Positions 1 through 64,000 of a DNA stretch of 64,000 bases are shown here, piece by piece (the first letter of the stretch is position 1; each line of letters begins with the position of its first letter). A program made the position numbers and the translations under genes. The DNA lies in contig CAMJRR010000012.1 in NCBI GenBank assembly GCA_946408345.1, positions 1,993-65,992 on the forward strand, written 5' to 3'. Below the pieces are notes generated by a model. It searched no databases, was not told the DNA's origin, and worked only from the letters and a program-made list of their open reading frames with translations. This DNA is from an uncultured Bacteroidales bacterium (lineage in GTDB: Bacteria; Bacteroidota; Bacteroidia; Bacteroidales; F082).

Positions 1-295
1 TGTTCCATCCAAACATGTGCCACCAAGAAGTGTATGGACCTTCTATCTTCAGCTCAATCGCTTTGGTTTTCAGCCCCTCTGCGATACGTGACATCCATAC
101 AAGCGTGTAAATAAACGCTGTAGGAATGCCCAAGAGATAAGCCACCCAATATCGTTGCGTTTTGAGTCCAAGGATTTCATCTAACTCATCCTGTAACCCA
201 CCAAAAGGCATATAGAAGAGAAAGAATAACCCAAAGGTGCAGAAGTCGATGCATCCGAGCAAAAATCCTGGTCGATTGGTGCGTTGGTATCTCAT
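1..295 (-). CDS. hypothetical small membrane protein (C-terminal part cut by window edge)
   Basis: Reverse-strand ATG at 293-295, 5 nt downstream of the ATPase gene end. Hand translation MRYQRTNRPGFLLGCIDFCTFGLFFLFYMPFGG... is hydrophobic and stays open to position 1. Confidence 0.45.
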   Translation of the reverse strand, partial: MRYQRTNRPGFLLGCIDFCTFGLFFLFYMPFGGLQDELDEILGLKTQRYWVAYLLGIPTAFIYTLVWMSRIAEGLKTKAIELKIEGPYTSWWHMFGWN

Positions 296-299
296 TTCT

Positions 300-1760
300 T
301 CAAACAAACAGGTCTTCCGCCGTCACTTCTGAATCTACAACTTCTTTGTTTGCCCCATCGGCGACTCCGAAAGTGGTGATGAAAGTGCTAATCAATCCGT
401 AAGAAACCTTCTCCTTCTCCTTGAACAGTTGAATCCTTCTGCGAACATCATCGGCGTATGATTTCTTGATGGCAAAAGGCCCCACACTGAACTTCATTTC
501 GCAAAGGTTGATGTTTCGGTCGCCCCGTTCAATCACGAGGTCAATCTGGGCCTTTTGCCCCTCTTCGTTTTTGGACGGGATATAGCGCCATGACGATGCC
601 GCCGTGGAAATGCCGGAAATTCCAAGACGCTGCCGGATTTGGGCTAGGTGCGTGAAGCAAATCAGCTCAAAAGCATGTCCCTGCCACGACTCGACGCTGT
701 GTGAATTGTAATTGTGAGTCCACCACTGCTCATCCTTGCTGTCGATGGCATCCACAAACTTGTAATAGAACAGGGTATAAAAATCCACAAGCCTGTACAA
801 AGTCCCCCGCGACTTGTTCCCGTACTGCTGGAAAGATATGATGAAGTCACAACGCTCCAAGTTCTTCAGCACTGTGGTCAGACGTTCTCCATCAAGAGAG
901 GTTGCGCCTTGGATTTCAGTATATGTCAAGCCTTCGTGGTTCCTATTCAGGAGACTCACGATCTCCAGATACTTGTCCGCCTTGTTGAATACGGCATTGT
1001 ACAGCTCGTCAAACTCCGTCCTCAGCTCAGCATTCTTGCGGAAGAAAAGACGGTCGATATTGCCGATAAGTGTCTGGCTTGGATCCAATAGACTCAGATA
1101 GAATGGTATGCCACCCATCAACATATATAGTTGCAGAATCTGGTAACGGCTCCAGGGGATGCCCTGGCTCAGCAGATATTCCTCCGTTTCCTTCAGCGTG
1201 AACGGACGGATATAGATATTGTTCGTGATTCGCGCGTGCAAGCCGCCAGGATTGTCAACCAGCTTGTCCATCATCCACGATGAGGCCGACCCACTCGCAA
1301 TCAGCATAATGTCAGACCTTCTTGCTCCCCAGCCGTTCCAAAACGACTCCAATGCTTCCACAAACTCCGACTGCGGTGTATCAATCCAAGGCATTTCATC
1401 GATGAAGATTACCTTCCGCTTCTCTTGCGGTAGCGACTCGATATATTCCTCCAGCGCATCAAATGCGTCTTCCCAAGACGAGAACTTCGGCTGAAGCTGC
1501 ATCCCGGCTGTCTTTTTCAACGCCTTCGCAAACCCTCTAAGTTGCTTCGTTTTGGACAGTTTGTGTCCTCCCACGTATGTGAAGTCATACTTCTTGTCAA
1601 AGAAAGTATCCACCAGAAACGTTTTCCCTACACGACGACGACCATACACGATGACGAACTCAGAGCGATCCGATTCATAGCAGCGTTTCAATTCCGCCAT
1701 CTCTGCCTCGCGGGCAATTATCTTCGTTTTTTTTATATCACTCATATCTTTTGCCTGCAA
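300..1760 (-). CDS. AAA+ ATPase (archaeal-ATPase/DUF234-like) with C-terminal PD-(D/E)xK-like nuclease motif
   Basis: 486-aa ORF. Walker A is GRRRVGKTF and Walker B is VIFIDEMPW. The C-terminal IDLVIERGDRNINLCEMKF matches a D...E-x-K nuclease-fold motif. Confidence 0.85.
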   Translation of the reverse strand: MQAKDMSDIKKTKIIAREAEMAELKRCYESDRSEFVIVYGRRRVGKTFLVDTFFDKKYDFTYVGGHKLSKTKQLRGFAKALKKTAGMQLQPKFSSWEDAFDALEEYIESLPQEKRKVIFIDEMPWIDTPQSEFVEALESFWNGWGARRSDIMLIASGSASSWMMDKLVDNPGGLHARITNNIYIRPFTLKETEEYLLSQGIPWSRYQILQLYMLMGGIPFYLSLLDPSQTLIGNIDRLFFRKNAELRTEFDELYNAVFNKADKYLEIVSLLNRNHEGLTYTEIQGATSLDGERLTTVLKNLERCDFIISFQQYGNKSRGTLYRLVDFYTLFYYKFVDAIDSKDEQWWTHNYNSHSVESWQGHAFELICFTHLAQIRQRLGISGISTAASSWRYIPSKNEEGQKAQIDLVIERGDRNINLCEMKFSVGPFAIKKSYADDVRRRIQLFKEKEKVSYGLISTFITTFGVADGANKEVVDSEVTAEDLFV

Positions 1761-1806
1761 AAATAACTAAAAAATTAACTCATCGCCAAAAAAGTGAGAC
1801 CTTTTT

Positions 1807-1841
1807 GTACTTTATCTCGATTAATTTGTAGGATAAAGTAC
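1807..1841. repeat. 10-bp perfect inverted repeat upstream of the ATPase gene (possible operator)
   Basis: GTACTTTATC (1807-1816) and GATAAAGTAC (1832-1841), 47-81 nt upstream of the reverse-strand start at 1760. Confidence 0.4.
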
Positions 1842-2184
1842 ATTTAGTCTATATTTAAAAAGTCGTAGATGCTGACTATGCTCTTGACCTCTTGAAAGTA
1901 AGCAAGAAATGTCGTTCAAATTTAAAGAATAGGCTGGAGAAATAGTGAATTGAGAATAAAAGATTACAAGATTAGAAACAAAGGTGTCTGTTGGCACCTT
2001 TTTTATGCCCAAAAAACAGTTGAAAGAAAAAAATGAATTTTTTTGAAATTTAGGCGCTCTAAAAACAAGAGGTGTGGGACAAATCATTCCCACACATTTT
2101 CAAGGTTTTAGCATATAAAAGGGGATTTTATCAAGGAATAAAAAAAGTAACATACTGAATTTCAGTAGGTTATCTAGGTGTTTT

Positions 2185-2213
2185 GTGGGACGTACTGGAC
2201 TCGAACCAGTGAC
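2185..2213. repeat. attL core: displaced copy of tRNA-Val 3' end
   Basis: GTGGGACGTACTGGACTCGAACCAGTGAC is identical to 60835-60863. No 5' tRNA half follows it here. Confidence 0.9.
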
Positions 2214-2291
2214 TACCGAGACCAATACCACGACTTCCATCCGTCTGAAATTCAGCCTGTTGTTATTCCTATTTTCTTCGTTTTTCCATGG

Positions 2292-2318
2292 TTTTGCGCC
2301 GTTTTTGCGCCGATTTTT
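2292..2318 (+). promoter_or_regulatory. tandem TTTTGCGCCG(A)TTTT motifs, candidate arm-type recombinase binding sites (left arm)
   Basis: TTTTGCGCCGTTTTTGCGCCGATTTTT lies ~80-105 bp inside attL. The same motif is duplicated at 60768-60793. Confidence 0.5.
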
Positions 2319-2378
2319 CATGGGCGCAATGATAGCGCATATATCTGTTAATCAGTTATTTTCGGTGGATTGTTTGTG

Positions 2379-2717
2379 TCAATTTTGTGGCGGTTTTGAT
2401 GCTACGAAAACAGGGTCTATTCCTCGCATGAAGTCCAGCAAAGCAAGCAGCCTCTTTTCGTACTCGTTGAACAATGACTTGCTGAAGCCTTTCTCATTCG
2501 CTATGGGGTTGGTTTGGTCATCATACAGCCAACACTCATTCGGCCTAATGCAATCAGGCCTGTCAGATGCTATTGATAAAAGCAGTTTGTCTTTGTCAAA
2601 CCGCTTTGGCAGATAGCCCTCGAAAATCTTTTCATATTGACGATTATAGACTTCTATCGTTTTCTCATTAAAAGCCACTTTATAAGGAAAACATTGCCTG
2701 AAAAAGTGATTGTCCAT
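2379..2717 (-). CDS. hypothetical protein (lysogeny-module cargo)
   Basis: 112-aa ORF, last gene of the reverse-strand repressor operon. It looks AT-rich and has no recognisable motif. Confidence 0.6.
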   Translation of the reverse strand: MDNHFFRQCFPYKVAFNEKTIEVYNRQYEKIFEGYLPKRFDKDKLLLSIASDRPDCIRPNECWLYDDQTNPIANEKGFSKSLFNEYEKRLLALLDFMRGIDPVFVASKPPQN

Positions 2718-2728
2718 ATTTTGTGTTT

Positions 2729-3157
2729 TTATAAATCCCTTACCATTTTGGAATGTTCAATGTCTTTCTCGTGTATCATCAGTTTTAGCCCTTTGTATGG
2801 GCAGACCCATTGATTATCTTTTATAAGTTTCCGTTTTACTAACTCTCTATAGGCAAGTAGAAACTTTCCCAAGGTTTTTTTGGGCGAATCAGAAGCGACA
2901 AGGAATAGATAATTTTTGGTTGACAAGCCATTTTCTATCCTACGACCATATATGGCTATGTATGAATCAGGAAAGGATATTTCGTGGTCGGTACGAATCA
3001 CGAAGGGCATGTAAGTGTATTCTCCCTTGTCCTCGATGTAATTAGGAAGACTGTCTATTCCATCAAGCAATTGTTGTGAATCCAGGTCTATCTTTGCGTT
3101 TTGCAAACCTTGATTGATTTCTTTTTCCAAATCTTTTTTGCTCATGGTGTTATTCAT
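2729..3157 (-). CDS. hypothetical protein (lysogeny-module cargo)
   Basis: 142-aa ORF whose start overlaps the repressor gene stop by 4 nt (3154-3157). No recognisable motif. Confidence 0.65.
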   Translation of the reverse strand: MNNTMSKKDLEKEINQGLQNAKIDLDSQQLLDGIDSLPNYIEDKGEYTYMPFVIRTDHEISFPDSYIAIYGRRIENGLSTKNYLFLVASDSPKKTLGKFLLAYRELVKRKLIKDNQWVCPYKGLKLMIHEKDIEHSKMVRDL

Positions 3158-3507
3158 TTCAGTTTATTCTGTTCGATGATTTTCAAGAGTCTATCAATCT
3201 GCTTGTCTTTTTCCTTCAGTTGTTCCCTCAAAGCCTTAATAGCCTCGTTAGAGTTTTGTGTGTTTCCACCGCTAATGTGAGAGGCATAGTTGCCATTTCC
3301 AAAAGATGAAGTTTCTTCTTCCCAACCATAAAACTCATTTGGGGAAATACCAATGAACTCACAAAGAAGGGGAACTTTAGAAAAACTCATAGTTCCATCT
3401 TCATAAGCTATTTTCCAACTGTTTTCTGCATAACCGGCAATTTTTGCAGCATCTTTTACCTTCTTTTTGTTTCTTTGAATAATTGATTTTAATTCATTGT
3501 AATTCAT
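3154..3507 (-). CDS. CI-like HTH transcriptional repressor
   Basis: 117 aa. N-terminal HTH-like segment is KVKDAAKIAGYAENSWKIAYEDGTMSFSKVPLLCEFIGISPNEFY. The C-terminal part looks coiled-coil. It is divergent from the early operon. Confidence 0.7.
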   Translation of the reverse strand: MNYNELKSIIQRNKKKVKDAAKIAGYAENSWKIAYEDGTMSFSKVPLLCEFIGISPNEFYGWEEETSSFGNGNYASHISGGNTQNSNEAIKALREQLKEKDKQIDRLLKIIEQNKLK

Positions 3508-3532
3508 ATAGATAAAAATTTTGTTGAAAAAA

Positions 3533-3570
3533 TTTCCAAAGATTTATCTTTGTTTCCAAAGATTTATCTT
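3533..3570. repeat. two 18-bp direct repeats in the immunity switch region (candidate operators)
   Basis: TTTCCAAAGATTTATCTT occurs at 3533-3550 and 3553-3570. The second copy abuts the rightward -7 box. Confidence 0.6.
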
Positions 3571-3577
3571 ACTTTTG
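3570..3577 (+). promoter_or_regulatory. Bacteroidota -7 promoter box (TAnnTTTG) for the early rightward operon
   Basis: TACTTTTG, 45 nt upstream of ATG 3622. Confidence 0.55.
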
Positions 3578-3613
3578 CAGACGAAAATACAGACGAAAAT
3601 ACAAATAAAAATC
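3578..3613 (+). repeat. 12-nt A-rich tandem repeat in the early-operon leader
   Basis: CAGACGAAAATA occurs twice (3578-3601), followed by a degenerate CAAATAAAAATC. Confidence 0.7.
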
Positions 3614-3621
3614 TTAAAGCG

Positions 3622-3843
3622 ATGAAAAAAGTGAAACTAAGAGCATTTTGGGAGTCACAGCAAGTGGCAACCAGGAACAAAATTCTTCTTGAAGTGGCTG
3701 ACAAATGCCACAACTCAATTCAAACCGTAAGGGCGTGGATGCTTGAGTATCGCAAGCCGCAAGGCCTTTATCGTGATGCCTTGGCAGAGTACCTCAAAGA
3801 AAACTTCCAAGTCGAAATCATCGAGGAAGGAGGTGCGGAATGA
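3622..3843 (+). CDS. Cro-like small HTH protein
   Basis: 73 aa, first gene of the rightward operon. HTH-like segment is NKILLEVADKCHNSIQTVRAWMLEY. The ORF is open from 3550, but ATG 3622 lies downstream of the promoter box. Confidence 0.6.
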   Translation: MKKVKLRAFWESQQVATRNKILLEVADKCHNSIQTVRAWMLEYRKPQGLYRDALAEYLKENFQVEIIEEGGAE

Positions 3844-4043
3844 ACAAGAATATTGAGGCTTTTGTCCAAAGCATAACAGAGTGCGGCGGCGACCAGTCGT
3901 ATGCCGTTGAGTTAGCGGTCGCCCTCGCTCAATCCGAGTTGGAGTCGAGGATAATACACGCCAAAACGGAATTTTCCAATGAATTGTCGAAGATGAGCTG
4001 CTGGGAGTTGCGGCAAATCATCGAGGAAGGAGGCAACCAATGA
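3840..4043 (+). CDS. hypothetical early protein
   Basis: 67 aa. GGAGG-N6-ATGA junction with the upstream gene. Confidence 0.6.
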   Translation: MNKNIEAFVQSITECGGDQSYAVELAVALAQSELESRIIHAKTEFSNELSKMSCWELRQIIEEGGNQ

Positions 4044-4156
4044 GCCGTAACTACAACCTCGATTGGGATGACTATGCCGCCATCGACGCATGGGGCGAAG
4101 GCGCTGCCGACACCTATGCCGTCGATTTCAACGGATGCTGGTACAAAAACGAATGA
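4040..4156 (+). CDS. hypothetical small early protein (38 aa)
   Basis: Hand-translated MSRNYNLDWDDYAAIDAWGEGAADTYAVDFNGCWYKNE. GGAGG-N6-ATGA junction. Confidence 0.45.
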   Translation: MSRNYNLDWDDYAAIDAWGEGAADTYAVDFNGCWYKNE

Positions 4157-4229
4157 GGTTCGGCAAAACCATAAACCGCCACACCTCTACCGAGAGTCTT
4201 CGCATTGCCCCTCGGCATGTGTGGCAAAA

Positions 4230-4305
4230 GGGTTGGTAATGGAGCAGACAGGAACTTTCTATACCATATTAACCTAGTCTGGCGGTTCGATTCCGCTCCA
4301 ACCCA
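4230..4305 (+). ncRNA. tRNA-like element, non-canonical (no assignable anticodon arm)
   Basis: 76 nt. Perfect 7-bp acceptor (GGGTTGG/CCAACCC), U8, A14 and a canonical T arm (GGCGG-TTCGATT-CCGCT). The interior instead forms ATGG/CCAT around a 21-nt loop. Confidence 0.5.
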
Positions 4306-4331
4306 CACTCTAACTCAAAATCAACAACACT

Positions 4332-4715
4332 ATGGACGAATACAAATTCAAACCCTTGGAAGACTGGCTCAAGGAAGTCAGACAAGACGACTGCGACAGC
4401 TTCGTTGCCATTGCGGTCAACAAAGACCACAAGCTCTGCGCCTCGGTGCAAACCGATTATAATGATATGGTGCTCATGCTGATGACAGCCTGCCACAAGA
4501 ACCCACCATTCGCAACAGCCATCATGACCGTGGCAACATTGCTATCCAAAGAGGCCAAACAAGGTTGCCACAACTGCCAGCACGCGGGCCTCTTAGGCGG
4601 CAACGAGAAAAACCCCGTGGCCGTGGCCCACTGCATCATCCACAAAAAGAACCACCGCCTGCCTCACGGCTGCGACGACTGGAAAAAACGCGAAGAGAAA
4701 GGAGACCAGCAATGA
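4332..4715 (+). CDS. hypothetical early protein, Cys/His-rich C-terminus
   Basis: 127-aa ORF. CHNCQH...HCIIHKKNHRLPHGC. Confidence 0.65.
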   Translation: MDEYKFKPLEDWLKEVRQDDCDSFVAIAVNKDHKLCASVQTDYNDMVLMLMTACHKNPPFATAIMTVATLLSKEAKQGCHNCQHAGLLGGNEKNPVAVAHCIIHKKNHRLPHGCDDWKKREEKGDQQ

Positions 4716-5026
4716 GCTATATCGGAGAATCAAGGCCTACCTACAAAAGCCCTTGTGAATTGGTCTTGTGCTTGAATGAATCAGATTGCAAGTTGCTCTT
4801 GAAAGCGGCAGAAAAGATTGCCATCCGTGCCCAAAAGAATTACGAGAAGTGGAGAGATATTCAAGATGGTGGCGAAATGACAGCACGGCAAGAAACCATT
4901 CTCATAAAAGCAGATGAAGCAAGGGAAAATGCCGACGCCTTGGTTGGCAATATCAAAGCTTTCCTCGCACAGGAAGCGCGATGGGAAGAACATGCAAAGC
5001 AGATTATGAAAGGAGGCCAGCAATGA
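4712..5026 (+). CDS. hypothetical early protein
   Basis: 104 aa from ATG 4712. GGAGA-N6-ATGA junction. Confidence 0.6.
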   Translation: MSYIGESRPTYKSPCELVLCLNESDCKLLLKAAEKIAIRAQKNYEKWRDIQDGGEMTARQETILIKADEARENADALVGNIKAFLAQEARWEEHAKQIMKGGQQ

Positions 5027-5589
5027 AAGGCGTGTGCAAAATATGCGGCTGCACGATGAAAAACCCGTGCTTCAGCCACAAATACGGCTTCTGCTGGTGG
5101 CCGACATTCGAGGAGGATATCTGCTCCCATTGCGCAAATCCAGAAATCAAGGATGATCCAAACGTCATCCATTGCGTCCACGGCATGGAGTTTCCCGTCC
5201 TGAGCGTCCACCAGCCCTACGCGCAGATGCTCGTGGAAGGGAAGAAGCCCTACGAATTCCGTGGATGGAAGCTGCCTGAGCGTTATGTCGGCCAACGGAT
5301 ATTCATCCACGCCACCAAGACGCTGGAAACCACCTACGACGAAGTGTTTGCCTGCGGCAACAAAGACGCTTTCGATGAATGCTGGAAAAAGGCCTTCAAC
5401 TATAATCTCCACACGATGATCATCGGCTCGGTCGTATTCGGCAAAACCATCGAGCCTCTGATAGACGTAGTGAATTTTGACGGCCAACCGGTGAAGGTCT
5501 ATAGATGGCCTGTGCAGGATCCTGTCAAACTTGACTACCCGCTGGAGTCCATCCCCGGCAAACAAGGCATTTGGAAAATAAGTTTTTGA
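5023..5589 (+). CDS. ASCH (PUA-like) domain protein with N-terminal Cys-rich region
   Basis: 188 aa. PVLSVHQPYAQMLVEGKKPYEFRGW resembles the ASCH signature. GGAGG-N6-ATGA junction. Confidence 0.6.
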   Translation: MKGVCKICGCTMKNPCFSHKYGFCWWPTFEEDICSHCANPEIKDDPNVIHCVHGMEFPVLSVHQPYAQMLVEGKKPYEFRGWKLPERYVGQRIFIHATKTLETTYDEVFACGNKDAFDECWKKAFNYNLHTMIIGSVVFGKTIEPLIDVVNFDGQPVKVYRWPVQDPVKLDYPLESIPGKQGIWKISF

Positions 5590-5780
5590 TTTCAAAATGC
5601 GTGACCAATGGACGAACACAGAGAATTGATTGGCTGTGATAGGTTGCACTTCATTTGGGTGTCTTGTGATACCACCTGCTATATGCTTAAATGCGATAAA
5701 ACAGGTTGCACCAATTACGCCATCTGCCCTTACAACACCAAAATGAATATGCCAAGTAACAATGAAAGGAGAAAAAAACA

Positions 5781-6038
5781 ATGAAATTCAACCTCGCCAA
5801 AGCTGCCACCTACGCCCGTACGACCATCGACGGAGTGACATACCGCTATGGATGGTACGAAAGCGGTCGCGCCTTCATCGCCAAAGAAGACGAACTGCTG
5901 ACCTACAAAGAAGCCTACAAGACCTTCGTGCCAAAAAACTGCTTCAATATGTATGACTATTTCTTTGATGGCCTCAGCAAATACAAAAAGACCATCGACG
6001 GCATCGTCCGCTACCTCATCGACAAATACAACAGCTAA
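5781..6038 (+). CDS. hypothetical early protein
   Basis: 85-aa ORF, co-directional with its neighbours. Confidence 0.6.
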   Translation: MKFNLAKAATYARTTIDGVTYRYGWYESGRAFIAKEDELLTYKEAYKTFVPKNCFNMYDYFFDGLSKYKKTIDGIVRYLIDKYNS

Positions 6039-6051
6039 AATTGAAACAACC

Positions 6052-6198
6052 ATGTCAAGAAAGACTTATTACATTCCTGAGCAATGCCGAGGCTGTCATA
6101 ACATCGAATCGGAATTAGTTGGCATTAACCCTAAAAGGGTAGTCTACTTTTGCTCAAATCATAATTGCCCCAACTATATTCCCCGCGAAGAAAGATGA
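6052..6198 (+). CDS. small zinc-ribbon-like protein
   Basis: 48 aa from ATG 6052. CRGC...CSNHNC forms two Cys pairs. Confidence 0.5.
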   Translation: MSRKTYYIPEQCRGCHNIESELVGINPKRVVYFCSNHNCPNYIPREER

Positions 6199-6353
6199 CC
6201 AAGCAGCAGAAATACAGCATCGTGATGGACATGCAAAACCGCTACAGCGTGGTATTGCGCGGTACCAGCATTGCAGTCTACCGAAGCGAGAACCACGGCC
6301 AAGCCGGTCTTGAAGACTGTCAGGACTGGCTGGCCAAACAGCCGGAGGAATGA
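6195..6353 (+). CDS. hypothetical small early protein
   Basis: 52 aa from ATG 6195, which overlaps the upstream stop. Confidence 0.5.
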   Translation: MTKQQKYSIVMDMQNRYSVVLRGTSIAVYRSENHGQAGLEDCQDWLAKQPEE

Positions 6354-6368
6354 CCCATAGAAAACACC

Positions 6369-6578
6369 TTGTTCGACATAGAGGAATACACCGACCCCGA
6401 AGTGCGCCGCATCATGCAGGGCAACACCTGCCGCCATTGCGCCAACCGCAAAACGATCAGGCAAGGCCAAAGCCGCCTGTCGGTTTGCCTGGCCCACAAA
6501 AGCGGCCGAACCAAGAGCGGCTATCTCCGCGTCCGCGTCGACCAACCTGCTTGCATCTTATACACAATCGAAAAATAA
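6369..6578 (+). CDS. hypothetical small protein (start uncertain)
   Basis: The ORF begins at TTG 6369 and the first in-frame ATG is 6414. CRHC...C motif. Confidence 0.45.
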   Translation: MFDIEEYTDPEVRRIMQGNTCRHCANRKTIRQGQSRLSVCLAHKSGRTKSGYLRVRVDQPACILYTIEK

Positions 6579-6587
6579 AACAAAGCA

Positions 6588-7058
6588 ATGAACCCGCTGA
6601 ACTACATCATCAAAATCAACCTGTACGGGAAGGGCGATACAGAACACCAAGTGGATAAGGTAGTTTACTATCGCTATGACTTCCCTTACATGATGATATA
6701 TCGCTGGCGGTGGTACTTTGAATACATTGCCGCCTTGGTCAAAGTGCATTATCCTCATCGTAAAGTTGAATTGATAATTGATCAAAATAGCGAAGGCTAT
6801 CTTGCTGGTCAGGACTACATAGAAAAAAAGACGAAGAGTCTTTTGACTTCTCTTCGCTCACAACTGACCAGGCTGGAAAACGGTGTCGTACAAGACGACC
6901 TTTTCGGCACGGTGTCCGAGAAAAACGAGGCGAAAAAAGAGAGGATCCGCAAAGAAATCGCAGACCTTGAAAGCGGTGTCTTTACGAGGTGGGTCCCTGA
7001 CACTTACAAAAACATAATCAAAGAAGTATTAAACAACTCAAAATCAATAAGACAATGA
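6588..7058 (+). CDS. hypothetical early protein
   Basis: 156-aa ORF. Confidence 0.65.
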   Translation: MNPLNYIIKINLYGKGDTEHQVDKVVYYRYDFPYMMIYRWRWYFEYIAALVKVHYPHRKVELIIDQNSEGYLAGQDYIEKKTKSLLTSLRSQLTRLENGVVQDDLFGTVSEKNEAKKERIRKEIADLESGVFTRWVPDTYKNIIKEVLNNSKSIRQ

Positions 7059-7438
7059 ACATTTACAATGAAATCAAGAAAAACGTTCCAGATTTGGAAC
7101 AAGCAAAACTGAACTACTCCTACATCATGAGCCGTGGAGAGGCACAGGAAAAAGTAGAGAATCTAGAAAAGCAACTCGGCGGGTTGGCCGTCTATTACGA
7201 ATTGACAGGCAAACGCCTGACAATATACTATTCTCCAGCATTGGGTAAGGAATGGGAAGGAAATATCGTCGGCAAGAAGATCCGTCTCGCCCGCACCAGC
7301 ATGGTTGGTGAGGTAACGAGCGAAAAGCCTTATTTCATCAGTGGCTCAAGATGTGTCCGTTGTCAGTTCGGCAAAGACAACGACGCTTATGACATTACAA
7401 ACCTTGAATCAGTAAAAACAGAAGGAGGTAAGAAATGA
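7055..7438 (+). CDS. hypothetical early protein
   Basis: 127-aa ORF. ATGA overlap with the upstream gene. Confidence 0.65.
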   Translation: MNIYNEIKKNVPDLEQAKLNYSYIMSRGEAQEKVENLEKQLGGLAVYYELTGKRLTIYYSPALGKEWEGNIVGKKIRLARTSMVGEVTSEKPYFISGSRCVRCQFGKDNDAYDITNLESVKTEGGKK

Positions 7439-7695
7439 TGTATTACGAAGCACAAGAACTGGCATGTGCCATCCTCGGTCTCAACTATGACGACCTTGCG
7501 GATGAAGGCAGAGAAAACGAAATCGATGAAGCTTTATACGTGAAGTTTGGAATTGATATGGAGCAATTCGTCAAAATCGTTGAAGCATTGCTGCCGTTCA
7601 CACCTGTCGTGCAGGCTGGATTAACCGGCAATAAATACCACGCTTTCGTCAACGAAAAGGAAAGCCTGATGATTGTAAAACAAAGCGCAGAATAG
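7435..7695 (+). CDS. hypothetical early protein
   Basis: 86 aa. GGAGG-N6-ATGA junction. Confidence 0.6.
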   Translation: MMYYEAQELACAILGLNYDDLADEGRENEIDEALYVKFGIDMEQFVKIVEALLPFTPVVQAGLTGNKYHAFVNEKESLMIVKQSAE

Positions 7696-7706
7696 GAGAA
7701 CGAGTA

Positions 7707-7967
7707 ATGGAAATCACACCGAGATTTAGATTTGTAGAAGGTAGCTTTGACACCCTGACAAACAAGATGCTTGTCATAGGAAGCGACAATCACGGTACCG
7801 TGGAATTGTGCTTCAAAGAAGAAGATTGTGGATGGAACATTCCTTTTGCAGAAATCAAATTGTATGACAGCGGATTATACAAGGATTTCGCTGCAACATA
7901 CAATGATGCAAAGAAATTGGGCGAGGAAATATCCCGAAGATGGAATGAATGTCCGAATAAACAATAA
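7707..7967 (+). CDS. hypothetical early protein
   Basis: 86-aa ORF. Confidence 0.6.
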   Translation: MEITPRFRFVEGSFDTLTNKMLVIGSDNHGTVELCFKEEDCGWNIPFAEIKLYDSGLYKDFAATYNDAKKLGEEISRRWNECPNKQ

Positions 7968-7979
7968 AGGAGGCGAGAA

Positions 7980-8495
7980 ATGATGTACTACAAGATTAGC
8001 AACAAAAAGAGCAAAACCTACAAAAAGTGCCACGAACTTCGCACGGAAGAACTGAAAATGGAAAAAGAAAACGCCAAGCGAGTCCGTGAGATTGTTGGCG
8101 ACGATTGGGACCACTTCTGCGGATGGAGTGGTCAACAGAACATCGACCGGGTTACTTGGTATAACGGTTTTGCCTTCAAAGACCCGTCCAAACTGTCAAA
8201 CGCATGGAAAAAGCACAAAGAGTATCCAGATATTTATGTTCCCAATACAAGGACGAAGGCTGGGAAAAAGATAAAAGAGGAATTGAATAATCTACAACGG
8301 TCGTGTTTCTATAGGGTACTGGAAATATTCGGATTGCAAGTGATTGGCAGGTTCAGCTATCCATATATGGAGATATGCGATAGTGGAGAGATAGTATTGG
8401 CCATGGATGACCAATTCAATTTTGACAATTTCCCCGAGGTCATAGAAATCACCAAGAGAGAAGCCGAAAGGCTGCTGAAAGGAGGGGAGGAATGA
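7980..8495 (+). CDS. hypothetical early protein
   Basis: 171 aa. GGAGG sits 6 nt upstream of the ATG. Confidence 0.65.
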   Translation: MMYYKISNKKSKTYKKCHELRTEELKMEKENAKRVREIVGDDWDHFCGWSGQQNIDRVTWYNGFAFKDPSKLSNAWKKHKEYPDIYVPNTRTKAGKKIKEELNNLQRSCFYRVLEIFGLQVIGRFSYPYMEICDSGEIVLAMDDQFNFDNFPEVIEITKREAERLLKGGEE

Positions 8496-10087
8496 TCCGC
8501 CTTCTCTACATCGACCTCTTTTGTGGTGCTGGTGGCACCACCACGGGCGTTGAAGCTGCCCGCATTGGCGGCAAGAAATGCGCAAAGGTGATTGCCTGCG
8601 TCAACCACGACGCCAACGCCATCCGTAGCCATGCCGCCAACCACCCCGACGCGCTCCACTTCACCGAGGACATCCGCACACTCGACATTGCGCCATTAGC
8701 CGCTCACCTGGCCAAGTGCCGCAAGCTCTATCCAGGTGCAAAGGTGGTGCTGTGGGCTTCGCTCGAATGCACCAACTTCAGCAAGGCCAAAGGTGGCTTG
8801 CCGCGTGATGCCGACAGCCGCACCCTCGCCGAACACCTCTTCCGTTACATCGAAGCCCTCAGCCCCGATTACATCCAAATCGAAAACGTGGAGGAGTTCA
8901 TGAGCTGGGGCGACATGGACGAACACGGCCACCCCATCAGCCGCGACCGTGGCCGCAGCTTCATGGCGTGGGTCAACCATGTGCGCGACTACGGCTATTA
9001 CTTCGACTACCGCATCCTCAATGCCGCCGACTATGGCGCCTACACCAGCCGCAAACGCTTCTTTGCCATCTTCGGCAAGAAAGGTCTGCCCGTGGTGTTC
9101 CCCGTGGCCACCTACGCAAAAAACGGCAACGAGGGACTGGAAATCTTCGGCGACACGATGTATCACAAATGGAAGCCCGTGCTCGAAGTTCTCGACCTTG
9201 ACGACGAAGGCACGAGCATCTTCACCCGCAAGAAACCCTTGTGCGAAAAGACCCTCAAACGCATCTATGCCGGACTGATCAAGTTTGTGGCTCACGGCAA
9301 AGACAATTTCCTCGTGAAGTACAACTCGATGAACCAAAGGGGCGAATATGTCGCGCCTGGCACTGACGAGCCAAGCCCAACCGTGGCCGTCCAGAACCGC
9401 CTTGGATTCGCCAAGGTGCAGTTCCTCAGCAAACACTTCAGCGGCGACCCCGCCAGCAAGAACACCAGCGTAGACCAGCCTGCCGGAACACTCACTTGCA
9501 AGTGCAACCAGTCGTTCATCACGGCCTATTACAGCAACGGCGACAACTGCACCCCGATTGACAGGCCGGCGCCGACCATCCCCGCCCAGGATCGTGTTGC
9601 CTTGGTCACCACGCAGTTCTACCAAAACGAGTATGGCGCAGGCGGCCAACTCTCCAGCCTTGACCAACCCAATCCCACCGTGATGCCAACACCCAAGCAG
9701 AAATTGGTGTCGGTCAAGCAGTACCTCATGAACCCCCAGTTCGACAGTGCCGGTGGCAGCATCGACCAGCCTTGTTTCACCCTCATTGCCCGCATGGATA
9801 AAATGCCGCCCTATCTCGTCACCACCAAGGAGGGTGTCGGCATTGCCATCTTTGAGGACGACTCGCCGATGACCGTCAAGATAAAGGAGTTCATGGCCTT
9901 GTATAACATCGTCGACATCCGTATGCGGATGCTGAAGGTGGACGAACTGAAGCGCATCATGGGTTTCCCGACCGACTATGTGTTAATCGGCACCCAGAGC
10001 GAACAAAAGAAATTCATCGGCAACGCGGTCGAGGTCGGCATGGCCAGGCAGCTTTGCGAAACATTAGCTAATTGTGTGAGAGTATGA
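8492..10087 (+). CDS. DNA (cytosine-5)-methyltransferase
   Basis: 531 aa. Motifs DLFCGAGG (I), LECTNFS (catalytic Cys, IV), IENV (VI) and SRKRFF (VIII). No adjacent endonuclease gene. Confidence 0.85.
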   Translation: MIRLLYIDLFCGAGGTTTGVEAARIGGKKCAKVIACVNHDANAIRSHAANHPDALHFTEDIRTLDIAPLAAHLAKCRKLYPGAKVVLWASLECTNFSKAKGGLPRDADSRTLAEHLFRYIEALSPDYIQIENVEEFMSWGDMDEHGHPISRDRGRSFMAWVNHVRDYGYYFDYRILNAADYGAYTSRKRFFAIFGKKGLPVVFPVATYAKNGNEGLEIFGDTMYHKWKPVLEVLDLDDEGTSIFTRKKPLCEKTLKRIYAGLIKFVAHGKDNFLVKYNSMNQRGEYVAPGTDEPSPTVAVQNRLGFAKVQFLSKHFSGDPASKNTSVDQPAGTLTCKCNQSFITAYYSNGDNCTPIDRPAPTIPAQDRVALVTTQFYQNEYGAGGQLSSLDQPNPTVMPTPKQKLVSVKQYLMNPQFDSAGGSIDQPCFTLIARMDKMPPYLVTTKEGVGIAIFEDDSPMTVKIKEFMALYNIVDIRMRMLKVDELKRIMGFPTDYVLIGTQSEQKKFIGNAVEVGMARQLCETLANCVRV

Positions 10088-10455
10088 ACGATTTTGGTAG
10101 CATATACAGAACGAGAAAGGCATGGAATGACACATGCCTGGCGGCTGGAATCCCTTCTATCAGCACCGACACATCCGCAAGGATCATGGCCGTGCTTTAT
10201 GTTCATGGCAATAACGAGGCGTTTACTTTCAACCAAAAGTTTGTCGCCGATATGGAATACATTCAGAAGCGCTTCCATATTGAAGGAGCAGGAACACCAT
10301 CTTGTGATTTCGTTGACTTATTGATAGAGTATGTGTCTGAACTCGAACAATACGCCCTACAGCATAAAAATGAAAGCAAGGAGGCCGTGTTTTCGGACGG
10401 CAAACCCCAATGGGCGATTGACTTATTCAAGGAAATGTATAACATCAAAATTTAA
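10084..10455 (+). CDS. hypothetical protein, paralog of 34839-35186
   Basis: 123 aa from ATG 10084 (ATGA overlap). It aligns by eye with the 115-aa product of 34839-35186: W.E/D.CL..G.P....T..SARIMA.L...GNNEA...FKEMYNI. Confidence 0.65.
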   Translation: MNDFGSIYRTRKAWNDTCLAAGIPSISTDTSARIMAVLYVHGNNEAFTFNQKFVADMEYIQKRFHIEGAGTPSCDFVDLLIEYVSELEQYALQHKNESKEAVFSDGKPQWAIDLFKEMYNIKI

Positions 10456-10459
10456 TATT

Positions 10460-11344
10460 ATGATATACGGTTATTTAAGAGTTTCATCAGACGATCAAGA
10501 TGTAAACTCGCAAAAACAAGGTGTGGAAAAGTTTGCCGAACTGCGTGGGTGGAAAATTGAAGAATATATTTCCGATGAAGGTATAAGTGGTGGTAAAGAC
10601 CCAGATAAGCGTAAACTCGGCCCGTTGCTAAAGAAACTTAAAAAAGATGATATTGTTATCGCATCTGAAATAAGTCGCCTAGGCCGTGACCTTTACATGG
10701 TGATGGACATCTTGCACTTCTGCATGAAAATGGAATGCAAGATTTACACGGTCAAAGACAACTTTGCGCTTGATGATAATATACAATCGAAGGTACTCGC
10801 TTTTGCATTTGGCCTCGCCGCTGAAATCGAGCGTCAGATGATCCGCCAACGAACCCGAGAAGGTCTGCGTCTTCGTATGAAGATGGGTGTGTTGCTTGGC
10901 AGACCAATCGGAGCAACCAACAGCGAGGAAGCACAGAAGTACGGCGAATGGAAAGACCGTGTGAAGCAAATGGTGGAATGGCAGATGCAGCCACGACAGA
11001 TTGCTGACATTATCGGTTGCGATCGTAACACCGTCAACCGCCTTGTCGCTCGTTGGGGCTTCGGAAAGGAGTGGAAGTACAAAACCGAGTGGGCAAAGAA
11101 CGATAACAAACAGCGTGGCATCACCAGACAGCCAACCTACAAAGACGAACCCTACAAGATTGTGCAACTGAATCGTGAACGTGTCCGCAAGATGATAGAA
11201 GCCGACATGACCATTCCACAGATTGCAGAAGAATTTCCCATGTACACTTACGAGCAGGTATATGACACTATTCTTTGTGACTATGAATTCAACCCCCTGT
11301 ATCGTCATCACGGTCAATTAAAAGTCAAAAAAGTAAAGAAATAA
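10460..11344 (+). CDS. serine recombinase (resolvase/invertase family) with extended C-terminus
   Basis: 294 aa. MIYGYLRVSSDDQ carries the catalytic Ser. Also EISRLGRD and the HTH RQIADIIGCDRNTVNRLV. Confidence 0.85.
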   Translation: MIYGYLRVSSDDQDVNSQKQGVEKFAELRGWKIEEYISDEGISGGKDPDKRKLGPLLKKLKKDDIVIASEISRLGRDLYMVMDILHFCMKMECKIYTVKDNFALDDNIQSKVLAFAFGLAAEIERQMIRQRTREGLRLRMKMGVLLGRPIGATNSEEAQKYGEWKDRVKQMVEWQMQPRQIADIIGCDRNTVNRLVARWGFGKEWKYKTEWAKNDNKQRGITRQPTYKDEPYKIVQLNRERVRKMIEADMTIPQIAEEFPMYTYEQVYDTILCDYEFNPLYRHHGQLKVKKVKK

Positions 11345-11520
11345 TGACAGGCGAGAAAGACAAGATACACGCATTCTTTACGACACTAACCGCCGTGCAT
11401 GTGGTGTGTGGCAAGATGACGAGAAACAAGGCCGAGAAAAAGGCTTACAAGCATCTTGTAGACATGTACGGCGAAGAATACCTTGAAGAATTGTTCAAAG
11501 ACGAAATTGAAACCCAATGA
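11344..11520 (+). CDS. hypothetical small protein (58 aa)
   Basis: Hand-translated MTGEKDKIHAFF...DEIETQ. TAATG and ATGA overlaps with both neighbours. Confidence 0.45.
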   Translation: MTGEKDKIHAFFTTLTAVHVVCGKMTRNKAEKKAYKHLVDMYGEEYLEELFKDEIETQ

Positions 11521-11993
11521 TCACCGACGGCAAACCCATATTAGACGCTTGTTGTGGCAGCCGAATGTTCTGGTTCGACAAAGACAATCCCTTCGTGGAG
11601 TTCATGGACATCCGCGATGAGGAAGTCTATTTGTCAGACGGGCAACTGGTGATAGTTCACCCGAACACCATCGGCGACTTCACCAATATGCCATATCCTG
11701 ACAACAGCTTCAAGATGGTGGTGTTCGACCCACCGCATTTGGTATGGGCTGGTAAAGCCGCCAACCTTTACAAGCGGTTCGGCAAGCTCGATAAGGACTG
11801 GAAGACGGAGTTGGCCATGGGCTTCAAGGAATGCTTCCGTGTTCTGGAACCTTACGGCGTTCTCATCTTCAAGTGGTGTGAAACCCAGCTGAAGTTGAAA
11901 ACCGTCCTCGCTTTGACAAACGAAAAGCCGCTATTTGGCCACAAGCGCGGCAAAACCTTTTGGGTGGCCTTCATGAAATTTCCAAAACAATAA
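11517..11993 (+). CDS. SAM-dependent methyltransferase, DPPH motif (putative DNA N6-A/N4-C methyltransferase)
   Basis: 158 aa. ILDACCGS (SAM-binding-like) and VVFDPPH (motif IV-like). Confidence 0.6.
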   Translation: MITDGKPILDACCGSRMFWFDKDNPFVEFMDIRDEEVYLSDGQLVIVHPNTIGDFTNMPYPDNSFKMVVFDPPHLVWAGKAANLYKRFGKLDKDWKTELAMGFKECFRVLEPYGVLIFKWCETQLKLKTVLALTNEKPLFGHKRGKTFWVAFMKFPKQ

Positions 11994-11997
11994 CGCC

Positions 11998-12162
11998 ATG
12001 GGAAAGCTAACACCACCACCAGTTGTACGCTCCAACGAAACCATTATCCCTAAATGGATGATGGATAAGATACGCTTGTCGAAACCAAAGAAAAGCGTGT
12101 GCTCCCAATGCGGTGCCCCGCTACATGGTCACACATGCGAATACTGCGGAACTGAATACTAA
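11998..12162 (+). CDS. small zinc-ribbon protein (54 aa)
   Basis: Hand-translated. Contains CSQCGAPLHGHTCEYCG. Confidence 0.45.
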   Translation: MGKLTPPPVVRSNETIIPKWMMDKIRLSKPKKSVCSQCGAPLHGHTCEYCGTEY

Positions 12163-12180
12163 CGAAAGGAGAATAACCCA

Positions 12181-12621
12181 ATGCCCACAAAATTCCCAAT
12201 CGACTACGAGCCAGGCAAAGTCCAAGCCTTCCTGATCAGCAAAGAGACAGGACAGATGATTGAAGCCACACCATTGACTGAAATCGCCCCTAAACCGTGG
12301 CCAATAGATGACATCGAAATCGAGACCGAGCCGGAACCGCCTAAGTCGCTCACCCTCTCCGGCACCTTCACGCTGAAGACAAAGATGAAGGCCAACCAAA
12401 GGCGAAAACTCATCAGAGCCTTAAGCGGCAAACAGAAGCTGCCCCGCAAGCTGAAGAAAGCCCTAAAACATGTGGGCTTCTTCCAACTCCCAATGGAACG
12501 CATAAAGACAGAAAACGGCGTCGCCTTCAAGCAAACAGTAGGATTTGGCCCCAAGGACGGCTATCCATGCACCAAATGGGTGAACCGCGCCTGCCTGAAA
12601 CTCAAAGCCGAAACATTATAA
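12181..12621 (+). CDS. hypothetical protein, basic C-terminal half
   Basis: 146-aa ORF. Confidence 0.65.
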   Translation: MPTKFPIDYEPGKVQAFLISKETGQMIEATPLTEIAPKPWPIDDIEIETEPEPPKSLTLSGTFTLKTKMKANQRRKLIRALSGKQKLPRKLKKALKHVGFFQLPMERIKTENGVAFKQTVGFGPKDGYPCTKWVNRACLKLKAETL

Positions 12622-12654
12622 TCATTGAAAAACAACTCAAAACTCCATACTGAA

Positions 12655-13524
12655 ATGAAAATCACCTATCCCGAATGCCAAATCGAAATCAGCACGGATG
12701 AAATCATCGACCTGATGGACCACTTCGTCGAAAGAACGAAATCCCGTAAGCACGAAAACCCGAAAGAACCCGACAATCACGAAGAAGATCCTGCCCCCAC
12801 CTTCGAGCCTGGCGGCATCATCAGCACCGGCGACGACATGCCACTGCCAAACCCCTATCCCAACCTGACAGACCATGAAGCCATCATCCCACGAGGCACA
12901 GGTTTCCAAGACCTCATAATGCAAGGCCTCAAGGATGCCGAAGAACAAGGCAAGCTGCCTGAAGTTATACCCACCGACGAAAGCACGTCATCCAGTAAGG
13001 ACGATAGCATGAAAGTGGAAGGAACCCCCGCCGAAAGCACGAGACCCCGAAAAGCTCACAGAAGAATGAACCCCGACAACGAATCCAAGAAAGTTGATGT
13101 CCTCTTCGATGATTACGGTTGGAAAACCTTCAACAGCGTGAGCGAAGCCGCCAGGGCCATCGACGCAAGGGTGAACCACCTCAACCACGCCTTGCTGAAC
13201 GATAAGACCTGCAACGGACATCATGTGCGCTATCACGCGCCCGATCCTGCGCCAGGCATGGAACTTCCACCGGCCAAACGCCCGGCCTACTCCGCCAGAA
13301 AAGTCGACGTGCAGGCCGCAGACGACTCCTGGACCACATTCGACACCGTGACCGAAGCCGCCTCACACATCGGAGTCAAGGCCGCAGCAATGTCCTTGGC
13401 TTGCCGCAACGAAAAGAAAGTGAAAGGCTATGCCGTGCGCTACCACTCCGATATGGACAACATCATGAAAGAGATTAAAGAATCTGACAAGAAACCTTAC
13501 CAAACCACTCCTCCAGTCCGTTAA
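12655..13524 (+). CDS. DNA-binding protein with two NUMOD1/IENR-like HTH repeats
   Basis: 289 aa from ATG 12655. An internal duplication reads KVDV..DD.W.TF.SVSEAA..I....N.K..G..VRYH. The N-terminal half is acidic. Confidence 0.55.
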   Translation: MKITYPECQIEISTDEIIDLMDHFVERTKSRKHENPKEPDNHEEDPAPTFEPGGIISTGDDMPLPNPYPNLTDHEAIIPRGTGFQDLIMQGLKDAEEQGKLPEVIPTDESTSSSKDDSMKVEGTPAESTRPRKAHRRMNPDNESKKVDVLFDDYGWKTFNSVSEAARAIDARVNHLNHALLNDKTCNGHHVRYHAPDPAPGMELPPAKRPAYSARKVDVQAADDSWTTFDTVTEAASHIGVKAAAMSLACRNEKKVKGYAVRYHSDMDNIMKEIKESDKKPYQTTPPVR

Positions 13525-13527
13525 GCC

Positions 13528-13659
13528 ATGTCTCCCGAAGAATCCGTCCTGTTCTACGAGCAACAGCAAGCCTACCGACAACGCCGCGAAGACTTCAACC
13601 AAGAAGTGCTTCGCTGGTTTGAGGAAAAATACCAACCAAAAGTATCTACAATGCAATGA
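13528..13659 (+). CDS. hypothetical small protein (43 aa)
   Basis: Hand-translated MSPEESVLFYEQQQAYRQRRED... ATGA overlap with the primase start. Confidence 0.4.
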   Translation: MSPEESVLFYEQQQAYRQRREDFNQEVLRWFEEKYQPKVSTMQ

Positions 13660-16604
13660 TCAACATCGACAAACTATATGAAGCCACCAACGGCGGCGCC
13701 GACCTCTTCAAGTTCTACTTCCCCGATTTCGATCCGGGAAAGAGTTCCAAACTGGTGAAGGTGCGCGACGACGATGACCACCCTTCAGCCAGCATCTTCC
13801 GAAGTGGCGACAAATGGCTTATCAAGGATTGGGGCGGTGCCAACAACAAAGCCTATTCGATGATAGACTTTGTGATGGAGCGCGAACACCTCGAATTCAA
13901 GGAGGCTGTCGCCTTCATCGATCGCGTGTGCCAGACCAACCTGTCGGCACAGGAAGGGGAGAAGCGTACCTTTTCCGGGGCGAAGATGACCAAGGTGGCG
14001 CCGATGAACGAGAGGGTGATCATCCGTAGGCAATCCGGAAAGTTCACCAAAAAGGAACTTTCCATCCTAGGTGCCACCGACCGCAACGGAGAGCCTTGCA
14101 TCACACAAGAGACCTGCGACCAGTTCAACCTTATCCCGCTTGACGGCTATATCAACCCGACCAAGGACGGCAATGTCTCGTGGAAGGTGGAAGCCACGGA
14201 CGACTACCCCATCATGTTCTACGACTATGGCGATTGGGGAAAGATCTATCAGCCCTTCGGCGAAGTCCGATTCATGTACTATGGAAAGAAGCCGGAGCAT
14301 TGGCTGTTTGGCTGCAACCTCTTCCAGGAAGCATGGCAGAAAGCATTGAAGGGCAGCTATCCCCATGTGCCTGAGTTCAGCGGCGGCAAGAAAGCCAAGG
14401 CTGGTGAAGACGGCTATGTGGACGAACAGGAAGAGGACGAGCGATGGGAAGCCTTGACGATATGTTCAGGCCCGTCCGATGCACTCAATGTGTATCGTGC
14501 CGGGCATGTCGTCTGCTGGCCAAACAGCGAGAGCGAACCACTGACATCGGACATCATCAAGAAACTGTTACGCCTGACCCGCAATCTCTATGTGCTCTAT
14601 GATGCCGATGCTACAGGTTTGCGTAATGCCTACGACCTGGCACTACGCAACCTCGATATCCAAATCATTAGTCTGCCCGCCGACCTTGGCGAATGGCGCA
14701 CCAACAAGCGCGACAAGGACGGCAAGCCCAAGATGTGCAAGGACATCAAAGACTTTTGTATGTTCTACAAGAAGGGCCACATTGACCCATACAAGGAATT
14801 CAAGTACCGTCTTGTTAAGTTGGCCAAGCCCTTGCGGTTCTGGATCGAGTCGACCGACAAGAACGGCAAGAAGTCTTACGAAATCAGCAACGCACACCTC
14901 TACAAATTCCTTTCGGCCAATGGTTTTCACAAGATGGTGACCAACTCTGCTGGCGGTTGGGTGTTCGTGTACGTGAAAGGCAAGGTGGTGGAGGTCATCA
15001 AGGAAGAAGACATGGTGGCCCGCGTCAAGGAGTTCCTGATCGCATTCATTATGGAGAACACGGAATACTACAGCGTCATCCTCGAAAACGCCATCCATCG
15101 CTCGAAGCAAATCAATCTTGAGTCGCTGAAGAACCTTGACAATATTGAGGTCGACCTTGACGCATTCTCAGCGAAGGCGGAGTATTTCTTTTTCCGCAAC
15201 TGCATCGTGCGCATCACCGCCGATGGCATTGAGACCATCAAGCAAGACGACTGCCCCTACTATGTGCTGAAGCACAAGGTAATCCAGCACGACCTGAAAC
15301 TATGCAAGGAATTGTATGCAGCCGACTACAGCGAGACCGGACGTTGGGCTGTCGATATGCGCGATTCGTTTACCCCCGCTTCCCCCGATTATCAGGTATG
15401 GGAGGCGAATATTGACAAATTGTCCAAAAACAATGAAATGTATAGGTGTGAGGTGAGGTCGGACTTCGACTTCGTGCGCTACATCTACAACACGAGCAAC
15501 AAGTATTGGCGCGAAGAGGCTGAAGCCAAGGCCAACGGCGGCGACCTCGAACCCACGGAGCGCAAATCCATCGAGACGAATTTCCTCAACAAAGTGACCA
15601 CACTCGGCTACATGCTCACCAAGTACAAGAGCAAAGGCGATGCCCGCGCCGTGTACTGTCTGGAAACCAACGTCATGGAAGATGACGAAGGGCAGCATAA
15701 CGGAGGCACAGGCAAGTCGCTCTACATGCGCTGCACCAACAAGGTACGCAAGGAGGTCTATATCGACGGCCAGGACATGAAGAACAAAAGCTGGGACTTC
15801 CTGTTCCAGCGTGTGGATTTCGACTCCGACCTGGTGAACATCGACGACCTCGCCAGCAGCATCGACCTGAACGCTTTCCTGAACAACATCACCGGCGACA
15901 TGATTGTCAACCAGAAGAACAAGGCCGAATTCATCATCCCCTACAGTCATTCGCCCAAAATGTGCTTCACTTCCAACCACGCCATCAAGCGTTTCGGCGG
16001 TTCACTGAAGAGGCGCATCCAGTTCGTCTCTTTCAGCGACTACTACCATTCGGCCAACGACGAGGCTGGCATTGCCAAACGCTCGCCACTCACCGAGTTC
16101 GGGCGCAACCTGATTGACGACTACGACGAGAAGGACATGAACACCTTCTACAACTTCATGCTCCAGAACGTGCACACCTACATGCGTTTCGGCCTCATCG
16201 AGCCTGACATGCCCGACATCGCCATGCGCCAGATGAAAGCTAACATCGGCCTTGACTTCATCAACTGGGCAGACCAATGGTTTGAACAAGACCTGACAGG
16301 TGAAAGCCGGTTCAACAAGAACATCAATAAGGACGAGGCCTATTCAGCTTGGAAAGCCACCCTCAACTCGAAGGAACTGGGATGGGTGACTCCCAACAAG
16401 TTCAAGAAGAAACTCCAAGGCTGGTGCAAGGTGCGCGGCCATGTCTATATCCCGGAGGAGATGCGCGCCAACATGACCAAGACCGAACGCGACCGCAACG
16501 AAATCCGCTTCAAGGATGACACGGGAAGGTATGTGTACGGCTTCTATATCGAACAAAACCCGCAAACCAAGGAGGAGACGCCGGTATGGGAAGACCCCTT
16601 CTGA
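13656..16604 (+). CDS. DNA primase / P-loop helicase fusion (TOPRIM + D5/VirE-like NTPase)
   Basis: 982 aa. TOPRIM-like LYVLYDADATG, Walker A NGGTGKS and Walker B-like LVNIDDL. Confidence 0.8.
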   Translation: MINIDKLYEATNGGADLFKFYFPDFDPGKSSKLVKVRDDDDHPSASIFRSGDKWLIKDWGGANNKAYSMIDFVMEREHLEFKEAVAFIDRVCQTNLSAQEGEKRTFSGAKMTKVAPMNERVIIRRQSGKFTKKELSILGATDRNGEPCITQETCDQFNLIPLDGYINPTKDGNVSWKVEATDDYPIMFYDYGDWGKIYQPFGEVRFMYYGKKPEHWLFGCNLFQEAWQKALKGSYPHVPEFSGGKKAKAGEDGYVDEQEEDERWEALTICSGPSDALNVYRAGHVVCWPNSESEPLTSDIIKKLLRLTRNLYVLYDADATGLRNAYDLALRNLDIQIISLPADLGEWRTNKRDKDGKPKMCKDIKDFCMFYKKGHIDPYKEFKYRLVKLAKPLRFWIESTDKNGKKSYEISNAHLYKFLSANGFHKMVTNSAGGWVFVYVKGKVVEVIKEEDMVARVKEFLIAFIMENTEYYSVILENAIHRSKQINLESLKNLDNIEVDLDAFSAKAEYFFFRNCIVRITADGIETIKQDDCPYYVLKHKVIQHDLKLCKELYAADYSETGRWAVDMRDSFTPASPDYQVWEANIDKLSKNNEMYRCEVRSDFDFVRYIYNTSNKYWREEAEAKANGGDLEPTERKSIETNFLNKVTTLGYMLTKYKSKGDARAVYCLETNVMEDDEGQHNGGTGKSLYMRCTNKVRKEVYIDGQDMKNKSWDFLFQRVDFDSDLVNIDDLASSIDLNAFLNNITGDMIVNQKNKAEFIIPYSHSPKMCFTSNHAIKRFGGSLKRRIQFVSFSDYYHSANDEAGIAKRSPLTEFGRNLIDDYDEKDMNTFYNFMLQNVHTYMRFGLIEPDMPDIAMRQMKANIGLDFINWADQWFEQDLTGESRFNKNINKDEAYSAWKATLNSKELGWVTPNKFKKKLQGWCKVRGHVYIPEEMRANMTKTERDRNEIRFKDDTGRYVYGFYIEQNPQTKEETPVWEDPF

Positions 16605-16668
16605 TCCGGCTTCCTCTTTTTTTTCGCTCTTTGAAATTTTTCACCGTCACAACCGCTCTTTCTATCTC

Positions 16669-16908
16669 TTGACATTTTGACATTTTGACATAGAAGAAAA
16701 TAAATCAATGGAAATCAATAAAATAAGTTATGTCAAAAATTTGTCAAGTCAAAAATCGCCGAAAATTTTTGACATAGAAAGCGCGAAAATTGACACGCTT
16801 GAAAATCAAGTAGTTACAAAATCCATGTCAAAATGCCGTTTTGCACGAAAAATGATTTTGACACGGCTAACACACTGAAAACCAATTGTGTCAAAATTAA
16901 TGTCAAAA
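16669..16908. repeat. array of at least 10 TTTTGACA / TGTCAAAA octamers in both orientations (iterons / origin or activator sites)
   Basis: Forward copies at 16669-16690 (three in tandem), 16767, 16789 and 16857. Reverse copies at 16731, 16748, 16826, 16889 and 16901. TCAAAATTAATGT is also duplicated at 16891-16922. Confidence 0.75.
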
Positions 16909-16990
16909 AATCAAAATTAATGTGGTATTGGAAGGTTGAACGGTGGAACATCAAGAAAACTGAATTATCAACAACAAAACGCAATACAAA

Positions 16991-17527
16991 ATGGAAGGAC
17001 TCACTGTAAAGGCCCACGTGGGCAAGAAACTGAAGAAATGGCTGGAAGACTCCTATCAGGATTCCGTGGTGCGCCCCAAGAAAGGCAGCGTGCTCGTGAC
17101 GATGATCATACCGTTCCTCGAACTCCGTCCGAAGGACTACGTTGAGGACCTGCCCGATGACGAGACCATCGAAATAGAGCTTCCCCTGAAACGCAACGAA
17201 AAAGTGTACTGTCAATCCACGGGTAAGGTGTATTATTGCAACACCATTTGGCGCAACACCCTTTCCAAAGCCGGACACAAGAAGGTGAAGTGGTTCTTTG
17301 AAACGACATTCCGCAAGGCATTCCACACCTTTATGGATGGCCATATAGAAGGACAGCACGAGAAGATGGGAGAGAAGGAGAGGCTGGAGGTGAAAGCCGC
17401 CGTTTGCGCCTTCCTCAACCAGTACCACATCGAGTACGACGAGAGGATGATCAGCAGCATGACCCGCGACTGGTGGCGTCATGTCGACGAGAACGAAAAG
17501 AACAGGGTTTCGCCAATGGTCTACTGA
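16991..17527 (+). CDS. hypothetical protein flanked by two repeat arrays (candidate regulator or replication initiator)
   Basis: 178-aa ORF. The overlapping reverse-strand 222-aa ORF has antisense-type composition. Confidence 0.6.
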   Translation: MEGLTVKAHVGKKLKKWLEDSYQDSVVRPKKGSVLVTMIIPFLELRPKDYVEDLPDDETIEIELPLKRNEKVYCQSTGKVYYCNTIWRNTLSKAGHKKVKWFFETTFRKAFHTFMDGHIEGQHEKMGEKERLEVKAAVCAFLNQYHIEYDERMISSMTRDWWRHVDENEKNRVSPMVY

Positions 17528-17533
17528 AAAACC

Positions 17534-17660
17534 GTCACTTTAATGTCACTGGAAATCAAGCCACAAAAGAGAAATTTTGGTCACTTATCCGTCACGGAAA
17601 ACCAAACCGAAAAAGAAAAATTTTGGTCACTTTGCTGTCACGGAAAAATCAAGCCGAAAA
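17534..17660 (+). repeat. three ~46-bp tandem units, each carrying GTCAC-N6-GTCAC
   Basis: GTCAC pairs at 17534/17545, 17580/17591 and 17626/17637. Each is followed by GGAAA..TCAAGCC-like sequence. Confidence 0.7.
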
Positions 17661-17692
17661 ACGCACAACAGAACATCTGAAAACCGAAAAAC

Positions 17693-18130
17693 ATGAACAA
17701 AGTAGCCCTCAAAAAGATTGGCTTCGTCGAGCAAAACGAAGTCGATGACCAATGGGACGTCGAACAAATCGATCCCGACCATCCAGCCGACAGGTCAATA
17801 CCGGTCGATGTGGTTATTCCCGGATACAAGGGGTTCCGTAGCATCGACCAAGACAATTCCTCTATGACTGAGGATCTTGATATAGGCGAGGAAGGCAACA
17901 AGTACCGCCAAGAGGTTCAGTTTGTGGTGCGTACCGAGTACGACCGCGACCTGGCGAAGAAGTACGAACGCCGCCCGCTGGTGCTCCACGTCTGGACCGT
18001 GGACGGACACCATTACAAGATAGGCACCAAATCCTATCCGGCATACCTCGTTACCGCCAAGAGCAACAGCATGGACACGGTGGCAACCGCCTTGACTGTT
18101 GGTTACGAAACCCTCACGCCCATTATGTAA
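17693..18130 (+). CDS. hypothetical protein
   Basis: 145-aa ORF followed by a terminator. Confidence 0.6.
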   Translation: MNKVALKKIGFVEQNEVDDQWDVEQIDPDHPADRSIPVDVVIPGYKGFRSIDQDNSSMTEDLDIGEEGNKYRQEVQFVVRTEYDRDLAKKYERRPLVLHVWTVDGHHYKIGTKSYPAYLVTAKSNSMDTVATALTVGYETLTPIM

Positions 18131-18170
18131 GCATCTTGATTTTTCCCATATTTGATTTTTTTTGGTTGTT

Positions 18171-18208
18171 GAAGTGCCTGCCTTTCCCAAGGTGGGCACT
18201 TCTTTTTT
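18171..18208 (+). terminator. rho-independent terminator
   Basis: GAAGTGCC (18171-18178) pairs with GGCACTTC (18195-18202), followed by TTTTTT. Confidence 0.7.
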
Positions 18209-18235
18209 AGTCACCACACACCACGGCGTGGAAAA

Positions 18236-18243
18236 TACTTTTG
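18236..18243 (+). promoter_or_regulatory. -7 promoter box (TACTTTTG) for the head operon
   Basis: Matches TAnnTTTG, 29 nt upstream of ATG 18272. Confidence 0.5.
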
Positions 18244-18271
18244 CTCACAAACCAAAGACCAAAATTTTTTC

Positions 18272-19582
18272 ATGCCCAAACTATCATTATTCAACGACAT
18301 CTTCCGCGAGCCGTGGATGATCGAGCCGCAGACCGCCGCCGCACAGAAACAGGTGCTGCAAGGTCTGCTGATGGGCTTGGAGTTCACCCAGGAGGATGAA
18401 ATGGTGCAGGCCGCCATCGGCCATAAGCAGAACCCTTCCATCCCTCGTGGCAGAAGCATCAACGTGGTCAACCTCGAAGGCACCATGCTCCGTGATGACG
18501 GACTTTGCGGCATGGTGGGCACACGCACCCTCGCCGCCTTGATCCGTGAAGCCGACGCCAAGGAGGAAGTGATTGGCCATGTCCTCTACATCGACTCCGG
18601 CGGTGGCGCCGCCAACAGCGTGCCCGACCTCGCCGAAGCCATCCAAGCCTGCCAGAAGCCCGTGGTCGCCTTCGTCGACGGCTACATGTGCAGCGCGGCC
18701 ATGTATGTCGGCAGCTACTGCCGCCACATCATAGCCAACCGCGAAGACAACAAGGTGGGCTGCATCGGCACGATGATCCAACTCGGAGACTGGCCCAAGC
18801 AAGTCAAGGACAGCGACGGCATCATTCACCTACGCGTCTATGCCGACGGAGCGGACGAAAAGAACGAGGAGTACGAGAAAGCCCTTGAAGGCAATTTCAG
18901 CCTCATCAAGGAACGTGTGCTCAATCCGCACAACGAACGCTTCAAAGCAGACATCAGAGCCAACCGACCAAACGTGAACGAAAACCAATTGAGAGGCCGC
19001 ACCTACAACGCCAAGGATGTGACCGGCTCACTTATCGATGCCATCGGCAACTTCGATAGTGCCGTGGCTAAAGTGCTTGAATTGTCAAACCTTAAAATAA
19101 CCAAGATGGACGAATATCAGAACCTGCAATCGCTCCCTGGCTGCCAAAACCTTGAAATTGTTGATGGCAGCGTGAGCCTCACCGAAGAACAGGTGTTGGA
19201 GGTTGACAAAGCCATCGGCGAAGGTATTACTGCAAAGGCCTTGAATGAGACCGACAAAAAGACCATCACCGAACAGGCAAAAACCATCACCGACCTCACT
19301 GCCGAACGTGACGAACTGAAGACCAAGGCCGACCAAGTGGAAGCCAAGGATGCCGAAATCGCCACCCTCACCACCGAACGCGACAACCTCAAAGAGGACA
19401 ACGCGAAGAAGGACGCCCGCATCGCCGAGCTGGAAGCAGCTCTCGATAAGAACCCCGACAACGACGAAGACCCGTTGCCTGCCATGCACCTCGGCAACCC
19501 TGCAAAGGAAGATACCTTCAAGGAACTCTCCGACGAGGAAGCAATGGAATACGCCCGCAAAGTCGTCAAAGGAGAAATCTAA
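18272..19582 (+). CDS. S49-family (SppA/ClpP-like) prohead protease with C-terminal coiled-coil scaffold region
   Basis: 436 aa. VLYIDSGGGAANSV and CSAAMYVGSYCRHIIAN. The C-terminal third is a charged heptad-like sequence. Confidence 0.8.
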   Translation: MPKLSLFNDIFREPWMIEPQTAAAQKQVLQGLLMGLEFTQEDEMVQAAIGHKQNPSIPRGRSINVVNLEGTMLRDDGLCGMVGTRTLAALIREADAKEEVIGHVLYIDSGGGAANSVPDLAEAIQACQKPVVAFVDGYMCSAAMYVGSYCRHIIANREDNKVGCIGTMIQLGDWPKQVKDSDGIIHLRVYADGADEKNEEYEKALEGNFSLIKERVLNPHNERFKADIRANRPNVNENQLRGRTYNAKDVTGSLIDAIGNFDSAVAKVLELSNLKITKMDEYQNLQSLPGCQNLEIVDGSVSLTEEQVLEVDKAIGEGITAKALNETDKKTITEQAKTITDLTAERDELKTKADQVEAKDAEIATLTTERDNLKEDNAKKDARIAELEAALDKNPDNDEDPLPAMHLGNPAKEDTFKELSDEEAMEYARKVVKGEI

Positions 19583-19615
19583 CCAGAAACATAACCACCA
19601 AAAACCATTACCAAA

Positions 19616-20908
19616 ATGCCTGAAGTTATCAACACCGTTTCTTTGGCTGATGCCCTGGTCCACAGTAACCATAAATTCCGTAAGGAGTGCATGCTGATTG
19701 TGATGGCCGCAGTCGAAGAAGTCACCCGCCACATGCGCGTGATCAATGGACTGAAGGGCAAGGAGACCGAGGCCACCATCGTGCCTCAGGCCAAGTTCCG
19801 CCCTTACCACTCCGAGAAGGTAGTTAGCGGCACTGGCGGCCTCACCGCCCGCACGCTCGAGACCTTCCCGCTCGAAATCCTTGAGGAGTTCGACCCCGAA
19901 AACCTCTACACCACCATCTTCGGTACCCCTGTCGATGCCGAGAAGATCAACCTCGACATCGTTCGCCGCATCCTCACCGAGGAAATGAACAACGCAAGCC
20001 GTGGCCTGTGCGACCTTATCTTCAAGGGCGTGCGTGTGGCCGATGGCACTGGAGCCCTCGATGGCTTCGACGGCTTCGACACCATCATCGCCAAGGAGAT
20101 TGCCGCTGGCAACATCAGCCTTGAAGCTGGCAACTTCACCAACCTGGGCGAAGTGAACTCCACCAACATCGGCGACCTCTGGAAGCGCATGTATCGCAAG
20201 ATGGCCGAAACCCTCCGTGGTGGCGCCACCAAGAAACTGAAGCTCATCTGCTCGTTCACCGAGTACGACATGTACAAGAACTGGTACGCCCTGCAGTTCG
20301 GAGCAGGCAACTTCGCTGGCACTCCTGAGCAGACCTACCTCGACGGCACTGCCAACAAGGTGCAAATCGTCCCGTTGCCCGGCATGGACGGTGTGGGCCA
20401 CTGCTTCGTCACCGTGCAAGAGAACATGAAGGTCGGCTTCGACGTGCTGTCCAAGTCCACCAAGTTCAACGTGCGCATCCCCGACAACCCCAACGTGGTC
20501 CAGATGCACGCGAAGATTTATGCCGGTGTTAACTTCGCCAACATCAGCAAGGACTTCCTCATGGTCGGTGCCCGTACCGTGAAGGACGACAGCGTATTTA
20601 TGGATGCCGACAAGTCTTCCGTGACCTTCGCCGACACTGCTTCCAACGCTACCAAGACCGCCAAGGTGAAGTTCTTCGGCTTCAACCTGACCGAGGCCAC
20701 CAGCCTGACCCTTGAAGGCACCAACGCCGCCAAGTTCAGCCTGAGCGCCAACAGCATCTCCGCCGCCGACGCCAACGCCACCGCTGGCAAGGAAATCACC
20801 ATCACCTTCACTCCTGGAGCCACTGGCAGCTTCACAGCCGCCCTGCGCGTGACCAATGCCACCGACAACGTGAGCATCGTCATCCCGCTGGCTGGTAAGG
20901 GAGTCTAA
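19616..20908 (+). CDS. major capsid protein with C-terminal Ig-like domain (call by position)
   Basis: 430 aa, directly after the protease/scaffold. The C-terminal ~100 aa is a T/S/A-rich beta-type repeat (KVKFFGFNLTEATSLTLEG...ITITFTPGATGSF). Confidence 0.65.
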   Translation: MPEVINTVSLADALVHSNHKFRKECMLIVMAAVEEVTRHMRVINGLKGKETEATIVPQAKFRPYHSEKVVSGTGGLTARTLETFPLEILEEFDPENLYTTIFGTPVDAEKINLDIVRRILTEEMNNASRGLCDLIFKGVRVADGTGALDGFDGFDTIIAKEIAAGNISLEAGNFTNLGEVNSTNIGDLWKRMYRKMAETLRGGATKKLKLICSFTEYDMYKNWYALQFGAGNFAGTPEQTYLDGTANKVQIVPLPGMDGVGHCFVTVQENMKVGFDVLSKSTKFNVRIPDNPNVVQMHAKIYAGVNFANISKDFLMVGARTVKDDSVFMDADKSSVTFADTASNATKTAKVKFFGFNLTEATSLTLEGTNAAKFSLSANSISAADANATAGKEITITFTPGATGSFTAALRVTNATDNVSIVIPLAGKGV

Positions 20909-20928
20909 CCGATAGGAGAGGTAAAGCT

Positions 20929-21561
20929 ATGAAAAACAAAGTTAAAGTTCAAGCAATCGTACTCGCCGTTACGTTGGCTGACATCAATTTCAAGATCGGA
21001 AGCGTGAACCCTTCTGGCATCAGCGATGAGATTTTCTACATTCCAAAACAGGATATCGTCGGATGGCCATCAATTGCAAACGACTTCGACACCGCCGAAG
21101 ACAACAATGAATACGCCTGCTATTCAGGTAATTTCACACTTGCTGCCAGTAAAGCCTGGCACCGCCTTTACAACACGCAAGGCAAAGGCAAGATCAGTTG
21201 GGAGTATCAAGGCGAGACCGACTGTAAGGTTGTGATCAACAAGGCTTCACTGAGCTATCCGAAGCTCACAGATGAAATCCGTGCCTTCGCGAAGTTCGCC
21301 TCCAATGGCGACTTCGTGTTCATGGTGAAGCATGATTCCAAGTACTACGTCATCGGTAACGATGACTACCGAGCCACCGTAACGCCTAACGGCGACAGCG
21401 GCGACGCACCTGGAAGCGCAAAGGGCGTGACCATCGACATCGAATGCCCTGACGTTACACCGCTGCCAACCTACAGCGGCACGTTGCCACTGTCTGATGG
21501 CACTCTGAACTGTGAAACTGGTGTATTTACGCCGAATCCATCCGTTAGTCCATCTAATTAA
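20929..21561 (+). CDS. hypothetical head-associated protein
   Basis: 210-aa ORF following the capsid gene. Confidence 0.6.
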   Translation: MKNKVKVQAIVLAVTLADINFKIGSVNPSGISDEIFYIPKQDIVGWPSIANDFDTAEDNNEYACYSGNFTLAASKAWHRLYNTQGKGKISWEYQGETDCKVVINKASLSYPKLTDEIRAFAKFASNGDFVFMVKHDSKYYVIGNDDYRATVTPNGDSGDAPGSAKGVTIDIECPDVTPLPTYSGTLPLSDGTLNCETGVFTPNPSVSPSN

Positions 21562-21580
21562 TGAGTTGAAAACTGACATT

Positions 21581-22453
21581 ATGAATGGATTAGGAAAGTT
21601 CAATTCCTTGGACGGCTATACCTTCGACGAGGGTATAGCCTTCCTTGTTTTGGTGAAAGCCCCATTGGGTGTGATCAACCACCTGAAAGCCACGCACAAC
21701 CGTAGCCACCTCCACAGCGAGATCCACAAACAACTTCGCATCCCCCGCGTGAAGGACATTGTGCGGAAAAACTTCGAAATCCCGAAATCGTCCACCGTCG
21801 AAAGCACGATAGCACGAAAGAACGAAATCCCGAAAGAGGAAGACAACTCTAACAAACCGAAATCGAACGAAATCGAGCCAAAATCGAACGAAATTGCGCC
21901 AAAATCGAACGAAATCAAGCCAAATTCGAACGATGACGAACCCGATTCTGACGAAACCGACCCTACCGAAATCATCCTTACCAAGGAGGATGTCCGCACC
22001 CACGCCAACACCCGCCTCGAAGACATGCCCAACGACCTGTGCCGCACCCTTTGGCAGAAACGCCAAGACGTGTACCGCGAAATGCAACAGGCACACCTCA
22101 AAATGAGGGCAGTGCCCGAAGGCGAGGAACATAACGAGGAACGCGCACATTGGCGCGATGAAGTGCTTCGACTCGATGCCGAAAACGATGCCTACTGGCA
22201 GCAAATCGACGAAGAGATAGAACGCTTCGAAAGCACGAAAGAACGTAATCCCGAAAGCACGAAAAAAGAAGCCCCCGCCTTCGACCTCTCCACCTACCGC
22301 GCCTACATCAGCAAGGCCCTCCGCAAGAAGAAACTCTCTCCCGAACAACTGGTAGAACTCCAGCATCGTGTGGATGCCATGATTGCAGCCAAGGTGGATA
22401 TGAAACCGGAGACCTTGGAAAAACTCAAAGCCATAGGCATCAACGTTGGATGA
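21581..22453 (+). CDS. hypothetical acidic protein with internal tandem repeats
   Basis: 290 aa from ATG 21581. Contains a KSNEI(E/A/K)P repeat. The 320-aa antisense ORF was rejected. Confidence 0.6.
   Translation: MNGLGKFNSLDGYTFDEGIAFLVLVKAPLGVINHLKATHNRSHLHSEIHKQLRIPRVKDIVRKNFEIPKSSTVESTIARKNEIPKEEDNSNKPKSNEIEPKSNEIAPKSNEIKPNSNDDEPDSDETDPTEIILTKEDVRTHANTRLEDMPNDLCRTLWQKRQDVYREMQQAHLKMRAVPEGEEHNEERAHWRDEVLRLDAENDAYWQQIDEEIERFESTKERNPESTKKEAPAFDLSTYRAYISKALRKKKLSPEQLVELQHRVDAMIAAKVDMKPETLEKLKAIGINVG
21857..21940 (+). repeat. intragenic 21-bp tandem repeat, 4 copies
   Basis: CC(G/A)AAATCGAACGAAAT(C/T)G(A/C)G-type units at 21857, 21878, 21899 and 21920. Confidence 0.8.
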
Positions 22454-22898
22454 ACCACTGACCATACCAGGTGTGCGCGTCAGCCGGACCAACTCAATGC
22501 AGATGCTCAGGCAAATCGTGCAGATGACGGGCAACGGCAGCAAGCTCGTCATCTTTTCCTATTCAGTCACGGATGGATGGCTTCGTCAACTGATGAAACT
22601 GAGGCAAGAATACCAGCTGCAGCACATCACTCTGGTCCTCGACCGCGCCGTGATGATACGCCACCGCGAGAAGCTGCTGCAAATCGAGCGCGTCGCCGAT
22701 GAATGCTACCTCACCGACAGCCACGCCAAGGTGTACCTCAGTCAAGGCGAAACCAAAACCATCGCGCTGATAACCTCAGCCAACGCCACGAACAATTATA
22801 GAAACGAATGCTACTATGGAACAGACCGACCCGAAGAAATCAAACAAATCGAATCAGACATCTCAGCAATTCTTGGAACTGCTTTCTGTATCGACTGA
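22446..22898 (+). CDS. single-HKD PLD-superfamily (Nuc-like) protein
   Basis: 150 aa. DSHAKVYLSQGETKTIALITSANATNN fits H-x-K...(S/G)-x-N. Confidence 0.55.
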   Translation: MDEPLTIPGVRVSRTNSMQMLRQIVQMTGNGSKLVIFSYSVTDGWLRQLMKLRQEYQLQHITLVLDRAVMIRHREKLLQIERVADECYLTDSHAKVYLSQGETKTIALITSANATNNYRNECYYGTDRPEEIKQIESDISAILGTAFCID

Positions 22899-22914
22899 CG
22901 CAGAAATCGTTGAA

Positions 22915-23163
22915 ATGTTAGCCGCGCAATTCTTCACCATAAGGCAAATAGCGCAATATATCGGTATGGATCCAGACAATCTACGCAGTATCATCAACTA
23001 CGATGAAGGTAACGACCTCGCAAAAGCCTACTGGAAAGGCAAGATGAAGACCGAAATTCTACTTCGTTTCGACACACTGAAATTTGCGGCTGCAGGAAAT
23101 CCACAAGCCAGCCAAGAGATGAAAGAATACCTATCACAACAAAATGTAGACGAAAATGCGTGA
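22915..23163 (+). CDS. possible terminase small subunit / HTH DNA-binding protein
   Basis: 82 aa from ATG 22915. The ORF is open from 22816 but would overlap the upstream gene by 83 nt. HTH-like FTIRQIAQYIGMDPDNLRSII. Called by position upstream of TerL. Confidence 0.45.
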   Translation: MLAAQFFTIRQIAQYIGMDPDNLRSIINYDEGNDLAKAYWKGKMKTEILLRFDTLKFAAAGNPQASQEMKEYLSQQNVDENA

Positions 23164-23728
23164 TGAAAATCTACAACTCATCGAGAACAATATGTTCCTC
23201 CCTGAAGAGAGTCGCAAACCTTTAACAGAAAGCCAATGCAAATTGCTTGAAGAGGTGACGGATTGCTACCACGTACAACTCCAAAAACCAATGATCAGCC
23301 GCGCGTCTCTACGTGATTATCTCATTAATAAGTACAAGCTGACTAAGACTCAGGCATACCGCGTCATCCAGTATGCTGCAGTCATCCTTGGCAACGTGCA
23401 ACCAACGCACAAAAACTTCATACGACAACGAGTTGAGTTCCTATCTGAGAAAGCCTACGAAGCCATCGAGGCTACAGATTACCGGCGTGCTGATGCTCTG
23501 ACAAAGTTGGCCAAGGTGCTCTCCAAAGCCTTTGCCACCAATATTGATGAAGGTGAGCTCATCAATGCGCAGAAGTATCTCGAAATCGATGTGGTGAACA
23601 TCACCATCGACCCCACAGCACTCGGCATCAAGACCAGCGAAGCAAAGCAAAGGGAAATCAATAAGATGCTCCGCAAATACGAGATTGAAGACGCTGAAAT
23701 CATTCCACCAGAGGAGGATAAGGAATGA
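23156..23728 (+). CDS. hypothetical protein (packaging module)
   Basis: 190-aa ORF overlapping both neighbours. Confidence 0.6.
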   Translation: MRDENLQLIENNMFLPEESRKPLTESQCKLLEEVTDCYHVQLQKPMISRASLRDYLINKYKLTKTQAYRVIQYAAVILGNVQPTHKNFIRQRVEFLSEKAYEAIEATDYRRADALTKLAKVLSKAFATNIDEGELINAQKYLEIDVVNITIDPTALGIKTSEAKQREINKMLRKYEIEDAEIIPPEEDKE

Positions 23729-25311
23729 ATAACCTCTATCTCCATCCTGGCCAACTCCGCTACAAACTGGTTGATCCACGCGATTCGGTCAACATCTGCA
23801 GCCGTCGATGGGGCAAATCCTTCATCATTGCCATGCGTATCATGGGCAACGTGCTGGAGATGCCTGGCAGCCTCGGTGTGTTCGTGGCCAGCAGTTTCCG
23901 TCAAGCCCATGCCCGCACCCTGCCTTCGGCTCTCATGGCCATGGATGCCTTCGGATGGAAGCGCGATATCCATTATGTGATTGGCCATCGACCCGACCCG
24001 CGTTTAGGCTTCAAGGAACCCATCTTCTGCCCAAGCGACCTGAAAGATGTGATATGGTTTGCCAACGGCACGATTATGATGATCGTGAGCCAGGAGGTAG
24101 TGCTGTCGGCCAACTCCCTTACCATCCACTGGCTCGTCGCCGATGAAGCCAAGGGCCTCGACTACGACAAACTTTCCAACGAGATACTCCCCGCCATCGG
24201 TGGTAGCTCCATCTACTTCAACGACCCAGCAAAATATCCTCACCTCTGGGGCACAACCTACACGACCGATATGCCGTGCAGCAAGGAAGGTTTGTGGCTT
24301 ATCAACAAGTTCGAAAACGAATGTGACCCTGAACTGTATGAAACCATCATCGGCATGGAACTCCAAAAACGCCGACTGATGACGGAGCCTCAGAACACCT
24401 ACACCAGGCAACGCATAGCCTACCTGACACGTGCCGCAAACCTCTTGCGGTCAAAGACACTCTATTACCAGGAGCGTTCCATTTTCGACAATATCGCCGT
24501 GGTTGGCCCTGACTATGTGAAACGCTGTGAACGAAGTATGCCTGCCCTTGCCTTCAGAACATCCATCCTTTGCAAACGTATCGACAAAGTGGAAGGTATG
24601 TTCTATGAGAGCTTCGAAAAGAAAGTGCACATCTACCATGCAACGGATAACAGCCGGTTGAATGATTATAAGGAACAAAAATATGACTGTCTCCTCGACA
24701 CCGACATCGTGAGAACCAAGCCAATCGCCATCAGCTTCGACTATGGCGCACTCATCAACTGGCTTGTGGCCGCCCAGGTGCAAGGCGGCACTCACAAGAC
24801 CTTGAAGAGTTTCTACACGAAACACAAGCAACGCCTTCGCGAAGTGATTCAACTCTTCTGCGAGTATTACGAAGCCCATCCCTGCAAAACGGTGTTCTAT
24901 TACTTCGACTCCACAGCCTTGGCCACCGGCTATGTCGAAGTCGGCCACGCTGCCTACGACATTGTCCACGATGAATTGCAGAAGCACTGTTGGTACGTCA
25001 AGGATAAGCCCCTCGGAAACCCGATGGAACACGACAAGAAACACAAGATCATCAACGATGCCTTCGAAGGACGAAAGAAGCTGATGCCCATGTTCAACGC
25101 CGACAACAACGAGGAACTGATCCAGGCAATGATGTTGGCTGAAGTGGTGATAGGTTCCAAAGGGGTACGCAAGGACAAATCCGGTGAAAAGACCATCGAG
25201 AGCGACACCAACCTGCCCTTGGAACTCCGCACCGATGGCACCGACGCATGGGACACCAACTTCCTCGGCTGCCTTACCCATCCTTACGATGACGATTTCA
25301 TCTATGGGTAG
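23725..25311 (+). CDS. terL: terminase large subunit
   Basis: 528 aa. Walker A-like SRRWGKS and Walker B-like HWLVADEA. Size and position are typical. Confidence 0.8.
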   Translation: MNNLYLHPGQLRYKLVDPRDSVNICSRRWGKSFIIAMRIMGNVLEMPGSLGVFVASSFRQAHARTLPSALMAMDAFGWKRDIHYVIGHRPDPRLGFKEPIFCPSDLKDVIWFANGTIMMIVSQEVVLSANSLTIHWLVADEAKGLDYDKLSNEILPAIGGSSIYFNDPAKYPHLWGTTYTTDMPCSKEGLWLINKFENECDPELYETIIGMELQKRRLMTEPQNTYTRQRIAYLTRAANLLRSKTLYYQERSIFDNIAVVGPDYVKRCERSMPALAFRTSILCKRIDKVEGMFYESFEKKVHIYHATDNSRLNDYKEQKYDCLLDTDIVRTKPIAISFDYGALINWLVAAQVQGGTHKTLKSFYTKHKQRLREVIQLFCEYYEAHPCKTVFYYFDSTALATGYVEVGHAAYDIVHDELQKHCWYVKDKPLGNPMEHDKKHKIINDAFEGRKKLMPMFNADNNEELIQAMMLAEVVIGSKGVRKDKSGEKTIESDTNLPLELRTDGTDAWDTNFLGCLTHPYDDDFIYG

Positions 25312-25699
25312 TAAAATCAAACTTGCCAATCGAAGCCGGAAGAACCGCATGTTCTTTGACCATCTCATCCGCGAGATAGCCATTTGCCTCAATGTGGGCG
25401 ACACGGCTTTGAACCGTGAGCAACTTGTACCGACCTATGTCAAACATACCCAAGCCAGAGAACTCGTTGAAGACGAGAACTACATCCAAATCACCCGCGA
25501 TACGGGCTGCCTTTACCAACCTTTGGCGCAAATCCTTCCCTGCAAGCTCCTTGACCAGATTGATGAGATGCTACAGCAAGCCCCACACAACCTGAAGGGA
25601 AGCCATTCAAGGAAACTCATCACCGACTATCTTTCCAGTTGCACCGACCTCACCGAATGCCATTATTCCGCTATGAATCTGATGCAGTCCGTTTATTGA
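25304..25699 (+). CDS. hypothetical protein
   Basis: 131 aa from ATG 25304, which overlaps the TerL stop. Confidence 0.55.
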   Translation: MGSKIKLANRSRKNRMFFDHLIREIAICLNVGDTALNREQLVPTYVKHTQARELVEDENYIQITRDTGCLYQPLAQILPCKLLDQIDEMLQQAPHNLKGSHSRKLITDYLSSCTDLTECHYSAMNLMQSVY

Positions 25700-25752
25700 C
25701 AGGGCTTTATTCGTTGATTGCCGATTAAGCGGGTTTCGCCGTGCTTAATTTG

Positions 25753-25893
25753 CAGTTTAATTTTCGGGGGTCAAAACTAAATTGGCAGTTAAGCCAAAGT
25801 AAAATATCAGTTTAATTTTCAGGGGTTAAAACTAAATTGGCAGTTAAGCCAAAGTAAAATATCAGTTTAATTTTCGGGGGTCAAAATTAAAAT
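25753..25893 (+). repeat. 55-bp tandem repeat, about 2.5 copies
   Basis: CAGTTTAATTTTCGGGGGTCAAAACTAAATTGGCAGTTAAGCCAAAGTAAAATAT starts at 25753, 25808 and 25863 (last copy partial). It is preceded by the hairpin ATTAAGC-N12-GCTTAAT. Confidence 0.85.
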
Positions 25894-25940
25894 CATCGCA
25901 AAAAAAATCGCCCAAATTGTTGCACATTCCAAAAAAGCCG

Positions 25941-25948
25941 TATATTTG
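25941..25948 (+). promoter_or_regulatory. -7 promoter box within the recurring TATATTTGCAGCG motif
   Basis: TATATTTG. The extended motif recurs at 26966 and 41284, with variants at 28937, 42739 and 42927. Confidence 0.55.
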
Positions 25949-25952
25949 CAGC

Positions 25953-26137
25953 GTTCAAACTATTCGCGGCGTAAGATGACAGCCGCACCAACAGCGGCAT
26001 TTTTTATGCCTATACATATCGATGATTAACAGAGCCAACGGCTCCGAGGGACGCGGTAGCAGTAATGCCCGTAAGGTTTGCGAATAGACCTGAACACCCC
26101 TATCGGAGCCTATTTTGTTCAATGTTCAAACTATTCG
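25953..26137 (+). promoter_or_regulatory. structured 5' leader (box / anti-box / box) of ORF 26115-26546
   Basis: The 14-mer GTTCAAACTATTCG occurs at 25953-25966 and 26124-26137. An imperfect complement lies at 26081-26095. A helix pairs 26040-26050 with 26097-26110. A terminator-like hairpin plus T-run lies at 25982-26005. Confidence 0.55.
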
Positions 26138-26546
26138 TATTATGTTCTATCCAACATCGAAGCGTTCCCAGCGTTGGGACGCCATCCAAGAGACCATCGG
26201 CGCGTGGGTCGAAAGCCGCCCCGAGCCTAAAGTGTGGAACAACAGCCTCCGCAGCCACATCTATGTAAGTTCGAAGACCCGTCGCGAGTTGCCCTACTGG
26301 GGCAGCAAGAACCCCCAAAGCACCGAGGCCATCTGCAAGCACTTCAATGAGATCATGCGCTTCGCCGTCAAGAAGGAAGAGGTGCAGCCGCATTCAGGCG
26401 CCGGCAAGCACTTCACCAAACTCATCATCCTTGAGCGCAAGATTGAGGGTTTCGGCACGGCCAAACTCACCGTGGGAGTCAACCAGGAAGGCCGCCTGAT
26501 GAATTATTGCATCACCGTGCCGCCTGCGGAGATGGCGATGGCTTGA
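26115..26546 (+). CDS. hypothetical protein (start 26115 or 26142)
   Basis: 143-aa ORF followed by a terminator. I could not defend any motif. Confidence 0.6.
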   Translation: MFNVQTIRIMFYPTSKRSQRWDAIQETIGAWVESRPEPKVWNNSLRSHIYVSSKTRRELPYWGSKNPQSTEAICKHFNEIMRFAVKKEEVQPHSGAGKHFTKLIILERKIEGFGTAKLTVGVNQEGRLMNYCITVPPAEMAMA

Positions 26547-26570
26547 GGCCGTCCCTCCTTCATCCATCCG

Positions 26571-26603
26571 AGGCGCGAGGCAATTGCCCCGCGCCTTCTT
26601 TTT
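26571..26603 (+). terminator. rho-independent terminator
   Basis: AGGCGCGAGG-caattg-CCCCGCGCCT followed by TCTTTTT. Confidence 0.7.
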
Positions 26604-26707
26604 GCCCGCGCCCCGCCGTTCCCCCGCCACCGCCGCCGCATATTTCGCAAAAAAGAGGGCTTGATTTCTAAAAAACCAAGAGGGCGGCGCGGGGTCTGAC
26701 GACGCAA

Positions 26708-26738
26708 AACGCGCCGATTTTTGCAAAATCGGCGCGTT
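26708..26738. repeat. perfect 14-bp inverted repeat carrying the GCGCCGATTTT motif
   Basis: AACGCGCCGATTTT-tgc-AAAATCGGCGCGTT. Each half-site shares 11 nt with the prophage-arm motifs. Confidence 0.8.
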
Positions 26739-26798
26739 AGGTGGTTGATGGATAGAGATTTGACTACTTTCAATTGTGAACTCTGATAATATAAAAAA

Positions 26799-26847
26799 AA
26801 TTCGCCGCCTGCGGCGTCCGGCTGGACTGGCAGGCGGCGAATTTTTG
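26799..26847. terminator. strong bidirectional terminator-type hairpin
   Basis: AATTCGCCGCCTGC (26799-26812) pairs with GCAGGCGGCGAATT (26830-26843). An A-run lies upstream and a T-run downstream. Confidence 0.75.
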
Positions 26848-26965
26848 ATGAAAAGTGGAAAATTTTCTATTTTGTAAGTGTACAAATATCAATGATTTAC
26901 AAAGATAATGAAAAATAATTGAAAAAATCTCATTTTTTTTTACTTGCTATGTTGTCAAATATGAC

Positions 26966-26973
26966 TATATTTG
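26966..26973 (+). promoter_or_regulatory. -7 promoter box (TATATTTGCAGCG) for the acidic-protein gene
   Basis: TATATTTG, 58 nt upstream of ATG 27031. Confidence 0.55.
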
Positions 26974-27030
26974 CAGCGTATTTCAATTCAAACAACAAAT
27001 AATTCGATTAAACAAAGAAAGGGTAAAAAA

Positions 27031-28164
27031 ATGAAAAACGACATCATCACCGAGAACATCAACGGACTGCAATTCAACGAACTGGTAGTAACAATGCAGA
27101 CAATGATTGAAGAATCAATCGCTTGTTTGTGGTACAATGACAAGAAAGATTATCTTTCGCAACTTGCTTGGTATAAGGATTGCAAGATGGAAGATTATTT
27201 TAATGTATGGACAGAAATTTGGGACGACGAAGATGGCAAGATAGGCGAAGGCCTTGACACTATCGCCCACAAGTTCGTCCTCAACGACGATACGAGAGAC
27301 GACTTTGAGTCCGCTTTTGAACAAGCCCGCGACGAGGCTTTCGAGGCGAGACTGAAAGAGATTGCTGAAGAAATCGAAGAAATCGACGATGACGACATCA
27401 AAGACATCGAAATAGACAATGATGGGAGTGAAGAAGAAATCGGAAGCCGTATTTCGGAAGCAAGTGACGCTATCAAAAAGCAAGGTGGAATAAGTGTCGC
27501 TTATGACAGTGACAATTGCTTGGATTTCCGCTTCGACCTTCTTCAGGAAATTTATGAAGCTGGCAATAATCTGTCATGCAGACAGATTGCGGCCTGGGCT
27601 GGAGCTAATGTTTGCATCCGTTATCAAGGCAATAATCCTTTTGATTACGTCTACGATTTTTATAGGGTTGATAAGAAAATCGAAACAGACTTGGATAATA
27701 TGACGGTTCACGCATACGGATATGATGAAAACGACAACGCCGAGGTCGAAGTCAATATGCAGAATAAAGTCGACAAGGACACTGAAAATGATGATTGCGC
27801 ATACGAAGTGATGGGTGCAGACTATGAGGAGGGAGTTTGGTATGCGAAACTCGTTGAACACTCCAAGTGCGACGAAACATTGTTTCAGATTGTGTTGGGA
27901 ATGAATAAGGAAGATTACAAGAAACAAGAGGAATTGCACGACTTTGAGGTTGAGGAAGCCTTCAATGAAGCAGAACGCAACTTCAATACGCGTGAATTTA
28001 GGGATGTGTCTGATTGCATTGCTGGCATTGAAGACTTTCAAGAGAACGCGGAGTTCGGTCAAAAGGCTTACATTGACGGCGTTACTTACTACAAAGTGCG
28101 TAATAGCGTGGATGAAGAGCCTTATACAATCTATTTTGAAGATGAACATTTGGAGATTTTGTAA
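27031..28164 (+). CDS. highly acidic protein (candidate DNA mimic / anti-restriction; function unknown)
   Basis: 377 aa from ATG 27031. Long D/E runs such as EIAEEIEEIDDDDIKDIEIDNDGSEEE. It has its own promoter and looks AT-rich. Confidence 0.65.
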   Translation: MKNDIITENINGLQFNELVVTMQTMIEESIACLWYNDKKDYLSQLAWYKDCKMEDYFNVWTEIWDDEDGKIGEGLDTIAHKFVLNDDTRDDFESAFEQARDEAFEARLKEIAEEIEEIDDDDIKDIEIDNDGSEEEIGSRISEASDAIKKQGGISVAYDSDNCLDFRFDLLQEIYEAGNNLSCRQIAAWAGANVCIRYQGNNPFDYVYDFYRVDKKIETDLDNMTVHAYGYDENDNAEVEVNMQNKVDKDTENDDCAYEVMGADYEEGVWYAKLVEHSKCDETLFQIVLGMNKEDYKKQEELHDFEVEEAFNEAERNFNTREFRDVSDCIAGIEDFQENAEFGQKAYIDGVTYYKVRNSVDEEPYTIYFEDEHLEIL

Positions 28165-28212
28165 ATAAAATCAAGTAATAGTTGCGCACGACACGTATCA
28201 GTGCATTTTTAA

Positions 28213-28578
28213 ATGATCGTAAGATCCGAATCAGGGGAAACCATCGTCGAGCGGCATCATTTCGAAGGGAAGAACATCGCGTTCTTGAATGAACACGCGA
28301 CATTCGACGGCAGTTGTTATCTGCTTTCTGACGAAGACGCAAAAACCTTCAAGATGATGAACACGAAGCACATAATATTGTGCAACAGCCTCTTTCTGCC
28401 TCGCTTTGCGAAGTTGGCAAACTGGGAGGTAGACTACGAAACAGGAAGGGTGAAAGGTGAGTATTACGACGAGAAAGAGAACGTGCATTACAGGACAAAA
28501 TGGTTCTCTTACAAGTGCCTTGAAGGATTTTTCGATGTCCTTTACACTATATGTAAATGTAAATTCGCTAAACGATAA
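28213..28578 (+). CDS. hypothetical protein
   Basis: 121-aa ORF. Confidence 0.55.
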   Translation: MIVRSESGETIVERHHFEGKNIAFLNEHATFDGSCYLLSDEDAKTFKMMNTKHIILCNSLFLPRFAKLANWEVDYETGRVKGEYYDEKENVHYRTKWFSYKCLEGFFDVLYTICKCKFAKR

Positions 28579-28582
28579 TGCT

Positions 28583-28903
28583 ATGCAAGAGATTACCGTA
28601 AAAGAGAAGATAAGAATGATTATCGAAATCAACGAGGCCGAAAACCCGGGCGAGAAGCTGGTTTCGGCAGGAACAGCCCTTGGTGGCGGAATCGGCTACA
28701 ATTTCGTTGAGAACCGCGCCTTCGTGCGTACCGACCTGCGAAAGAAGGTGATGGATAGGATAGCGGAGGAACACCTGAACAGGCGCGAGGTGGCGAGGGC
28801 AATAGGCTTCGACTACCAGAATTTTTACAACTTCCTGCAAGGCAAACGCGGCCTGCCTTACGAGAAGGTGGAGGAATTGCTTGCCCTCTTGGGCATAGCG
28901 TAA
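28583..28903 (+). CDS. XRE-like HTH protein
   Basis: 106 aa from ATG 28583. C-terminal LNRREVARAIGFDYQNFYNFLQGKRGLPYEKVEELL. Confidence 0.6.
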   Translation: MQEITVKEKIRMIIEINEAENPGEKLVSAGTALGGGIGYNFVENRAFVRTDLRKKVMDRIAEEHLNRREVARAIGFDYQNFYNFLQGKRGLPYEKVEELLALLGIA

Positions 28904-28936
28904 CGAAAAATTTGTTGCGCATTCGGAAATAATGCG

Positions 28937-28944
28937 TACCTTTG
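28937..28944 (+). promoter_or_regulatory. -7 promoter box (TACCTTTGCAGCG)
   Basis: TACCTTTG, 34 nt after the HTH gene stop. Confidence 0.5.
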
Positions 28945-28949
28945 CAGCG

Positions 28950-29093
28950 CAATTGTCGACGGGGGCAACCCCTGTTTAATCGAACCATATGGAATTGAAA
29001 TACCATTTCTGACAGTTGCAGGTGGGCAATTTCTACTATCGTAGATACAAACTTCACCAAAATGAGCGAGGCTTCGGCTTCGCTCTTTTTTTT
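28950..29093 (+). ncRNA. candidate stand-alone small RNA (~140 nt), promoter to terminator, no ORF
   Basis: Bounded by the -7 box at 28937-28944 and the terminator GAGCGAGGC-ttcg-GCTTCGCTC plus T8 (29064-29093). The 5' GCAATTGTC is complementary to GACAGTTGC about 60 nt downstream. Confidence 0.5.
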
Positions 29094-29119
29094 GTCACTT
29101 GCATTGCTTTCGTGGTGGA

Positions 29120-29127
29120 TATTTTTG
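29120..29127 (+). promoter_or_regulatory. -7 promoter box (TATTTTTG) for the portal operon
   Basis: 23 nt upstream of ATG 29150. Confidence 0.5.
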
Positions 29128-29149
29128 CTCGTAACCAAAAACCATATCA

Positions 29150-29374
29150 ATGATTCACGAAAGCAAATTGTTTGAATTGGTTCAAACGCATCCTTCGTTT
29201 TCGCTGACTTATGTGTCGAAGAGCGGGGAGCTGATTGCAGTGGACGAATGCCGCTGCACCTCGTTCCACAGCTCAGGCAAAACGATGAACATATTGATTG
29301 CCGCCTCAGGGCTGGTGCGTAAGGTGAACCGTAAGACCGTCACGGCCTTCAACGGAAAGGAGGTATTCCTATGA
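29150..29374 (+). CDS. hypothetical small protein
   Basis: 74-aa ORF whose stop overlaps the portal start. Confidence 0.55.
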   Translation: MIHESKLFELVQTHPSFSLTYVSKSGELIAVDECRCTSFHSSGKTMNILIAASGLVRKVNRKTVTAFNGKEVFL

Positions 29375-30750
29375 ATATTCCCGAAGAAGAGATGGTCTCC
29401 TGGGTGGGTGACAAGATTGCACTCTATAAGACAGCTTGCGTCGTTCTTGGCAACGATACGCTGACCCTTTTCGATGAAAAAGACCTGCAACCTGTCAGTG
29501 TGCATGGGTATCGCGTCGCGCCGTGGGGCGTGAATAACGACCTGCCACAACAGGTGATGGCCAAGATTGACGCGGCTGAAATCGTTGGCACCAACGCCAA
29601 CTTCAACTGGAAGGTGGCCTACGGATTAGGCCCGAAGCTCGTGGAGGTCATCCGCGACCCCGAAACCAACCGCGTGAAGGACTTCAAGGAAGTGATTGAA
29701 GGCGAGGCCTACGATTGGTATATGCGTAACAACGTGCCGCTGCTGTTGCAGGAAATCATGACCGACCTTTCCTATTTCGGCAACGCTTTCCCGCTCCTGA
29801 TTGCAGGCCCGAAGGATAAAGACGGGAAAAAGCGTGTCGGCATTCGCGGCATCGTGCACCGCGAAGCGATGTTCAGCCGTTGGGGCCTCACGAAAAAGGA
29901 TTTGATCAGCCGGCACCTGTATTGCGCCAAGTGGGACGACAGCCCGACGAAGGAGGAAATCCAGGATTCCTACGTGATTGACGAATACAACGCCGTTGAC
30001 GACATCAACAACAGGCTGCTGCTGGGCAAAGACACAAGGATGTGCTTCCCCATCTACATCACTTCGCCCGGGCGACCCTACTACAGCTATCCCAACTGGT
30101 GGAGCATCTTCCGCTCGGGATGGTACGACCAACTGACCAGCATCCCCGCACTGAAAAAGGCCATCCTGAAGCACAACCTCGGCGTTCGCCATATCATCTA
30201 CATTGCTGATGAGTATTTCGCGGAAAAAGAGGAGCTGCTGAAGATTAACAAGGATGACAAGAAGAGCCGCAAGGAGCTTTACGATGAGGTGGTGAAGCAA
30301 CTGTGCGAACAGGTGACAGGGGAGGAGAATGCCGGAAAGGCCGTTGTGTCGAAGATGAAGTTCATGCCCAACGGCAACAGTGCATCGTTCGAGAAGATGA
30401 TGAGTGTTGATACCATTAAAAATGATATCAGCGGTGGCGAATACTTGACCGACTACGAGACGGGAGCCAACATCATCAGCTACGCCATGGATGTCCACCC
30501 CTCGTTAATCGGTGCCACACCTGGCAAGAACTCCAACAGCCTTTCGGGCAGCAACATCCGAGAGATCTTCATCATGAAGCAGAGCCTCAGCAAGCCGATG
30601 GCGTACCTGGCCCTGCAATGGTGGCCGGTGGTGAGGAAGATTAACGGCTGGAACAATAACCTCGAAATCATGATCCAAGACAGCCTGTTCACGACCCTCG
30701 ACCAGTCGAAATCAGGCGAAGTGAAAACCGCAAACAATCCTACGCAATGA
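29371..30750 (+). CDS. portal protein (call by size and position)
   Basis: 459-aa ORF, the largest head-module protein apart from the terminase, protease and capsid genes. Confidence 0.55.
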   Translation: MNIPEEEMVSWVGDKIALYKTACVVLGNDTLTLFDEKDLQPVSVHGYRVAPWGVNNDLPQQVMAKIDAAEIVGTNANFNWKVAYGLGPKLVEVIRDPETNRVKDFKEVIEGEAYDWYMRNNVPLLLQEIMTDLSYFGNAFPLLIAGPKDKDGKKRVGIRGIVHREAMFSRWGLTKKDLISRHLYCAKWDDSPTKEEIQDSYVIDEYNAVDDINNRLLLGKDTRMCFPIYITSPGRPYYSYPNWWSIFRSGWYDQLTSIPALKKAILKHNLGVRHIIYIADEYFAEKEELLKINKDDKKSRKELYDEVVKQLCEQVTGEENAGKAVVSKMKFMPNGNSASFEKMMSVDTIKNDISGGEYLTDYETGANIISYAMDVHPSLIGATPGKNSNSLSGSNIREIFIMKQSLSKPMAYLALQWWPVVRKINGWNNNLEIMIQDSLFTTLDQSKSGEVKTANNPTQ

Positions 30751-31616
30751 TTCTCAAAAACATAACCCAAGCACAGAAGTTTCTGCCGTCGCTGAACCTG
30801 ACGCTGGAAAACAGCCGCTTCGACGACTTCTTCATCCGCGCCCAAGAATGGCTGGTGAGCCACATCGTGGGCAGCGACATCGAGGGCGTTTTGGAGGTTG
30901 ACGTCAGTATCGCGAATGTTGACCTACACAAGGAACTGCGCACTTTGTGCCAGCGCGTCATTGCCGAGAAAGCCATGCTCGATGCCATCCCGGAGATGGA
31001 CATGCAGCTGACCGAGGCGGGCTTTGCCGTGCAGAACAACCACGATTTCAGCCCTGCATCGGCCCAGCGAGTTGACCGCCTGTTGGCCAAGATGCCGGAG
31101 CGGATCGCCCAAGACATTGATGCTCTTGTTCGCTTCCTGATGAAAACCAGCACAGGAAATGGCGCATACGGCTATTGGCGAAGCTCCGACCAGTTCAACT
31201 ACCTGACAGCGGCATTCATGCCCTTGTGCGAGGAATACACGGCCTTTTGCAACGGGCTTCAGCTCGACAAAAAGCCATCGATGAACTACGATGACTACTA
31301 CGCCGCCATCCCGATGATGGGCAGGGAGCTCAGGAGCGTGGCCGACTACTACGTGAGCCGTGCCGAGATTGACCGCCTCGTTGAGCTGTATCGCGACAAC
31401 GACCTTTTGGAAATCCACCGCAAGGCCATCGTGAGCCTGAAGGATTGCGCCGTGGCCGCGTTGCGCTACGACATAAACCGTGCCCGCAACGCCGCCGTGC
31501 AAGCCCGCGAGGTGATGCTTTCGGACCCCGACAGCTTCACCGCCTTCAAGGCTTCGAGTGCCTACAACACGCCGACCGTCAACCTTGACGGCGGCAAAAT
31601 GGTGAACCTTTTATAA
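30747..31616 (+). CDS. hypothetical head-module protein
   Basis: 289-aa ORF, ATGA-overlapped with the portal gene. Confidence 0.65.
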   Translation: MILKNITQAQKFLPSLNLTLENSRFDDFFIRAQEWLVSHIVGSDIEGVLEVDVSIANVDLHKELRTLCQRVIAEKAMLDAIPEMDMQLTEAGFAVQNNHDFSPASAQRVDRLLAKMPERIAQDIDALVRFLMKTSTGNGAYGYWRSSDQFNYLTAAFMPLCEEYTAFCNGLQLDKKPSMNYDDYYAAIPMMGRELRSVADYYVSRAEIDRLVELYRDNDLLEIHRKAIVSLKDCAVAALRYDINRARNAAVQAREVMLSDPDSFTAFKASSAYNTPTVNLDGGKMVNLL

Positions 31617-31677
31617 TATTGAACTGTTGAAGTTCGACAACAACAATTAAACGATTAAACAACCAACAATCAACAAA

Positions 31678-32403
31678 ATGAGAATCGACCTGAAGACACC
31701 CACCTGCTGGAAAGAACTGACCACGGAGCAACTTCGCGAGGTGGTGGAACTGGCTTTGATGGGCTTGGACCGCGAGGAGTACCTGCTGGTGCTGTTTTGC
31801 AAGTTCGCCAATGTTGTGATGCTGGTTGCCTCTTCGACTGACCCAGAGGCCGTGAAGAACCGCTTCAGGGATAGCGAAGGCCAGGAGTTTGAACTTGAAG
31901 ACTGGCAGGTGGCCGAATTTTGCGGACGGTTGTCGTTTGTTCTCGACGAACAAATGCCCATGGAAGTGGCGTGGCCGTGGAAATGGGACCTCCATCTGCT
32001 GGACACCAGCTTCGGCGACTGGTTCCATGCCGACGCGCAAATGCTTGGCTTTGCCTTGGACGGCAACCCCGAGCGGCTGAAGGGTGCGATGAAAGACCTT
32101 GGCGACCCGCCCGAAACGCTGGAGCCGAGCGACATCACGCTCTTGCTGCGATGGTACGAGTGCTTCAAGGACTATCTGCAACAGACCTATCCGCTCGTTT
32201 TCCAGAAAGCGGAACCAGGCGCGAATAGCCCGACCTCTCCCATTGAGGCCCGCCAGAACATTATGCTGATGCTCAATGAAGGGCATCCACAAGACAACGA
32301 GGCTATCGAGAAAACCAACGTGCATGACGTGTTGGCTGCATTGCAGCACAAGATTGAGTATGACAAACAGATTGAACAACAAATGAGCAAATACAAACAC
32401 TAA
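31678..32403 (+). CDS. hypothetical protein
   Basis: 241-aa ORF. The antisense 273-aa ORF was rejected. Confidence 0.6.
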   Translation: MRIDLKTPTCWKELTTEQLREVVELALMGLDREEYLLVLFCKFANVVMLVASSTDPEAVKNRFRDSEGQEFELEDWQVAEFCGRLSFVLDEQMPMEVAWPWKWDLHLLDTSFGDWFHADAQMLGFALDGNPERLKGAMKDLGDPPETLEPSDITLLLRWYECFKDYLQQTYPLVFQKAEPGANSPTSPIEARQNIMLMLNEGHPQDNEAIEKTNVHDVLAALQHKIEYDKQIEQQMSKYKH

Positions 32404-32609
32404 TGAAACGAGGAAAAATCAAAGAAGCATTGACCGACCTGTTCAAGGCGATGGACCTAAACGGCTACAAGCAATGCGAAATCATGGAGTTGAATATGAA
32501 AACCTGCATCACCTCAAAGGCTGAATTGTTTGTACATGTGGAAGCCACCATCTGCGAACCAGTCGCGGACGGGAAAACCTTCAAGGTAGAGAAAGACTTC
32601 GATTTATGA
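32403..32609 (+). CDS. hypothetical small protein
   Basis: 68-aa ORF. Confidence 0.55.
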   Translation: MKRGKIKEALTDLFKAMDLNGYKQCEIMELNMKTCITSKAELFVHVEATICEPVADGKTFKVEKDFDL

Positions 32610-32767
32610 GTAATCACTGTATAGATGTGACCTGCCCAGTGTGCGGTGAGGAGTATGATGCACGGCTGCATTATTACCGGTGCCCCGTGTGCGGCTTCGA
32701 CCGCGAAAAACTGTCACTCCAACGTCAGCGGCAATTGCCACCTTTGCAGCGCAAAGCAAAGCAATAG
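32606..32767 (+). CDS. small zinc-ribbon protein (53 aa)
   Basis: Hand-translated MSNHCIDVTCPVCGEEYDARLHYYRCPVCGF... Confidence 0.45.
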   Translation: MSNHCIDVTCPVCGEEYDARLHYYRCPVCGFDREKLSLQRQRQLPPLQRKAKQ

Positions 32768-32841
32768 ACGTGACGACCGCCGTCCATCCGCGAGGCCAGA
32801 TGGCGGTTTTTTCTGAAAACAAACACAAACACATCACAATT

Positions 32842-33909
32842 ATGAAAAGAATCTTCCTCTTCATCGCGTTGGTCGTCCTGGCCGTGGGGGCCAGCGCACA
32901 AGGGCGCTACAATTACGATAGTGGCCACAAATACGGCTTTTTCTCGAACTGGACATTGGGCATTGCCGGGCAATATGCCAACCAACACGGCGTGTCGGAC
33001 ATCGGCATCAGCGCATTGGCAACGAAGCGCGTGGGCGACTTCTGGCGCTTGCGCTATGAGGCCTCCATCAACGGGCTGAAGAAGGCTAAAGGTTTCGACC
33101 GCTACGGTACCGCGATGGCTGGCGTTTCGCTCGACTTCGTTGAATGGGCTTATCTCTTCGGCGACGCTGGAGCGATATACAACCCCTCGATGAAGGCGAA
33201 GCTCGGACTTGCCGCCGATGCCGGTCTCGGGCTGAATGTCAACTTCGGGAAACACTCAATACTTTACATCGAAGGTGGCAGCGACCTGGTGCAACGCAAC
33301 GCCAGTTGGGACAATACCTTTTTCGCCCGCCTCGGCTACCAGGCCAGACTGGGCATCACCGAGCGCGACCGCGTGGATATCGATATCGACAGGCATATGC
33401 GCGAAGGCTATGGCGAGCTGAAGCAGGAAAACCAGCTGATAAAGACCGAACTGAAGAGGAAACAGGTGGAGATAGACACGCTGATGTCGATCCAAAACAG
33501 GTCGTTGGCCCTCATGGCAAGACTGGAGAAGCGACTTGACGACTGCAACGAACAAGTGGCCAAGGCCGCACAGTCCAACCCGGTGCCCGCCAACTCGTTT
33601 TCGCAGATCTTCTTCAACAAGGGCAGCGCAGAGATATCGCCCATTGAGGCGGCGAAGGTGAGGCAGTTGGCCGACTATATCAACAGCACCGATGGCGACT
33701 TCCTCATTGAGGGCTATGCCAGCCCTGAAGGCTCGCCCTCCGTCAACGAGCAACTGAGCGCCGACCGTGCCCGAGCGGTGTATTGGCTGCTGATTGAGTT
33801 GGGCGTTGACATCGACCGCCTCGTGCCGATGACGGGCGGCATCTCGACGCAATACGGCGACGACTCGCCGCTGAACCGGATGGTGGTGGTGAGTGCCAGC
33901 CCTTACTGA
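32842..33909 (+). CDS. OmpA-family outer-membrane protein (signal peptide, beta-rich N-domain, coiled coil, OmpA C-domain)
   Basis: 355 aa from ATG 32842. MKRIFLFIALVVLAVGASAQ signal peptide. C-terminal IEGYASPEGSPSVNEQLSADRARAV. Confidence 0.8.
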   Translation: MKRIFLFIALVVLAVGASAQGRYNYDSGHKYGFFSNWTLGIAGQYANQHGVSDIGISALATKRVGDFWRLRYEASINGLKKAKGFDRYGTAMAGVSLDFVEWAYLFGDAGAIYNPSMKAKLGLAADAGLGLNVNFGKHSILYIEGGSDLVQRNASWDNTFFARLGYQARLGITERDRVDIDIDRHMREGYGELKQENQLIKTELKRKQVEIDTLMSIQNRSLALMARLEKRLDDCNEQVAKAAQSNPVPANSFSQIFFNKGSAEISPIEAAKVRQLADYINSTDGDFLIEGYASPEGSPSVNEQLSADRARAVYWLLIELGVDIDRLVPMTGGISTQYGDDSPLNRMVVVSASPY

Positions 33910-34148
33910 TGTTCTTTGACAAAGCTGTTTCATAATTTATAGATTTTGAGTTAGTGCGCCGCCCAAGGCCATCTCCATAGTTGTTGATGGCACAGGCGGC
34001 AAAAACACGCTCCAAGGCTTGTGGGTGCCGCCGTTGCCCTTGTCGTAACGGATTGCACCACGTCTGACCGCAAGCATACTTTGGAGCGAACAACACTCCC
34101 CGAAGGATGGACATCCCGAAAATTTGGCGCATTCCTGAGGGGAGACGA

Positions 34149-34221
34149 TGCGGGGTAGAGCAGCGGCCAGCTCACTGGGCTCATATCCCAGAGGTCGGCG
34201 GTTCGAATCCGTCCCCCGCTA
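34149..34221 (+). tRNA. tRNA-Met(CAT), initiator type
   Basis: The cloverleaf fits standard numbering. T1:T72 is mismatched, A11:T24 pairs, and three G:C pairs (29-31/39-41) close the anticodon stem. The loop is CTCATAT and the T loop TTCGAAT. No CCA is encoded. Confidence 0.85.
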
Positions 34222-34296
34222 CAAGGAGAGCGTTTAGATGTCCCGGCAAACTCCTAACCAAACAGGCAACATCAAGTGAGTGAGAATCTCACAAAC

Positions 34297-34401
34297 GGGG
34301 ATGTCGCCCAGAGGCAGGGCATTCCGTGTAAAGGGTAGCAGAACAGAAGCACGGAGTAATAGTTCGCTTGAGAGACGCGGGTTCGAATCCCGCTTTCCCC
34401 A
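34297..34401 (+). ncRNA. aberrant 105-nt tRNA-like element
   Basis: Good D arm (GCCC-AGAGGCA-GGGC) and T arm (GCGGG-TTCGAAT-CCCGC). The acceptor GGGGATG/TTTCCCC is imperfect. The anticodon position holds an 8-bp stem with a 21-nt loop, followed by a 20-nt linker. Confidence 0.45.
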
Positions 34402-34838
34402 CCGTTCCTTCAGCCGTAGGGATATGGCTGTCGCAAAGAGACAACACATTATTATTCACTTAATCAAAGCCGGTGCAAAAGGACACCGTCGGGTGCGAGC
34501 CCCGCGATTTTCTTTTTGTTGTGACAAATGAGATGCAGAGTATAGATGGCGTTGTCTTCTGATTTTTCCACACTCGCAGCTACGGGCAACGGGCGACGGC
34601 AACGCCGCCCTGGTCCCACAAAAGCTACGAAGACAAACGGAAGGGTTAGACCTCCAAAGGGGAGGTGAGATAAGTACCCCATGGTGTGCAGGTTTGGATT
34701 AAAGTGCTCGGGACTGCACACCACGCTTACCGGAAGCTTGGCCCGCCGTTCGACTCGGCACCCTTCCACGTTCTGGACTCGCCAAAACTCGACTACTACT
34801 AACAAGAAAGCTCACCGCCCGCCAAGGCCAGCTTATCA

Positions 34839-35186
34839 ATGTCCAAAGGTGGTACAGCGGGCAACTTTGAAACGATGGACAATTTGAGGGAACAATGGAA
34901 TGAAGCATGCCTGCAAACCGGGCTACCCGCCTTGACACTTGCAACGAGCGCAAGGCTGATGGCGATACTGATGCACTTCGGCAACAACGAAGCCCTGGTG
35001 CTTTCGCCCAACTTCCGCGCCGACTGCAAATACATAAAGATCCGCTACCATTTGCGAGGTAGCGAGGTGCCCGACCCCGAATTTGCGGAGGCGTTCAGAC
35101 CTGTAGAGAAAGAGTTGCGAGACCTTGACCAACCGCCTGAATGGGCCGTCAGACTGATGAAAGAAATGTATAATATCAACCTATAA
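34839..35186 (+). CDS. hypothetical protein, paralog of 10084-10455
   Basis: 115 aa. Shared blocks include SARLMAILMHFGNNEA and LMKEMYNI. Confidence 0.65.
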   Translation: MSKGGTAGNFETMDNLREQWNEACLQTGLPALTLATSARLMAILMHFGNNEALVLSPNFRADCKYIKIRYHLRGSEVPDPEFAEAFRPVEKELRDLDQPPEWAVRLMKEMYNINL

Positions 35187-35326
35187 TGCAAGACCTCGAC
35201 TACCAGAATATCATACAAGAGCACGAGGACTACCCCGGACGCTCGGGCTGCGGCCCCATCCTCATCACGCTTGTCATCATCGCCGTGTTTTGGGCGGTGG
35301 TCGGCGGTATCTACCTGTTCACGTAA
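35186..35326 (+). CDS. holin-like small membrane protein (46 aa)
   Basis: Hand-translated MQDLDYQNIIQEHEDYPGRSGCGPILITLVIIAVFWAVVGGIYLFT. It has one TM segment and lies directly upstream of the endolysin candidate. Confidence 0.5.
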   Translation: MQDLDYQNIIQEHEDYPGRSGCGPILITLVIIAVFWAVVGGIYLFT

Positions 35327-35359
35327 TTATCAATTATCAATTCCCAATTCCCAATTATA
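35325..35359 (+). repeat. heptanucleotide tandem repeat (5 units)
   Basis: AATTATC x2, AATTCCC x2 and AATTATA. The last unit overlaps ATG 35359. Confidence 0.85.
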
Positions 35360-35823
35360 TGAAGCTGACACTCGAACGACGCTACAAATGCAACGGCTAC
35401 ACCATTGGCCGCCTCCTCGTTGACGGGAAATACTTCTGCGACACGCTGGAAGACACCGACCGCGGCCTGTCGGACGACATGACCAAGGCCGAAATACATG
35501 CACGAAAGCTGAAGCACATCACCGCCATCCCGACAGGGGTGTACTACATCACGCTTGGCGTGTTGTCGCCCAAGTTCGGCAGCGACTTGTTCTATAAGGT
35601 GGTATGCAAGGGTATGTTGCCCAGGCTGATGGGCGTGAAGGGCTTCGACGGTATCCTCATCCATTGCGGCAACACGGCCAAGGATACCGACGGCTGTATC
35701 ATCGTAGGAGAAAACAAGGTGAAAGGCCAGGTGATCAATTCGAAGACCACCTTCCGCAGGCTCTATCCCCTGCTGTGGAAGGCTTGGAAAGAGGAGGGAA
35801 TCATAACCATCACCGTGAAATGA
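35359..35823 (+). CDS. DUF5675-like cell-wall enzyme (endolysin candidate)
   Basis: 154 aa. GRLLVDGKYFCDTLED and ILIHCGNTAKDTDGCIIVG, an H-x-GN...D-x-GC motif reminiscent of YkuD-type L,D-transpeptidase/carboxypeptidase active sites. Confidence 0.6.
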   Translation: MKLTLERRYKCNGYTIGRLLVDGKYFCDTLEDTDRGLSDDMTKAEIHARKLKHITAIPTGVYYITLGVLSPKFGSDLFYKVVCKGMLPRLMGVKGFDGILIHCGNTAKDTDGCIIVGENKVKGQVINSKTTFRRLYPLLWKAWKEEGIITITVK

Positions 35824-36347
35824 GAAAGATTTTTTTCGTCATAATGCTATTATTGATTGGTTTTCTCCCCGGTTGCCGAGGCCAACGGCAGATGGATACC
35901 ACCGCAACGCAGCAGCACACCGAGGAGATAGGCGTGGAGTTCCACGACCTGCAAAGGTTTTGGAACTCCCTCGCTGAACGGCTGCATTACAAGATTGAGT
36001 TCTACCCTCCGATAATCGACCAAGGGGCTACCAAACCTACCGACCCTACAAATTGCACCGTCATCGACCCGAACGCATCTGTTCCACCTGCGTACAATAC
36101 TGCGAACGCTGGATGCGGAATCGGCTCGGTGAAAAGCATCGAGTTCGGCAGCGAACGCATCGCGGCTGACTCGTCGTTTGCACAGACCGACAGCACAGCG
36201 GACTTTAAATCCGCAGAGGCTTCGGACGAGCATACTGAAAAAGCGTCGGAGCTGCGGCAGGACAATGGCACAGTGGCAACAGTGTGCATTGTCTTTGCCG
36301 TGGCCGCCTTGATATACATAATGTTTCGCCAATTCCTGAAGAAATGA
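35820..36347 (+). CDS. lipoprotein with C-terminal TM segment (unimolecular-spanin-like)
   Basis: 175 aa from ATG 35820. Lipobox LLLIGFLPGC and C-terminal TVATVCIVFAVAALIYIMF. Confidence 0.55.
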   Translation: MRKIFFVIMLLLIGFLPGCRGQRQMDTTATQQHTEEIGVEFHDLQRFWNSLAERLHYKIEFYPPIIDQGATKPTDPTNCTVIDPNASVPPAYNTANAGCGIGSVKSIEFGSERIAADSSFAQTDSTADFKSAEASDEHTEKASELRQDNGTVATVCIVFAVAALIYIMFRQFLKK

Positions 36348-36499
36348 TGCGTTGGCTGCAAATAGACAGGGATGTAGTGGTGCTACAGTACGAGGAACAC
36401 GACGGAAAGATTACGCCAGGCCGCCTACAGGTGATGCCTGTTGGCGTTTGGATGAACATACTAAAACGAATGAGAGATGAAGAGATACAAAGACCCTAA
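36344..36499 (+). CDS. hypothetical small protein
   Basis: 51 aa from ATG 36344 (ATGA overlap). Confidence 0.45.
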   Translation: MMRWLQIDRDVVVLQYEEHDGKITPGRLQVMPVGVWMNILKRMRDEEIQRP

Positions 36500-36722
36500 G
36501 AACGACCGCTACCAGTTTCTGGTGCGCGAGACCCTGAATGGCTACAGCATCGAGGTGCTGATAGTGCCAACGGGCGACATCGTGGGCCTCACGCTTTCGA
36601 ATGCCGCAAGCATTCACGTGACCATTCCGAAGCCCTACCGGCTGCAGAGCTGCACCGAAGAGGCCGCCGAGAAGCAGCTCGATGAACTGGCCGCGCTCAA
36701 TGGATGGGCGGCAATCGAATAA
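36477..36722 (+). CDS. hypothetical protein
   Basis: 81-aa ORF followed by a terminator. Confidence 0.55.
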   Translation: MKRYKDPKNDRYQFLVRETLNGYSIEVLIVPTGDIVGLTLSNAASIHVTIPKPYRLQSCTEEAAEKQLDELAALNGWAAIE

Positions 36723-36757
36723 GAAACGCTTTTTTTTTCATACTTTATATTGTTTTT

Positions 36758-36792
36758 CCTCCGTGGTTCGCCCGAATCGCGGAGGTTTTTTT
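36758..36792 (+). terminator. rho-independent terminator
   Basis: CCTCCG...CGGAGG stem followed by TTTTTTT. Confidence 0.65.
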
Positions 36793-36865
36793 GTGCCTGA
36801 AGAAAAAAATGCACTTTTTTTTGAAAAAAAATGGGGAAAATTGTTGTTAGTACGAATATTTGTAT

Positions 36866-36873
36866 TATCTTTG
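36866..36873 (+). promoter_or_regulatory. -7 promoter box (TATCTTTG)
   Basis: 31 nt upstream of ATG 36904. Confidence 0.5.
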
Positions 36874-36903
36874 CATCGTCTTAATCAATCAAACACAACA
36901 ACA

Positions 36904-37053
36904 ATGAAAACAGTAAAAGTAGAACTAACAGAAAAAGAAAACGACTTGATCCAAGCCATCAGAAATTACAGAAAGAGTTACATCTTCTCAAGCCGCCAGA
37001 TTGAGCTTTTCATCGAGACAACCCTTGCGGAACTGATGGCAGGCGAAGAATGA
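36904..37053 (+). CDS. hypothetical small protein
   Basis: 49 aa from ATG 36904, downstream of the promoter box. Confidence 0.45.
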   Translation: MKTVKVELTEKENDLIQAIRNYRKSYIFSSRQIELFIETTLAELMAGEE

Positions 37054-37105
37054 CAAACCAACGGGTTCCACCGCACGGTGGAACCCTCTCAAAAACAATA
37101 TCATC

Positions 37106-37363
37106 ATGGCAACAATGACACTGAAAGAATCCCAACAGGGAACGATGAAGAAACAAATGGAAGACATACTTTTGGCCATATCATGGCGCGAACTCTCGAC
37201 TCGCTATTTCGGGAAATCATGCTCGTGGCTATACCACAAACTTGACGGCGTGGATGGCAATAAGAAGCCGACCGACTTCACTACTGAAGAGCGCTTCCAA
37301 TTGAAAGGGGCGTTGGTGGACCTGGCCGACCGCATTCGCCGTGCCGCCGATACCATCCAATAA
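37106..37363 (+). CDS. DUF5053-like protein
   Basis: 85 aa. ISWRELSTRYFGKSCSWLYHKLDG...FTTEE resembles the Bacteroidales DUF5053 pattern (from memory, not searched). Confidence 0.5.
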   Translation: MATMTLKESQQGTMKKQMEDILLAISWRELSTRYFGKSCSWLYHKLDGVDGNKKPTDFTTEERFQLKGALVDLADRIRRAADTIQ

Positions 37364-37428
37364 GCCCACGGCCGTTGTGTGCCGTTGATTAAGACAGAAG
37401 CCGCCGCCAGGGCTTGCGGCGCAGATTG

Positions 37429-37453
37429 GCCCGTGCTTCGGCATGGGCTTTTT
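37429..37453 (+). terminator. rho-independent terminator
   Basis: GCCCGTGC-ttcg-GCATGGGC followed by TTTTT. Confidence 0.7.
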
Positions 37454-37457
37454 CTTT

Positions 37458-37485
37458 ATCATTTTCCTGACGTCAGGAAGATGAT
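37458..37485. repeat. 28-bp near-perfect palindrome with a 16-bp perfect core TTCCTGACGTCAGGAA
   Basis: The core spans 37464-37479. The perfect palindrome ATGATATCAT is adjacent at 37481-37490. Confidence 0.85.
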
Positions 37486-37727
37486 ATCATATTGCTGACG
37501 CCAGCAAAATGATACTTTGCTCCCGACATCAATGTCGCCAGCAAAGCCTTATGTTACTTTTTCGCGGAAAATGTAACATAACGCCTCCATCATGTTCGAT
37601 TTTTCACATTTTCTGTACCTGAAAAGCGGCTTTTTTACACATTATCGACAGAATATGTACCCAAAACAGCGTTTTAGGGTACATGTTTAGCGGCAATTTT
37701 TGTCATTCCTTTCACAATTCGCCTTTC

Positions 37728-37765
37728 TACTTTTGCTATCCGAAAGCGGAAAACACCGCTTTCGG
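37728..37765 (+). promoter_or_regulatory. -7 box (TACTTTTG) followed by a 10-bp perfect hairpin at the transcript 5' end
   Basis: The box lies at 37728-37735. CCGAAAGCGG (37740-37749) pairs with CCGCTTTCGG (37756-37765). Confidence 0.55.
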
Positions 37766-37805
37766 ACCAATAACCTATTTATCAACCATTTAAATTCTTA
37801 AAGCT

Positions 37806-38261
37806 ATGAGAATTAAGACATCAGACGGGGAAGTGAACGTGACTCCCCAAGGACAAGGAACGCTGGCTTTGGTGCTCGGCGCCGTCGGCACCCTCGGCAC
37901 TTTGATGAGCGGCGGCAACCTGCTCGGACTCGGTGGCGGCAACAACAACCGCCCGCAACCTGCTGAAGGCGACCGCCCCGTGACCCGCTACGAAATGGGC
38001 CTCATCCGCGAGAGCATCGCCAAGGACACCGAGATTGCCATGCTGAAAGGACAGCAGTACACCGACCGCGCCATGGCAGGCGTGCAGCAGCAAATCGGGA
38101 TGCAGCAGACCTGGAACGCCGTCCAGCAGCAGAACATCGCCATGATGAAGAAGCAACTGGGCGACATCACCAAGTTCGTGGTGCCGATCACATCCATCGA
38201 CCCTGTCCCGACCACGGGCACGACCACCCAAACCACCCAACAGCAGGGAGGCGGACAATAA
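37806..38261 (+). CDS. hypothetical protein, Gly-rich hydrophobic N-region and Q/T-rich C-terminus
   Basis: 151-aa ORF. Confidence 0.6.
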   Translation: MRIKTSDGEVNVTPQGQGTLALVLGAVGTLGTLMSGGNLLGLGGGNNNRPQPAEGDRPVTRYEMGLIRESIAKDTEIAMLKGQQYTDRAMAGVQQQIGMQQTWNAVQQQNIAMMKKQLGDITKFVVPITSIDPVPTTGTTTQTTQQQGGGQ

Positions 38262-38329
38262 TCATTGAATCATCGGCAAAGTGCCGCGCCAATCGCGCTG
38301 CGGCACTTCGCCATTAATATCAACACACT

Positions 38330-38764
38330 ATGTACAGCAACACGGAAATCCTCACGGCAGTCATCGTCACTTGGGCAAAGCCCATGGTGGACGAAATCGT
38401 GGCCAACAGGCTCGGCAACCTCCAGCCCGTGGCCACCGCAAGCGAATGGGTGAAGAAATACTTCCCCGTGCCCAACAACTACAGCATCGTCAACGACCTC
38501 AGCTTCCTCGCCGTGCCAGCCTCGGAGATGATGGTGGGCAACTTTGTCCGTCAGGGCCTCGAAAAGTTGAACGTGAAGGACCAGGACGTTCCGGCCTACG
38601 CCGCGCGAATCGTAGACTCGCTGATTGAAGAGGCCGACAAGAAGGGCTGCGTCTCTCTTTTCAACACCATCGAACTGGAAAAGAGCGACCTTGAGAAGCT
38701 GCGCTACCTGCTGCGTAAGAACCTGCCTGTCGGGGAATTCACCAAGTACGAAGTTGTACAATAA
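38330..38764 (+). CDS. hypothetical structural protein
   Basis: 144-aa ORF. Confidence 0.6.
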   Translation: MYSNTEILTAVIVTWAKPMVDEIVANRLGNLQPVATASEWVKKYFPVPNNYSIVNDLSFLAVPASEMMVGNFVRQGLEKLNVKDQDVPAYAARIVDSLIEEADKKGCVSLFNTIELEKSDLEKLRYLLRKNLPVGEFTKYEVVQ

Positions 38765-38781
38765 CCTAAAACCGAAACAAT

Positions 38782-39258
38782 ATGCTGAACTATAAGGAAT
38801 TGATTCAATCCTCGCAAGGCGGCGAGGATAAGATGTGGGAGTCGGTCGACCGTGTGTGCCACTTGCTCGACGAGCTGAAGGATACCCATCCCGAGATGGT
38901 CCGCAAGTTTATGGAGAAGGAGTATGAAGCCCTCAACGGCCAGCACCTCAACGAGTGGATTGCACGGAAGATGGTGCAGATGATGCACCACACCGCCACC
39001 GACGGCAGCACCGTGAAAGGCGAGGCCGTCACGCCCGAAGAGGCCATGACCCTCATTGCCGACAAGCCCGCCGAAAAGCAGGCCAAGTGCAAGTGGGACA
39101 CCTACGTTGCCGCCAACGCCTTCGCCCACGACCTTGGCGCAACCGGCATGTCCAAAGCCGACATTATGAAGGCCGCCAAGGCTTTCTGGTTCCACGACGA
39201 AGACCTTGGCAACAAGCACAAGGTCTACTGGTACTTCAAGGACTGGATTTTCGAATAA
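38782..39258 (+). CDS. hypothetical structural protein
   Basis: 158-aa ORF. Confidence 0.6.
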   Translation: MLNYKELIQSSQGGEDKMWESVDRVCHLLDELKDTHPEMVRKFMEKEYEALNGQHLNEWIARKMVQMMHHTATDGSTVKGEAVTPEEAMTLIADKPAEKQAKCKWDTYVAANAFAHDLGATGMSKADIMKAAKAFWFHDEDLGNKHKVYWYFKDWIFE

Positions 39259-39311
39259 GCCTAACCACGGAAGCCCTGCCCCACGGCGGGGCTTCCACAT
39301 AACAGAACACT

Positions 39312-39770
39312 ATGATCACCATCGACTACCTGAAGAAAACATTGCGCGGTTTCGTACTTTCAGACGGCCAGACCGTTGACACGAACCGTATCCTCGTTGA
39401 CGCGCCCGACATCCAGGAAGGCCTCACGCAACTCTGCCAGAAGAAGGAACCGCCGATAGCCATCCTCTTCGAGGAAGCCTTCCACTATGACGACGACGAC
39501 CGCAACGACGTGCCCTACACCCGATTCGAGCAATCGATCTACGTGATGCGCATGGTGCGAAGCGAGAAAGGCAGCCGCGCCGAGGAACTGAAATGCTTCG
39601 CCGACGTGAAGCGCATCCGCGCCCTGCTGCTCAAAAAGCAATACGAGGGCGACGAGGAACTGAAGGGCTGGAACCGCACCGCCCGCCGCGACTTCGTGAG
39701 CGGAGCCGCCAACTATGTGGGCTGGAAGCTGAAGCTGCCCTTTGTGGAAGAAGAAAGCTGGGAATTGTAG
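39312..39770 (+). CDS. hypothetical neck/tail protein
   Basis: 152-aa ORF. Confidence 0.6.
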   Translation: MITIDYLKKTLRGFVLSDGQTVDTNRILVDAPDIQEGLTQLCQKKEPPIAILFEEAFHYDDDDRNDVPYTRFEQSIYVMRMVRSEKGSRAEELKCFADVKRIRALLLKKQYEGDEELKGWNRTARRDFVSGAANYVGWKLKLPFVEEESWEL

Positions 39771-39773
39771 GCT

Positions 39774-40262
39774 ATGGCACAGAATTACGGCACAAGGGGC
39801 AATGCGGACGAGTTTCGCGTCAACTGGGACCGCTTCGGCGAGATTGTCATAGAGAAATGGCAGAAGAAGCTGCTCGAAAAGGATGTCTATGACACGGGCA
39901 ACCTCTACCGCTCCATCGAGTACGGCTACCGCGCCACCAACGCCTTGAACCAAGTGGTGGGGCGCGGCCACGCCTCTGAGGTGAAGGCGGGCACCGTTCC
40001 CGATGTGTTCACCTTCAAGTTCCCGTTGTACGGAATTTATGTGGAGCGCGGCGTGGGGCGCGGCTACACGCGGGGCAACGGCGGCGACCTGGTGAAGTTC
40101 CGTGGCACGGGACGAGGCAGGGAGAGGCGCACCTGGTACTACCGTATCTTCGCCCACGAGCGGCACCGCCTTGGCGAACTCGTTGCCGAGCAATACGGAC
40201 GCGCCGCGGCCTCGATGATACATACTATTGAGGTGAAGAAGTTGTATTTCAGCGGGGGTTAG
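39774..40262 (+). CDS. HK97 gp10-like head-tail joining / tail completion protein
   Basis: 162 aa. DTGNLYRSIEY...FPLYGIYVERGVGRG resembles the gp10-family pattern. Confidence 0.5.
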   Translation: MAQNYGTRGNADEFRVNWDRFGEIVIEKWQKKLLEKDVYDTGNLYRSIEYGYRATNALNQVVGRGHASEVKAGTVPDVFTFKFPLYGIYVERGVGRGYTRGNGGDLVKFRGTGRGRERRTWYYRIFAHERHRLGELVAEQYGRAAASMIHTIEVKKLYFSGG

Positions 40263-40330
40263 GGTTTAGAGTTTAGAGTTTAGGGTTTAGGGTAGTTGGT
40301 AGTTGGTAGTTGGCAGTTGGCAGTTGGGAG
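40261..40330 (+). repeat. ten consecutive heptanucleotide units in two families
   Basis: AGGGTTT, AGAGTTT, AGAGTTT, AGGGTTT, AGGGTAG, then TTGGTAG x2, TTGGCAG x2 and TTGGGAG. Confidence 0.85.
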
Positions 40331-40377
40331 TTCTTTTGTAAAATTTTCGTTTCGCAATGCGGAACGAAAATAATTTG

Positions 40378-40385
40378 TATTTTTG
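40378..40385 (+). promoter_or_regulatory. -7 promoter box (TATTTTTG), preceded by a hairpin at 40346-40368
   Basis: TTCGTTTCGC-aat-GCGGAACGAA hairpin, followed by the box. Confidence 0.5.
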
Positions 40386-40393
40386 CCGCGTTA

Positions 40394-40429
40394 TTACAAA
40401 CGAAACTACAAACGAGATTACAAACGAAA
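40394..40429 (+). repeat. 12-nt A-rich tandem repeat x3 in a leader
   Basis: TTACAAACGAAA / CTACAAACGAGA / TTACAAACGAAA. Confidence 0.8.
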
Positions 40430-40440
40430 AGATTGTTGTC

Positions 40441-40641
40441 ATGAGAAAGCAGAACTACAGGACCGATTTCTTGTTTGCCAAGTCATCTTTTGCGATGGGT
40501 ATGGGTAGCCTTATGGGCATCTTTTCGGAATACTACACCTTCAACACTTCCGACACCGAGGCCAAGGCCGACCGAAAGGCTATGGAATCCGACTTTGCCG
40601 TTGCCGGAAGCGACCTGTACTCCGCATTGCTTGCGCTCTAA
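40441..40641 (+). CDS. hypothetical small protein
   Basis: 66 aa from ATG 40441. The ORF is open from ATG 40357, but that start lies upstream of the promoter box. Confidence 0.5.
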   Translation: MRKQNYRTDFLFAKSSFAMGMGSLMGIFSEYYTFNTSDTEAKADRKAMESDFAVAGSDLYSALLAL

Positions 40642-40654
40642 AACCGAGAACGAC

Positions 40655-41179
40655 ATGGAAGAAGCCCGCGTTATCCCCAATGAAAAAGAACAGGAGTTGC
40701 CTGCCGGAGAGAAGCAGGCAATCGATCCCGCGATTGAGGCCGTGCTGAAAGCCGTCCCCGACGACAAGAAAGAGGAGGCTATCAAGGCCATGGCCGTTAT
40801 CCAGCAGGAAATATTCTCAGGTCCCATCCCGCATCCGCGCCTGTTGGCTGAGTATGAGAAACTGATGCCGGGCAGCATGGACCGCTTTATGAAGATGGCA
40901 GAGCGGCAGCAAGCGCACCGCATGAAACTGGAAGACGCAGCCATCGAATCGCAACTGAAAACGAACAATCGTGGGCAGGTCTTTGGCTTCATACTGGCGG
41001 CGCTTGTCGTGCTTGGAGGAATAGGGATGGCCCTTATGGGAATGCCGTGGTTCGGCGTTCCGCTCACCGTGGGTATGATGGCCGTGCTTGTGGTGCTGTT
41101 CACCAAGGGCAAAATCCACATGGATGCCGACCTGAAAGGTAAGAAAGCGTCTGTCGATACTCAGTCAGCCGAAGAATAG
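40655..41179 (+). CDS. DUF2335-like membrane protein
   Basis: 174 aa from ATG 40655. FSGPIPHPRLLAEYEKLMPGSMDRFMKMAERQQAHR is followed by two TM segments. Confidence 0.6.
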   Translation: MEEARVIPNEKEQELPAGEKQAIDPAIEAVLKAVPDDKKEEAIKAMAVIQQEIFSGPIPHPRLLAEYEKLMPGSMDRFMKMAERQQAHRMKLEDAAIESQLKTNNRGQVFGFILAALVVLGGIGMALMGMPWFGVPLTVGMMAVLVVLFTKGKIHMDADLKGKKASVDTQSAEE

Positions 41180-41283
41180 CTTTGTTACAACCTTGAAAAC
41201 GACAAAGTTCCCACAAACCGGGAGCTTTTCCTTTTTTTTCCGCAATTTTCCCACAAAAATTGTTGCACAATTGAAATAAGCTG

Positions 41284-41291
41284 TATATTTG
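41284..41291 (+). promoter_or_regulatory. -7 promoter box (TATATTTGCAGCG)
   Basis: TATATTTG. Confidence 0.55.
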
Positions 41292-41295
41292 CAGC

Positions 41296-41500
41296 GTCTA
41301 CAACATGATAGTTAGTCTATCTCGCAGGGGCGGCGGAAACAGCCCAAGACATACCGAGGGCTTTTTTTATTGCCCTCTCCGAGTAAGACCTCTGCGGTCG
41401 CCTTTCGTAACATAAAGTCCCCTCGTGGTAGACAGTCATGTTGTAGACAGCGAAACGGCGACCGCTTTCTTGTTGCCCAAACCTAAATGTCTACAACATG
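41296..41500 (+). promoter_or_regulatory. structured ~200-nt 5' leader (box / anti-box / box) occluding start codon 41498
   Basis: GTCTACAACATG occurs at 41296-41307 and 41489-41500, and the second copy contains the ATG. Its exact complement CATGTTGTAGAC lies at 41437-41448. Further helices pair 41394-41407 with 41451-41465 and 41352-41360 with 41419-41430. Confidence 0.6.
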
Positions 41501-41683
41501 CAAAATTCACAGAAGACAGCCGGAGAGACGGCGAAGACGAAGCCCGCATGGGGCGTTGTTTTAATCATCGGGATGGCGGCGGCCTGCACCATCGAAGGCA
41601 GCTTCATCGTAACGGCCATTGCAGTGGCCCTGTTCGGCCTCGGTGCCTGGCTGGGCGGTTACATGAAAGGAGGTGCGGCATGA
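41498..41683 (+). CDS. small two-TM membrane protein
   Basis: 61 aa. WGVVLIIGMAAACTI and IVTAIAVALFGLGAWLGG. Confidence 0.6.
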   Translation: MQNSQKTAGETAKTKPAWGVVLIIGMAAACTIEGSFIVTAIAVALFGLGAWLGGYMKGGAA

Positions 41684-41958
41684 CACAGCAAATGCCCCGC
41701 GCCATGCGCAAGAAAGTCCGCGTCGCCGAAGGCAAGCACCAGGGCGAGCCTACCTGCGACAACTGCGGCCTGATGACCATCGTCACCTCGGGCAGCGGCA
41801 CCCACCGCCACTGCGACCTCATGGGCCTCTACATCCCCGACTGGGAGATGTTCCCAACTTGCAGCCTACACACCTGGCAGAACCGAACCTCACGCGAGCA
41901 GGCACGACACAACTTGCGCTGGGAAACCACCATCGTCGGGGAAGGAGGTGAGAGATGA
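41680..41958 (+). CDS. hypothetical Cys/His-containing small protein
   Basis: 92 aa from ATG 41680. GGAGG-N6-ATGA junction. CDNC...HRHC. Confidence 0.55.
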   Translation: MTQQMPRAMRKKVRVAEGKHQGEPTCDNCGLMTIVTSGSGTHRHCDLMGLYIPDWEMFPTCSLHTWQNRTSREQARHNLRWETTIVGEGGER

Positions 41959-42263
41959 AACTTTTGTCAATCAGAATGCGCGAAATCCAGCCAGGCGATA
42001 TAGACGCTCCGTTGGACTTGAACACGGCCAAAAACGGATTCCATCGCACTTCGGCGTGGAAGTTTGTGGAGGACTATGAAGCAGAGGTTTACGAACATGG
42101 GCGGTTTCGCTTTGAGTCAACGCCCGACAATCCAATCTATGCCGCAGAGGGTTACAGGGGACGCGAAAACGACGGCAAGGTAATGTACTGCCTTGTTCGC
42201 CCGCACCACAAGAAAAACCAGTTCTTTTGCATTTACTTGGATAAGGAAGGAGGTGAGCAATGA
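41955..42263 (+). CDS. hypothetical protein
   Basis: 102 aa. GGAGG-N6-ATGA junction. Confidence 0.6.
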   Translation: MKLLSIRMREIQPGDIDAPLDLNTAKNGFHRTSAWKFVEDYEAEVYEHGRFRFESTPDNPIYAAEGYRGRENDGKVMYCLVRPHHKKNQFFCIYLDKEGGEQ

Positions 42264-42571
42264 GCACACTGAAGATTAGCGACATCCCGACCCTTGCCCG
42301 CTGGACGGAGGTGGGAGTGAACGAGAACGACAACGCCCTCAACGGCTACATCAGCTCTCTGAAAGACAGGATAAGCGAACTTGTATTGCTCGAAGACGAC
42401 AACGCGCCATGCGGCAACCACGAGCCTTCGCCTGAATACGTGGCTCTCAACAAGAGTTGCCGCCTGTTGGCCAACCTGCTCAGTGACCTGAAGAACATCC
42501 GCAGCGAAGTGAAGGCCGCCCGCCTCATCAACGGCACCGGCCTCAAGGTGACGAAAGGAGGTGAGGAATGA
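42260..42571 (+). CDS. hypothetical protein
   Basis: 103 aa. GGAGG-N6-ATGA junction. Confidence 0.6.
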   Translation: MSTLKISDIPTLARWTEVGVNENDNALNGYISSLKDRISELVLLEDDNAPCGNHEPSPEYVALNKSCRLLANLLSDLKNIRSEVKAARLINGTGLKVTKGGEE

Positions 42572-42771
42572 TGACCAAGCTCGAAGTCACCGTCTTCATG
42601 GCCGAATGGGTGGCTAACCTCGAAACGCAGCGCGAAGCCCTTCAGGTGATGATCGACCAAGGCAAGCAGTTCATCACGGAATTGCAGGAAGATTCGGGTT
42701 GCAACATTGCAACCTGTCGACAAACGGAACGGAAATTGTATATTTGCAGCAAGAAAGGACAAAAAAAATGA
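42568..42771 (+). CDS. hypothetical protein
   Basis: 67 aa. GGAGG-N6-ATGA junction. Its 3' end contains the next promoter box. Confidence 0.55.
   Translation: MMTKLEVTVFMAEWVANLETQREALQVMIDQGKQFITELQEDSGCNIATCRQTERKLYICSKKGQKK
42739..42746 (+). promoter_or_regulatory. -7 promoter box, copy 1 of a duplicated promoter-leader
   Basis: The 24-nt TTGTATATTTGCAGCAAGAAAGGA (42736-42759) matches 42924-42947 with 2 mismatches. Confidence 0.5.
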
Positions 42772-42908
42772 TTGAAATCATCGTCATAGCAGCATTCGTC
42801 ATCATTATCTGGCGTGAAATAAGGAAAGAGGACAAAGACCCCTCTTATCGCTCGTGGATGGATGGCAGTCATTGGGACCACTGGAATCACAGGGAATACG
42901 GTGACTGA
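42768..42908 (+). CDS. small single-TM protein (46 aa)
   Basis: MIEIIVIAAFVIIIW, followed by a charged, His/Trp-rich tail. Confidence 0.5.
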   Translation: MIEIIVIAAFVIIIWREIRKEDKDPSYRSWMDGSHWDHWNHREYGD

Positions 42909-42926
42909 CAATGACGGAAAAAGTTG

Positions 42927-42934
42927 TATGTTTG
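42927..42934 (+). promoter_or_regulatory. -7 promoter box, copy 2 of the duplicated promoter-leader
   Basis: TATGTTTG within TTGTATGTTTGCGGCAAGAAAGGA. Confidence 0.5.
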
Positions 42935-42957
42935 CGGCAAGAAAGGAGATACAAAAA

Positions 42958-43188
42958 ATGTGGGCATTCGTTGATATAGGATTTGCGGGCGGCATCGTAG
43001 CCATCATCCTGTTTGTGGTTTGGGCGATAAAAGATTATCGCGAGCATAAGCCCGTCAAACCTCATGACTATGCCCACGACAAAGAGTTCCAAAAGTATAT
43101 CGAAGAAGAATCGGCCAAGGTAGACGAATTCTATAACAAGGTCAAGGCTGATTGGGAAAAGAAGTACGGTCGTTCTTGGGACGAATAG
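42958..43188 (+). CDS. small single-TM protein (76 aa)
   Basis: MWAFVDIGFAGGIVAIILFVVWAI, followed by a charged tail. Confidence 0.55.
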   Translation: MWAFVDIGFAGGIVAIILFVVWAIKDYREHKPVKPHDYAHDKEFQKYIEEESAKVDEFYNKVKADWEKKYGRSWDE

Positions 43189-43215
43189 GAAAGACTTCCT
43201 TTTTTTTGTCACTGC

Positions 43216-43257
43216 AAAATAAGGTTTGGCGCATAGTTTTGCGTCAAACCTTATTTT
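43216..43257 (+). terminator. 13-bp perfect stem-loop abutting the tape-measure start codon
   Basis: AAAATAAGGTTTG (43216-43228) pairs with CAAACCTTATTTT (43245-43257). The ATG is at 43259. Confidence 0.6.
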
Positions 43258-43258
43258 T

Positions 43259-46200
43259 ATGGCAGACAATAGAGATACTTTTGTTTCCGAGATTTACGTC
43301 AACAACGAGCAGGCCAACGATGCCATTGCCGAGATGACAAAGCAGCTTACCAAGCTGACCGACAAATACGACGACCTTGCGGCAAAGAACGAGATACTGG
43401 CCGCGAAAACAAACAAGGCCAAGGCCGCGATGGAAGAAACGGCCAAGGCCTTGGAGGGGATGAAGGAAGGCACCGAGGAATACGCCAAGACTTCGAAGAA
43501 ACTCAAAGAACAGGAAAAGGCATACAACGACCTTGCCAAGAAACTCGAAATCAGCAAGCACAAGACCGACCAGGCGAAGCGTGAGATGGATTCGATGCAA
43601 GAGAGTATCAAGAGGGCTGACGATGGTGTCAAGAAGTTCGGCAAAGCCATGGAAAACCTTACTGGGAAAAGCATGGAGAACCTTGTGAGGATGCAGCGCC
43701 AGTTGAGATCGGAACTTGACAAGACGAAACCCAATACCAAGGAATGGGACGAATTGGCCAAGAAATACCAGCAGGTGACTGCCGAAATGAAGCGGCTTGA
43801 AGCAGTCCAAAGCGGTGTTGTGATAAAACAGCAGGGATGGCTGCAAAGGCTTAACGGCGTTTCGAGTGCCTTCCTTTTCCTCGGTCAGGCTGCGAGGACT
43901 GCTATTGCACTTGCGCGCCGCTTCGCCGATGCCTACAAGACCATCTCCAACTTCGAGCAGGCCAACGCCAACCTTTCCACCATCCTCGGCGTAAACCGCG
44001 ACCAGATGAAGGCTTTGGAGGATGCCGCCCTTGAACTGGGCAGCACCACGCGCTACACGGCCTCGGAGGTGACCAACCTGCAAACCGAGTTGGCCAAGTT
44101 GGGTTTCACACAGAAGGAAATCCTCGACATGGGCCCGTCGGTGCTGAACTTCGCCACGGCGGTGGGAACCGACTTGGCGAGTGCGGCGGCAATGGCGGGT
44201 GTGGCCTTGCGCTCGTTTGAGATGCAAAGCGACCAGACCGAAGACGTGCTGGGCACGATGGCGGTGGCCTGCAACAAATCGGCGCTTTCCTTTGAATATT
44301 TGCAAAACGCCTTCAGCACCATTGCGCCAGTGGCGAAGAGCTACGGCCTCGGCTTGAAGGACACGGTGGCCCTGTTGGGCACCTTGGCCAATGCCGGATT
44401 CGACGCCAGCAGCGCGGCCACGGCAACGAGAAACATCCTTTTGAAGATGGTGAACACCAACGGCGAATTGGCGAAGAGTCTCGGCGGATCGGTGAAGACA
44501 TTCGACGACATCATGGACGGGATGATCAAGTTGCGCGATTCGGGACTTGACCTTGCCGGAGCTTTCGAGCTTACCGACCAAAGGAGCGTTTCGGCCTTCA
44601 GCACCTTCCTTCGCGGCGCGGAGAGCGCGAAGGAGCTGCGGGCATCCATCGATGACGTGAACGGCGCGTTGGCGGCCACCGCCGAAGTGCGTGCCGACAC
44701 GGTTGAAGGTGCCATTGCAGGACTGCAAAGCGCATGGGAGGGATTCATCTTGAGTTTCCGCAACTCATCGGGCACGGTGAAGGAGATGATTAAGACCCTG
44801 ACGGAGATTGTGCGCAAGTTGCCGCAATACTCCGACGGCATTGTGAAGGTGACGCAGGCGGTTGTGATTGTGGTGGCCGCAATCAAAACGTGGACTTTGT
44901 TGGAAAAGGCAAAGAACGCAGTGGTGGCGGCGGGAAGCAAACTGGCTGCCGCAAGGGTGGTGATAGTGGAATCGGTGCGGCTGGCCTACTTCAAGCTGAC
45001 AGGCAACACCATAAAAGCCGCCGCAGCGCAAACGGCATTGAACACGGCTATGGCGGCCAACCCCTTCGGAGCGGTAGTGGCCATTGTGGGAGTGCTGTCG
45101 GTGGCTATCAGCCGCTTGGTGGGCAGGCAGCGTGAGGCCACGGAACAGACAGATGCCTTGGCTGAAGCCGAGAAACGCGCCAACGAGGAATACGGCGAAC
45201 AGGCGGGCAAGGTTCGCGCCTTGACTTCCATTGTCGAAAACAACAATATCGCTCTCGGCGAGCGCAAGAAAGCCCTTGAGGAACTGAAAAGCATCGTTCC
45301 TGGTTACCACGGCGACCTGACCGAAGAAGGCAGACTTATAAATTCCAACAAAGAAGCCATCGACGAGTACTGCAAGAGCCTCCGTGAGCAAATCCGGCTA
45401 GAAGCCCGCAAGGAAAAACTCGTTGAATTGGAGAAACAAATTGCCGAGCTTGAAGACCAAAAAGCAGATGCGCAGGAAAGGCAGCATCAGGCCTTGGTGG
45501 AATCGGGCGGCGACCATACTGAAATACAGTGGAAGAAAGCGCCTCTGCTTGGAAAAAACGCAAAGAAGGGAAAATTCACTCCTTATGGACAAGCCAAAAA
45601 AGACGAAGCTGACATTGACAAACTGCTTGCGCCTTTGTATGAGCAGGAGAAAAAGATTAGCGAAAAAATCGGCAAGATATTCACCGACCCGATTGACAAA
45701 GTCATGGCTGAATACGAGGCCATGTTTGACCAAATCCGAAAGGAAAGCGTCGACAACCCCAAGGCCGCCAACGAGGAAATCAACCGCCTGCGGGAGGAAC
45801 GAGACCTGAAAATCGCGGAACTAAAGAAAACGGCTGATGAAACCAAGAAAGTGGTTTCGGAAGAAAACGCCATCCTCACCCAAGCCCAGTTCGATTTCCT
45901 TGAAGGCCGTTACGACAAACTCACCAAGAAAGAGAAAGCGATGGTGGATGCCGGATATGCCACCCTTTCGGATGAGGACTCCAAAGCCCTCAAAGCGCGA
46001 TATGACAAGCTGATGAAGGCCGACAACAAGGCCGCCGACCAACGCTACCAAGCCGACATGAAAAGCATCGAGCAACACCAACGCGCCGAACAGAACCTTA
46101 TCAACGCCCAGTTCTTTAACCGCGATATTACAGCAGAGCAACACGAGGAGAAACTGGTGGAAATCAAGGTGAAGTATCTGGAGGAGAAGAAGGCCCTTGC

Positions 46201-47728
46201 CGAGAGATACGGCCAAGACACCAGCACCATCGAGGAACAGCTGCTGGCCGCAGAGGTGGCACGCCACAAGTTCTACTACGACAAAGAGATGAAGCTGTGC
46301 GAGAAACGCTGGATGGAGGAAGAGATTGGGCTGAGGCAGCAACTGTCGGCCAACGCCATTACACAGGAGGAGTTCGACAAGCGTATGCTCGAAAACAAGG
46401 AGAAACACCTGCGTGAGCAGCAAGAATTGGCCTTGGGCTACAACCAGGACGGCAGCGGCATACAGCTGAAGGATATCGAAGCTCGGCAGAAGGAGGAGGA
46501 ACGCGCCCTGAAGCAGAGACTTATGTCACAGAAGGTGACGCAAGAGGAATACGACCGCCAGATGCTCGAAACCAAGCTGAAATACCTGCAACAGCGTCTC
46601 CAGCTTGCCCGTCAGGGCGGACAGGACGAAACCGCCATCCTTCAGGAGATCCTGGCAGCCCAGGTGGAAGCCGAGGAACTGGCCATGAAGCAGATGGCGA
46701 AGCTGAAGGAAGACGCGAAGAAGGTCATCGCCGGACTTGACCCTTCCTCAGCACGCAAGTCGGAACTGGAAGAGCAACTGAAGCAGCTGCAAGTGCTGCA
46801 CGATGCCAAGCTGCTTTCAGAGGAACAATTTAGGAAAGCCGTAAAGAGACTAAACAAACAGTATGACTCAGATGAACTGAAGGAGAGATTGGCCAACGTA
46901 CGGAATTACGCCGAGCTGTCCAACAGCGTTATGTCAGAAGCCTCCAACTTCGTCACCGCCCTGAAAGAAGCCGAATCGGCGCAACTGGAAGCCGAATATC
47001 AGAAGCAACTCACGGCAGCGGGCGACAATGCCGAAAAGCGCGAGCAAATCGAGGCAGAATACGAGCAGAAGAAGCTCGACCTGCAAAAGAAGTATGCCGA
47101 CACGGAGATGGTGATCAACATCGCCAAGACCGTGGCCAACGGTGCGGCTGCCGCCGTGAAGGCTTATTTGGACGGTGGCGTGTTCGCAGGCCCTGTTTTG
47201 GCTGCTTTGGTCGCCGCCACCACTGCCGCCGAGGTGGCCACCATCGTCGCGCAACGCAACGCTATCAAGAATGCGAGCGTCAGCAGCGGTGGAGGCTCTT
47301 CGTCGGCTCCCACGACAGGCGAACGCAAGATGACCGGCTACGGAGATGGCGGGTTTACGGACCGTGCGGCCAACGACCACAAGGTTGTGGGCGTGGTCCA
47401 TGCCAACGAGTATGTCGCTCCAGCGTGGATGGTGAGGGAAAACCCTACCGTGTTCGCCAACTTGGAGCAATACCGCAAGAACGGAAGCCACGGTCGCAGC
47501 GGCTCAGTGAGCCAGGGCTTCGCCGATGGTGGCTTCACCCTCGGCAACGGCGGTGGCCTTGGCGGTGCCATAGGCGCACAGCCCGACATCGAAGCCGCCG
47601 TGGAGGCTGCCATCCGCCGCGTGATGGCCGACGGTGCCATCCGCGCCTATCTGGTCCGCAAAGACCTCACTGAACTCGATAACCAAACCCAACGCTTCAA
47701 AAAACAAACTTCAAGATGGAACTCGTAA
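43259..47728 (+). CDS. tail tape measure protein
   Basis: 1489 aa from ATG 43259. Long coiled-coil stretches, central hydrophobic segments and a Gly-rich C-terminus. Confidence 0.85.
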   Translation: MADNRDTFVSEIYVNNEQANDAIAEMTKQLTKLTDKYDDLAAKNEILAAKTNKAKAAMEETAKALEGMKEGTEEYAKTSKKLKEQEKAYNDLAKKLEISKHKTDQAKREMDSMQESIKRADDGVKKFGKAMENLTGKSMENLVRMQRQLRSELDKTKPNTKEWDELAKKYQQVTAEMKRLEAVQSGVVIKQQGWLQRLNGVSSAFLFLGQAARTAIALARRFADAYKTISNFEQANANLSTILGVNRDQMKALEDAALELGSTTRYTASEVTNLQTELAKLGFTQKEILDMGPSVLNFATAVGTDLASAAAMAGVALRSFEMQSDQTEDVLGTMAVACNKSALSFEYLQNAFSTIAPVAKSYGLGLKDTVALLGTLANAGFDASSAATATRNILLKMVNTNGELAKSLGGSVKTFDDIMDGMIKLRDSGLDLAGAFELTDQRSVSAFSTFLRGAESAKELRASIDDVNGALAATAEVRADTVEGAIAGLQSAWEGFILSFRNSSGTVKEMIKTLTEIVRKLPQYSDGIVKVTQAVVIVVAAIKTWTLLEKAKNAVVAAGSKLAAARVVIVESVRLAYFKLTGNTIKAAAAQTALNTAMAANPFGAVVAIVGVLSVAISRLVGRQREATEQTDALAEAEKRANEEYGEQAGKVRALTSIVENNNIALGERKKALEELKSIVPGYHGDLTEEGRLINSNKEAIDEYCKSLREQIRLEARKEKLVELEKQIAELEDQKADAQERQHQALVESGGDHTEIQWKKAPLLGKNAKKGKFTPYGQAKKDEADIDKLLAPLYEQEKKISEKIGKIFTDPIDKVMAEYEAMFDQIRKESVDNPKAANEEINRLREERDLKIAELKKTADETKKVVSEENAILTQAQFDFLEGRYDKLTKKEKAMVDAGYATLSDEDSKALKARYDKLMKADNKAADQRYQADMKSIEQHQRAEQNLINAQFFNRDITAEQHEEKLVEIKVKYLEEKKALAERYGQDTSTIEEQLLAAEVARHKFYYDKEMKLCEKRWMEEEIGLRQQLSANAITQEEFDKRMLENKEKHLREQQELALGYNQDGSGIQLKDIEARQKEEERALKQRLMSQKVTQEEYDRQMLETKLKYLQQRLQLARQGGQDETAILQEILAAQVEAEELAMKQMAKLKEDAKKVIAGLDPSSARKSELEEQLKQLQVLHDAKLLSEEQFRKAVKRLNKQYDSDELKERLANVRNYAELSNSVMSEASNFVTALKEAESAQLEAEYQKQLTAAGDNAEKREQIEAEYEQKKLDLQKKYADTEMVINIAKTVANGAAAAVKAYLDGGVFAGPVLAALVAATTAAEVATIVAQRNAIKNASVSSGGGSSSAPTTGERKMTGYGDGGFTDRAANDHKVVGVVHANEYVAPAWMVRENPTVFANLEQYRKNGSHGRSGSVSQGFADGGFTLGNGGGLGGAIGAQPDIEAAVEAAIRRVMADGAIRAYLVRKDLTELDNQTQRFKKQTSRWNS

Positions 47729-49809
47729 CTGAAAACGGAAAACTCGACCTGCCCCGCGACTTTTCTCTGAATATGGAACGCACCAACCCGCTCCTTTCGG
47801 GCGAAGGCGATGCCAGCGTCCCGGCTACGCTGCCTTCCTCATCAAGGAACCTGGCAGCTCTCGGTCACCGCGAACGCATCGACCGCGCTGACCGATATAT
47901 AAATAAGGTAGATGCCATTCTTCAGGTCGGTCCCGTACAAAAGCGAGGACAGTTGGTCATCGACACCTTGCACCGTCACGATGGCATAGATGCCTCGTTT
48001 GCCATCGACAGCAGCGACCTCTACGTGAAATCGAAGTCGAAGACGCTGAAAGAGATATTTGCTGATGCCGTTTATGAAGCCGTCAACCATGAGGATTTCG
48101 GCACTCTGGCCGCTGCCATGACTAGGATGCAAGCCATATATGGTGGCAACGATACCTACGACTACACAATCTTCCCAGTGGCCATCGCAAAATACGAGAC
48201 CGAAAGTAACGGCACGAAGACGGAACACTACCAGTACAACAACGAGGATGACGGCTCGCACAACTTGGTCTATCAGGCACGCACCGTGCATGAAGGAGAT
48301 GTCCTTATGAGTGTTCCAGCCGGTTACGGCATTGCGCCCTTCCTAAAGCTGCACCGTTTGATGGCTCGTTTGTTTGAGGCGATGGGCTACACCGTGGTCT
48401 CAAACTGCTTCGCCGAAACGCCTTTTTCCAACCTGACCATCGTGCACAACTGCTCCGACTGCATTTGCAACCCGTCAGTCACCTTATATTATAAGGATAT
48501 GGCGCCGAGTTGCACAATGAGTGAGTTCCTTGAATGGTTGTTGGCCAAGTTCCACGCCCAACCGGTGGTGAACAGCGAGACCAAACAGGTGAAAATCGTA
48601 CTGATGGAAGATATGCTTGGCGCATCAACCGACATCGATATCAGCGGCAAAGTGGAAGGAGAATTCTCCGTCCAGCTCAATCCCACGAAGCGCATAGTGC
48701 TGACACCGACCAACAGCATTGAAGGCACTGAACCTGCCGCCGAGAGCTTCGAGGAACTGGTGGCCAGGTATGGAGGATTTGTGGAAGTGGATGAGGATGG
48801 GTATGATTCTCTTGAAGGCAATAACCCGGTCTGCAACGACTGCCTTGTGCTTCGGAAGACCACAGGACAATTCTACTCCCTCAACTACGACATCTCAACG
48901 AATTTGCAGAAGCGCGAGCTGAAAGGCACCAACCATTTCATCTACGACAGGAAAAACAGTGACGAGACGGAGGATTTCAGCCAGAACGATGTGATGCCGC
49001 TGATGTTGGCTGGTGTAGAGCGCAAGAGAGAGGTTTGCCCTTTCATCGGCGAAAGGCTTCATTACCACACCTCCTACGAAGGCAAGAAAGAAGACGACAA
49101 ACAGGACATCATTGTCGTGCAAAAGGTGTACAATAACCTTTTTGCTAACCCAACCACCGGCACCACGCAGAAATACATCCCTTACGCTGTAGCGCAATCA
49201 GGCTCAAACGGCATGGACCTCGACCTAGGGTTGACCAATTTTATGGCTTACAAGTACTTTTGGCAGGCTTACAATAATCTACTGCTGAACAACCTAACGA
49301 GGCTGAAAGGGAGGGTGGACTACGACTTAGGCGAGTTTCTCGGCATCGACATGAGCCGTCCGAAATTCTGCAACGGGCAAAAGCTAATCCCAGTGTCGGC
49401 AGCGGCAGTCTTGGGCGACCATTTTGGATTGAGCGATACCGAGTTCTTGTTGGTGAAGTCCTTTGTTGACGGCATTTACGATACTGAAATTGAGCCTATA
49501 CAAGGCAATGGGTTAAAGTGGAGTGCGTCCGACAACGTGGAAGATATCGCCCGCGAGCTATATGCCAACGAAATCGCCTTGCCCAATGGTGCTACCCAAT
49601 ATGTAAGTTATGAGTTCTCATTGAATGAAAGCTTATCACCTGGAATGCCGTCATACCTTAACGAAGTCAGAACTGTATCAGTGCAAGCGAGTATTACTAT
49701 TCATTACAGAGAGAGAGAGATAGAAGGCGGTCAAGTCCATTGGACAAACGAATTCGAAATCTTCAACAACCAAACCGTCACCGTCACCTTCACGGCCGTG
49801 CCAGCATAA
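47716..49809 (+). CDS. tail protein (distal tail / baseplate, by position)
   Basis: 697-aa ORF overlapping the tape-measure gene end. Confidence 0.6.
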   Translation: MELVTENGKLDLPRDFSLNMERTNPLLSGEGDASVPATLPSSSRNLAALGHRERIDRADRYINKVDAILQVGPVQKRGQLVIDTLHRHDGIDASFAIDSSDLYVKSKSKTLKEIFADAVYEAVNHEDFGTLAAAMTRMQAIYGGNDTYDYTIFPVAIAKYETESNGTKTEHYQYNNEDDGSHNLVYQARTVHEGDVLMSVPAGYGIAPFLKLHRLMARLFEAMGYTVVSNCFAETPFSNLTIVHNCSDCICNPSVTLYYKDMAPSCTMSEFLEWLLAKFHAQPVVNSETKQVKIVLMEDMLGASTDIDISGKVEGEFSVQLNPTKRIVLTPTNSIEGTEPAAESFEELVARYGGFVEVDEDGYDSLEGNNPVCNDCLVLRKTTGQFYSLNYDISTNLQKRELKGTNHFIYDRKNSDETEDFSQNDVMPLMLAGVERKREVCPFIGERLHYHTSYEGKKEDDKQDIIVVQKVYNNLFANPTTGTTQKYIPYAVAQSGSNGMDLDLGLTNFMAYKYFWQAYNNLLLNNLTRLKGRVDYDLGEFLGIDMSRPKFCNGQKLIPVSAAAVLGDHFGLSDTEFLLVKSFVDGIYDTEIEPIQGNGLKWSASDNVEDIARELYANEIALPNGATQYVSYEFSLNESLSPGMPSYLNEVRTVSVQASITIHYREREIEGGQVHWTNEFEIFNNQTVTVTFTAVPA

Positions 49810-49853
49810 AATGTCACTCGTTTCAAAAACAACCAAAATATCTTTACTACATC

Positions 49854-51281
49854 ATGAGTGCAATAATATCACCGACATACAGACCGACCAACAATACCTG
49901 GTACGCCAAAAACACCGTGCCGAAGCTCTTGATTGAGGCCACGGAGAATGTCACCGTGACACTCTATTTCAAGGACCAGGAGGCACAAGAGTGGCAACCC
50001 TATATCGCCTTCAGGGGCAGCTATTCGCCCGACTTCAACGGCGAAATCTGGGTTGACTTCAATGGTGTGTACGACAGCTTCATCTCCACCAAGATGCCCA
50101 CTGCCAGCCAGACAAGCCTGGTGCAAGATAAGATATGGTACTATTTCCGCGTCGTCGTGGTCGACAGCAGCGGCGACAATGTGGGAACGGCCATCACCTG
50201 GCAGGTGTTCAACGCCAAACTGAACTCGGCCACACCGTTCCAGACATGGAGCCAACAGAATTTCCTGACCAACCAGCCGATGGAAAAGACCACCAACTAC
50301 GAGGCGCCGGAATGGCTGACCTACCTCGACCTTGACGACAAAGGCGACAGGATAGTGATTGGACGATTCTATCCAAAAGAGGGTGGGGCGGTGGACTGCA
50401 TCGTGAATGACGACGCGTGTTCAGGATGCTTCAGCGTCAACGTGAATTACGCACGCCTGATACCGATGGTCGACAGGCTGCCTCACCAGCTGAAAGGCTA
50501 TTATGACATCGTCCTTACCGACGGCAACCTCAACGAGATTTGCCGCCAACGCTACATATACAAGGAACGCAGCGGACGAGAGAAATACTTCCTCTTCGTG
50601 AATGCCTTGGGCGGCATCGACACGCTGATCTGCAAGGGTGAGAACGTGCTCGCGCCCGACATCACCCACAACATCGGTCGATTTGGCCGCCAATACCGCG
50701 CCTTGGACGATACCAACGACATGCGTAAGTGGACACAGCACATCGGTCAGGTGCCCAACCACCAACGCAATTGGATCTACGAATTGCTGACCGCCAAGCA
50801 AGGTGCCGAGAAATACGACCCCGAGACCATGGAATACCTCGAAATCGTGGTCGACAGCTCAGAACTCTCCATGAGCGACTTCGGCCAGTTGGCAGGCTCG
50901 CCGTTCAGCTATATCCTGAACGATACCGAGAATGTGGTGGCCGACACCGAGCGACCCGACCGCAGCCTGCACCAATCAGTGGCAGACCAGGCCGAGGAAC
51001 TCAACGACAGGACGACGAAGGTGACGGTGACGTTCGTCCACGGGGCAACCGAACCCGTAATCATTCATTCCGATGCGCTATACGTCTTGTTTGATAGCGA
51101 AAAAGGGGCGAATGCGTCGGTGTATTATTTTACCGACGGCATTAAGGCAGGAGAATTCAAGCCAGGCGTGGACGAAAGCCCGGTGCGGATCACAATCAAG
51201 GAGGGCGCAAGCGTACACTTCGAGACCGAGGGCTTGGTGCGGTCGCTGGAACTCAGATATTACCCGACAAACAACATATAG
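49854..51281 (+). CDS. tail protein (by position)
   Basis: 475 aa from ATG 49854. Confidence 0.6.
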   Translation: MSAIISPTYRPTNNTWYAKNTVPKLLIEATENVTVTLYFKDQEAQEWQPYIAFRGSYSPDFNGEIWVDFNGVYDSFISTKMPTASQTSLVQDKIWYYFRVVVVDSSGDNVGTAITWQVFNAKLNSATPFQTWSQQNFLTNQPMEKTTNYEAPEWLTYLDLDDKGDRIVIGRFYPKEGGAVDCIVNDDACSGCFSVNVNYARLIPMVDRLPHQLKGYYDIVLTDGNLNEICRQRYIYKERSGREKYFLFVNALGGIDTLICKGENVLAPDITHNIGRFGRQYRALDDTNDMRKWTQHIGQVPNHQRNWIYELLTAKQGAEKYDPETMEYLEIVVDSSELSMSDFGQLAGSPFSYILNDTENVVADTERPDRSLHQSVADQAEELNDRTTKVTVTFVHGATEPVIIHSDALYVLFDSEKGANASVYYFTDGIKAGEFKPGVDESPVRITIKEGASVHFETEGLVRSLELRYYPTNNI

Positions 51282-51283
51282 CC

Positions 51284-51601
51284 ATGGCAAAGATCCTGAA
51301 AGTGGTAGACTGGTACGTGCACCTTGCGATGATAGTGTCAATCGGGATAGGCATCGCGGCCTTCTTCACCCCCCCGATGGCGGTGATTGACCGCAGTGTG
51401 CTGTCGTTTATCGCCGAGATAACGGGAGCAGCCGCACTGTTGACTTTCCTGGTCAAGCTGCCCGAGTACATCGAGAAAGGAGGGACGGCAAGAGTGACGA
51501 AAGGAAGCACCACGATCGAGGTCGGCGGCAAGGGCCACCCCAGCCGAGGCGAGTCCATCCGGGAAAACGACAACACGGAAGAAAACATTGAAGAGATATG
51601 A
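51284..51601 (+). CDS. hypothetical membrane-associated protein
   Basis: 105 aa with two hydrophobic segments. Confidence 0.55.
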   Translation: MAKILKVVDWYVHLAMIVSIGIGIAAFFTPPMAVIDRSVLSFIAEITGAAALLTFLVKLPEYIEKGGTARVTKGSTTIEVGGKGHPSRGESIRENDNTEENIEEI

Positions 51602-51948
51602 TCAGGAAACAAATCATTGCGGGGGACACGTTCCCCATCATCTATATGCACAAACCAAACGGCGTGCTCGAAGACCTTCCGGCAGGCTACGACTACATCA
51701 TAGGACTGCGCCCTGAAGGCAGCGAAAGGCCGATGGTGTTCAGCTACCAGGACGGCGACATCGCCAACCCGGAGACTGGCGTCTACAGGTGGGAATGCCC
51801 GCACGAGCTGTCGAAGACGCTCAAAGGCAACATCATCGTTGAGATGGTAATCTACAGCCGCGATGCAAGCTTTGTGAAACACAGTAACGAATCCGTAGTG
51901 CTGGAGGTGACACCCAGCTTCATGAACGAAGAATTGGACTATGAGTGA
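51598..51948 (+). CDS. hypothetical tail-module protein
   Basis: 116-aa ORF. Confidence 0.55.
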   Translation: MIRKQIIAGDTFPIIYMHKPNGVLEDLPAGYDYIIGLRPEGSERPMVFSYQDGDIANPETGVYRWECPHELSKTLKGNIIVEMVIYSRDASFVKHSNESVVLEVTPSFMNEELDYE

Positions 51949-52177
51949 CATCATTATCGAGACCAGCGTTTTCACAGTCGGCGAGATCCACATCCTCACA
52001 GGCGATTTCGTAGAGGAGTCGAACGAAAGGGACGCGCAACTCGACTTCTTGACGGAGTTTGCCGACACGCGGACTTCTTTCGTGTACTTCGGGCCAGCGT
52101 TGCCCGCCGTTGAAGGCGAGTGGAGCACCGACGCGTGGTTCCGCAATGACGGATGGTTTGCAGAAGAAACTTGGTAA
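51941..52177 (+). CDS. hypothetical tail-module protein
   Basis: 78-aa ORF. Confidence 0.5.
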   Translation: MSDIIIETSVFTVGEIHILTGDFVEESNERDAQLDFLTEFADTRTSFVYFGPALPAVEGEWSTDAWFRNDGWFAEETW

Positions 52178-52196
52178 ATCAAAATAACGAAACAAT

Positions 52197-55100
52197 ATGG
52201 CAAAGAAAGTAAAGATTACAGGTAAGAACCTGCTGAACAGCATCGAAGACGACTGGGGAGGCAAGAACGAGACCTCAGAGGCAATTGACGTTTATGGTAC
52301 CCAAGTGCCTGCCGGGCAGGAATGGGGCATGAACCGTGGCGAGGTGGAACGCTTCGTGAAGGAAAAGCTGCAAGAGCACGATGAAGGCATCGAAACGCTT
52401 GGCGAAGAAGCAATCGGCGATGTCGAGGAAGGACCGTTCAACCCGGTGACAAACAGGAAACCCATATATTTCTACAAGGTCGACGACCCCGGCCACGAGC
52501 ATCCCATCACAATCGAGGTGTCCGGGCAGGTCGGAGGCGAGGAGAAGATACCGAGGGTCAGCGTCTTGCTCAACACCCCAGGCACAATCAAGAAAGGCGA
52601 CACAATAGACTTCGACTGGGTCTACGACTTCATCCACAAGATTGACGGCGAGGAGCAGACGGGAGGCTTAAGGCCGACACCGTCAAGTGTCGCCATCGAA
52701 GTGAAGGCGGGTAACACCTTGATATATAGCGACACGATAAACGGCGGAGTGGTGGAGGACCAGCATTACAACGTCAGGTTCGCCAACCCCAACGCGACGG
52801 GACAGGTCACCATCACAGTGGTGGCCACGGTCATCATCGACGGTCAGATTGTCGAGGCCATAGGCGGCGAAGTGGTGACCATCGTGGAGATGCGCCTTTC
52901 CACCGACTTCAACCCCGCCCGCTCGCTCTCCGCCGGCGGAATCGCCCCGCGAGACGTAAGCGTCGCATGCGCGTACCGCGTGCCAAGCGGATCGGTGCTA
53001 TACGTTTGGCTCGACGGCGTGTTGTTCGACAATCCTTCCATCGGGACAAACAGCACTTATTTCTTCGGCGACAGAAACATCAACGACGGAAACGGGCTGG
53101 CCGCAGGCAGGCACAACCTGCAATTCGTGGCACGGAACGGGACGCTGCTGAGCAACCTTCTCATAGTCGATTTCCTGGTCAGCGGTTCGGATAGCGACTA
53201 TCTCGGCATCAGGTACTCCTGCGATGTCGACGCGTTAGAAAGCCTTCCGCTCAATCATCTGTACGGAGAAACAGCATATCCCGCAACCGTCGAAAGGTTC
53301 AGCGATTTGCAACTGTTATACGCGGCATGGAATGTCGCGTCGCCTGAAAGCAATGTTAAGGTTTACGTCTGTGAGCAAACAGGAGACGAAGAGCCCGTAT
53401 CGACACTGGCGCAAGACCTGAATGTCGACAGGACGGCGCAGACCTTGAGGCAGCGATTTGACGACACGACGCAAAAAGGACTCGTGTTGGCGATGGGGAC
53501 TGCAAGCATCGGGTTCGATGTCAGCGTTACGGCAGCCTCTGAGCTCGACATATCCATCGCCGCCAACCCCTACGAGGAACTACTCGCCGACGGGAAGTCG
53601 AACAGCCAGTCGGACAGGGAAGACTGGGGCGGCATCACCACGTTCGAGGGCGTGAACTGGAACACCAACGGTTGGGTGACGGATTCTGAAGGCATCACAT
53701 CGCTTCTCCTCACCAACGGGGCAAGGGCGGTGATTGGCATGAAGCCGTTTGCCGCCGGCGAAAACAGCCCGCAACAGGCAGGTATGGCTTTCCAGATGAA
53801 GTTCAAGGTAAGCCATGTGACGCAACGCGGCGCGACCGTCATCAGTTGCCTTTCCGAAAACCAAGGCAACGAGGGATGGCCTACGGGGTTCAGGGTTACG
53901 GCAGCCGAGGCGGGCCTGCTGTTTGGAGGCAAGGAGGAGATATCGACAACCGAGAAAAAGACCTACAACGGCATACATAACGGGGTGGAGATGGAAACCT
54001 ACATTGACGGCAACGGGGTGGAGGTACACATAGGTGACTTCCTCGACGACAACGACAATTGGGTCCCCGAAAGCCAGGCGGCCGTACTCAAGATCGAGAA
54101 GCCCTATGGCGTGACGATGGACATAGCCACGGACAAGTGGGTCGACCTGATGCTCGTGGTCTACACGCCCGCGCAAGTCGATGCCATGTTCGAAGGACAA
54201 GACATCATTACCAGCCAGGGAGAGTACGGCATCGCAATGCTGTACCTTAACGGGGTTTTGAGCCGCGTGAACAGATACTCAAAAAACAAGGTCATCACCC
54301 AGGAGTCTCCTGTCGCAATCACCATCGACAGCGACCATGCAAACGTGAACGTGAGGCTGATACGCTGGTACACACGCTTCCTGAAGGCGGACGAGACCCT
54401 CAACAACTGGATCCTTGGCCTTGACACGCAAGGCGACATGGTGACGGCCTACAACCGCAACGCCGTGGGCGACGGCCAGACAGCCGACGCAGACCAAAAC
54501 ATTGCAATAAGCATCGAATCTCTTGGGGCGAAGCGCAAGGGAAGGCTCACTTTCGTGAAGAGCAGCGCAGACTACGGAGGCGGAGCCACCGGCATAGAGG
54601 AACTCTTTGCAGACGGCGTCGGCAAAAGCACCAACTTCCACGCCGACTTGGTGAGGTGGGAGCCGCCACAAGACGAAAACGGTACGCCTGTGGGCGAAGG
54701 ATTCGAGGCGCGCAACGTGAGGATAAGGATACAAGGCACGTCGAGCGTGAACTATCCTTACAAGAACATCCGCGTCTATCTCACCACACCTTTCAGCAAG
54801 AATGCAGGCTGCTCGCTGAAGATAGGCAGCACCTTATACACTTACGATCCAGGAAGCGGCAAGCTCAAGGACAGCCAGGGGAAGACTTGCCAAGGCTACT
54901 GCATCAGGGGAGCGGAAAAATCACGCCCGCAAACGGTGCTTTGCGCGAAGACCGATTTCGTGGACTCGTCACTGGCACTGAACACGGGCGGTGCCCACCT
55001 TTTCAACGACGTGATGGTCGCGCTCGGACTGCGCACGCCGCCGATGGAGCACGACGACCGTGTGAGGCAAGCCATTGACGGCATACCTTGCGATGTCTTT

Positions 55101-58100
55101 GCGGCTACGAGCGAGAGCGAGGCGCCGTCGTATTTCGGCCAGTTCGTGCTGAACAACGAGAAGTCGAAGTCGGGCAAGATATTCGGGATGGAGGGCAACG
55201 ATGAATCCGTTTTCGTGCCGACGTGCCCCATAGCCTTGGAATCGCTCGAGAACAAGTACGCCTTCACGCTGTTTCAGGCGGCAGGCAGCGCAGACAGCCC
55301 AGAACTGGAGGCGCAGATGATGGATTCATTCGACGACGCGTTTGAGTTCAACTACCCCGAGGACGTGTTCTATAACGAGCAAAAGGCCATCGCGAGCCTC
55401 GGCAACGACTACGACCCTGACAAGAACCTTGCGACAGCGCAGCAGCGCACGGCCATCAAGAGGCTTATGGGATTCATCCACGACAGCGTGGCGGCAAGCG
55501 AGGTGGACATGAACGAACCCCAATATGGCGGGCACGGCGAATGGGCTTCTGCCGACAAACAAAAATGGGCAAGCCAATACTTCAAAGACCATGCAGCGGA
55601 ATACTTCGATGTGAACTACCTGCTGATATATTACATCATCACCGACTATTGGGCCAGCGTAGACCAACGCGCAAAGAACATCCTTTGGCGCACATGGGAC
55701 GGGATGAAATGGTATCCGACCTATTACGACGGCGACACGGCAATGGGCGTGCGCAACGACGCCTTCCTTGTGTACAAGTACGACGTGACGCGCGACTTCT
55801 GGGACACTGAGCGGGGCAAATACGCTTTCGAGGGGCACGATTCGTGGCTGTGGTGCCTCGTGCTGGCCAACTACGAGGAAGAGATGACACTGCTTGCCGA
55901 CAGCCTGCGGAGAGGAGGATATATGAGCAACACGGAGATGCTGAGGGAGTTCAACGAGGTGATGATGGGCAACTGGAGCGAGCGACAGTACAACAAGAGC
56001 GGAAAACTGAAGTATGTCGACACGATGTTCAAAAGCACAAAATACTTCCCGTTCACGCTGCAAGGCAACAAGGAGTTGCACAGGACACAGTTCATAACGG
56101 AAAGGGCAGCCCTGCTTGACGCTCGATACAATACAGAAAACTACCGTGGCGACATCATGACGTTGAGAATCAACCGTGCCGCAAACGATGCGCCCGACAG
56201 TCTCACGATTGTCAGCGGCGACCTCTACTATTACGGATGGAGGGAAAACAACACGACGAAGCTGCGACCCGTGCGCGTGAACAACGGGGAGACCTACCAG
56301 ATGATGTTCGCGCAGGCAATCAACGCGGGCTCGTCTTATGTCGCGGTGATGGGTGCCAGCAAGATAAAGGAACTCTACCTTACAGGCCTCGGCAACCATC
56401 TTGTCACCGAATTGCAACTCGGAAACTGCACGATGCTCACGAAACTCGTTGCAAGGGCCGACAACGGCATCGCGTTGAACGTGAACATGACGCTTGGCGG
56501 CATGGACACGCTGGAACACATCGACCTGACTGGGCAGACGAGCCTCTACACTGGCAGCAGCGGTTTGCTGAACGTGTCGGGGCAAGGCAGGCTGCGAACG
56601 CTTCTCGCCGGAAACACCAACTTCACCATCGTCAACCTTCCCGAAGGCGCACCTTTGTCGGAACTTGTGCTGCCTCCGACGCTAACAACCCTGACGCTGC
56701 GCTACCTTCCACAACTCACCCATAGCGGCCTGACGATACAAGGCTACGGCAGCATCACGGGCTTCAACTTCGCCGAATGCCCCGACATCGACTGGAAGGA
56801 CATACTCGACCGCTGCCAGAACCTTCAGAGGGTGCGCGTTGAAGGTGTCTCAGGGAAAGTGGACCCCGCTTGGTTGACAGAACTGAAAAACCGGAATGTG
56901 AAAGGCTATGACAGGAACGGAAACCCAGTGGAATACCCTTGCCTGGTCGGTTCGGTGATGCTTTCAAAGGTCATCGCAGACGAAGATCTTGCCGCGCTAA
57001 GGTCGCATTTCCAACAAGGCGGGCTTGTCATCGCCGAGTGCCAATACTCTGTCTATGAGATTGACGACACGTTGGCCTACGACGGTGTGTTGACATCCGC
57101 CTGCGTCAAGAACCTGGAAAACGGCAGTATGGCAACCGACGCGACCGGCGAGGGCTATGTGCCCACCGGACACGCGGTGCTCGTGCGAAACAGGATGAAG
57201 CCGGTGTGGGGCGGGACGAACCAAAACGGAGAGTGGGTAGGCGAGGAAATCAGCGGCTCCGACTACAAGAGACTTGCCGACGGCAACGAATACGACCACG
57301 CTGACATTCTCAACGCCGGCAAAGACGCGATGATGCTATTGCCGCACTGTTGGTATAAGGGCGTGAACGACTTCATCCACCAGAAAAAGTACATCATTTG
57401 GAGCAGCATAGAGAACGGGGATGGCATCCCGCCACAATCGAGCGCACGCCACTGCGTAATAAAAAAACTGTCTGAAACCGAGGACGAGGCACAAATGCTT
57501 GTGCGCCTTTCGGCGGGCGTCAATGTGGGCTACATCGAACCGGGAGTGAGCGGCATCGCTACGGACGGTGTCATCGACTCATCCGACGCTGCCGCGACGT
57601 ACAATGTCTATAAGATCGACATCGAGGGGATGAGACAAGTCAGGTGGCCGGGAATCAACGACGCCACCTACGGCGCGTGCTTCCTGGACGCAGACGGAGT
57701 GGTGATCTCGAAACACAACATGGCCGTCAACGGAGGCGATTTCGATTTCCAGGCAGACGAATGCGATTACCTGTACCTGCCCGTTCCCACAGGGGCAAAA
57801 CACTTTGTCTTCACGACGAGAGCGGCAAACACAAGCGACCCGCGCAGCCTGGTCGTGGCCGTCGACAGCGACGAAGTCGAAGCGATCGAGCCGGACTGGG
57901 TCGAGCACAAGGAGTGCCTGGTCGGTTTGTACCACGCCAGCGTCGACGGGAACAACCGAATCCGTTCCTTGACAGGCAAGACCGTCACGAAAGGAACGAC
58001 AACCCAAGAAGGCAGCACTTCGCCCAATTGGACCTACGACGAAAACGGCGACCCGACCAACGCGTCCGTCCCATCCAACCTCAAGTATTCGATGAAAGAC

Positions 58101-58775
58101 CTGCAGAACCTTTCGCGCAGGCGCGGCAAAGGCTACCAGCTGCAGGACTACGAGATGACGAAGTTCGTCGCCATCCTGTTCTATTGCCTTACCGGAACGC
58201 TCGACTCGCAGTCCGTGTGCGGTGCAGGCCGAAGCTATTCCTTGACCGGGACGCGCGACGAAATCGGGAACCGCAGCACTACCAATCTTGAATTTTCGAG
58301 CAGTGCAGGCAAGACAAACAAATGCCTTGGCCTCGAAAGCTGGTTCGGCTGCATAGCCGATTTCGTCGACAATGTGGGGGTGAACGTCACCGGCTACGTC
58401 GACTTCTACAAGAGCCAGATGGCAAACGCGGGTGAAGTCAACGGGAGGTGGTGGATCTATGACCCCGACGAAGAAGAGGAACGATATGTAAAGGGGGTCG
58501 CTGTAAACATTAGCAACAGCTATGTCAAGAGAGTCAGGCACGGACGGCATTGCGACATTGTACCGTCCATCGTGGGTGGCACCTCAACCTCAAGGTATGC
58601 CGACACGTACTCATACAATCCTGTTCCAAATCGAGTGCTCGTGAGGTCTGATGCCAACGGAGGAGCCACCGGCGGTATCGCCTACGCAACCGCGACATTC
58701 TCGTCATCGATTGCGATCGGTTATTGCGGGACGCGGCTGGCATTTAGGGGGCGAATAAAGCTGTCAAACGAATAA
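52197..58775 (+). CDS. giant tail fiber / receptor-binding protein with CotH-like and leucine-rich-repeat regions
   Basis: 2192 aa. VRIRIQGTSSVNYPYKNIRVYL and AKNILWRTWDGMKWYPTYYDGDTAMG resemble CotH-family blocks (~54700-55900). LxxLxL-type repeats lie at ~56370-56830. Confidence 0.7.
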   Translation: MAKKVKITGKNLLNSIEDDWGGKNETSEAIDVYGTQVPAGQEWGMNRGEVERFVKEKLQEHDEGIETLGEEAIGDVEEGPFNPVTNRKPIYFYKVDDPGHEHPITIEVSGQVGGEEKIPRVSVLLNTPGTIKKGDTIDFDWVYDFIHKIDGEEQTGGLRPTPSSVAIEVKAGNTLIYSDTINGGVVEDQHYNVRFANPNATGQVTITVVATVIIDGQIVEAIGGEVVTIVEMRLSTDFNPARSLSAGGIAPRDVSVACAYRVPSGSVLYVWLDGVLFDNPSIGTNSTYFFGDRNINDGNGLAAGRHNLQFVARNGTLLSNLLIVDFLVSGSDSDYLGIRYSCDVDALESLPLNHLYGETAYPATVERFSDLQLLYAAWNVASPESNVKVYVCEQTGDEEPVSTLAQDLNVDRTAQTLRQRFDDTTQKGLVLAMGTASIGFDVSVTAASELDISIAANPYEELLADGKSNSQSDREDWGGITTFEGVNWNTNGWVTDSEGITSLLLTNGARAVIGMKPFAAGENSPQQAGMAFQMKFKVSHVTQRGATVISCLSENQGNEGWPTGFRVTAAEAGLLFGGKEEISTTEKKTYNGIHNGVEMETYIDGNGVEVHIGDFLDDNDNWVPESQAAVLKIEKPYGVTMDIATDKWVDLMLVVYTPAQVDAMFEGQDIITSQGEYGIAMLYLNGVLSRVNRYSKNKVITQESPVAITIDSDHANVNVRLIRWYTRFLKADETLNNWILGLDTQGDMVTAYNRNAVGDGQTADADQNIAISIESLGAKRKGRLTFVKSSADYGGGATGIEELFADGVGKSTNFHADLVRWEPPQDENGTPVGEGFEARNVRIRIQGTSSVNYPYKNIRVYLTTPFSKNAGCSLKIGSTLYTYDPGSGKLKDSQGKTCQGYCIRGAEKSRPQTVLCAKTDFVDSSLALNTGGAHLFNDVMVALGLRTPPMEHDDRVRQAIDGIPCDVFAATSESEAPSYFGQFVLNNEKSKSGKIFGMEGNDESVFVPTCPIALESLENKYAFTLFQAAGSADSPELEAQMMDSFDDAFEFNYPEDVFYNEQKAIASLGNDYDPDKNLATAQQRTAIKRLMGFIHDSVAASEVDMNEPQYGGHGEWASADKQKWASQYFKDHAAEYFDVNYLLIYYIITDYWASVDQRAKNILWRTWDGMKWYPTYYDGDTAMGVRNDAFLVYKYDVTRDFWDTERGKYAFEGHDSWLWCLVLANYEEEMTLLADSLRRGGYMSNTEMLREFNEVMMGNWSERQYNKSGKLKYVDTMFKSTKYFPFTLQGNKELHRTQFITERAALLDARYNTENYRGDIMTLRINRAANDAPDSLTIVSGDLYYYGWRENNTTKLRPVRVNNGETYQMMFAQAINAGSSYVAVMGASKIKELYLTGLGNHLVTELQLGNCTMLTKLVARADNGIALNVNMTLGGMDTLEHIDLTGQTSLYTGSSGLLNVSGQGRLRTLLAGNTNFTIVNLPEGAPLSELVLPPTLTTLTLRYLPQLTHSGLTIQGYGSITGFNFAECPDIDWKDILDRCQNLQRVRVEGVSGKVDPAWLTELKNRNVKGYDRNGNPVEYPCLVGSVMLSKVIADEDLAALRSHFQQGGLVIAECQYSVYEIDDTLAYDGVLTSACVKNLENGSMATDATGEGYVPTGHAVLVRNRMKPVWGGTNQNGEWVGEEISGSDYKRLADGNEYDHADILNAGKDAMMLLPHCWYKGVNDFIHQKKYIIWSSIENGDGIPPQSSARHCVIKKLSETEDEAQMLVRLSAGVNVGYIEPGVSGIATDGVIDSSDAAATYNVYKIDIEGMRQVRWPGINDATYGACFLDADGVVISKHNMAVNGGDFDFQADECDYLYLPVPTGAKHFVFTTRAANTSDPRSLVVAVDSDEVEAIEPDWVEHKECLVGLYHASVDGNNRIRSLTGKTVTKGTTTQEGSTSPNWTYDENGDPTNASVPSNLKYSMKDLQNLSRRRGKGYQLQDYEMTKFVAILFYCLTGTLDSQSVCGAGRSYSLTGTRDEIGNRSTTNLEFSSSAGKTNKCLGLESWFGCIADFVDNVGVNVTGYVDFYKSQMANAGEVNGRWWIYDPDEEEERYVKGVAVNISNSYVKRVRHGRHCDIVPSIVGGTSTSRYADTYSYNPVPNRVLVRSDANGGATGGIAYATATFSSSIAIGYCGTRLAFRGRIKLSNE

Positions 58776-58802
58776 GGACGTAAAAGCTAAATAACGAGTA
58801 AA

Positions 58803-59318
58803 ATGATTATAGACGATTTCCGCAAGTATTACGATTCGGAAGCCGAAAGCGGCAAGATTATCCGAATAGCGAAAAGCCACTACATCCTGTTTTACGGCAA
58901 AGGAGTGGACGAAGGTAACGAAGGCGCCGTGTTCGTGTGGCGCAAGGACTACGACCACCTCCCATCGCGATCGGAGGCAAGGGCCGATGTCGAAGCCCTC
59001 GTCAACGGAATGACAGACAAGCGCATTTTGGAAGGCTTCGTCTGGAATGGGATGCCTGTCTGGCTGTCCACGGAAAACCAGTTCAACTTCAAGGCAGCCT
59101 ACGACCTGGCTTTCCAGTCAGGAGGCGCCAACCTTCCAGCAAGGTACAAACTTGGAGAGGACCGGAACGGCAATCCAATCTACTACGATTTCGAGGACGT
59201 GGCGACATTACAAGACTTCTATCTCGGCTGCATAGGGTGGATTCGGCAGTGCATAGCCGAAGGCTGGGACGAAAAAGACAGAGTGGACTATGACAGCATG
59301 TTTGGAAGGTTGGAATGA
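58803..59318 (+). CDS. hypothetical protein (tail-fiber accessory by position)
   Basis: 171-aa ORF. Confidence 0.55.
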   Translation: MIIDDFRKYYDSEAESGKIIRIAKSHYILFYGKGVDEGNEGAVFVWRKDYDHLPSRSEARADVEALVNGMTDKRILEGFVWNGMPVWLSTENQFNFKAAYDLAFQSGGANLPARYKLGEDRNGNPIYYDFEDVATLQDFYLGCIGWIRQCIAEGWDEKDRVDYDSMFGRLE

Positions 59319-59536
59319 TTAGTGCGTCCCGGCCAAGGCCGTCGGGCTAATCAAAATCAGTTTCACCTTTTTATATTATGGCTACTACGTGGATGCCGGA
59401 GCGGGTCCTGGCTACCGTTTGCCCAAAAGATGGTTTAATAGGATTTACTGGCGAGAGTTCAACCAGTTGGGTCGACTGATGGCAGCGCAGTACGGCCAAG
59501 AATGGATTGACGAGGTAATGAAGTCCATCGAGACAA

Positions 59537-60709
59537 TCAACCTTCACGGCTGAATGCCGGTGCCTTCGTGCTGATGGTATCAACCAATCGAGGATCCGCG
59601 TGGTTGGCATAGCGCGTGGTTATGCTCAGGTCGTGGTGGTCGGCGTGCTGCATGACGCTCAGCGCGTCAATGCCGCCTTTAAGCATCTCGTTGATACCAG
59701 TGTCGCGCAATGAATACAGCTGCATCTCGTCAGGCAACCCCAACGCCTCACGCATGTCCTGCCAATCCTTGCGGAATCGGCTGTAGGCCATCTGTTTCTT
59801 CCCTGGCATGTAGCCGTCGGAAAAGAGGTAGTCGCTCTTGTTGGCGTGTCGCGTCATCTTCTCCAGCCTCGTGACGAGTTCCGGAGTGAGTGACGGACTT
59901 CGCCGATAGTGTGTCTTGCTGTCATCCTCGCTTACCTCTATATATCGGTCGGCCAGCATCAGGTCTGACACATGCAGCCGCCAACACTCCTTCGGGCGTA
60001 TCAACGCCGAGAATACCAGTTCGCAAAGGACAATGTAATTCTCGTTGCGCTCCGACCAATACTTGTAGATTTCCTTCCTGACCTCGTGAGGCACCATGAT
60101 ACGCTTCTTGCCTTCCTCGCGCTTAGTCTTGATGGAGGCAAAGGGGTTTTCTTTGCAATAGAATTTCTCTATGGCGTAGGTGAAGAATGCCCGTGCTTGC
60201 TTCAGACGGTTGTTGTAGCTTCGACCATGCAAGCCTTTTTCCTGCACGATGAAGTCCATGAAGTTGGTGGCCATCACGCGGTTGAAGCCCGAAATGGCAA
60301 TCTTGCCATAGTTCTTTTCCACCCATTCCTTAAACACCTTGACGAAAGAGCGGTAATTGATCAAGGTGTCGGGGCGCACGTCGCCCGCTTTGTCGACCAG
60401 GTATTTGTCGAGCACGGCATTGATGGGTGTCAGCTCACGCGAATTGCCGGCACATCCCTCGAAGGGATTCCAGCCCGTGGCCAACTGTGTGTTTAGCCTG
60501 GTGATGACATCGGCGCAATAGGCCTTGAAGTCGGAGACTCTCGAATACTTCTTACGGATGCGGTTCATCTTGATCACCCGTCTTTCCATCGCATTGAAAG
60601 CCGGATTGAACACGCGGTATTCGATGGTCCAGCCATGCGCCGTGTATTTCAGCGATGCCGGAAGGTAGCTGATGAGAGGTTGAGAGTTTTGGGTTTTGAC
60701 GAGACACAT
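59537..60709 (-). CDS. int: tyrosine-type site-specific integrase
   Basis: 390 aa. ALIRPKE (Arg), YSLRDTG and HADHHDLSITTRY (His...Tyr). It is adjacent to attR and the tRNA. Confidence 0.85.
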   Translation of the reverse strand: MCLVKTQNSQPLISYLPASLKYTAHGWTIEYRVFNPAFNAMERRVIKMNRIRKKYSRVSDFKAYCADVITRLNTQLATGWNPFEGCAGNSRELTPINAVLDKYLVDKAGDVRPDTLINYRSFVKVFKEWVEKNYGKIAISGFNRVMATNFMDFIVQEKGLHGRSYNNRLKQARAFFTYAIEKFYCKENPFASIKTKREEGKKRIMVPHEVRKEIYKYWSERNENYIVLCELVFSALIRPKECWRLHVSDLMLADRYIEVSEDDSKTHYRRSPSLTPELVTRLEKMTRHANKSDYLFSDGYMPGKKQMAYSRFRKDWQDMREALGLPDEMQLYSLRDTGINEMLKGGIDALSVMQHADHHDLSITTRYANHADPRLVDTISTKAPAFSREG

Positions 60710-60767
60710 TTTTTTTTCTTCTTTTGTAGCCGAAACCTCAAAAGAATGAAAGTCAGTGTGTTACAAA

Positions 60768-60793
60768 TTTTGCGCCGATTTTGCGCCGATTTA
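60768..60793 (+). promoter_or_regulatory. tandem TTTTGCGCCGATTT motifs, candidate arm-type sites (right arm)
   Basis: TTTTGCGCCGATTTTGCGCCGATTT, 42-67 bp from the attR core, in the same orientation as 2292-2318. Confidence 0.5.
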
Positions 60794-60799
60794 AACTCA

Positions 60800-60826
60800 G
60801 AAAGTCAGCGTAAATCGCTGACTTTC
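60800..60826 (-). terminator. 11-bp perfect hairpin just downstream of the reconstituted tRNA-Val 3' end
   Basis: GAAAGTCAGCG-taaat-CGCTGACTTTC. This is phage-side sequence. Confidence 0.5.
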
Positions 60827-60834
60827 AGATTGTA

Positions 60835-60863
60835 GTGGGACGTACTGGACTCGAACCAGTGAC
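60835..60863. repeat. attR core (within the tRNA-Val 3' end)
   Basis: Identical to 2185-2213. Confidence 0.9.
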
Positions 60864-60910
60864 CTCTGCCGTGTGAAGGCAGCGCTCTAAACCAACTGGG
60901 CTAACGTCCC
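60836..60910 (-). tRNA. tRNA-Val (anticodon CAC)
   Basis: 75-nt cloverleaf on the reverse strand. Acceptor GGGACGT/ACGTCCC, anticodon arm CTGCC-TTCACAC-GGCAG and T loop TTCGAGT. Confidence 0.9.
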
Positions 60911-60947
60911 TCCGTTGATACAAAAGACGCTTTGCAGCGTCTTTAAG

Positions 60948-61022
60948 TGGGGCGAACAAGGATCGAACTTGTGACCTCATGCCTGTCAAGCATGCGCTCT
61001 AAACCAACTGAGCTACCGTCCC
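60948..61022 (-). tRNA. tRNA-Val (anticodon GAC)
   Basis: 75 nt. Anticodon arm CATGC-TTGACAG-GCATG and T loop TTCGATC. There is one A4:C69 acceptor mismatch. Confidence 0.8.
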
Positions 61023-61116
61023 ATTTAACTGCGTTGAACCTCTTGGTTTGCAGGTGCAAAAATACGGCTTTTTTGGAAACCGACAAGAAAAATTCTTTCT
61101 TTTTTTGAAAAAATTA

Positions 61117-61124
61117 TATCTTTG
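61117..61124 (+). promoter_or_regulatory. -7 promoter box (TATCTTTG) for the DPP-IV gene
   Basis: 21 nt upstream of ATG 61145. Confidence 0.5.
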
Positions 61125-61144
61125 TGGAATCAAATCTATTCGTT

Positions 61145-63364
61145 ATGAAGTTTAAATACCTATTAGTCAGCTTGTTCCTTGTTTTTGGAACGCTTTCGGC
61201 TACGGCCCAAGAGAAGAAAAACTTTGATTTGGAAGACCTGTATATGCGTCCGACGTTCTATGCCAAGAGCGTCAGAGGTATGAATTCGATGAAGGATGGA
61301 AAGACTTACGCCTCCTTCGAGAAAGGTCAACTCAACATTTACAACTACAAGACAGGAAAATTGGAGAAGACCTTGTTCGGCATCGCTGACCTTACCCTGC
61401 ATCCTGACTCATTGCCTATCGGAATGCAAGACTATGAGTTGAGTGCCAATGAAGATAAGATGTTATGCGCTACCGAAATGGAGAGCATCTATCGCCATTC
61501 GTATCACGCTACCTATTATGTCTATGATTTCAACACGAAGACCTTGCAACCGCTTTCAGAGAACGGCAAGCAGCGCCTCGCCACGTTCTCGCCCGATGCA
61601 ACAAAGGTTGCTTTCATGCGCGACAATAACTTGTTCATCAAGGACCTGAAGACAGGGGAGGAGAAGCAATTCACCAAAGATGGCCTCTACAACCATATCA
61701 TCAACGGTGCACCCGACTGGGTCTATGAGGAGGAATTCAGTTTCTCTCAGGGTTTCTATTGGTCACCCGACAGCAAGAAGATCGCTTTCATGAAGTTTGA
61801 CGAGAGCAAGGTGCGTGAGTTCCAGATGGAGGAGTTTGAAGGCCTCTATCCCGACTGGTATAGCTTCAAATATCCTAAGGCTGGCGAGGACAACTCCATC
61901 GTCGAGATTTATGTATACGACCTCGAAAGCGGCAAGACGGTGAAGATGGACACGGGCAAGGAAACCGACATTTATCTGCCCCGCATCGCTTGGACGAAGG
62001 ATGCCAATGTGCTGGCCATCCAACGCCTCAACCGTCATCAGAACCATCTTGAAATCCTGGCCGCCGATGCAAGCACGGGCAAGAGTCGCGTGTTTTACGA
62101 TGAGACCAACGAATATTACATCGACATCACCGATGATTGGCATTTCCTTGAGGATGGCAAGCGTTTCCTTATGACATCAGAGAGAAGTGGCTACAACCAC
62201 ATCTACCTTTGCAACCTCGATGGCACGGAAGCAAAACAACTCACCAACGGCCCTTGGGACGTGACCAGCGTTTATGGCTTCGACGGCAAGGAAGTGTATT
62301 TTCAAGCTGCAAAGAATACGCCTGTTGACCGCCAGATTTATGCTGTCAACCTGAAAGGCAAGATGCGCGAGGTGATTGGTCGCGAAGGCACCAACCAAGC
62401 CACTTTCAGCAATGACTTCAGCTACCTTATTAATATAAACAGCACCATCAACCAACCGCGCCAATTCGAGCTTTACACCAATAAGGGCAAGTTGGTGCGT
62501 GTGTTGGAAGACAACCATGAGTTTGCCGAGAAGCTGAAGACCTTCAACCTTGGCGAGAAGAAACTGATGAAGATCAGTGACCCAGCTTTCACTTTGCCTG
62601 ATGGTACCCAAGTCGATGTTGACGCTTGGCAAATCCTGCCTCCCGACTTTGATCCTTCGAAGAAATACCCCGTGTTGATCTATGTGTACGGTGGTCCTGG
62701 CCATCAGACGGTCAGCAACTCTTGGGCCAACAGCGACTATTGGTGGATGCAACTGCTGGCTCAGCATGGCATCATCAGCGTTTCGATTAACAACCGTGGT
62801 AGCGGCGCTCAGGGTGAGGTCTTCAAGAAGATGACCTACCTGCAACTGGGCAAGTATGAGACTGAGGACATGATTACTCTTGCCAAGTACATGGCCAAGC
62901 AGCCTTACGTGGATGGAAGCAGAATTGGCATCTATGGTTGGAGTTACGGCGGCTTTATGGCAGCCAATGGTATCACCAAGGGCGCCGACGTCATCAGCAC
63001 GGCTGTTTCTGTGGCTCCCGTGACCAACTGGCGTTATTATGACAATGTCTATACCGAGCGTTTTATGCGTACTCCTCAAGAGAATCCTGATGGATATGAC
63101 CTTAATTCGCCCGTTCACAATACGGAGATGATTAAAGGTAACTACTTGCTTTGCCATGGCAGTGGTGATGACAATGTCCACTATCAGAACGCTATGGAAC
63201 TCATTAAAGCTATGATTTCCAATGGTAAGCAGTTCGACCTGATGATTTATCCCAATAAGAACCACGGCATCTACGGTGGATATGAATATGGCAGTGGAGA
63301 ATGTCGTATGCACCTCTTCAACAAGATTGATGACTTCTTGTTTGAGCATTTGCTAGGAGAATAA
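61145..63364 (+). CDS. dipeptidyl-peptidase IV (S9B serine peptidase), secreted
   Basis: 739 aa from ATG 61145. MKFKYLLVSLFLVFGTLSATAQ signal peptide. Catalytic triad context GWSYGGF, GSGDDNVH and KNHGI. Confidence 0.9.
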   Translation: MKFKYLLVSLFLVFGTLSATAQEKKNFDLEDLYMRPTFYAKSVRGMNSMKDGKTYASFEKGQLNIYNYKTGKLEKTLFGIADLTLHPDSLPIGMQDYELSANEDKMLCATEMESIYRHSYHATYYVYDFNTKTLQPLSENGKQRLATFSPDATKVAFMRDNNLFIKDLKTGEEKQFTKDGLYNHIINGAPDWVYEEEFSFSQGFYWSPDSKKIAFMKFDESKVREFQMEEFEGLYPDWYSFKYPKAGEDNSIVEIYVYDLESGKTVKMDTGKETDIYLPRIAWTKDANVLAIQRLNRHQNHLEILAADASTGKSRVFYDETNEYYIDITDDWHFLEDGKRFLMTSERSGYNHIYLCNLDGTEAKQLTNGPWDVTSVYGFDGKEVYFQAAKNTPVDRQIYAVNLKGKMREVIGREGTNQATFSNDFSYLININSTINQPRQFELYTNKGKLVRVLEDNHEFAEKLKTFNLGEKKLMKISDPAFTLPDGTQVDVDAWQILPPDFDPSKKYPVLIYVYGGPGHQTVSNSWANSDYWWMQLLAQHGIISVSINNRGSGAQGEVFKKMTYLQLGKYETEDMITLAKYMAKQPYVDGSRIGIYGWSYGGFMAANGITKGADVISTAVSVAPVTNWRYYDNVYTERFMRTPQENPDGYDLNSPVHNTEMIKGNYLLCHGSGDDNVHYQNAMELIKAMISNGKQFDLMIYPNKNHGIYGGYEYGSGECRMHLFNKIDDFLFEHLLGE

Positions 63365-63385
63365 TTTTAGGAATACAGATTACTT

Positions 63386-63427
63386 AATGCGGAATGGAGT
63401 CAAAGGCTCCGTTCCGCATTCTTTTTC
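63386..63427 (+). terminator. rho-independent terminator
   Basis: AATGCGGAATGGAG (63386-63399) pairs with CTCCGTTCCGCATT (63407-63420), followed by a T-run. Confidence 0.75.
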
Positions 63428-63598
63428 TAAAATGTAACCGTCTTCTAGTCAAATCAAAAACACAAATGATGATGTGTTGGTGCTGTGTTTCGTCATGAAA
63501 CCAAATATCGTTTCTGGACGGATATTTGCAACCCAGTTGCAAAACTTTTGCCGCATTTTTGCATCGTGATTTAAAGAAATAAATAAAAACTGCAAAAT

Positions 63599-64000
63599 AT
63601 GGCACATAATCATCATTCCGAGCACGAATGCTGCTCACACGAACACCATCATGAACACGACATTCAACAGGGTCGTGAACAGGCACACCACCATCATCAC
63701 TGCGAGAGCGGTCTTAAAGGCCAAATTGTCAAGATTGTCGCTACGGTGATGCTGCTTGTTGCCTCTGTCATCATAGAGAAAAAGTGTAACCTATCCGTAT
63801 GGCAGATGCTTCTTGTCTTTCTGATTCCTTATTTACTCATTGGCTTCGACACGCTCAAGGAAGCCGCTGAAGGTTTGGTACACGGCGATGCTTTCAACGA
63901 GCATTTTCTGATGTCTGTTGCCACTATTGGAGCACTCTGTATTGGTTTCTTTCCTGGAGCTGAGACTCAGTTTCCCGAAGCGGTCTTCGTTATGTTGTTT
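63599..64000 (+). CDS. heavy-metal-translocating P-type ATPase, N-terminal fragment (runs off the window)
   Basis: Hand translation MAHNHHSEHECCSHEHHHEHD...HHHHHCESG (His/Cys-rich metal-binding tail) is followed by TM segments ending ...FLMSVATIGALCIGFFPGAETQFPEAVFVMLF. The catalytic motifs lie outside the window. Confidence 0.7.
   Translation, partial: MAHNHHSEHECCSHEHHHEHDIQQGREQAHHHHHCESGLKGQIVKIVATVMLLVASVIIEKKCNLSVWQMLLVFLIPYLLIGFDTLKEAAEGLVHGDAFNEHFLMSVATIGALCIGFFPGAETQFPEAVFVMLF

Follow-up and report, generated by a model that had tools for sequence, protein, structure and literature searches.

Reinitiation assisted by a Shine-Dalgarno (SD) sequence at ATGA or TGATG stop/start overlaps is known from classical E. 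coli operons and phages and from the survey of Huber et al. (2019; PMC6728339), in which Bacteroidetes were found to use the SD for neither initiation nor reinitiation (~10% of overlaps). Bacteroidia ribosomes sequester the anti-SD under bS21, bS18 and bS6, and SDs are ignored both in vitro and in reporters (PMC7797042, PMC9976891). In Flavobacteriales, the mRNA of rpsU (bS21) carries an extended SD and is translated by ribosomes that lack bS21 (McNutt et al. 2023, PMC9976891; Jha et al. 2021, PMC7797042). The PeSLs of T4-type phages are intergenic, transcriptional signals of about 50-70 nt that combine a promoter with a stem-loop (PMC2839356, PMC4122927).

A Bacteroidales prophage reuses at its gene boundaries a junction, A-G-R-A-A-GGAGG-T-G-N4-ATGA, that invites comparison with each of these systems. 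As in SD-assisted reinitiation, the overlap is 4 nt long, the SD is canonically spaced (inside the 5-9 nt before the restart codon) and falls within the upstream gene's 3' end, small genes are chained, and host operons for multi-subunit complexes have the junction too. Unlike there, the host lineage is the one group in which Huber et al. found the SD unused even for reinitiation, the phage lineage has it at 40-86% of overlaps, and the helices, at 10-12 bp, are far longer than typical. The unusually long complementarity to the 16S tail (9-13 bp), in an organism of the Bacteroidia with no SDs at its other genes, is shared with Flavobacteriales rpsU and likewise implies an anti-SD that is functional in some ribosome state. 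However, rpsU is a single leading gene, autoregulated, with its SD in the 5'UTR, whereas the phage sites are many and lie inside coding sequence at stop/start overlaps rather than in the 5'UTR of a leading gene. Like a PeSL, the motif is a conserved expression signal, short and repeated, that marks where small, variable early genes meet in hyperplastic regions; copies of it may bracket insertions and replacements, as they do in one clear case, which suggests a role in recombination. In contrast to PeSLs, it is translational, only 15-19 nt long and within coding sequence, and does not pair a promoter with a stem-loop.

The window, by which we mean the whole 64,000-nt stretch of DNA that was analysed, comes from a rumen-type Bacteroidales bacterium. 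The right copy of the prophage's 29-bp direct repeat, whose identity was checked, sits in tRNA-Val. The features discussed below are the following.

2185..60863, + strand: prophage bearing the junctions, 58.7 kb, with a 29-bp exact direct repeat at both ends
3154-3507, - strand: HTH repressor-like gene (Pfam match)
3533..3624, + strand: early operon head (sequence reading and repeat family D12)
3824..3843, + strand: junction AGGAGG-N6-ATGA; upstream tail IIEEGGAE-stop; 16S-tail duplex -20.2 kcal/mol
4024..4043, + strand: junction AGGAGG-N6-ATGA; upstream tail IIEEGGNQ-stop
4696..4715, + strand: junction AAAGGAGA-N6-ATGA (GGAGA variant), start 4712; -13.5 kcal/mol
5007..5026, + strand: junction AAAGGAGG-N6-ATGA; -15.6 kcal/mol; ASCH-like 188-aa gene downstream
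5765..5784, + strand: weaker junction, AAAGGAGA, A-rich spacer, then ATGA; -12.7 kcal/mol
7419..7438, + strand: junction GAAGGAGG-N6-ATGA; upstream tail EGGKK-stop
7964..7983, + strand: AAAGGAGG-N6-ATGA in a 12-nt intergenic spacer; upstream gene stop TAA at 7965-7967
8476..8495, + strand: junction AAAGGAGG-N6-ATGA; -16.1 kcal/mol; C5 cytosine methyltransferase gene downstream
23709..23728, + strand: junction AGGAGG-N7-ATGA, start 23725; terminase large subunit gene (phrog_2, late) downstream
29355..29374, + strand: junction AAAGGAGG-N7-ATGA, start 29371; -17.7 kcal/mol; 459-aa gene downstream, with no Pfam or PHROG match
41664..41683, + strand: second cluster, junction 1, GAAAGGAGGTG-N4-ATGA; -19.9 kcal/mol; repeat family D1
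41939..41958, + strand: second cluster, junction 2, GGAAGGAGGTG-N4-ATGA; -20.2 kcal/mol
42244..42263, + strand: second cluster, junction 3, GGAAGGAGGTG-N4-ATGA; -20.1 kcal/mol
42552..42571, + strand: second cluster, junction 4, GAAAGGAGGTG-N4-ATGA(TG); -20.1 kcal/mol
42733..42960, + strand: two copies of a 36-nt element (repeat families D3, D5), preceding starts 42768 and 42958
59537-60709, - strand: integrase (Pfam match)

The initial annotation had described eleven of these sites as a reused translational-coupling junction that is read through as coding sequence, and our analysis supports this description. GGAGG stands exactly 6 nt before ATG at 3840, 4040, 5023, 7435, 7980, 8492, 41680, 41955, 42260 and 42568, as does GGAGA at 4712, and all but the site at 7980 overlap the upstream stop as ATGA. 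Those ten, together with 23725, 29371, 5781 and 42768, are ATGA overlaps in which both frames are open and coding scores are positive, with gene starts taken from a crude gene caller. The pattern GGAGG-N6-ATG occurs 12 times in the window, compared with 2.06 +/- 1.19 times in shuffles (largest 5). All of the shared protein tails listed earlier (EEGGAE, EEGGNQ, KGGQQ, EGGKK, KGGEE, EGGER, EGGEQ) are present, and an alternative-frame ORF (7828-7983) spanning to the 7980 junction ends KGGEK-stop; the genes flanking the junctions are unrelated, with no mutual blastp match at E <= 0.01. The 19 nt said to be identical at the gene ends 3843 and 4043 are an exact repeat (3815-3833 and 4015-4033, family D11).

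The contrast drawn with late genes needs correction. The starts at 18272, 19616 and 38330 do lack it, but because they are non-overlapping (gaps of 141, 33 and 68 nt): the motif tracks overlaps, not timing, being present at 12 of 24 overlaps and 2 of 32 free-standing phage starts (p = 3e-4). It extends beyond the early genes to the terminase large subunit gene and the 459-aa gene, the two AGGAGG-N7-ATGA sites that had been missed, and to the second cluster, which immediately precedes the tape-measure gene (43259). Also missed were weaker forms, AGGAGA or AGGACA, at 5781, 7707, 12181, 20929, 42768 and 42958, and copies at 7980, 12181 and 42958 lie in spacers outside coding sequence. Each 36-nt element contains a promoter-like TGTATATTTGCAGC, then AAGAAAGGA(C/G)A and an A-rich spacer. 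Both copies are weaker SD-like sites with a possible part in de novo initiation; their promoter role is likewise putative.

Complementarity to the ribosome reaches well beyond GGAGG. The 16S 3' tail was taken from three same-genus genomes, the MAG itself having no 16S gene; it reads …ACACCUCCUUUCU-3' (also written GGAACACCUCCUUUCU-3') and contains CCUCC. The junctions match 10-12 nt of it, placing the SD-anti-SD helix within the range of 9-13 consecutive bp of rpsU-type extended SDs. In the logo of 45 N6 sites, which are drawn from related phages and only partly independent of one another, G stands at -15 in 38, only A or G (both pairing with U) at -14, A at -13 and -12, T at -6 in 37 and G at -5 in 33; the logo is the rRNA complement as far as the rRNA 3' end. 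The G at -15 falls in a third codon position (38/45 against a 27% background, p = 2e-15), and GGT is chosen in 37/45 against 14.5% of Gly-codon usage (p = 5e-24). Since these silent positions match the rRNA complement, selection acts on the RNA and not on the Gly-Gly protein tails, and their constraint would serve as an evolutionary proxy for the importance of the SD to downstream expression. Of 63 strong sites, 45 have N6 spacing and 9 have N7, a rigidity due in part to the coding frame: N6 reads GGA-GGU (Gly-Gly) and N7 GAG-GAG, whereas N5 needs an AGG codon. Some spacers recur, for example TGCCCA and TGAGAA.

The host provides a clear contrast. Duplexes of -12 kcal/mol or below are found at 0.4% of host free-standing starts, 6.2% of host overlaps and 52.6% of phage overlaps, with phage junctions reaching -20 of a possible -21.9 kcal/mol (several at -19.9 to -20.2). 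A strong SD precedes 10/19 ATGA overlaps in the prophage versus 17/208 in the host (Fisher p = 4.8e-6; annotation-free count, 11/24 versus 17/195). The initial annotation had considered the motif anomalous for a Bacteroidota host, and the host frequencies bear this out: only 10 of 1617 free-standing starts (0.6%) have a strong SD, compared with 1.2% in an internal control window. No GGAGG-to-ATG spacing peak appears in 3.0 Mb of host DNA, where 2.2% of GGAGGs lie at N6 before ATG versus 11.2% in the phage. The host thus follows the Bacteroidia-type SD-independent regime, with SD-depleted free-standing starts and an anti-SD retained in the genus 16S; its leaders are A-rich, as are those of all non-overlapping phage starts, which are host-type. 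Its SD-ATGA overlaps (~8%) nonetheless include ABC-2 permease, BatA, RnfD/NqrB-type and efflux-protein genes, so that host operons for multi-subunit systems carry the phage-type junction, and one such junction recurs unchanged in at least 7 of the genus's genomes. Because the host has this minority of junctions, the phage amplifies a minority host mechanism and brings no foreign one. About half of the phage overlaps lack the motif; these are A-rich and unstructured (MFE -3.2 kcal/mol), whereas overlaps with the SD are more structured (-10.1 kcal/mol), which suggests that phage overlaps use two alternative restart solutions.

Taken together, we consider it probable that the motif acts in SD-tethered termination-reinitiation coupling, a known mechanism that this host lineage has been thought not to use. 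The extended SD (A-G-R-A-A-G-G-A-G-G-U-G) sits among the final codons of the upstream gene, 6 nt ahead of an AUG that shares bases with the UGA (AUGA). In this model, a ribosome finishing the upstream cistron at UGA would stay on the mRNA by pairing of the motif with the 16S 3' tail, and this pairing would bring the AUG, which lies 1 nt back, into the P site for the restart. We infer from these sequence features that the pairing occurs in vivo and that downstream genes depend on upstream translation. Given the published sequestration of the anti-SD and the conclusion of Huber et al. (2019), such pairing needs a ribosome state beyond those demonstrated, and our results suggest that the "hidden" rRNA tail remains able to retain a ribosome just after it completes the upstream gene. 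Translational units would open host-style at starts such as ATG 3622 and 4332, from A-rich leaders that lack an SD, with later cistrons chained by SD-ATGA junctions. Since host ribosomes start on free mRNA without SDs, translation of the first cistron should be a strict requirement for the chained genes, and control at the operon head would spread along the whole array.

Other explanations share some of this evidence. That SD-like RNA is a by-product of selection for a flexible Lys/Glu-Gly-Gly C-terminus is hardly credible: x-G-G-x-x ends do occur in 10/75 phage proteins versus 17/2500 host proteins, but codon-level data contradict such selection. GGA-GGT is fixed in 37/45 sites even though Gly is most often encoded by GGC (57%), and G occupies the third position of the codon preceding K/E in 38/45. 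In addition, the N7 variants have E-E or K-E in place of G-G, and the motif is present in non-coding spacers too. The junctions could instead be relics, imported with their cassettes from phages of SD-using bacteria (Firmicutes, Proteobacteria) of the same habitat and now functionless. The homologues of the junction-linked proteins are indeed all distant, in Rhizobium, Vibrio and other proteobacterial phages, and 91 IMG/VR stretches contain the exact 17-mer AAGGAGGTGCCCAATGA, the GC of the loci examined ranging from 33 to 63%. This origin is nevertheless very unlikely, since homologues only 26-46% identical place any import far in the past and, without selection, the SD would have decayed, whereas silent sites are strongly constrained, the phage's free-standing starts are all host-type, and the trait is retained across the prophages of one Bacteroidales genus whose primases differ by up to 40% (G166, 13/22 overlaps; G188, 9/20; G174, 8/18; L053, 6/7; L051, 5/9). 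The trait is weak in the cultured Bacteroides phages BT-TP2 and Hankyphage and absent from the second prophage of the same genome.

Two further readings are unlikely rather than implausible. One holds that the SDs recruit special ribosomes with a free anti-SD (immature, bS21-less or remodelled upon induction) for de novo internal initiation, which would give the phage accessory genes a private translation channel like that of the Flavobacteriales extended-SD rpsU mRNA. Helices of this length and strength lie in a range reported only for rpsU (PMC9976891), some copies precede non-overlapping starts (7980, 12181, 42958), two follow promoter-like repeats, and the phage encodes an initiator-type tRNA. 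However, the motif is bound to overlaps, ordinary host operons share the junction and make a phage-specific ribosome unnecessary, and no ribosome-modifying gene was found. The bS21 profile PF01165 has no match in the 86%-complete MAG or the prophage and is present in 54/55 high-quality genus genomes; rpsU of the genus has no strong SD. The other, which we also regard as improbable, is that the motif is abundant mainly as a portable cassette boundary, an 11-19 nt micro-homology for single-gene shuffling with translation secondary, as the PeSL precedent might suggest (PMC2839356, PMC4122927). The early region is indeed hyper-mosaic: L051, with a 97% identical primase, has only four early segments in common, and single genes are 93-95% identical in phages whose primases are only 63-65% identical. 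Homology blocks end at junctions, 46 of 70 block ends lying within 15 nt of a gene boundary; spacers recur, and in one clear case, the 200-bp single-gene cassette 3840-4043, two 19-nt exact copies containing the motif bracket a gene. Yet gene-boundary breakpoints are expected in any phage mosaic because selection keeps genes intact, and the pattern is inseparable from such ordinary mosaicism. Moreover, descent or gene conversion alone would give no 12/12 match to the 16S tail with pairing-compatible variation only (R at -14), and host operon junctions, which undergo no shuffling, preserve the motif just as well. The motif may still double as a cassette boundary within SD-tethered coupling.

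Bacteroides promoters follow the consensus TAnnTTTG, and TAcTTTTG in the early operon head (3533..3624), beside two 20-nt operator-like tandem repeats (D12) and an A-rich leader, is a putative Bacteroidales-type -7 box on this basis; ATG 3622 is probably the first start of the early operon, with initiation host-style and without an SD. In the immI operon of P1 and P7 (c4 antisense RNA, icd, ant), translational coupling extends the antisense control of the first cistron to the one that follows. The window contains an Rfam c4-2 RNA match (26040-26112), and an array gated at its head and strictly coupled would follow a matching logic, although the gene adjoining the c4-2 copy is not SD-chained and the leader 41284-41500 has no Rfam match at gathering score.

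Finally, our results raise a broader and more tentative possibility, which we hold to be doubtful as a whole: that the sequestered anti-SD of Bacteroidales is freed in the terminating or post-termination ribosome, reserving SD pairing in this phylum for reinitiation, and that one temperate phage lineage has built its variable gene arrays on this state with the junction as a recombination joint. If so, the junctions would be natural evidence for anti-SD availability in post-termination ribosomes and would explain why the anti-SD is conserved in the phylum despite SD-free leaders. Variable phage genes would be translatable only as a chain from a gated first cistron, and the same 15-19-nt junction would also be the joint by which single-gene cassettes move between phages.

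Twelve matches to GGAGG placed six nucleotides before an ATG (N6) occur in the window, against 2.06 ± 1.19 in shuffled sequence. The initial annotation had described eleven such sites, and all are as it described them, including the GGAGA variant at 4712; the tails said to be shared by the encoded proteins are likewise borne out, as is the exact 19-nt repeat (3815 and 4015). A repeat finder independently recovers the junctions as 19-nt families in both clusters, the second of which (41498-43188) lies directly before the tape-measure gene. Additional AGGAGG-N7-ATGA sites, in which the start overlaps the upstream stop, are present at 23725 (terminase) and 29371, and weaker AGGAGA or AGGACA forms at 5781, 7707, 12181, 20929, 42768 and 42958. 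Proteins flanking the junctions are mutually unrelated, which rules out gene duplication as the origin of the shared junction. Searches with about 27 small junction-flanking proteins against Pfam and PHROGs matched almost nothing, returning two PHROGs without known function, with one ASCH-like relation found by tblastn. The genes at 7435 and 7980 both start M-M-Y-Y, inside a 34-nt repeat (7413-7446 and 7958-7991) that is 79% identical. The annotated gene upstream of 7980 has its stop 13 nt earlier, yet an alternative-frame ORF (7828-7983) still ends KGGEK* at the junction; it looks like the remnant of an overlap lost when a gene was replaced.

Main features of the prophage carrying the junctions
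2185-60863: prophage, 58.7 kb, nearly all genes on the + strand apart from the ends; 29-bp exact repeat, right copy in tRNA-Val
Prophage ends: tyrosine integrase and repressor-like HTH gene, one at each end
8492: C5 methyltransferase
10460: serine recombinase
13656: primase/helicase-like protein, 982 aa
18272: S49 prohead protease
23725: terminase large subunit
43259: tape-measure protein

The closest public relative is a contig from a roe deer duodenum Bacteroidales MAG, with a primase 93% identical. The prophage also encodes a tRNA-Met(CAT) (34149-34222) that looks initiator-type, with a sequence like that of E. coli tRNAfMet, a U1/U72 mismatch and an anticodon stem containing three G-C pairs, in the same phage that leans heavily on putative reinitiation. 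An Rfam c4-2 RNA (RF02944; 46.1 bits against a gathering score of 41) lies at 26040-26112, between the terminase and the 459-aa gene at 29371.

The junctions mirror the end of the rRNA. The 16S 3′ end reads GGAA(C/U)ACCUCCUUUCU in three same-genus genomes, from which it was taken, as none is assembled in the window's own MAG. Across 45 N6 sites pooled from the window phage and its relatives, and therefore phylogenetically related, the consensus from -16 to -5 is A, G (38/45), R, A, A, GGAGG, T (37/45), G (33/45), which complements the 16S tail exactly as far as its last nucleotides. Position -14 is A in 22 sites and G in 23, both of which still pair with U, and is never a pyrimidine (0/45). 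Position -15 is a third codon position, and its G in 38 of 45 sites compares with a 27% background (p = 2e-15); similarly, the second glycine codon is GGT in 37 of the 45, compared with 14.5% of phage Gly codons (p = 5e-24). Because these silent positions are biased toward the rRNA complement, selection must act on the RNA and not on Gly-Gly protein tails, an explanation that the codon-level data contradict. The strongest junction has a predicted duplex energy with the 16S tail of -20.2 kcal/mol, where a perfect site would reach -21.9. The rigid N6 spacing is explained in part by the coding frame, since N6 reads GGA-GGU and N7 reads GAG-GAG, whereas N5 would require the codon AGG. These patterns indicate clear selection at stop/start overlaps for putative pairing of SDs with the extreme 3′ end of 16S rRNA.

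The same signal is far less frequent in the host, as judged with gene starts from our own crude hexamer-based caller.

Starts with a strong SD (AGGAGG, GGAGG or AGGAG, 3-11 nt before the start)
Free-standing starts: host 10/1617 (0.6%); prophage 2/32
Short-gap starts: host 4.1%; prophage 3/14
ATGA overlaps: host 17/208 (8.2%); prophage 10/19 (52.6%)
1-nt overlaps: host 7/44 (15.9%); prophage 2/5

Phage and host differ at overlaps (p = 4.8e-6); counted without gene calls, the proportions are 11/24 (phage) and 17/195 (host). Within the host, strong SDs are found at 9.5% of overlaps versus 0.6% of free-standing starts (p = 1.8e-14), with about 1.2% in an internal control window inside host genes, and host DNA has no GGAGG-to-ATG spacing peak at all. 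Although it makes up less than 2% of the assembly, the prophage accounts for 9 of the 23 starts whose duplex energy is at or below -14 kcal/mol. Another prophage of this genome (contig C2, ~45-67 kb), whose primase/helicase is 30% identical, acts as an internal control and has a strong SD at only about 1/10 ATGA overlaps; the trait therefore belongs to one phage lineage and not to phages of this host generally.

Primase relatives are present in a dozen same-genus genomes and in IMG/VR, and many of their loci carry the junction. Cultured phages were counted from their records' own CDS tables, since on unrelated phage records annotation-free detection called numerous spurious junctions inside genes.

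ATGA overlaps with a strong SD in relatives (G, same-genus genomes; L, relative phage loci), and annotated ATGA overlaps with the junction in cultured phages
G166: 13/22
G188: 9/20
G174: 8/18
G089: 4/10
L053: 6/7
L051: 5/9
G072: 2/13
G149: 1/4
L052: 1/6
L054: 0/2
BT-TP2 (B. thetaiotaomicron): 3/9, including AAAGGAGGTGCCAA-ATGA
Hankyphage p00 (Bacteroides dorei): 1/5
B40-8 (Bacteroides fragilis): 0/2
Polaribacter phage Leef_1 (Polaribacter, Flavobacteriia): 0/5

BT-TP2 (locus L056), which has the same genome layout as the window prophage, carries three consecutive AAAGGAG(G)-N6-ATGA junctions at 16540-17260, gp19-gp22. An IMG/VR scan found the exact 17-mer junction string in phages infecting many other hosts (GC 33-63%), but its hits were sorted without gene models by a classifier that was too noisy, and the scan carries no information on Bacteroidota.

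Junctions also occur in host chromosomes. The strongest lie upstream of genes for an ABC-2 permease, a GT4 glycosyltransferase, BatA, an RnfD/NqrB-type subunit and an outer-membrane efflux protein, and further ones upstream of RhuM and KilA-N genes, typical of mobile elements. The GT4 junction, AAGGAGGCTCAAAATGA (contig C1 of the window's genome, 99717-99737), is shared letter for letter by at least seven genomes of the genus, with matches in G074, G077, G084, G090, G091 and G094, and by its sequence conservation is a putative chromosomal SD-coupled overlap. In a typical genome among 150 of the genus, AAGGAGG-N6-ATGA is present in 2-6 copies, compared with 0-2 for a reversed control, and a few genomes hold 13-26 copies clustered on single contigs. 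On the same contig C1, a 149-aa gene, probably rplI, lies just downstream of rpsR/bS18 (22283-22435) and has AAGGAGG 7 nt before its ATG (22237), in agreement with the few Bacteroidales ribosomal protein genes that have published SDs.

The motif had initially been called an early-gene feature, a view that does not hold, as the terminase (23725) and the 459-aa gene (29371) carry it too. The genes at 18272, 19616 and 38330 do lack it, as had been stated, but the early/late contrast drawn from them is confounded because none of the three starts overlaps an upstream gene, the gaps before them being 141, 33 and 68 nt. A-rich leaders precede ATG 3622, which opens the early operon, and ATG 4332, and before ATG 3622 lies what we take to be a Bacteroidales-type -7 box, a putative promoter. 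Each unit seems to open host-style, with the downstream genes then chained. Mean MFE is -3.2 kcal/mol at phage overlaps without the motif (n = 9), which are A-rich and unstructured, versus -10.1 kcal/mol in the more structured sequence of overlaps with it (n = 10), which suggests two alternative ways to restart at phage overlaps.

Two tandem 20-nt repeats (TTTCCAAAGATTTATCTT..) at 3533-3572, in the region that divides the early operon from the divergently oriented repressor-like gene, probably serve as operators. The operon's first codon is likely ATG 3622, and the 'TTG start' at 3550 is probably spurious. TGTAT(A/G)TTTGC(A/G)GC, which resembles the Bacteroidales -7 promoter box, occurs at 41282-41295, at the head of the leader preceding the second cluster, and again at 42737-42750 and 42925-42938. 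The latter two lie in 36-nt copies (42733-42768 and 42921-42956) that comprise the -7-like box, AAGAAAGGA(C/G)A and an A-rich spacer ahead of the starts at 42768 and 42958, and may be a reused promoter-plus-RBS cassette.

The junctions are best read as classical termination-reinitiation coupling. When UGA occupies the A site, the SD would lie a few nucleotides behind the P site, and its pairing with the anti-SD would retain the ribosome on the mRNA once release has occurred and set the AUG, 1 nt back, into the P site. The published picture is different: Bacteroidia ribosomes disregard SDs, their anti-SD lying buried beneath bS21, bS18 and bS6 (PMC7797042, PMC9976891), Bacteroidetes were classed by Huber et al. 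as without SD use in initiation or reinitiation (PMC6728339), and Hockenberry et al. found Cellulophaga phages devoid of SD signal (10.1101/2021.04.21.440840). For this phylum, SD use at overlapping genes was dismissed in a 720-genome survey. The published reason for the retained anti-SD is rpsU autoregulation in Flavobacteriales (PMC9976891, PMC7797042); rpsU of this genus is without a strong SD. The junction sequences would require the 16S tail to be accessible in some ribosome state. A private channel via ribosomes lacking bS21 is possible, but it fits poorly with the motif's restriction to overlaps. The host assembly, an incomplete MAG (3.07 Mb, 86% complete), yielded no bS21, nor did the phage yield a PF01165 match for a bS21 of its own; loss of bS21 is an unlikely explanation because 54 of 55 good genomes of the genus have it. 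Beyond the tRNA-Val pair, three relatives (L030 in G174, L025 in G089 and L033 in G072) have a DPP-IV-like peptidase and then rpsU within ~1 kb, either directly or, in G174, after one more gene; the flank after DPP-IV differs in this MAG (61145-63364), which could reflect a gap, misassembly or rearrangement.

The motif could also mark cassette boundaries. The early region is extremely mosaic, homology blocks end at junctions, with 46 of 70 ends no more than 15 nt from a gene boundary, and the 19-nt repeats bracket the gene at 3840-4043, an arrangement resembling the T4 PeSLs (PMC2839356). A boundary function leaves the exact match to rRNA unexplained, however, and is better regarded as secondary or as a by-product. 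Homologues share only 26-46% identity, which rules out a recent import from hosts that use SDs. We also dropped SD-stimulated frameshifting into the downstream frame, given that a slippery site is absent and the spacing differs from that of known SD-stimulated shift sites, for which prfB and dnaX are the reference.

In summary, the junction is a real feature under clear selection, and its proposed mechanism belongs to a known kind, here in a lineage thought to lack it and at exceptional density and strength. The selection at overlaps is weak in the Bacteroidales host and massive in one prophage lineage. Start codons in such phage arrays will be misplaced by gene callers that assume "no RBS" for Bacteroidota, and the junction could couple genes in synthetic Bacteroides operons. 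Our work addresses the question of why Bacteroidia retain a perfect anti-SD although their ribosomes hide it, and opens an easily tested hypothesis, that the anti-SD is used by terminating ribosomes, for which the cultured B. thetaiotaomicron phage BT-TP2, with the same junctions, offers a tractable experimental system.

Follow-up and report, generated by a model that had tools for sequence, protein, structure and literature searches.

The window, that is the complete stretch of 64,000 nucleotides analysed here, contains an entire prophage, probably of a Bacteroidota host, with an early rightward operon diverging from a Cro/CI-type HTH gene (3154–3507, reverse strand). A probable early promoter was identified on the forward strand, where the sequence TACTTTTG (3570–3577) resembles a -7 box of the Bacteroidota type TAnnTTTG, which we take to be a promoter from the Bacteroides consensus, and two direct repeats (TTTCCAAAGATTTATCT, 3533–3549 and 3553–3569) are situated just before it. 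The att repeat of the prophage is the 3' end of a tRNA-Val (2185–2213, identical to 60835–60863), and the same phage harbours a genuine initiator-like tRNA-Met (34149–34222) and a c4-2 RNA (26040–26112), the latter being the sole c4-2 match of Rfam in the window.

Within the early operon, and co-oriented with it, a 76-nt tRNA-like element (4230–4305, forward strand; from now on referred to as type A) is located in a 176-nt gap between a 38-aa ORF and a 127-aa ORF. The 38-aa ORF (4040–4156, +) has an ATGA start overlapping the stop of the preceding ORF, and its homologues adjoin the same hairpin as here, U1 (4178–4225), in 20 other fetched loci; for the 67-aa upstream ORF no homologue other than itself was found. 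The 127-aa gene (4332–4715, +) encodes an N-terminal domain and a Cys/His-rich C-terminal domain. The protein has no match in Pfam, PHROG, PADLOC or PDB, its AlphaFold model is uninformative (pLDDT 51), and searches of genome contigs, IMG/VR and JGI metagenomes gave no relatives of the gene. The 26 nt between type A and this gene (4306–4331, +) form a spacer and the 5' UTR of the gene, of which the part ...AAAATCAACAACACTATG is kept in related loci whether a tRNA-like is present or absent. None of the proteins encoded nearby was recognised as defence-related or tRNA-related.

When scanning the region 4157–4332 neither a σ70-like promoter nor an intrinsic terminator was found, and inspection by eye revealed no TAnnTTTG box. 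Since type A shows no promoter or terminator of its own in these scans it is probably part of the early operon transcript.

The tRNA-like element and its fold

The element at 4230–4305 is real and reads GGGTTGG-TAATGGAGC-(AGACAGG-20 nt-CCTAGTCT)-GGCGG-TTCGATT-CCGCT-CCAACCC-A. Its acceptor stem is formed by GGGTTGG (4230–4236) and CCAACCC (4298–4304), all seven pairs being Watson-Crick with pair probabilities of 0.97–1.0, and is followed by the discriminator A4305 and then CAC. The T arm GGCGG-TTCGATT-CCGCT (4281–4297) consists of a 5-bp stem, with one G.U and four G-C pairs (G53-C61 among them), and the loop TTCGATT; Rfam aligns it as the T arm of a tRNA (posterior '*') and four of its pairs have a probability of 0.82. 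U8 is also found, and all 12 acceptor and T pairs together with the entire T loop are intact. The perfect 7-bp acceptor stem, U8 and canonical T arm described in a previous sequence-only reading of this DNA are thereby confirmed, but not its claim of an exact tRNA length, as the 76 nt include the discriminator and no CCA, and a standard tRNA without CCA would be ~3 nt shorter. The genuine tRNAs of the window are also without an encoded CCA and the CCA-less type A therefore fits the local tRNA genes.

A strict descriptor of the top half (7/7 acceptor pairs, 5/5 T stem pairs, a TTCRANN loop and a length of 70–82 nt) gave two matches in the window, type A and the real tRNA-Val, compared to 0.03 per shuffled window, which places the top-half tRNA features of type A far above chance. 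Against the Rfam tRNA model (RF00005) type A scored 27.9 bits (E = 3.7e-4 in a 191-nt search), slightly under the gathering threshold of 29, and a scan of the window at that threshold does not report it. The alignment covers the acceptor stem with its discriminator and the T arm only. Inside them nothing resembling a D arm or an anticodon arm is left: the D-stem pairs in cmscan are non-canonical, giving no D arm (3–4-bp stem, 7–11-nt loop), and the anticodon arm (5-bp stem, 7-nt loop) is unalignable. ARAGORN made no call at default settings, at lowered thresholds (-ps), in intron mode (-i) or in tmRNA mode (-m). The earlier statement that the element has no usable anticodon arm thus stands, and of the checks proposed with it the relaxed ARAGORN runs left the element uncalled, while the Infernal search recovered the acceptor and T arms but at a score below gathering. 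An RNA from type A is unable to decode; the element is a tRNA-shaped, RNA gene-like unit.

Between the acceptor stem and the T arm there are only 44 nt. In the MFE, centroid and constrained folds the place of the D arm is taken by a single-stranded linker of 9 nt (UAAUGGAGC, 4237–4245, +) containing U8 and a GG, and the place of the anticodon and variable arms by one long helix (AGACAGG/CCU-A-GUCU, 4246–4280, +) of 7–8 bp with a bulged A, closing a 20-nt A/U-rich loop, AACUUUCUAUACCAUAUUAA. This helix (A17-G23/C44-U51) has pair probabilities of at least 0.94 and the fold a dG of -24.4 kcal/mol (z = -2.66). The ATGG/CCAT helix around 21 nt that had been drawn for the interior can be formed on paper, but with a pair probability of 0.01 and a dG of -18.5 for the resulting structure it was dropped.

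No recognisable conserved motif was found in the interior. The sequence-only reading had pointed to a motif, AGCAGA(A)CAG(G)AA, common to type A and a second aberrant element (34297–34401, here element 2), and had taken it as a sign of relatedness. The motif does occur in both elements, and the rest of the window has no further copy, but its local alignment score of 9.5 is matched by 7.6% of shuffled pairs and 5.7% of random 55-mers from the window, and as a family signature it was rejected, being at chance level (6–8% of controls).

Cassette boundaries, sister elements and the leader hairpin

When comparing the site with related loci, the homology to L003 stops at 4232 and restarts at 4307, and in other relatives it restarts at 4312–4318. 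As the homology is lost and regained only a few bases from the two ends of type A, the element is a discrete cassette and the gained unit is essentially the tRNA-like alone. The same intergenic site holds a different anticodon-less tRNA-like of 111–112 nt (types B and B') in L003, L004, L006, L009 and L062–64 and a 51-aa ORF in L005, and is empty in L010, L011, L055–61 and L065. In types B and B' the acceptor, D-like and T helices are kept, with 96% of the cells paired and both partners substituted in five pairs. A G3:U70 pair, an ACCA end and a 21.3-bit match to the Rfam tmRNA model distinguish the type B' cassette, and G3:U70 is also found in L012. Judging from the substitutions in these alignments, the sister cassettes at the type A site are under structural constraint.

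Two further families were found. Type C, 130 nt long and with one copy in the window (34639–34768), shows seven pairs changed on both sides. The TGCCGTG...CACGGCA family (L045, L047 and L051) is unrelated to type A and shares its D-armless three-way architecture, consisting of acceptor, single-stranded linker, one long hairpin and T arm. The linkers are single-stranded in all three loci, and two of them (L045 and L051) contain a GG. The interiors of this family have unrelated sequences, and a compensatory change is present in the T stem.

Upstream of type A the leader hairpin U1 (4178–4225, +) is formed by P1 (GCCACAC/GTGTGGC), an internal loop and an inner helix (CCGAG/CUCGG), with a dG of -19.3 and z = -3.9. 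Its end at 4225 is separated by a 4-nt spacer, AAAA, from the start of type A at 4230. In L003, L005, L010, L011 and L065 P1 has changed by compensatory substitutions to GCCGCGC/GCGCGGC, and hairpins of a second type, U2, have the site and P1 in common with U1. The U1/U2 hairpins collected comprise 41 distinct sequences. Among 65 distinct contexts of these hairpins, 13 have the 5' end of a tRNA or tRNA-like at +4 to +6 nt, compared to 0.86% of random positions; in L022, which is among the 13, this is the end of a genuine tRNA-Met. The hairpins were also found alone ahead of genes and so have a role independent of the tRNA-likes.

Known ribozymes (HDV/theta, hammerhead, twister, pistol and hatchet) were rejected as identities for U1/U2, there being no Rfam match and, on inspection, an unfit topology. 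A weak Rfam match to RT-17 (15.4 bits, E = 1.4) covering U1 and AGCAGACA was dismissed as chance.

Type A thus appears to be one of many tRNA-shaped RNA cassettes situated behind a conserved hairpin in related phages. These hairpin-led anticodon-less tRNA-like cassettes are a class defined in this analysis. Type A has the intact acceptor and T arms, the absent anticodon arm, the sense-strand position in an operon or non-coding array and the 5' end 4–6 nt past a U1/U2-type hairpin that characterise it; helices kept by compensatory substitutions were seen for types B/B' and C, the copies of type A all being identical. The earlier idea of a family rather than random decay accordingly holds in so far as type A belongs to a wider set of aberrant tRNA-likes, but not on the basis of the loop motif; the argument is instead built on the cassette boundaries, the same-site sister RNAs with compensatory changes, the hairpin spacing and the architecture of the TGCCGTG family.

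Type A itself was found in three assemblies only, all 100% identical. No further copy was revealed by a pattern scan of IMG/VR or by blastn against phage records, and no diverged copy by blastn-short against all 70 fetched loci or in the loci reached via homologues of the 127-aa gene or the 38-aa ORF. The string GGTAATGGAGCAGACAGGAAC is a nucleotide query suited to finding diverged copies. In the literature searched, neither the U hairpin nor tRNA mimics lacking an anticodon are described from phages, and only generic mentions of tRNA-like candidates came up (PMC10690425).

Proposed processing and alternative explanations

The explanation that we tentatively put first is that type A is a tRNA mimic transcribed with the operon and cut out by tRNA-processing enzymes, a discrete and horizontally acquired cassette and not a decoding tRNA. 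What the element has kept, a 12-bp acceptor/T-stem stack and a canonical T loop, are the parts that such enzymes read, and the acceptor/T minihelix is the core of bacterial RNase P recognition. Transcribed, probably, with the early rightward operon of the prophage, the RNA would be cut by host RNase P at 4229|4230, and 3' trimming with CCA addition would form its other end at ~4305, giving a stable RNA of ~76–79 nt. The same processing would cut the polycistronic early mRNA in two, so that the upstream part would have the U1 hairpin and a 4-nt tail as its 3' end and should resist exonucleases, and the 127-aa gene would gain a new 5' end. By analogy with the other cassettes the released RNA may be a tRNA-scaffolded accessory RNA, with a tRNA-binding enzyme, a defence factor or the product of the 127-aa gene as candidate targets in trans.

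Several findings count against this proposal. An A at position -1 and a 3' trailer that reads ACAC instead of RCCA are both suboptimal for A-type RNase P, and the Rfam score below gathering, the absence of diverged copies and the hairpins that stand alone point in the same direction. The role as an RNase P/Z punctuation signal, suggested in the sequence-only reading, has circumstantial support in the fixed hairpin spacing, the lack of a recognisable promoter or terminator and the probable co-transcription. Close relatives with the same downstream gene have no tRNA-like, and the cassette is thus dispensable and not an essential punctuation signal.

Among the alternatives, a decaying tRNA pseudogene, i.e. 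a once functional phage tRNA with scrambled D and anticodon arms that is now functionless, is considered unlikely, though it agrees with several of the observations: type A is a singleton without diverged relatives, Rfam stays under its threshold and ARAGORN is silent, the interior lacks a recognisable conserved motif and what it has in common with element 2 is at chance level, and related phages lack the element with no obvious consequence. Decay should however affect all arms, whereas here the 12 acceptor and T pairs and the T loop are untouched next to an interior with no trace of D or anticodon arms, and this interior still forms one stable helix exactly at the stacking position of the anticodon stem. 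Moreover, the acceptor and T-arm pattern of type A has no match in 185,579 species genomes, so that no tRNA gene among them qualifies as a recent parent, and neither the structural constraint on the same-site sister cassettes nor the repetition of the architecture in the unrelated TGCCGTG family is expected from a relic.

We hold it to be just as doubtful that type A mainly acts in trans, either as a decoy or sponge for a host tRNA-binding factor (a defence nuclease, a transferase or a processing or modification enzyme) or as the RNA partner of the 127-aa Cys/His protein. The accessory slot in the early operon varies among close relatives, being occupied by A, B, B' or a small ORF, or empty, a pattern typical of arms-race cargo, and several scaffolds carry unrelated inserts. 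Phage tRNAs are known to counter tRNA-cleaving defences (PMC10264068, PMC11555353), but these tRNA-targeting defences mostly hit anticodon or variable loops, and type A has neither. The two-domain form of the 127-aa gene has a tRNA-like upstream in eight of nine aligned loci and the single-domain forms in none of five, counts behind which there are few independent evolutionary events. No defence- or tRNA-related protein was recognised nearby, and the structure model of the 127-aa protein gives no clue to a partnership.

An antisense or regulatory sRNA on a tRNA scaffold, with the 20-nt loop pairing to a phage or host mRNA as in the C4 (P1/P7) and CI (P4) RNAs, is improbable. The loop is exposed on a stable stem, the c4-2 RNA shows that small-RNA regulation occurs in the same phage, and RNase P processing of C4 and CI RNAs is established. 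However, when the 21-nt loops were searched for antisense targets across the window, which contains the entire prophage, only chance-level runs appeared (the best 9–10 nt, with ~6 complementary runs of at least 9 nt expected by chance), and no c4-type match of Rfam covers type A.

A mimic of the tRNA-like domain of tmRNA that would be aminoacylated and engage SmpB, EF-Tu or stalled ribosomes is very improbable. The layout fits, with a TLD-like acceptor, a single-stranded D-loop analogue, a helix for the anticodon stem and a T arm, and the tmRNA features of type B' and the G3:U70 of L012 fit as well, but type A itself has G3-C70, no encoded CCA and no tag reading frame, no Rfam tmRNA match and a negative ARAGORN result in tmRNA mode. 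The least probable explanation, a DNA-level site (a pseudo-att, as suggested earlier, or another integration target) or a chance look-alike, draws on tRNA 3' halves being common att sites and on the prophage itself using that of tRNA-Val; against it, a chance match is expected only 0.03 times per window, both acceptor halves are present and on the operon sense strand, no inserted element or recombinase gene adjoins type A, and the att core, compared by eye, resembles it only in the generic T-loop and CCCAC end.

Returning to the excised tRNA mimic, a broader form of this proposal, in which we have slightly less confidence, is that type A may belong to a class of non-coding phage RNAs not described before, a kind of natural tRNA scaffold in which the acceptor and T arms are kept, the D arm is optional and varied cargo hairpins replace the anticodon arm. 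These would be exchangeable cassettes in prophages of probable Bacteroidota hosts, with a covarying U1/U2 hairpin 4–6 nt upstream, and hairpin and mimic together would make up a module by which accessory RNAs are processed and expressed, e.g. for counter-defence or host takeover, possibly with the downstream Cys/His protein.

Phage tRNA genes are now viewed as counter-measures to tRNA-targeting immunity, and non-decoding tRNA mimics of phages exist only as computational candidates. The locus offers a concrete and testable case: the cassette is a clean 76 nt within an early operon, sister phages have natural swap variants in its place, and the conserved leader hairpin is also found before a genuine tRNA. 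Should processing yield a stable RNA, temperate phages would be using the tRNA maturation of their hosts both to produce and stabilise small RNAs of any kind and to cleave early mRNAs; annotation pipelines could gain a new RNA class, as ARAGORN and Rfam both miss such elements, and a natural tRNA-scaffold design for use in Bacteroidota would be at hand. Without processing, type A would be an unusually well-preserved tRNA relic.

Comparison with known systems

In gut phages theta (minimal HDV-like) ribozymes flank phage tRNAs (PMC10879173). Here too a conserved structured RNA is situated a few nt from tRNA ends, which gives a precedent for the association of the U hairpin, but U1/U2 are found on the 5' side and are simple two-helix hairpins with an internal loop, showing no HDV threading on inspection and no Rfam HDV match.

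Tentative parallels can also be drawn to tRNA punctuation and to 3'-end formation of the mascRNA/MALAT1 type (PMC8457004), where a tRNA-like is found inside a longer transcript and the 5' cut by RNase P would form the 3' end of the upstream RNA, in the case of type A with a protective hairpin 4 nt upstream. Those systems are however eukaryotic or organellar, while processing of type A is only predicted and the cassette is optional among relatives. Non-decoding RNAs that copy the elbow and acceptor of tRNA, and on which tRNA enzymes are known or suspected to act, include YrlA, a bacterial Y RNA with a tRNA-mimicking module (PMC4201824), and the tRNA-like structured RNA candidates predicted in phages without an assigned function (PMC10690425). 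YrlA is rsr-linked and ends in a Ro-binding stem (PMC4201824) and not in an acceptor stem as type A does, and no rsr gene was seen at the type A locus.

Compared to canonical phage tRNA genes (RF00005), type A has the 7-bp acceptor, the 5-bp T stem, the TTCGATT loop, U8, a tRNA-like length and a sense-strand position in an intergenic site of a phage, but differs in having neither D stem nor anticodon arm, in its sub-gathering score and in being passed over by ARAGORN. Similar to the tRNA-like domain of tmRNA (RF00023) it has a single-stranded loop for the D arm, a helix at the position of the anticodon stem and a canonical acceptor and T arm, but the mRNA-like domain, the pseudoknots, G3:U70 and an encoded CCA are all absent from type A, and its 76 nt compare with ~360 nt in tmRNA. 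Weak Rfam tmRNA matches were obtained only for B' in L003 and for element 2 (34297–34401), in both cases via the tRNA-like domains alone.

The C4 (P1/P7) and CI (P4) RNAs (clan CL00128) are phage RNAs released by RNase P that act by antisense on sites in the same operon. Like these, type A is a small structured RNA in an early/immunity operon of a phage with an acceptor-like closing stem, and its release is predicted, but no same-operon antisense site above chance was found and with the c4-family covariance model nothing at 4150–4340 reaches E ≤ 10.

In engineered tRNA scaffold RNAs the anticodon arm is swapped for a cargo RNA. Type A differs from these in being natural and, together with the TGCCGTG family, in also lacking the D arm; what it has in common with them is the retained acceptor and T arms and an arbitrary hairpin in place of the anticodon arm, and the sister families likewise hold unrelated inserts.

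A tRNA-shaped element in the early operon

The tRNA-like element at 4230-4305 on the + strand, here called type A, reads GGGTTGG TAATGGAGC AGACAGG AACTTTCTATACCATATTAA CCTAGTCT GGCGG TTCGATT CCGCT CCAACCC A, its 76 nt including the discriminator and lacking CCA, which is not encoded in the genuine tRNAs of the window either. The terminal seven nucleotides at each end pair, all Watson-Crick, and the T arm is canonical (GGCGG/CCGCT stem, TTCGATT loop), as the sequence-only reading had described. The Rfam tRNA model spans the element end to end at its exact coordinates, aligned only via the acceptor and T arms, with 27.9 bits (E = 3.7e-4 in a 191-nt search), and since this is below the gathering score of 29 type A is missing from a gathering-threshold Rfam scan of the window; the Infernal comparison suggested in that reading thus gave an alignment to the tRNA model, though one below threshold. 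The relaxed ARAGORN runs suggested along with it called no tRNA here at default or lowered thresholds, in intron mode or in tmRNA mode which, together with the Rfam alignment through two arms only, bears out the absence of a usable anticodon arm. A strict descriptor of the top half, which asks for 7/7 acceptor pairs, 5/5 T-stem pairs, a TTCRANN loop abutting the acceptor strand and a length of 70–82 nt, had two matches in the window, type A and a real tRNA-Val, and 0.03 per shuffled window (1,000 shuffles). The top half is genuinely tRNA-shaped and no chance match. Type A belongs to none of the tRNA, tmRNA and c4 families, since it fails defining tests for each.

For the interior, an ATGG/CCAT helix around a 21-nt loop had been proposed; it can be drawn (dG -18.5 kcal/mol), yet its pair probability is 0.01 and another helix dominates the ensemble. 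The latter, of 7–8 bp (A17-G23 paired to C44-U51, p at least 0.94) and interrupted by a single bulged A, is capped by a 20-nt A/U-rich loop and adjoins the T stem directly, leaving positions 8–16 (UAAUGGAGC, with a GG within) unpaired, and the fold has a dG of -24.4 and a z of -2.66. The predicted architecture is a three-way junction of acceptor, single-stranded D-loop analogue, one long arm and T arm, and type A is without decoding function. The motif AGCAGA(A)CAG(G)AA is indeed confined, within the window, to type A and the odd tRNA at 34297-34401, but it does not speak for the related family read from it, as the best local alignment score of the two interiors, 9.5, is matched by 7.6% of shuffled pairs and 5.7% of random window 55-mers. 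The motif lies mostly in a helix in type A and in a loop in the other element.

The prophage covers ~58.7 kb and its ends are marked by a 29-bp direct repeat (2185-2213 = 60835-60863) that is the 3' end of tRNA-Val(CAC), with a tandem tRNA-Val pair (CAC, GAC) adjacent; the integrase (59537-60709, -) falls in a 154-member cluster at 90% identity. Among the related phage loci fetched, L003, L004, L006 and L011 carry the 3' end of another tRNA (…GTTCAATTCTCGATCCCGCTAC), in L006 next to host genes, which is probably the att site of those phages. The early operon, composed of small genes on the + strand, diverges from a Cro/CI-type HTH gene (3154-3507, -) for a CI-like repressor, and in the region separating the two a pair of direct repeats TTTCCAAAGATTTATCT (3533-3549, 3553-3569) is immediately followed by a TACTTTTG box (repeats and box, 3533-3577) fitting the Bacteroides -7 consensus TAnnTTTG. 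Judged by sequence the box is probably a Bacteroidota-type promoter -7 box, and the repeats are probably operators overlapping this promoter. Type A lies in sense orientation inside a 176-nt gap between a 38-aa ORF (4040-4156, +) and a 127-aa ORF (4332-4715, +), the latter lacking a Shine-Dalgarno sequence, which points to a probable Bacteroidota host. Scanning of the gap revealed no sigma-70-type promoter, intrinsic terminator or TAnnTTTG box, and type A is probably co-transcribed with the early operon. The early/middle region also harbours a DNA methyltransferase (8492-10087; PHROG 116, E = 2e-75) and a serine recombinase or invertase (10331-11344; PHROG 125, E = 1e-41). A c4-2 RNA (Rfam RF02944) was found at 26040-26112 (+, 46.1 bits) and in L012 at 2562-2637 (-, 47.8 bits), both above the gathering score, an indication that immunity or an antirepressor is controlled in this phage group by a P1-type antisense module.

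Varying contents at one site in related phages

Homologues of the 127-aa protein number only eight, all from ENA or Logan assemblies, with none in 185,579 species genomes, IMG/VR or JGI metagenomes; two assemblies match the window at 100% identity. In L003 homology to the window ends at 4232 and restarts at 4307, while in L004, L005, L006, L010 and L011 it ends at 4232 and restarts at 4312-4318, the breaks being within a few bases of both type A ends. These boundaries mark type A as a discrete cassette. The same site holds a 111–112-nt anticodon-less tRNA-like RNA of type B (L004, L006, L009) or type B' (L003, L062-64), or a 51-aa ORF (L005), and is empty in L010, L011, L055-61 and L065. Types B and B' all retain a 7-bp acceptor stem, a D-like hairpin with a RACGGA loop and a T arm; in their alignment 96% of cells are paired, five pairs show changes on both sides, the covariation score is reached by 0 shuffles and slid controls collapse. 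These sister cassettes are under structural constraint. Type B' of L003 has G3:U70, an ACCA end and a weak Rfam tmRNA match (21.3 bits) via the tRNA-like domain only. No diverged second copy of type A was found in IMG/VR, the 185,579 species genomes or the fetched loci.

The 127-aa protein is modular, combining an N-terminal domain (~residues 1–75) with a C-terminal one rich in Cys and His (GCHNCQH…HC..H…H…C), and natural variants among its homologues (L003-L011, L055-L065) have one or the other domain absent. An upstream tRNA-like RNA is present in 8/9 aligned loci with the two-domain form versus 0/5 with the single-domain form which, with few independent events, hints at a functional link between the two. 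Protein-family and structure database searches gave no recognisable relatives and the structure model is poor.

Leader hairpins and the wider tRNA-like repertoire

Four nucleotides upstream of type A lies a hairpin, U1 (4178-4225, +), whose outer stem GCCACAC/GTGTGGC is changed to GCCGCGC/GCGCGGC in relatives. In other phages the same position is taken by U2, P1-CAAGGCC-[variable hairpin]-GGUACA-P1', and because the hairpin of the L055 type joins the outer stem of U1 to the interior of U2, both are variants of one class. The window has U2-type hairpins at 33958-34000 and 34817-34862, and shuffled windows give 0.0 matches; a search with the U2 pattern gave 4 IMG/VR and 39 JGI metagenome loci, and all fetched loci together hold 41 distinct U2 sequences. 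Outer stems unforced by the search pattern remain paired (GCCGCC/GGCGGC, CAGCGC/GCGCTG, GCAGCC/GGCTGC, CCGCGC/GCGCGG, TCCCGC/GCGGGA), and no Rfam family matches U1 or U2. U1 and U2 hairpins occur between phage genes, in many cases 4–6 nt before a tRNA or tRNA-like RNA and elsewhere alone ahead of genes. A tRNA or tRNA-like 5' end follows at +4 to +6 nt in 13 of 65 distinct contexts, compared with 0.86% of random positions in the same loci. These 13 cases comprise eight element kinds, one being a genuine initiator-like tRNA-Met (L022), and the coupling of hairpin to tRNA 5' end therefore treats type A as a tRNA. The hairpin may serve as a site of processing or protein binding or as an antitermination signal.

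Many more tRNA-like RNAs in the phage group escape ARAGORN. The TGCCGTG...CACGGCA family (76–82 nt; L045, L047, L051) has the type A architecture, in the order acceptor, 7–10-nt single-stranded linker, one long hairpin and T arm, with sequence-unrelated interiors and a compensatory change in the T stem; elements of 67 nt (L015) and 83 nt (L012) and families of 110–142 nt are also present. A 142-nt TTCGGTG...CACCGAA tRNA-like RNA has a canonical D arm and an ~88-nt insert. About 150 nt upstream of it L013, L037, L039, L045 and L051 share a conserved non-coding stretch, …GCCCAGCCGTGAAA.TCGGCAATGTCGAGAAGATGGAAGCGGGTGAAACTCCCG…GGAGAGACAAGGGTGGCTGCCCCCTCGGAGAAGATGCA, with no Rfam match in L013.

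The window itself contains three non-canonical tRNA-like RNAs, at 4230-4305, 34297-34401 and 34639-34768, plus a real tRNA-Met. All but the first lie in a ~1-kb stretch between an OmpA-like gene and the next ORF (33910-34874), non-coding by inspection with no convincing coding ORF, together with the two U2 hairpins and, at ~34472-34520, a hairpin with a T run. The tRNA-Met (34149-34222) is initiator-like with a U1.U72 mismatch. The element at 34297-34401 (+), the second aberrant one of the sequence-only reading, scores 40.3 bits with the Rfam tRNA model, the local search reporting a tmRNA row instead (25.3 bits); its D and T arms are normal, its 9-bp "anticodon" stem carries a 19-nt loop, its variable region is 19–20 nt, ARAGORN calls it in intron mode only, as tRNA-Phe(aaa) with a 16-nt intron, and copies in L018 and L041 are 99% identical. 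Type C (34639-34768, +; 130 nt), negative with ARAGORN and Rfam, has GGAAGGG/CCCTTCC as its acceptor, a TTCGACT loop on a T stem of 4 bp and two hairpins in its interior, and is conserved in L012, L015, L018, L024, L025, L029, L031, L033 and L041 with both-side changes in seven pairs. Homologous arrays of other order and content occur in L012, L015, L018, L022, L024 and L041. ARAGORN tRNAs with 2-nt ("ct") and 4-nt ("cgcg") anticodons were seen in L018 (1077-1149, -) and L020 (1477-1549, +), the former just upstream of the copy of 34297-34401, approximately where the window has tRNA-Met, and unrelated to it in sequence.

Putative processing and comparison with known RNAs

Bacterial RNase P measures the 12-bp acceptor/T stack and the T loop. 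The tRNA-maturation machinery would recognise type A RNA, with a cut at 4229|4230 and 3' trimming at ~4305 before addition of a CCA end, freeing a stable tRNA-shaped RNA and splitting the early mRNA, whose upstream part would then terminate in U1 plus 4 nt. Such punctuation would not be essential, because close relatives are without any cassette, and what the slot holds varies in the manner of accessory cargo. The phenomenon is wider and better supported than the single element with its putative function.

That type A is a decaying pseudogene would fit its singleton status, but is unlikely given that all 12 top-half pairs are selectively preserved, the boundaries clean and the architecture recurrent. 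A trans-acting decoy or protein partner, a candidate role held with little confidence, is compatible with processing from the early mRNA and would be a functional extension of it. An antisense small RNA is rather improbable, no target being found in the phage, and a tmRNA-like mimic very improbable, as the identity features are absent from type A. An att site is likewise very improbable, as is a chance match, with 0.03 expected per shuffled window.

A literature search turned up no account of phage tRNA cassettes that are led by a hairpin and have no anticodon; large-scale surveys mention only unspecified tRNA-like candidates (PMC10690425). The closest in predicted working are tRNA-scaffolded or tRNA-punctuation RNAs, while the top half of type A is similar to the tRNA-like domain of tmRNA and to D-armless tRNAs. 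That structured RNAs can flank phage tRNAs has a precedent in theta ribozymes, which, however, sit on the 3' side and differ in fold from the U hairpins (PMC10879173).
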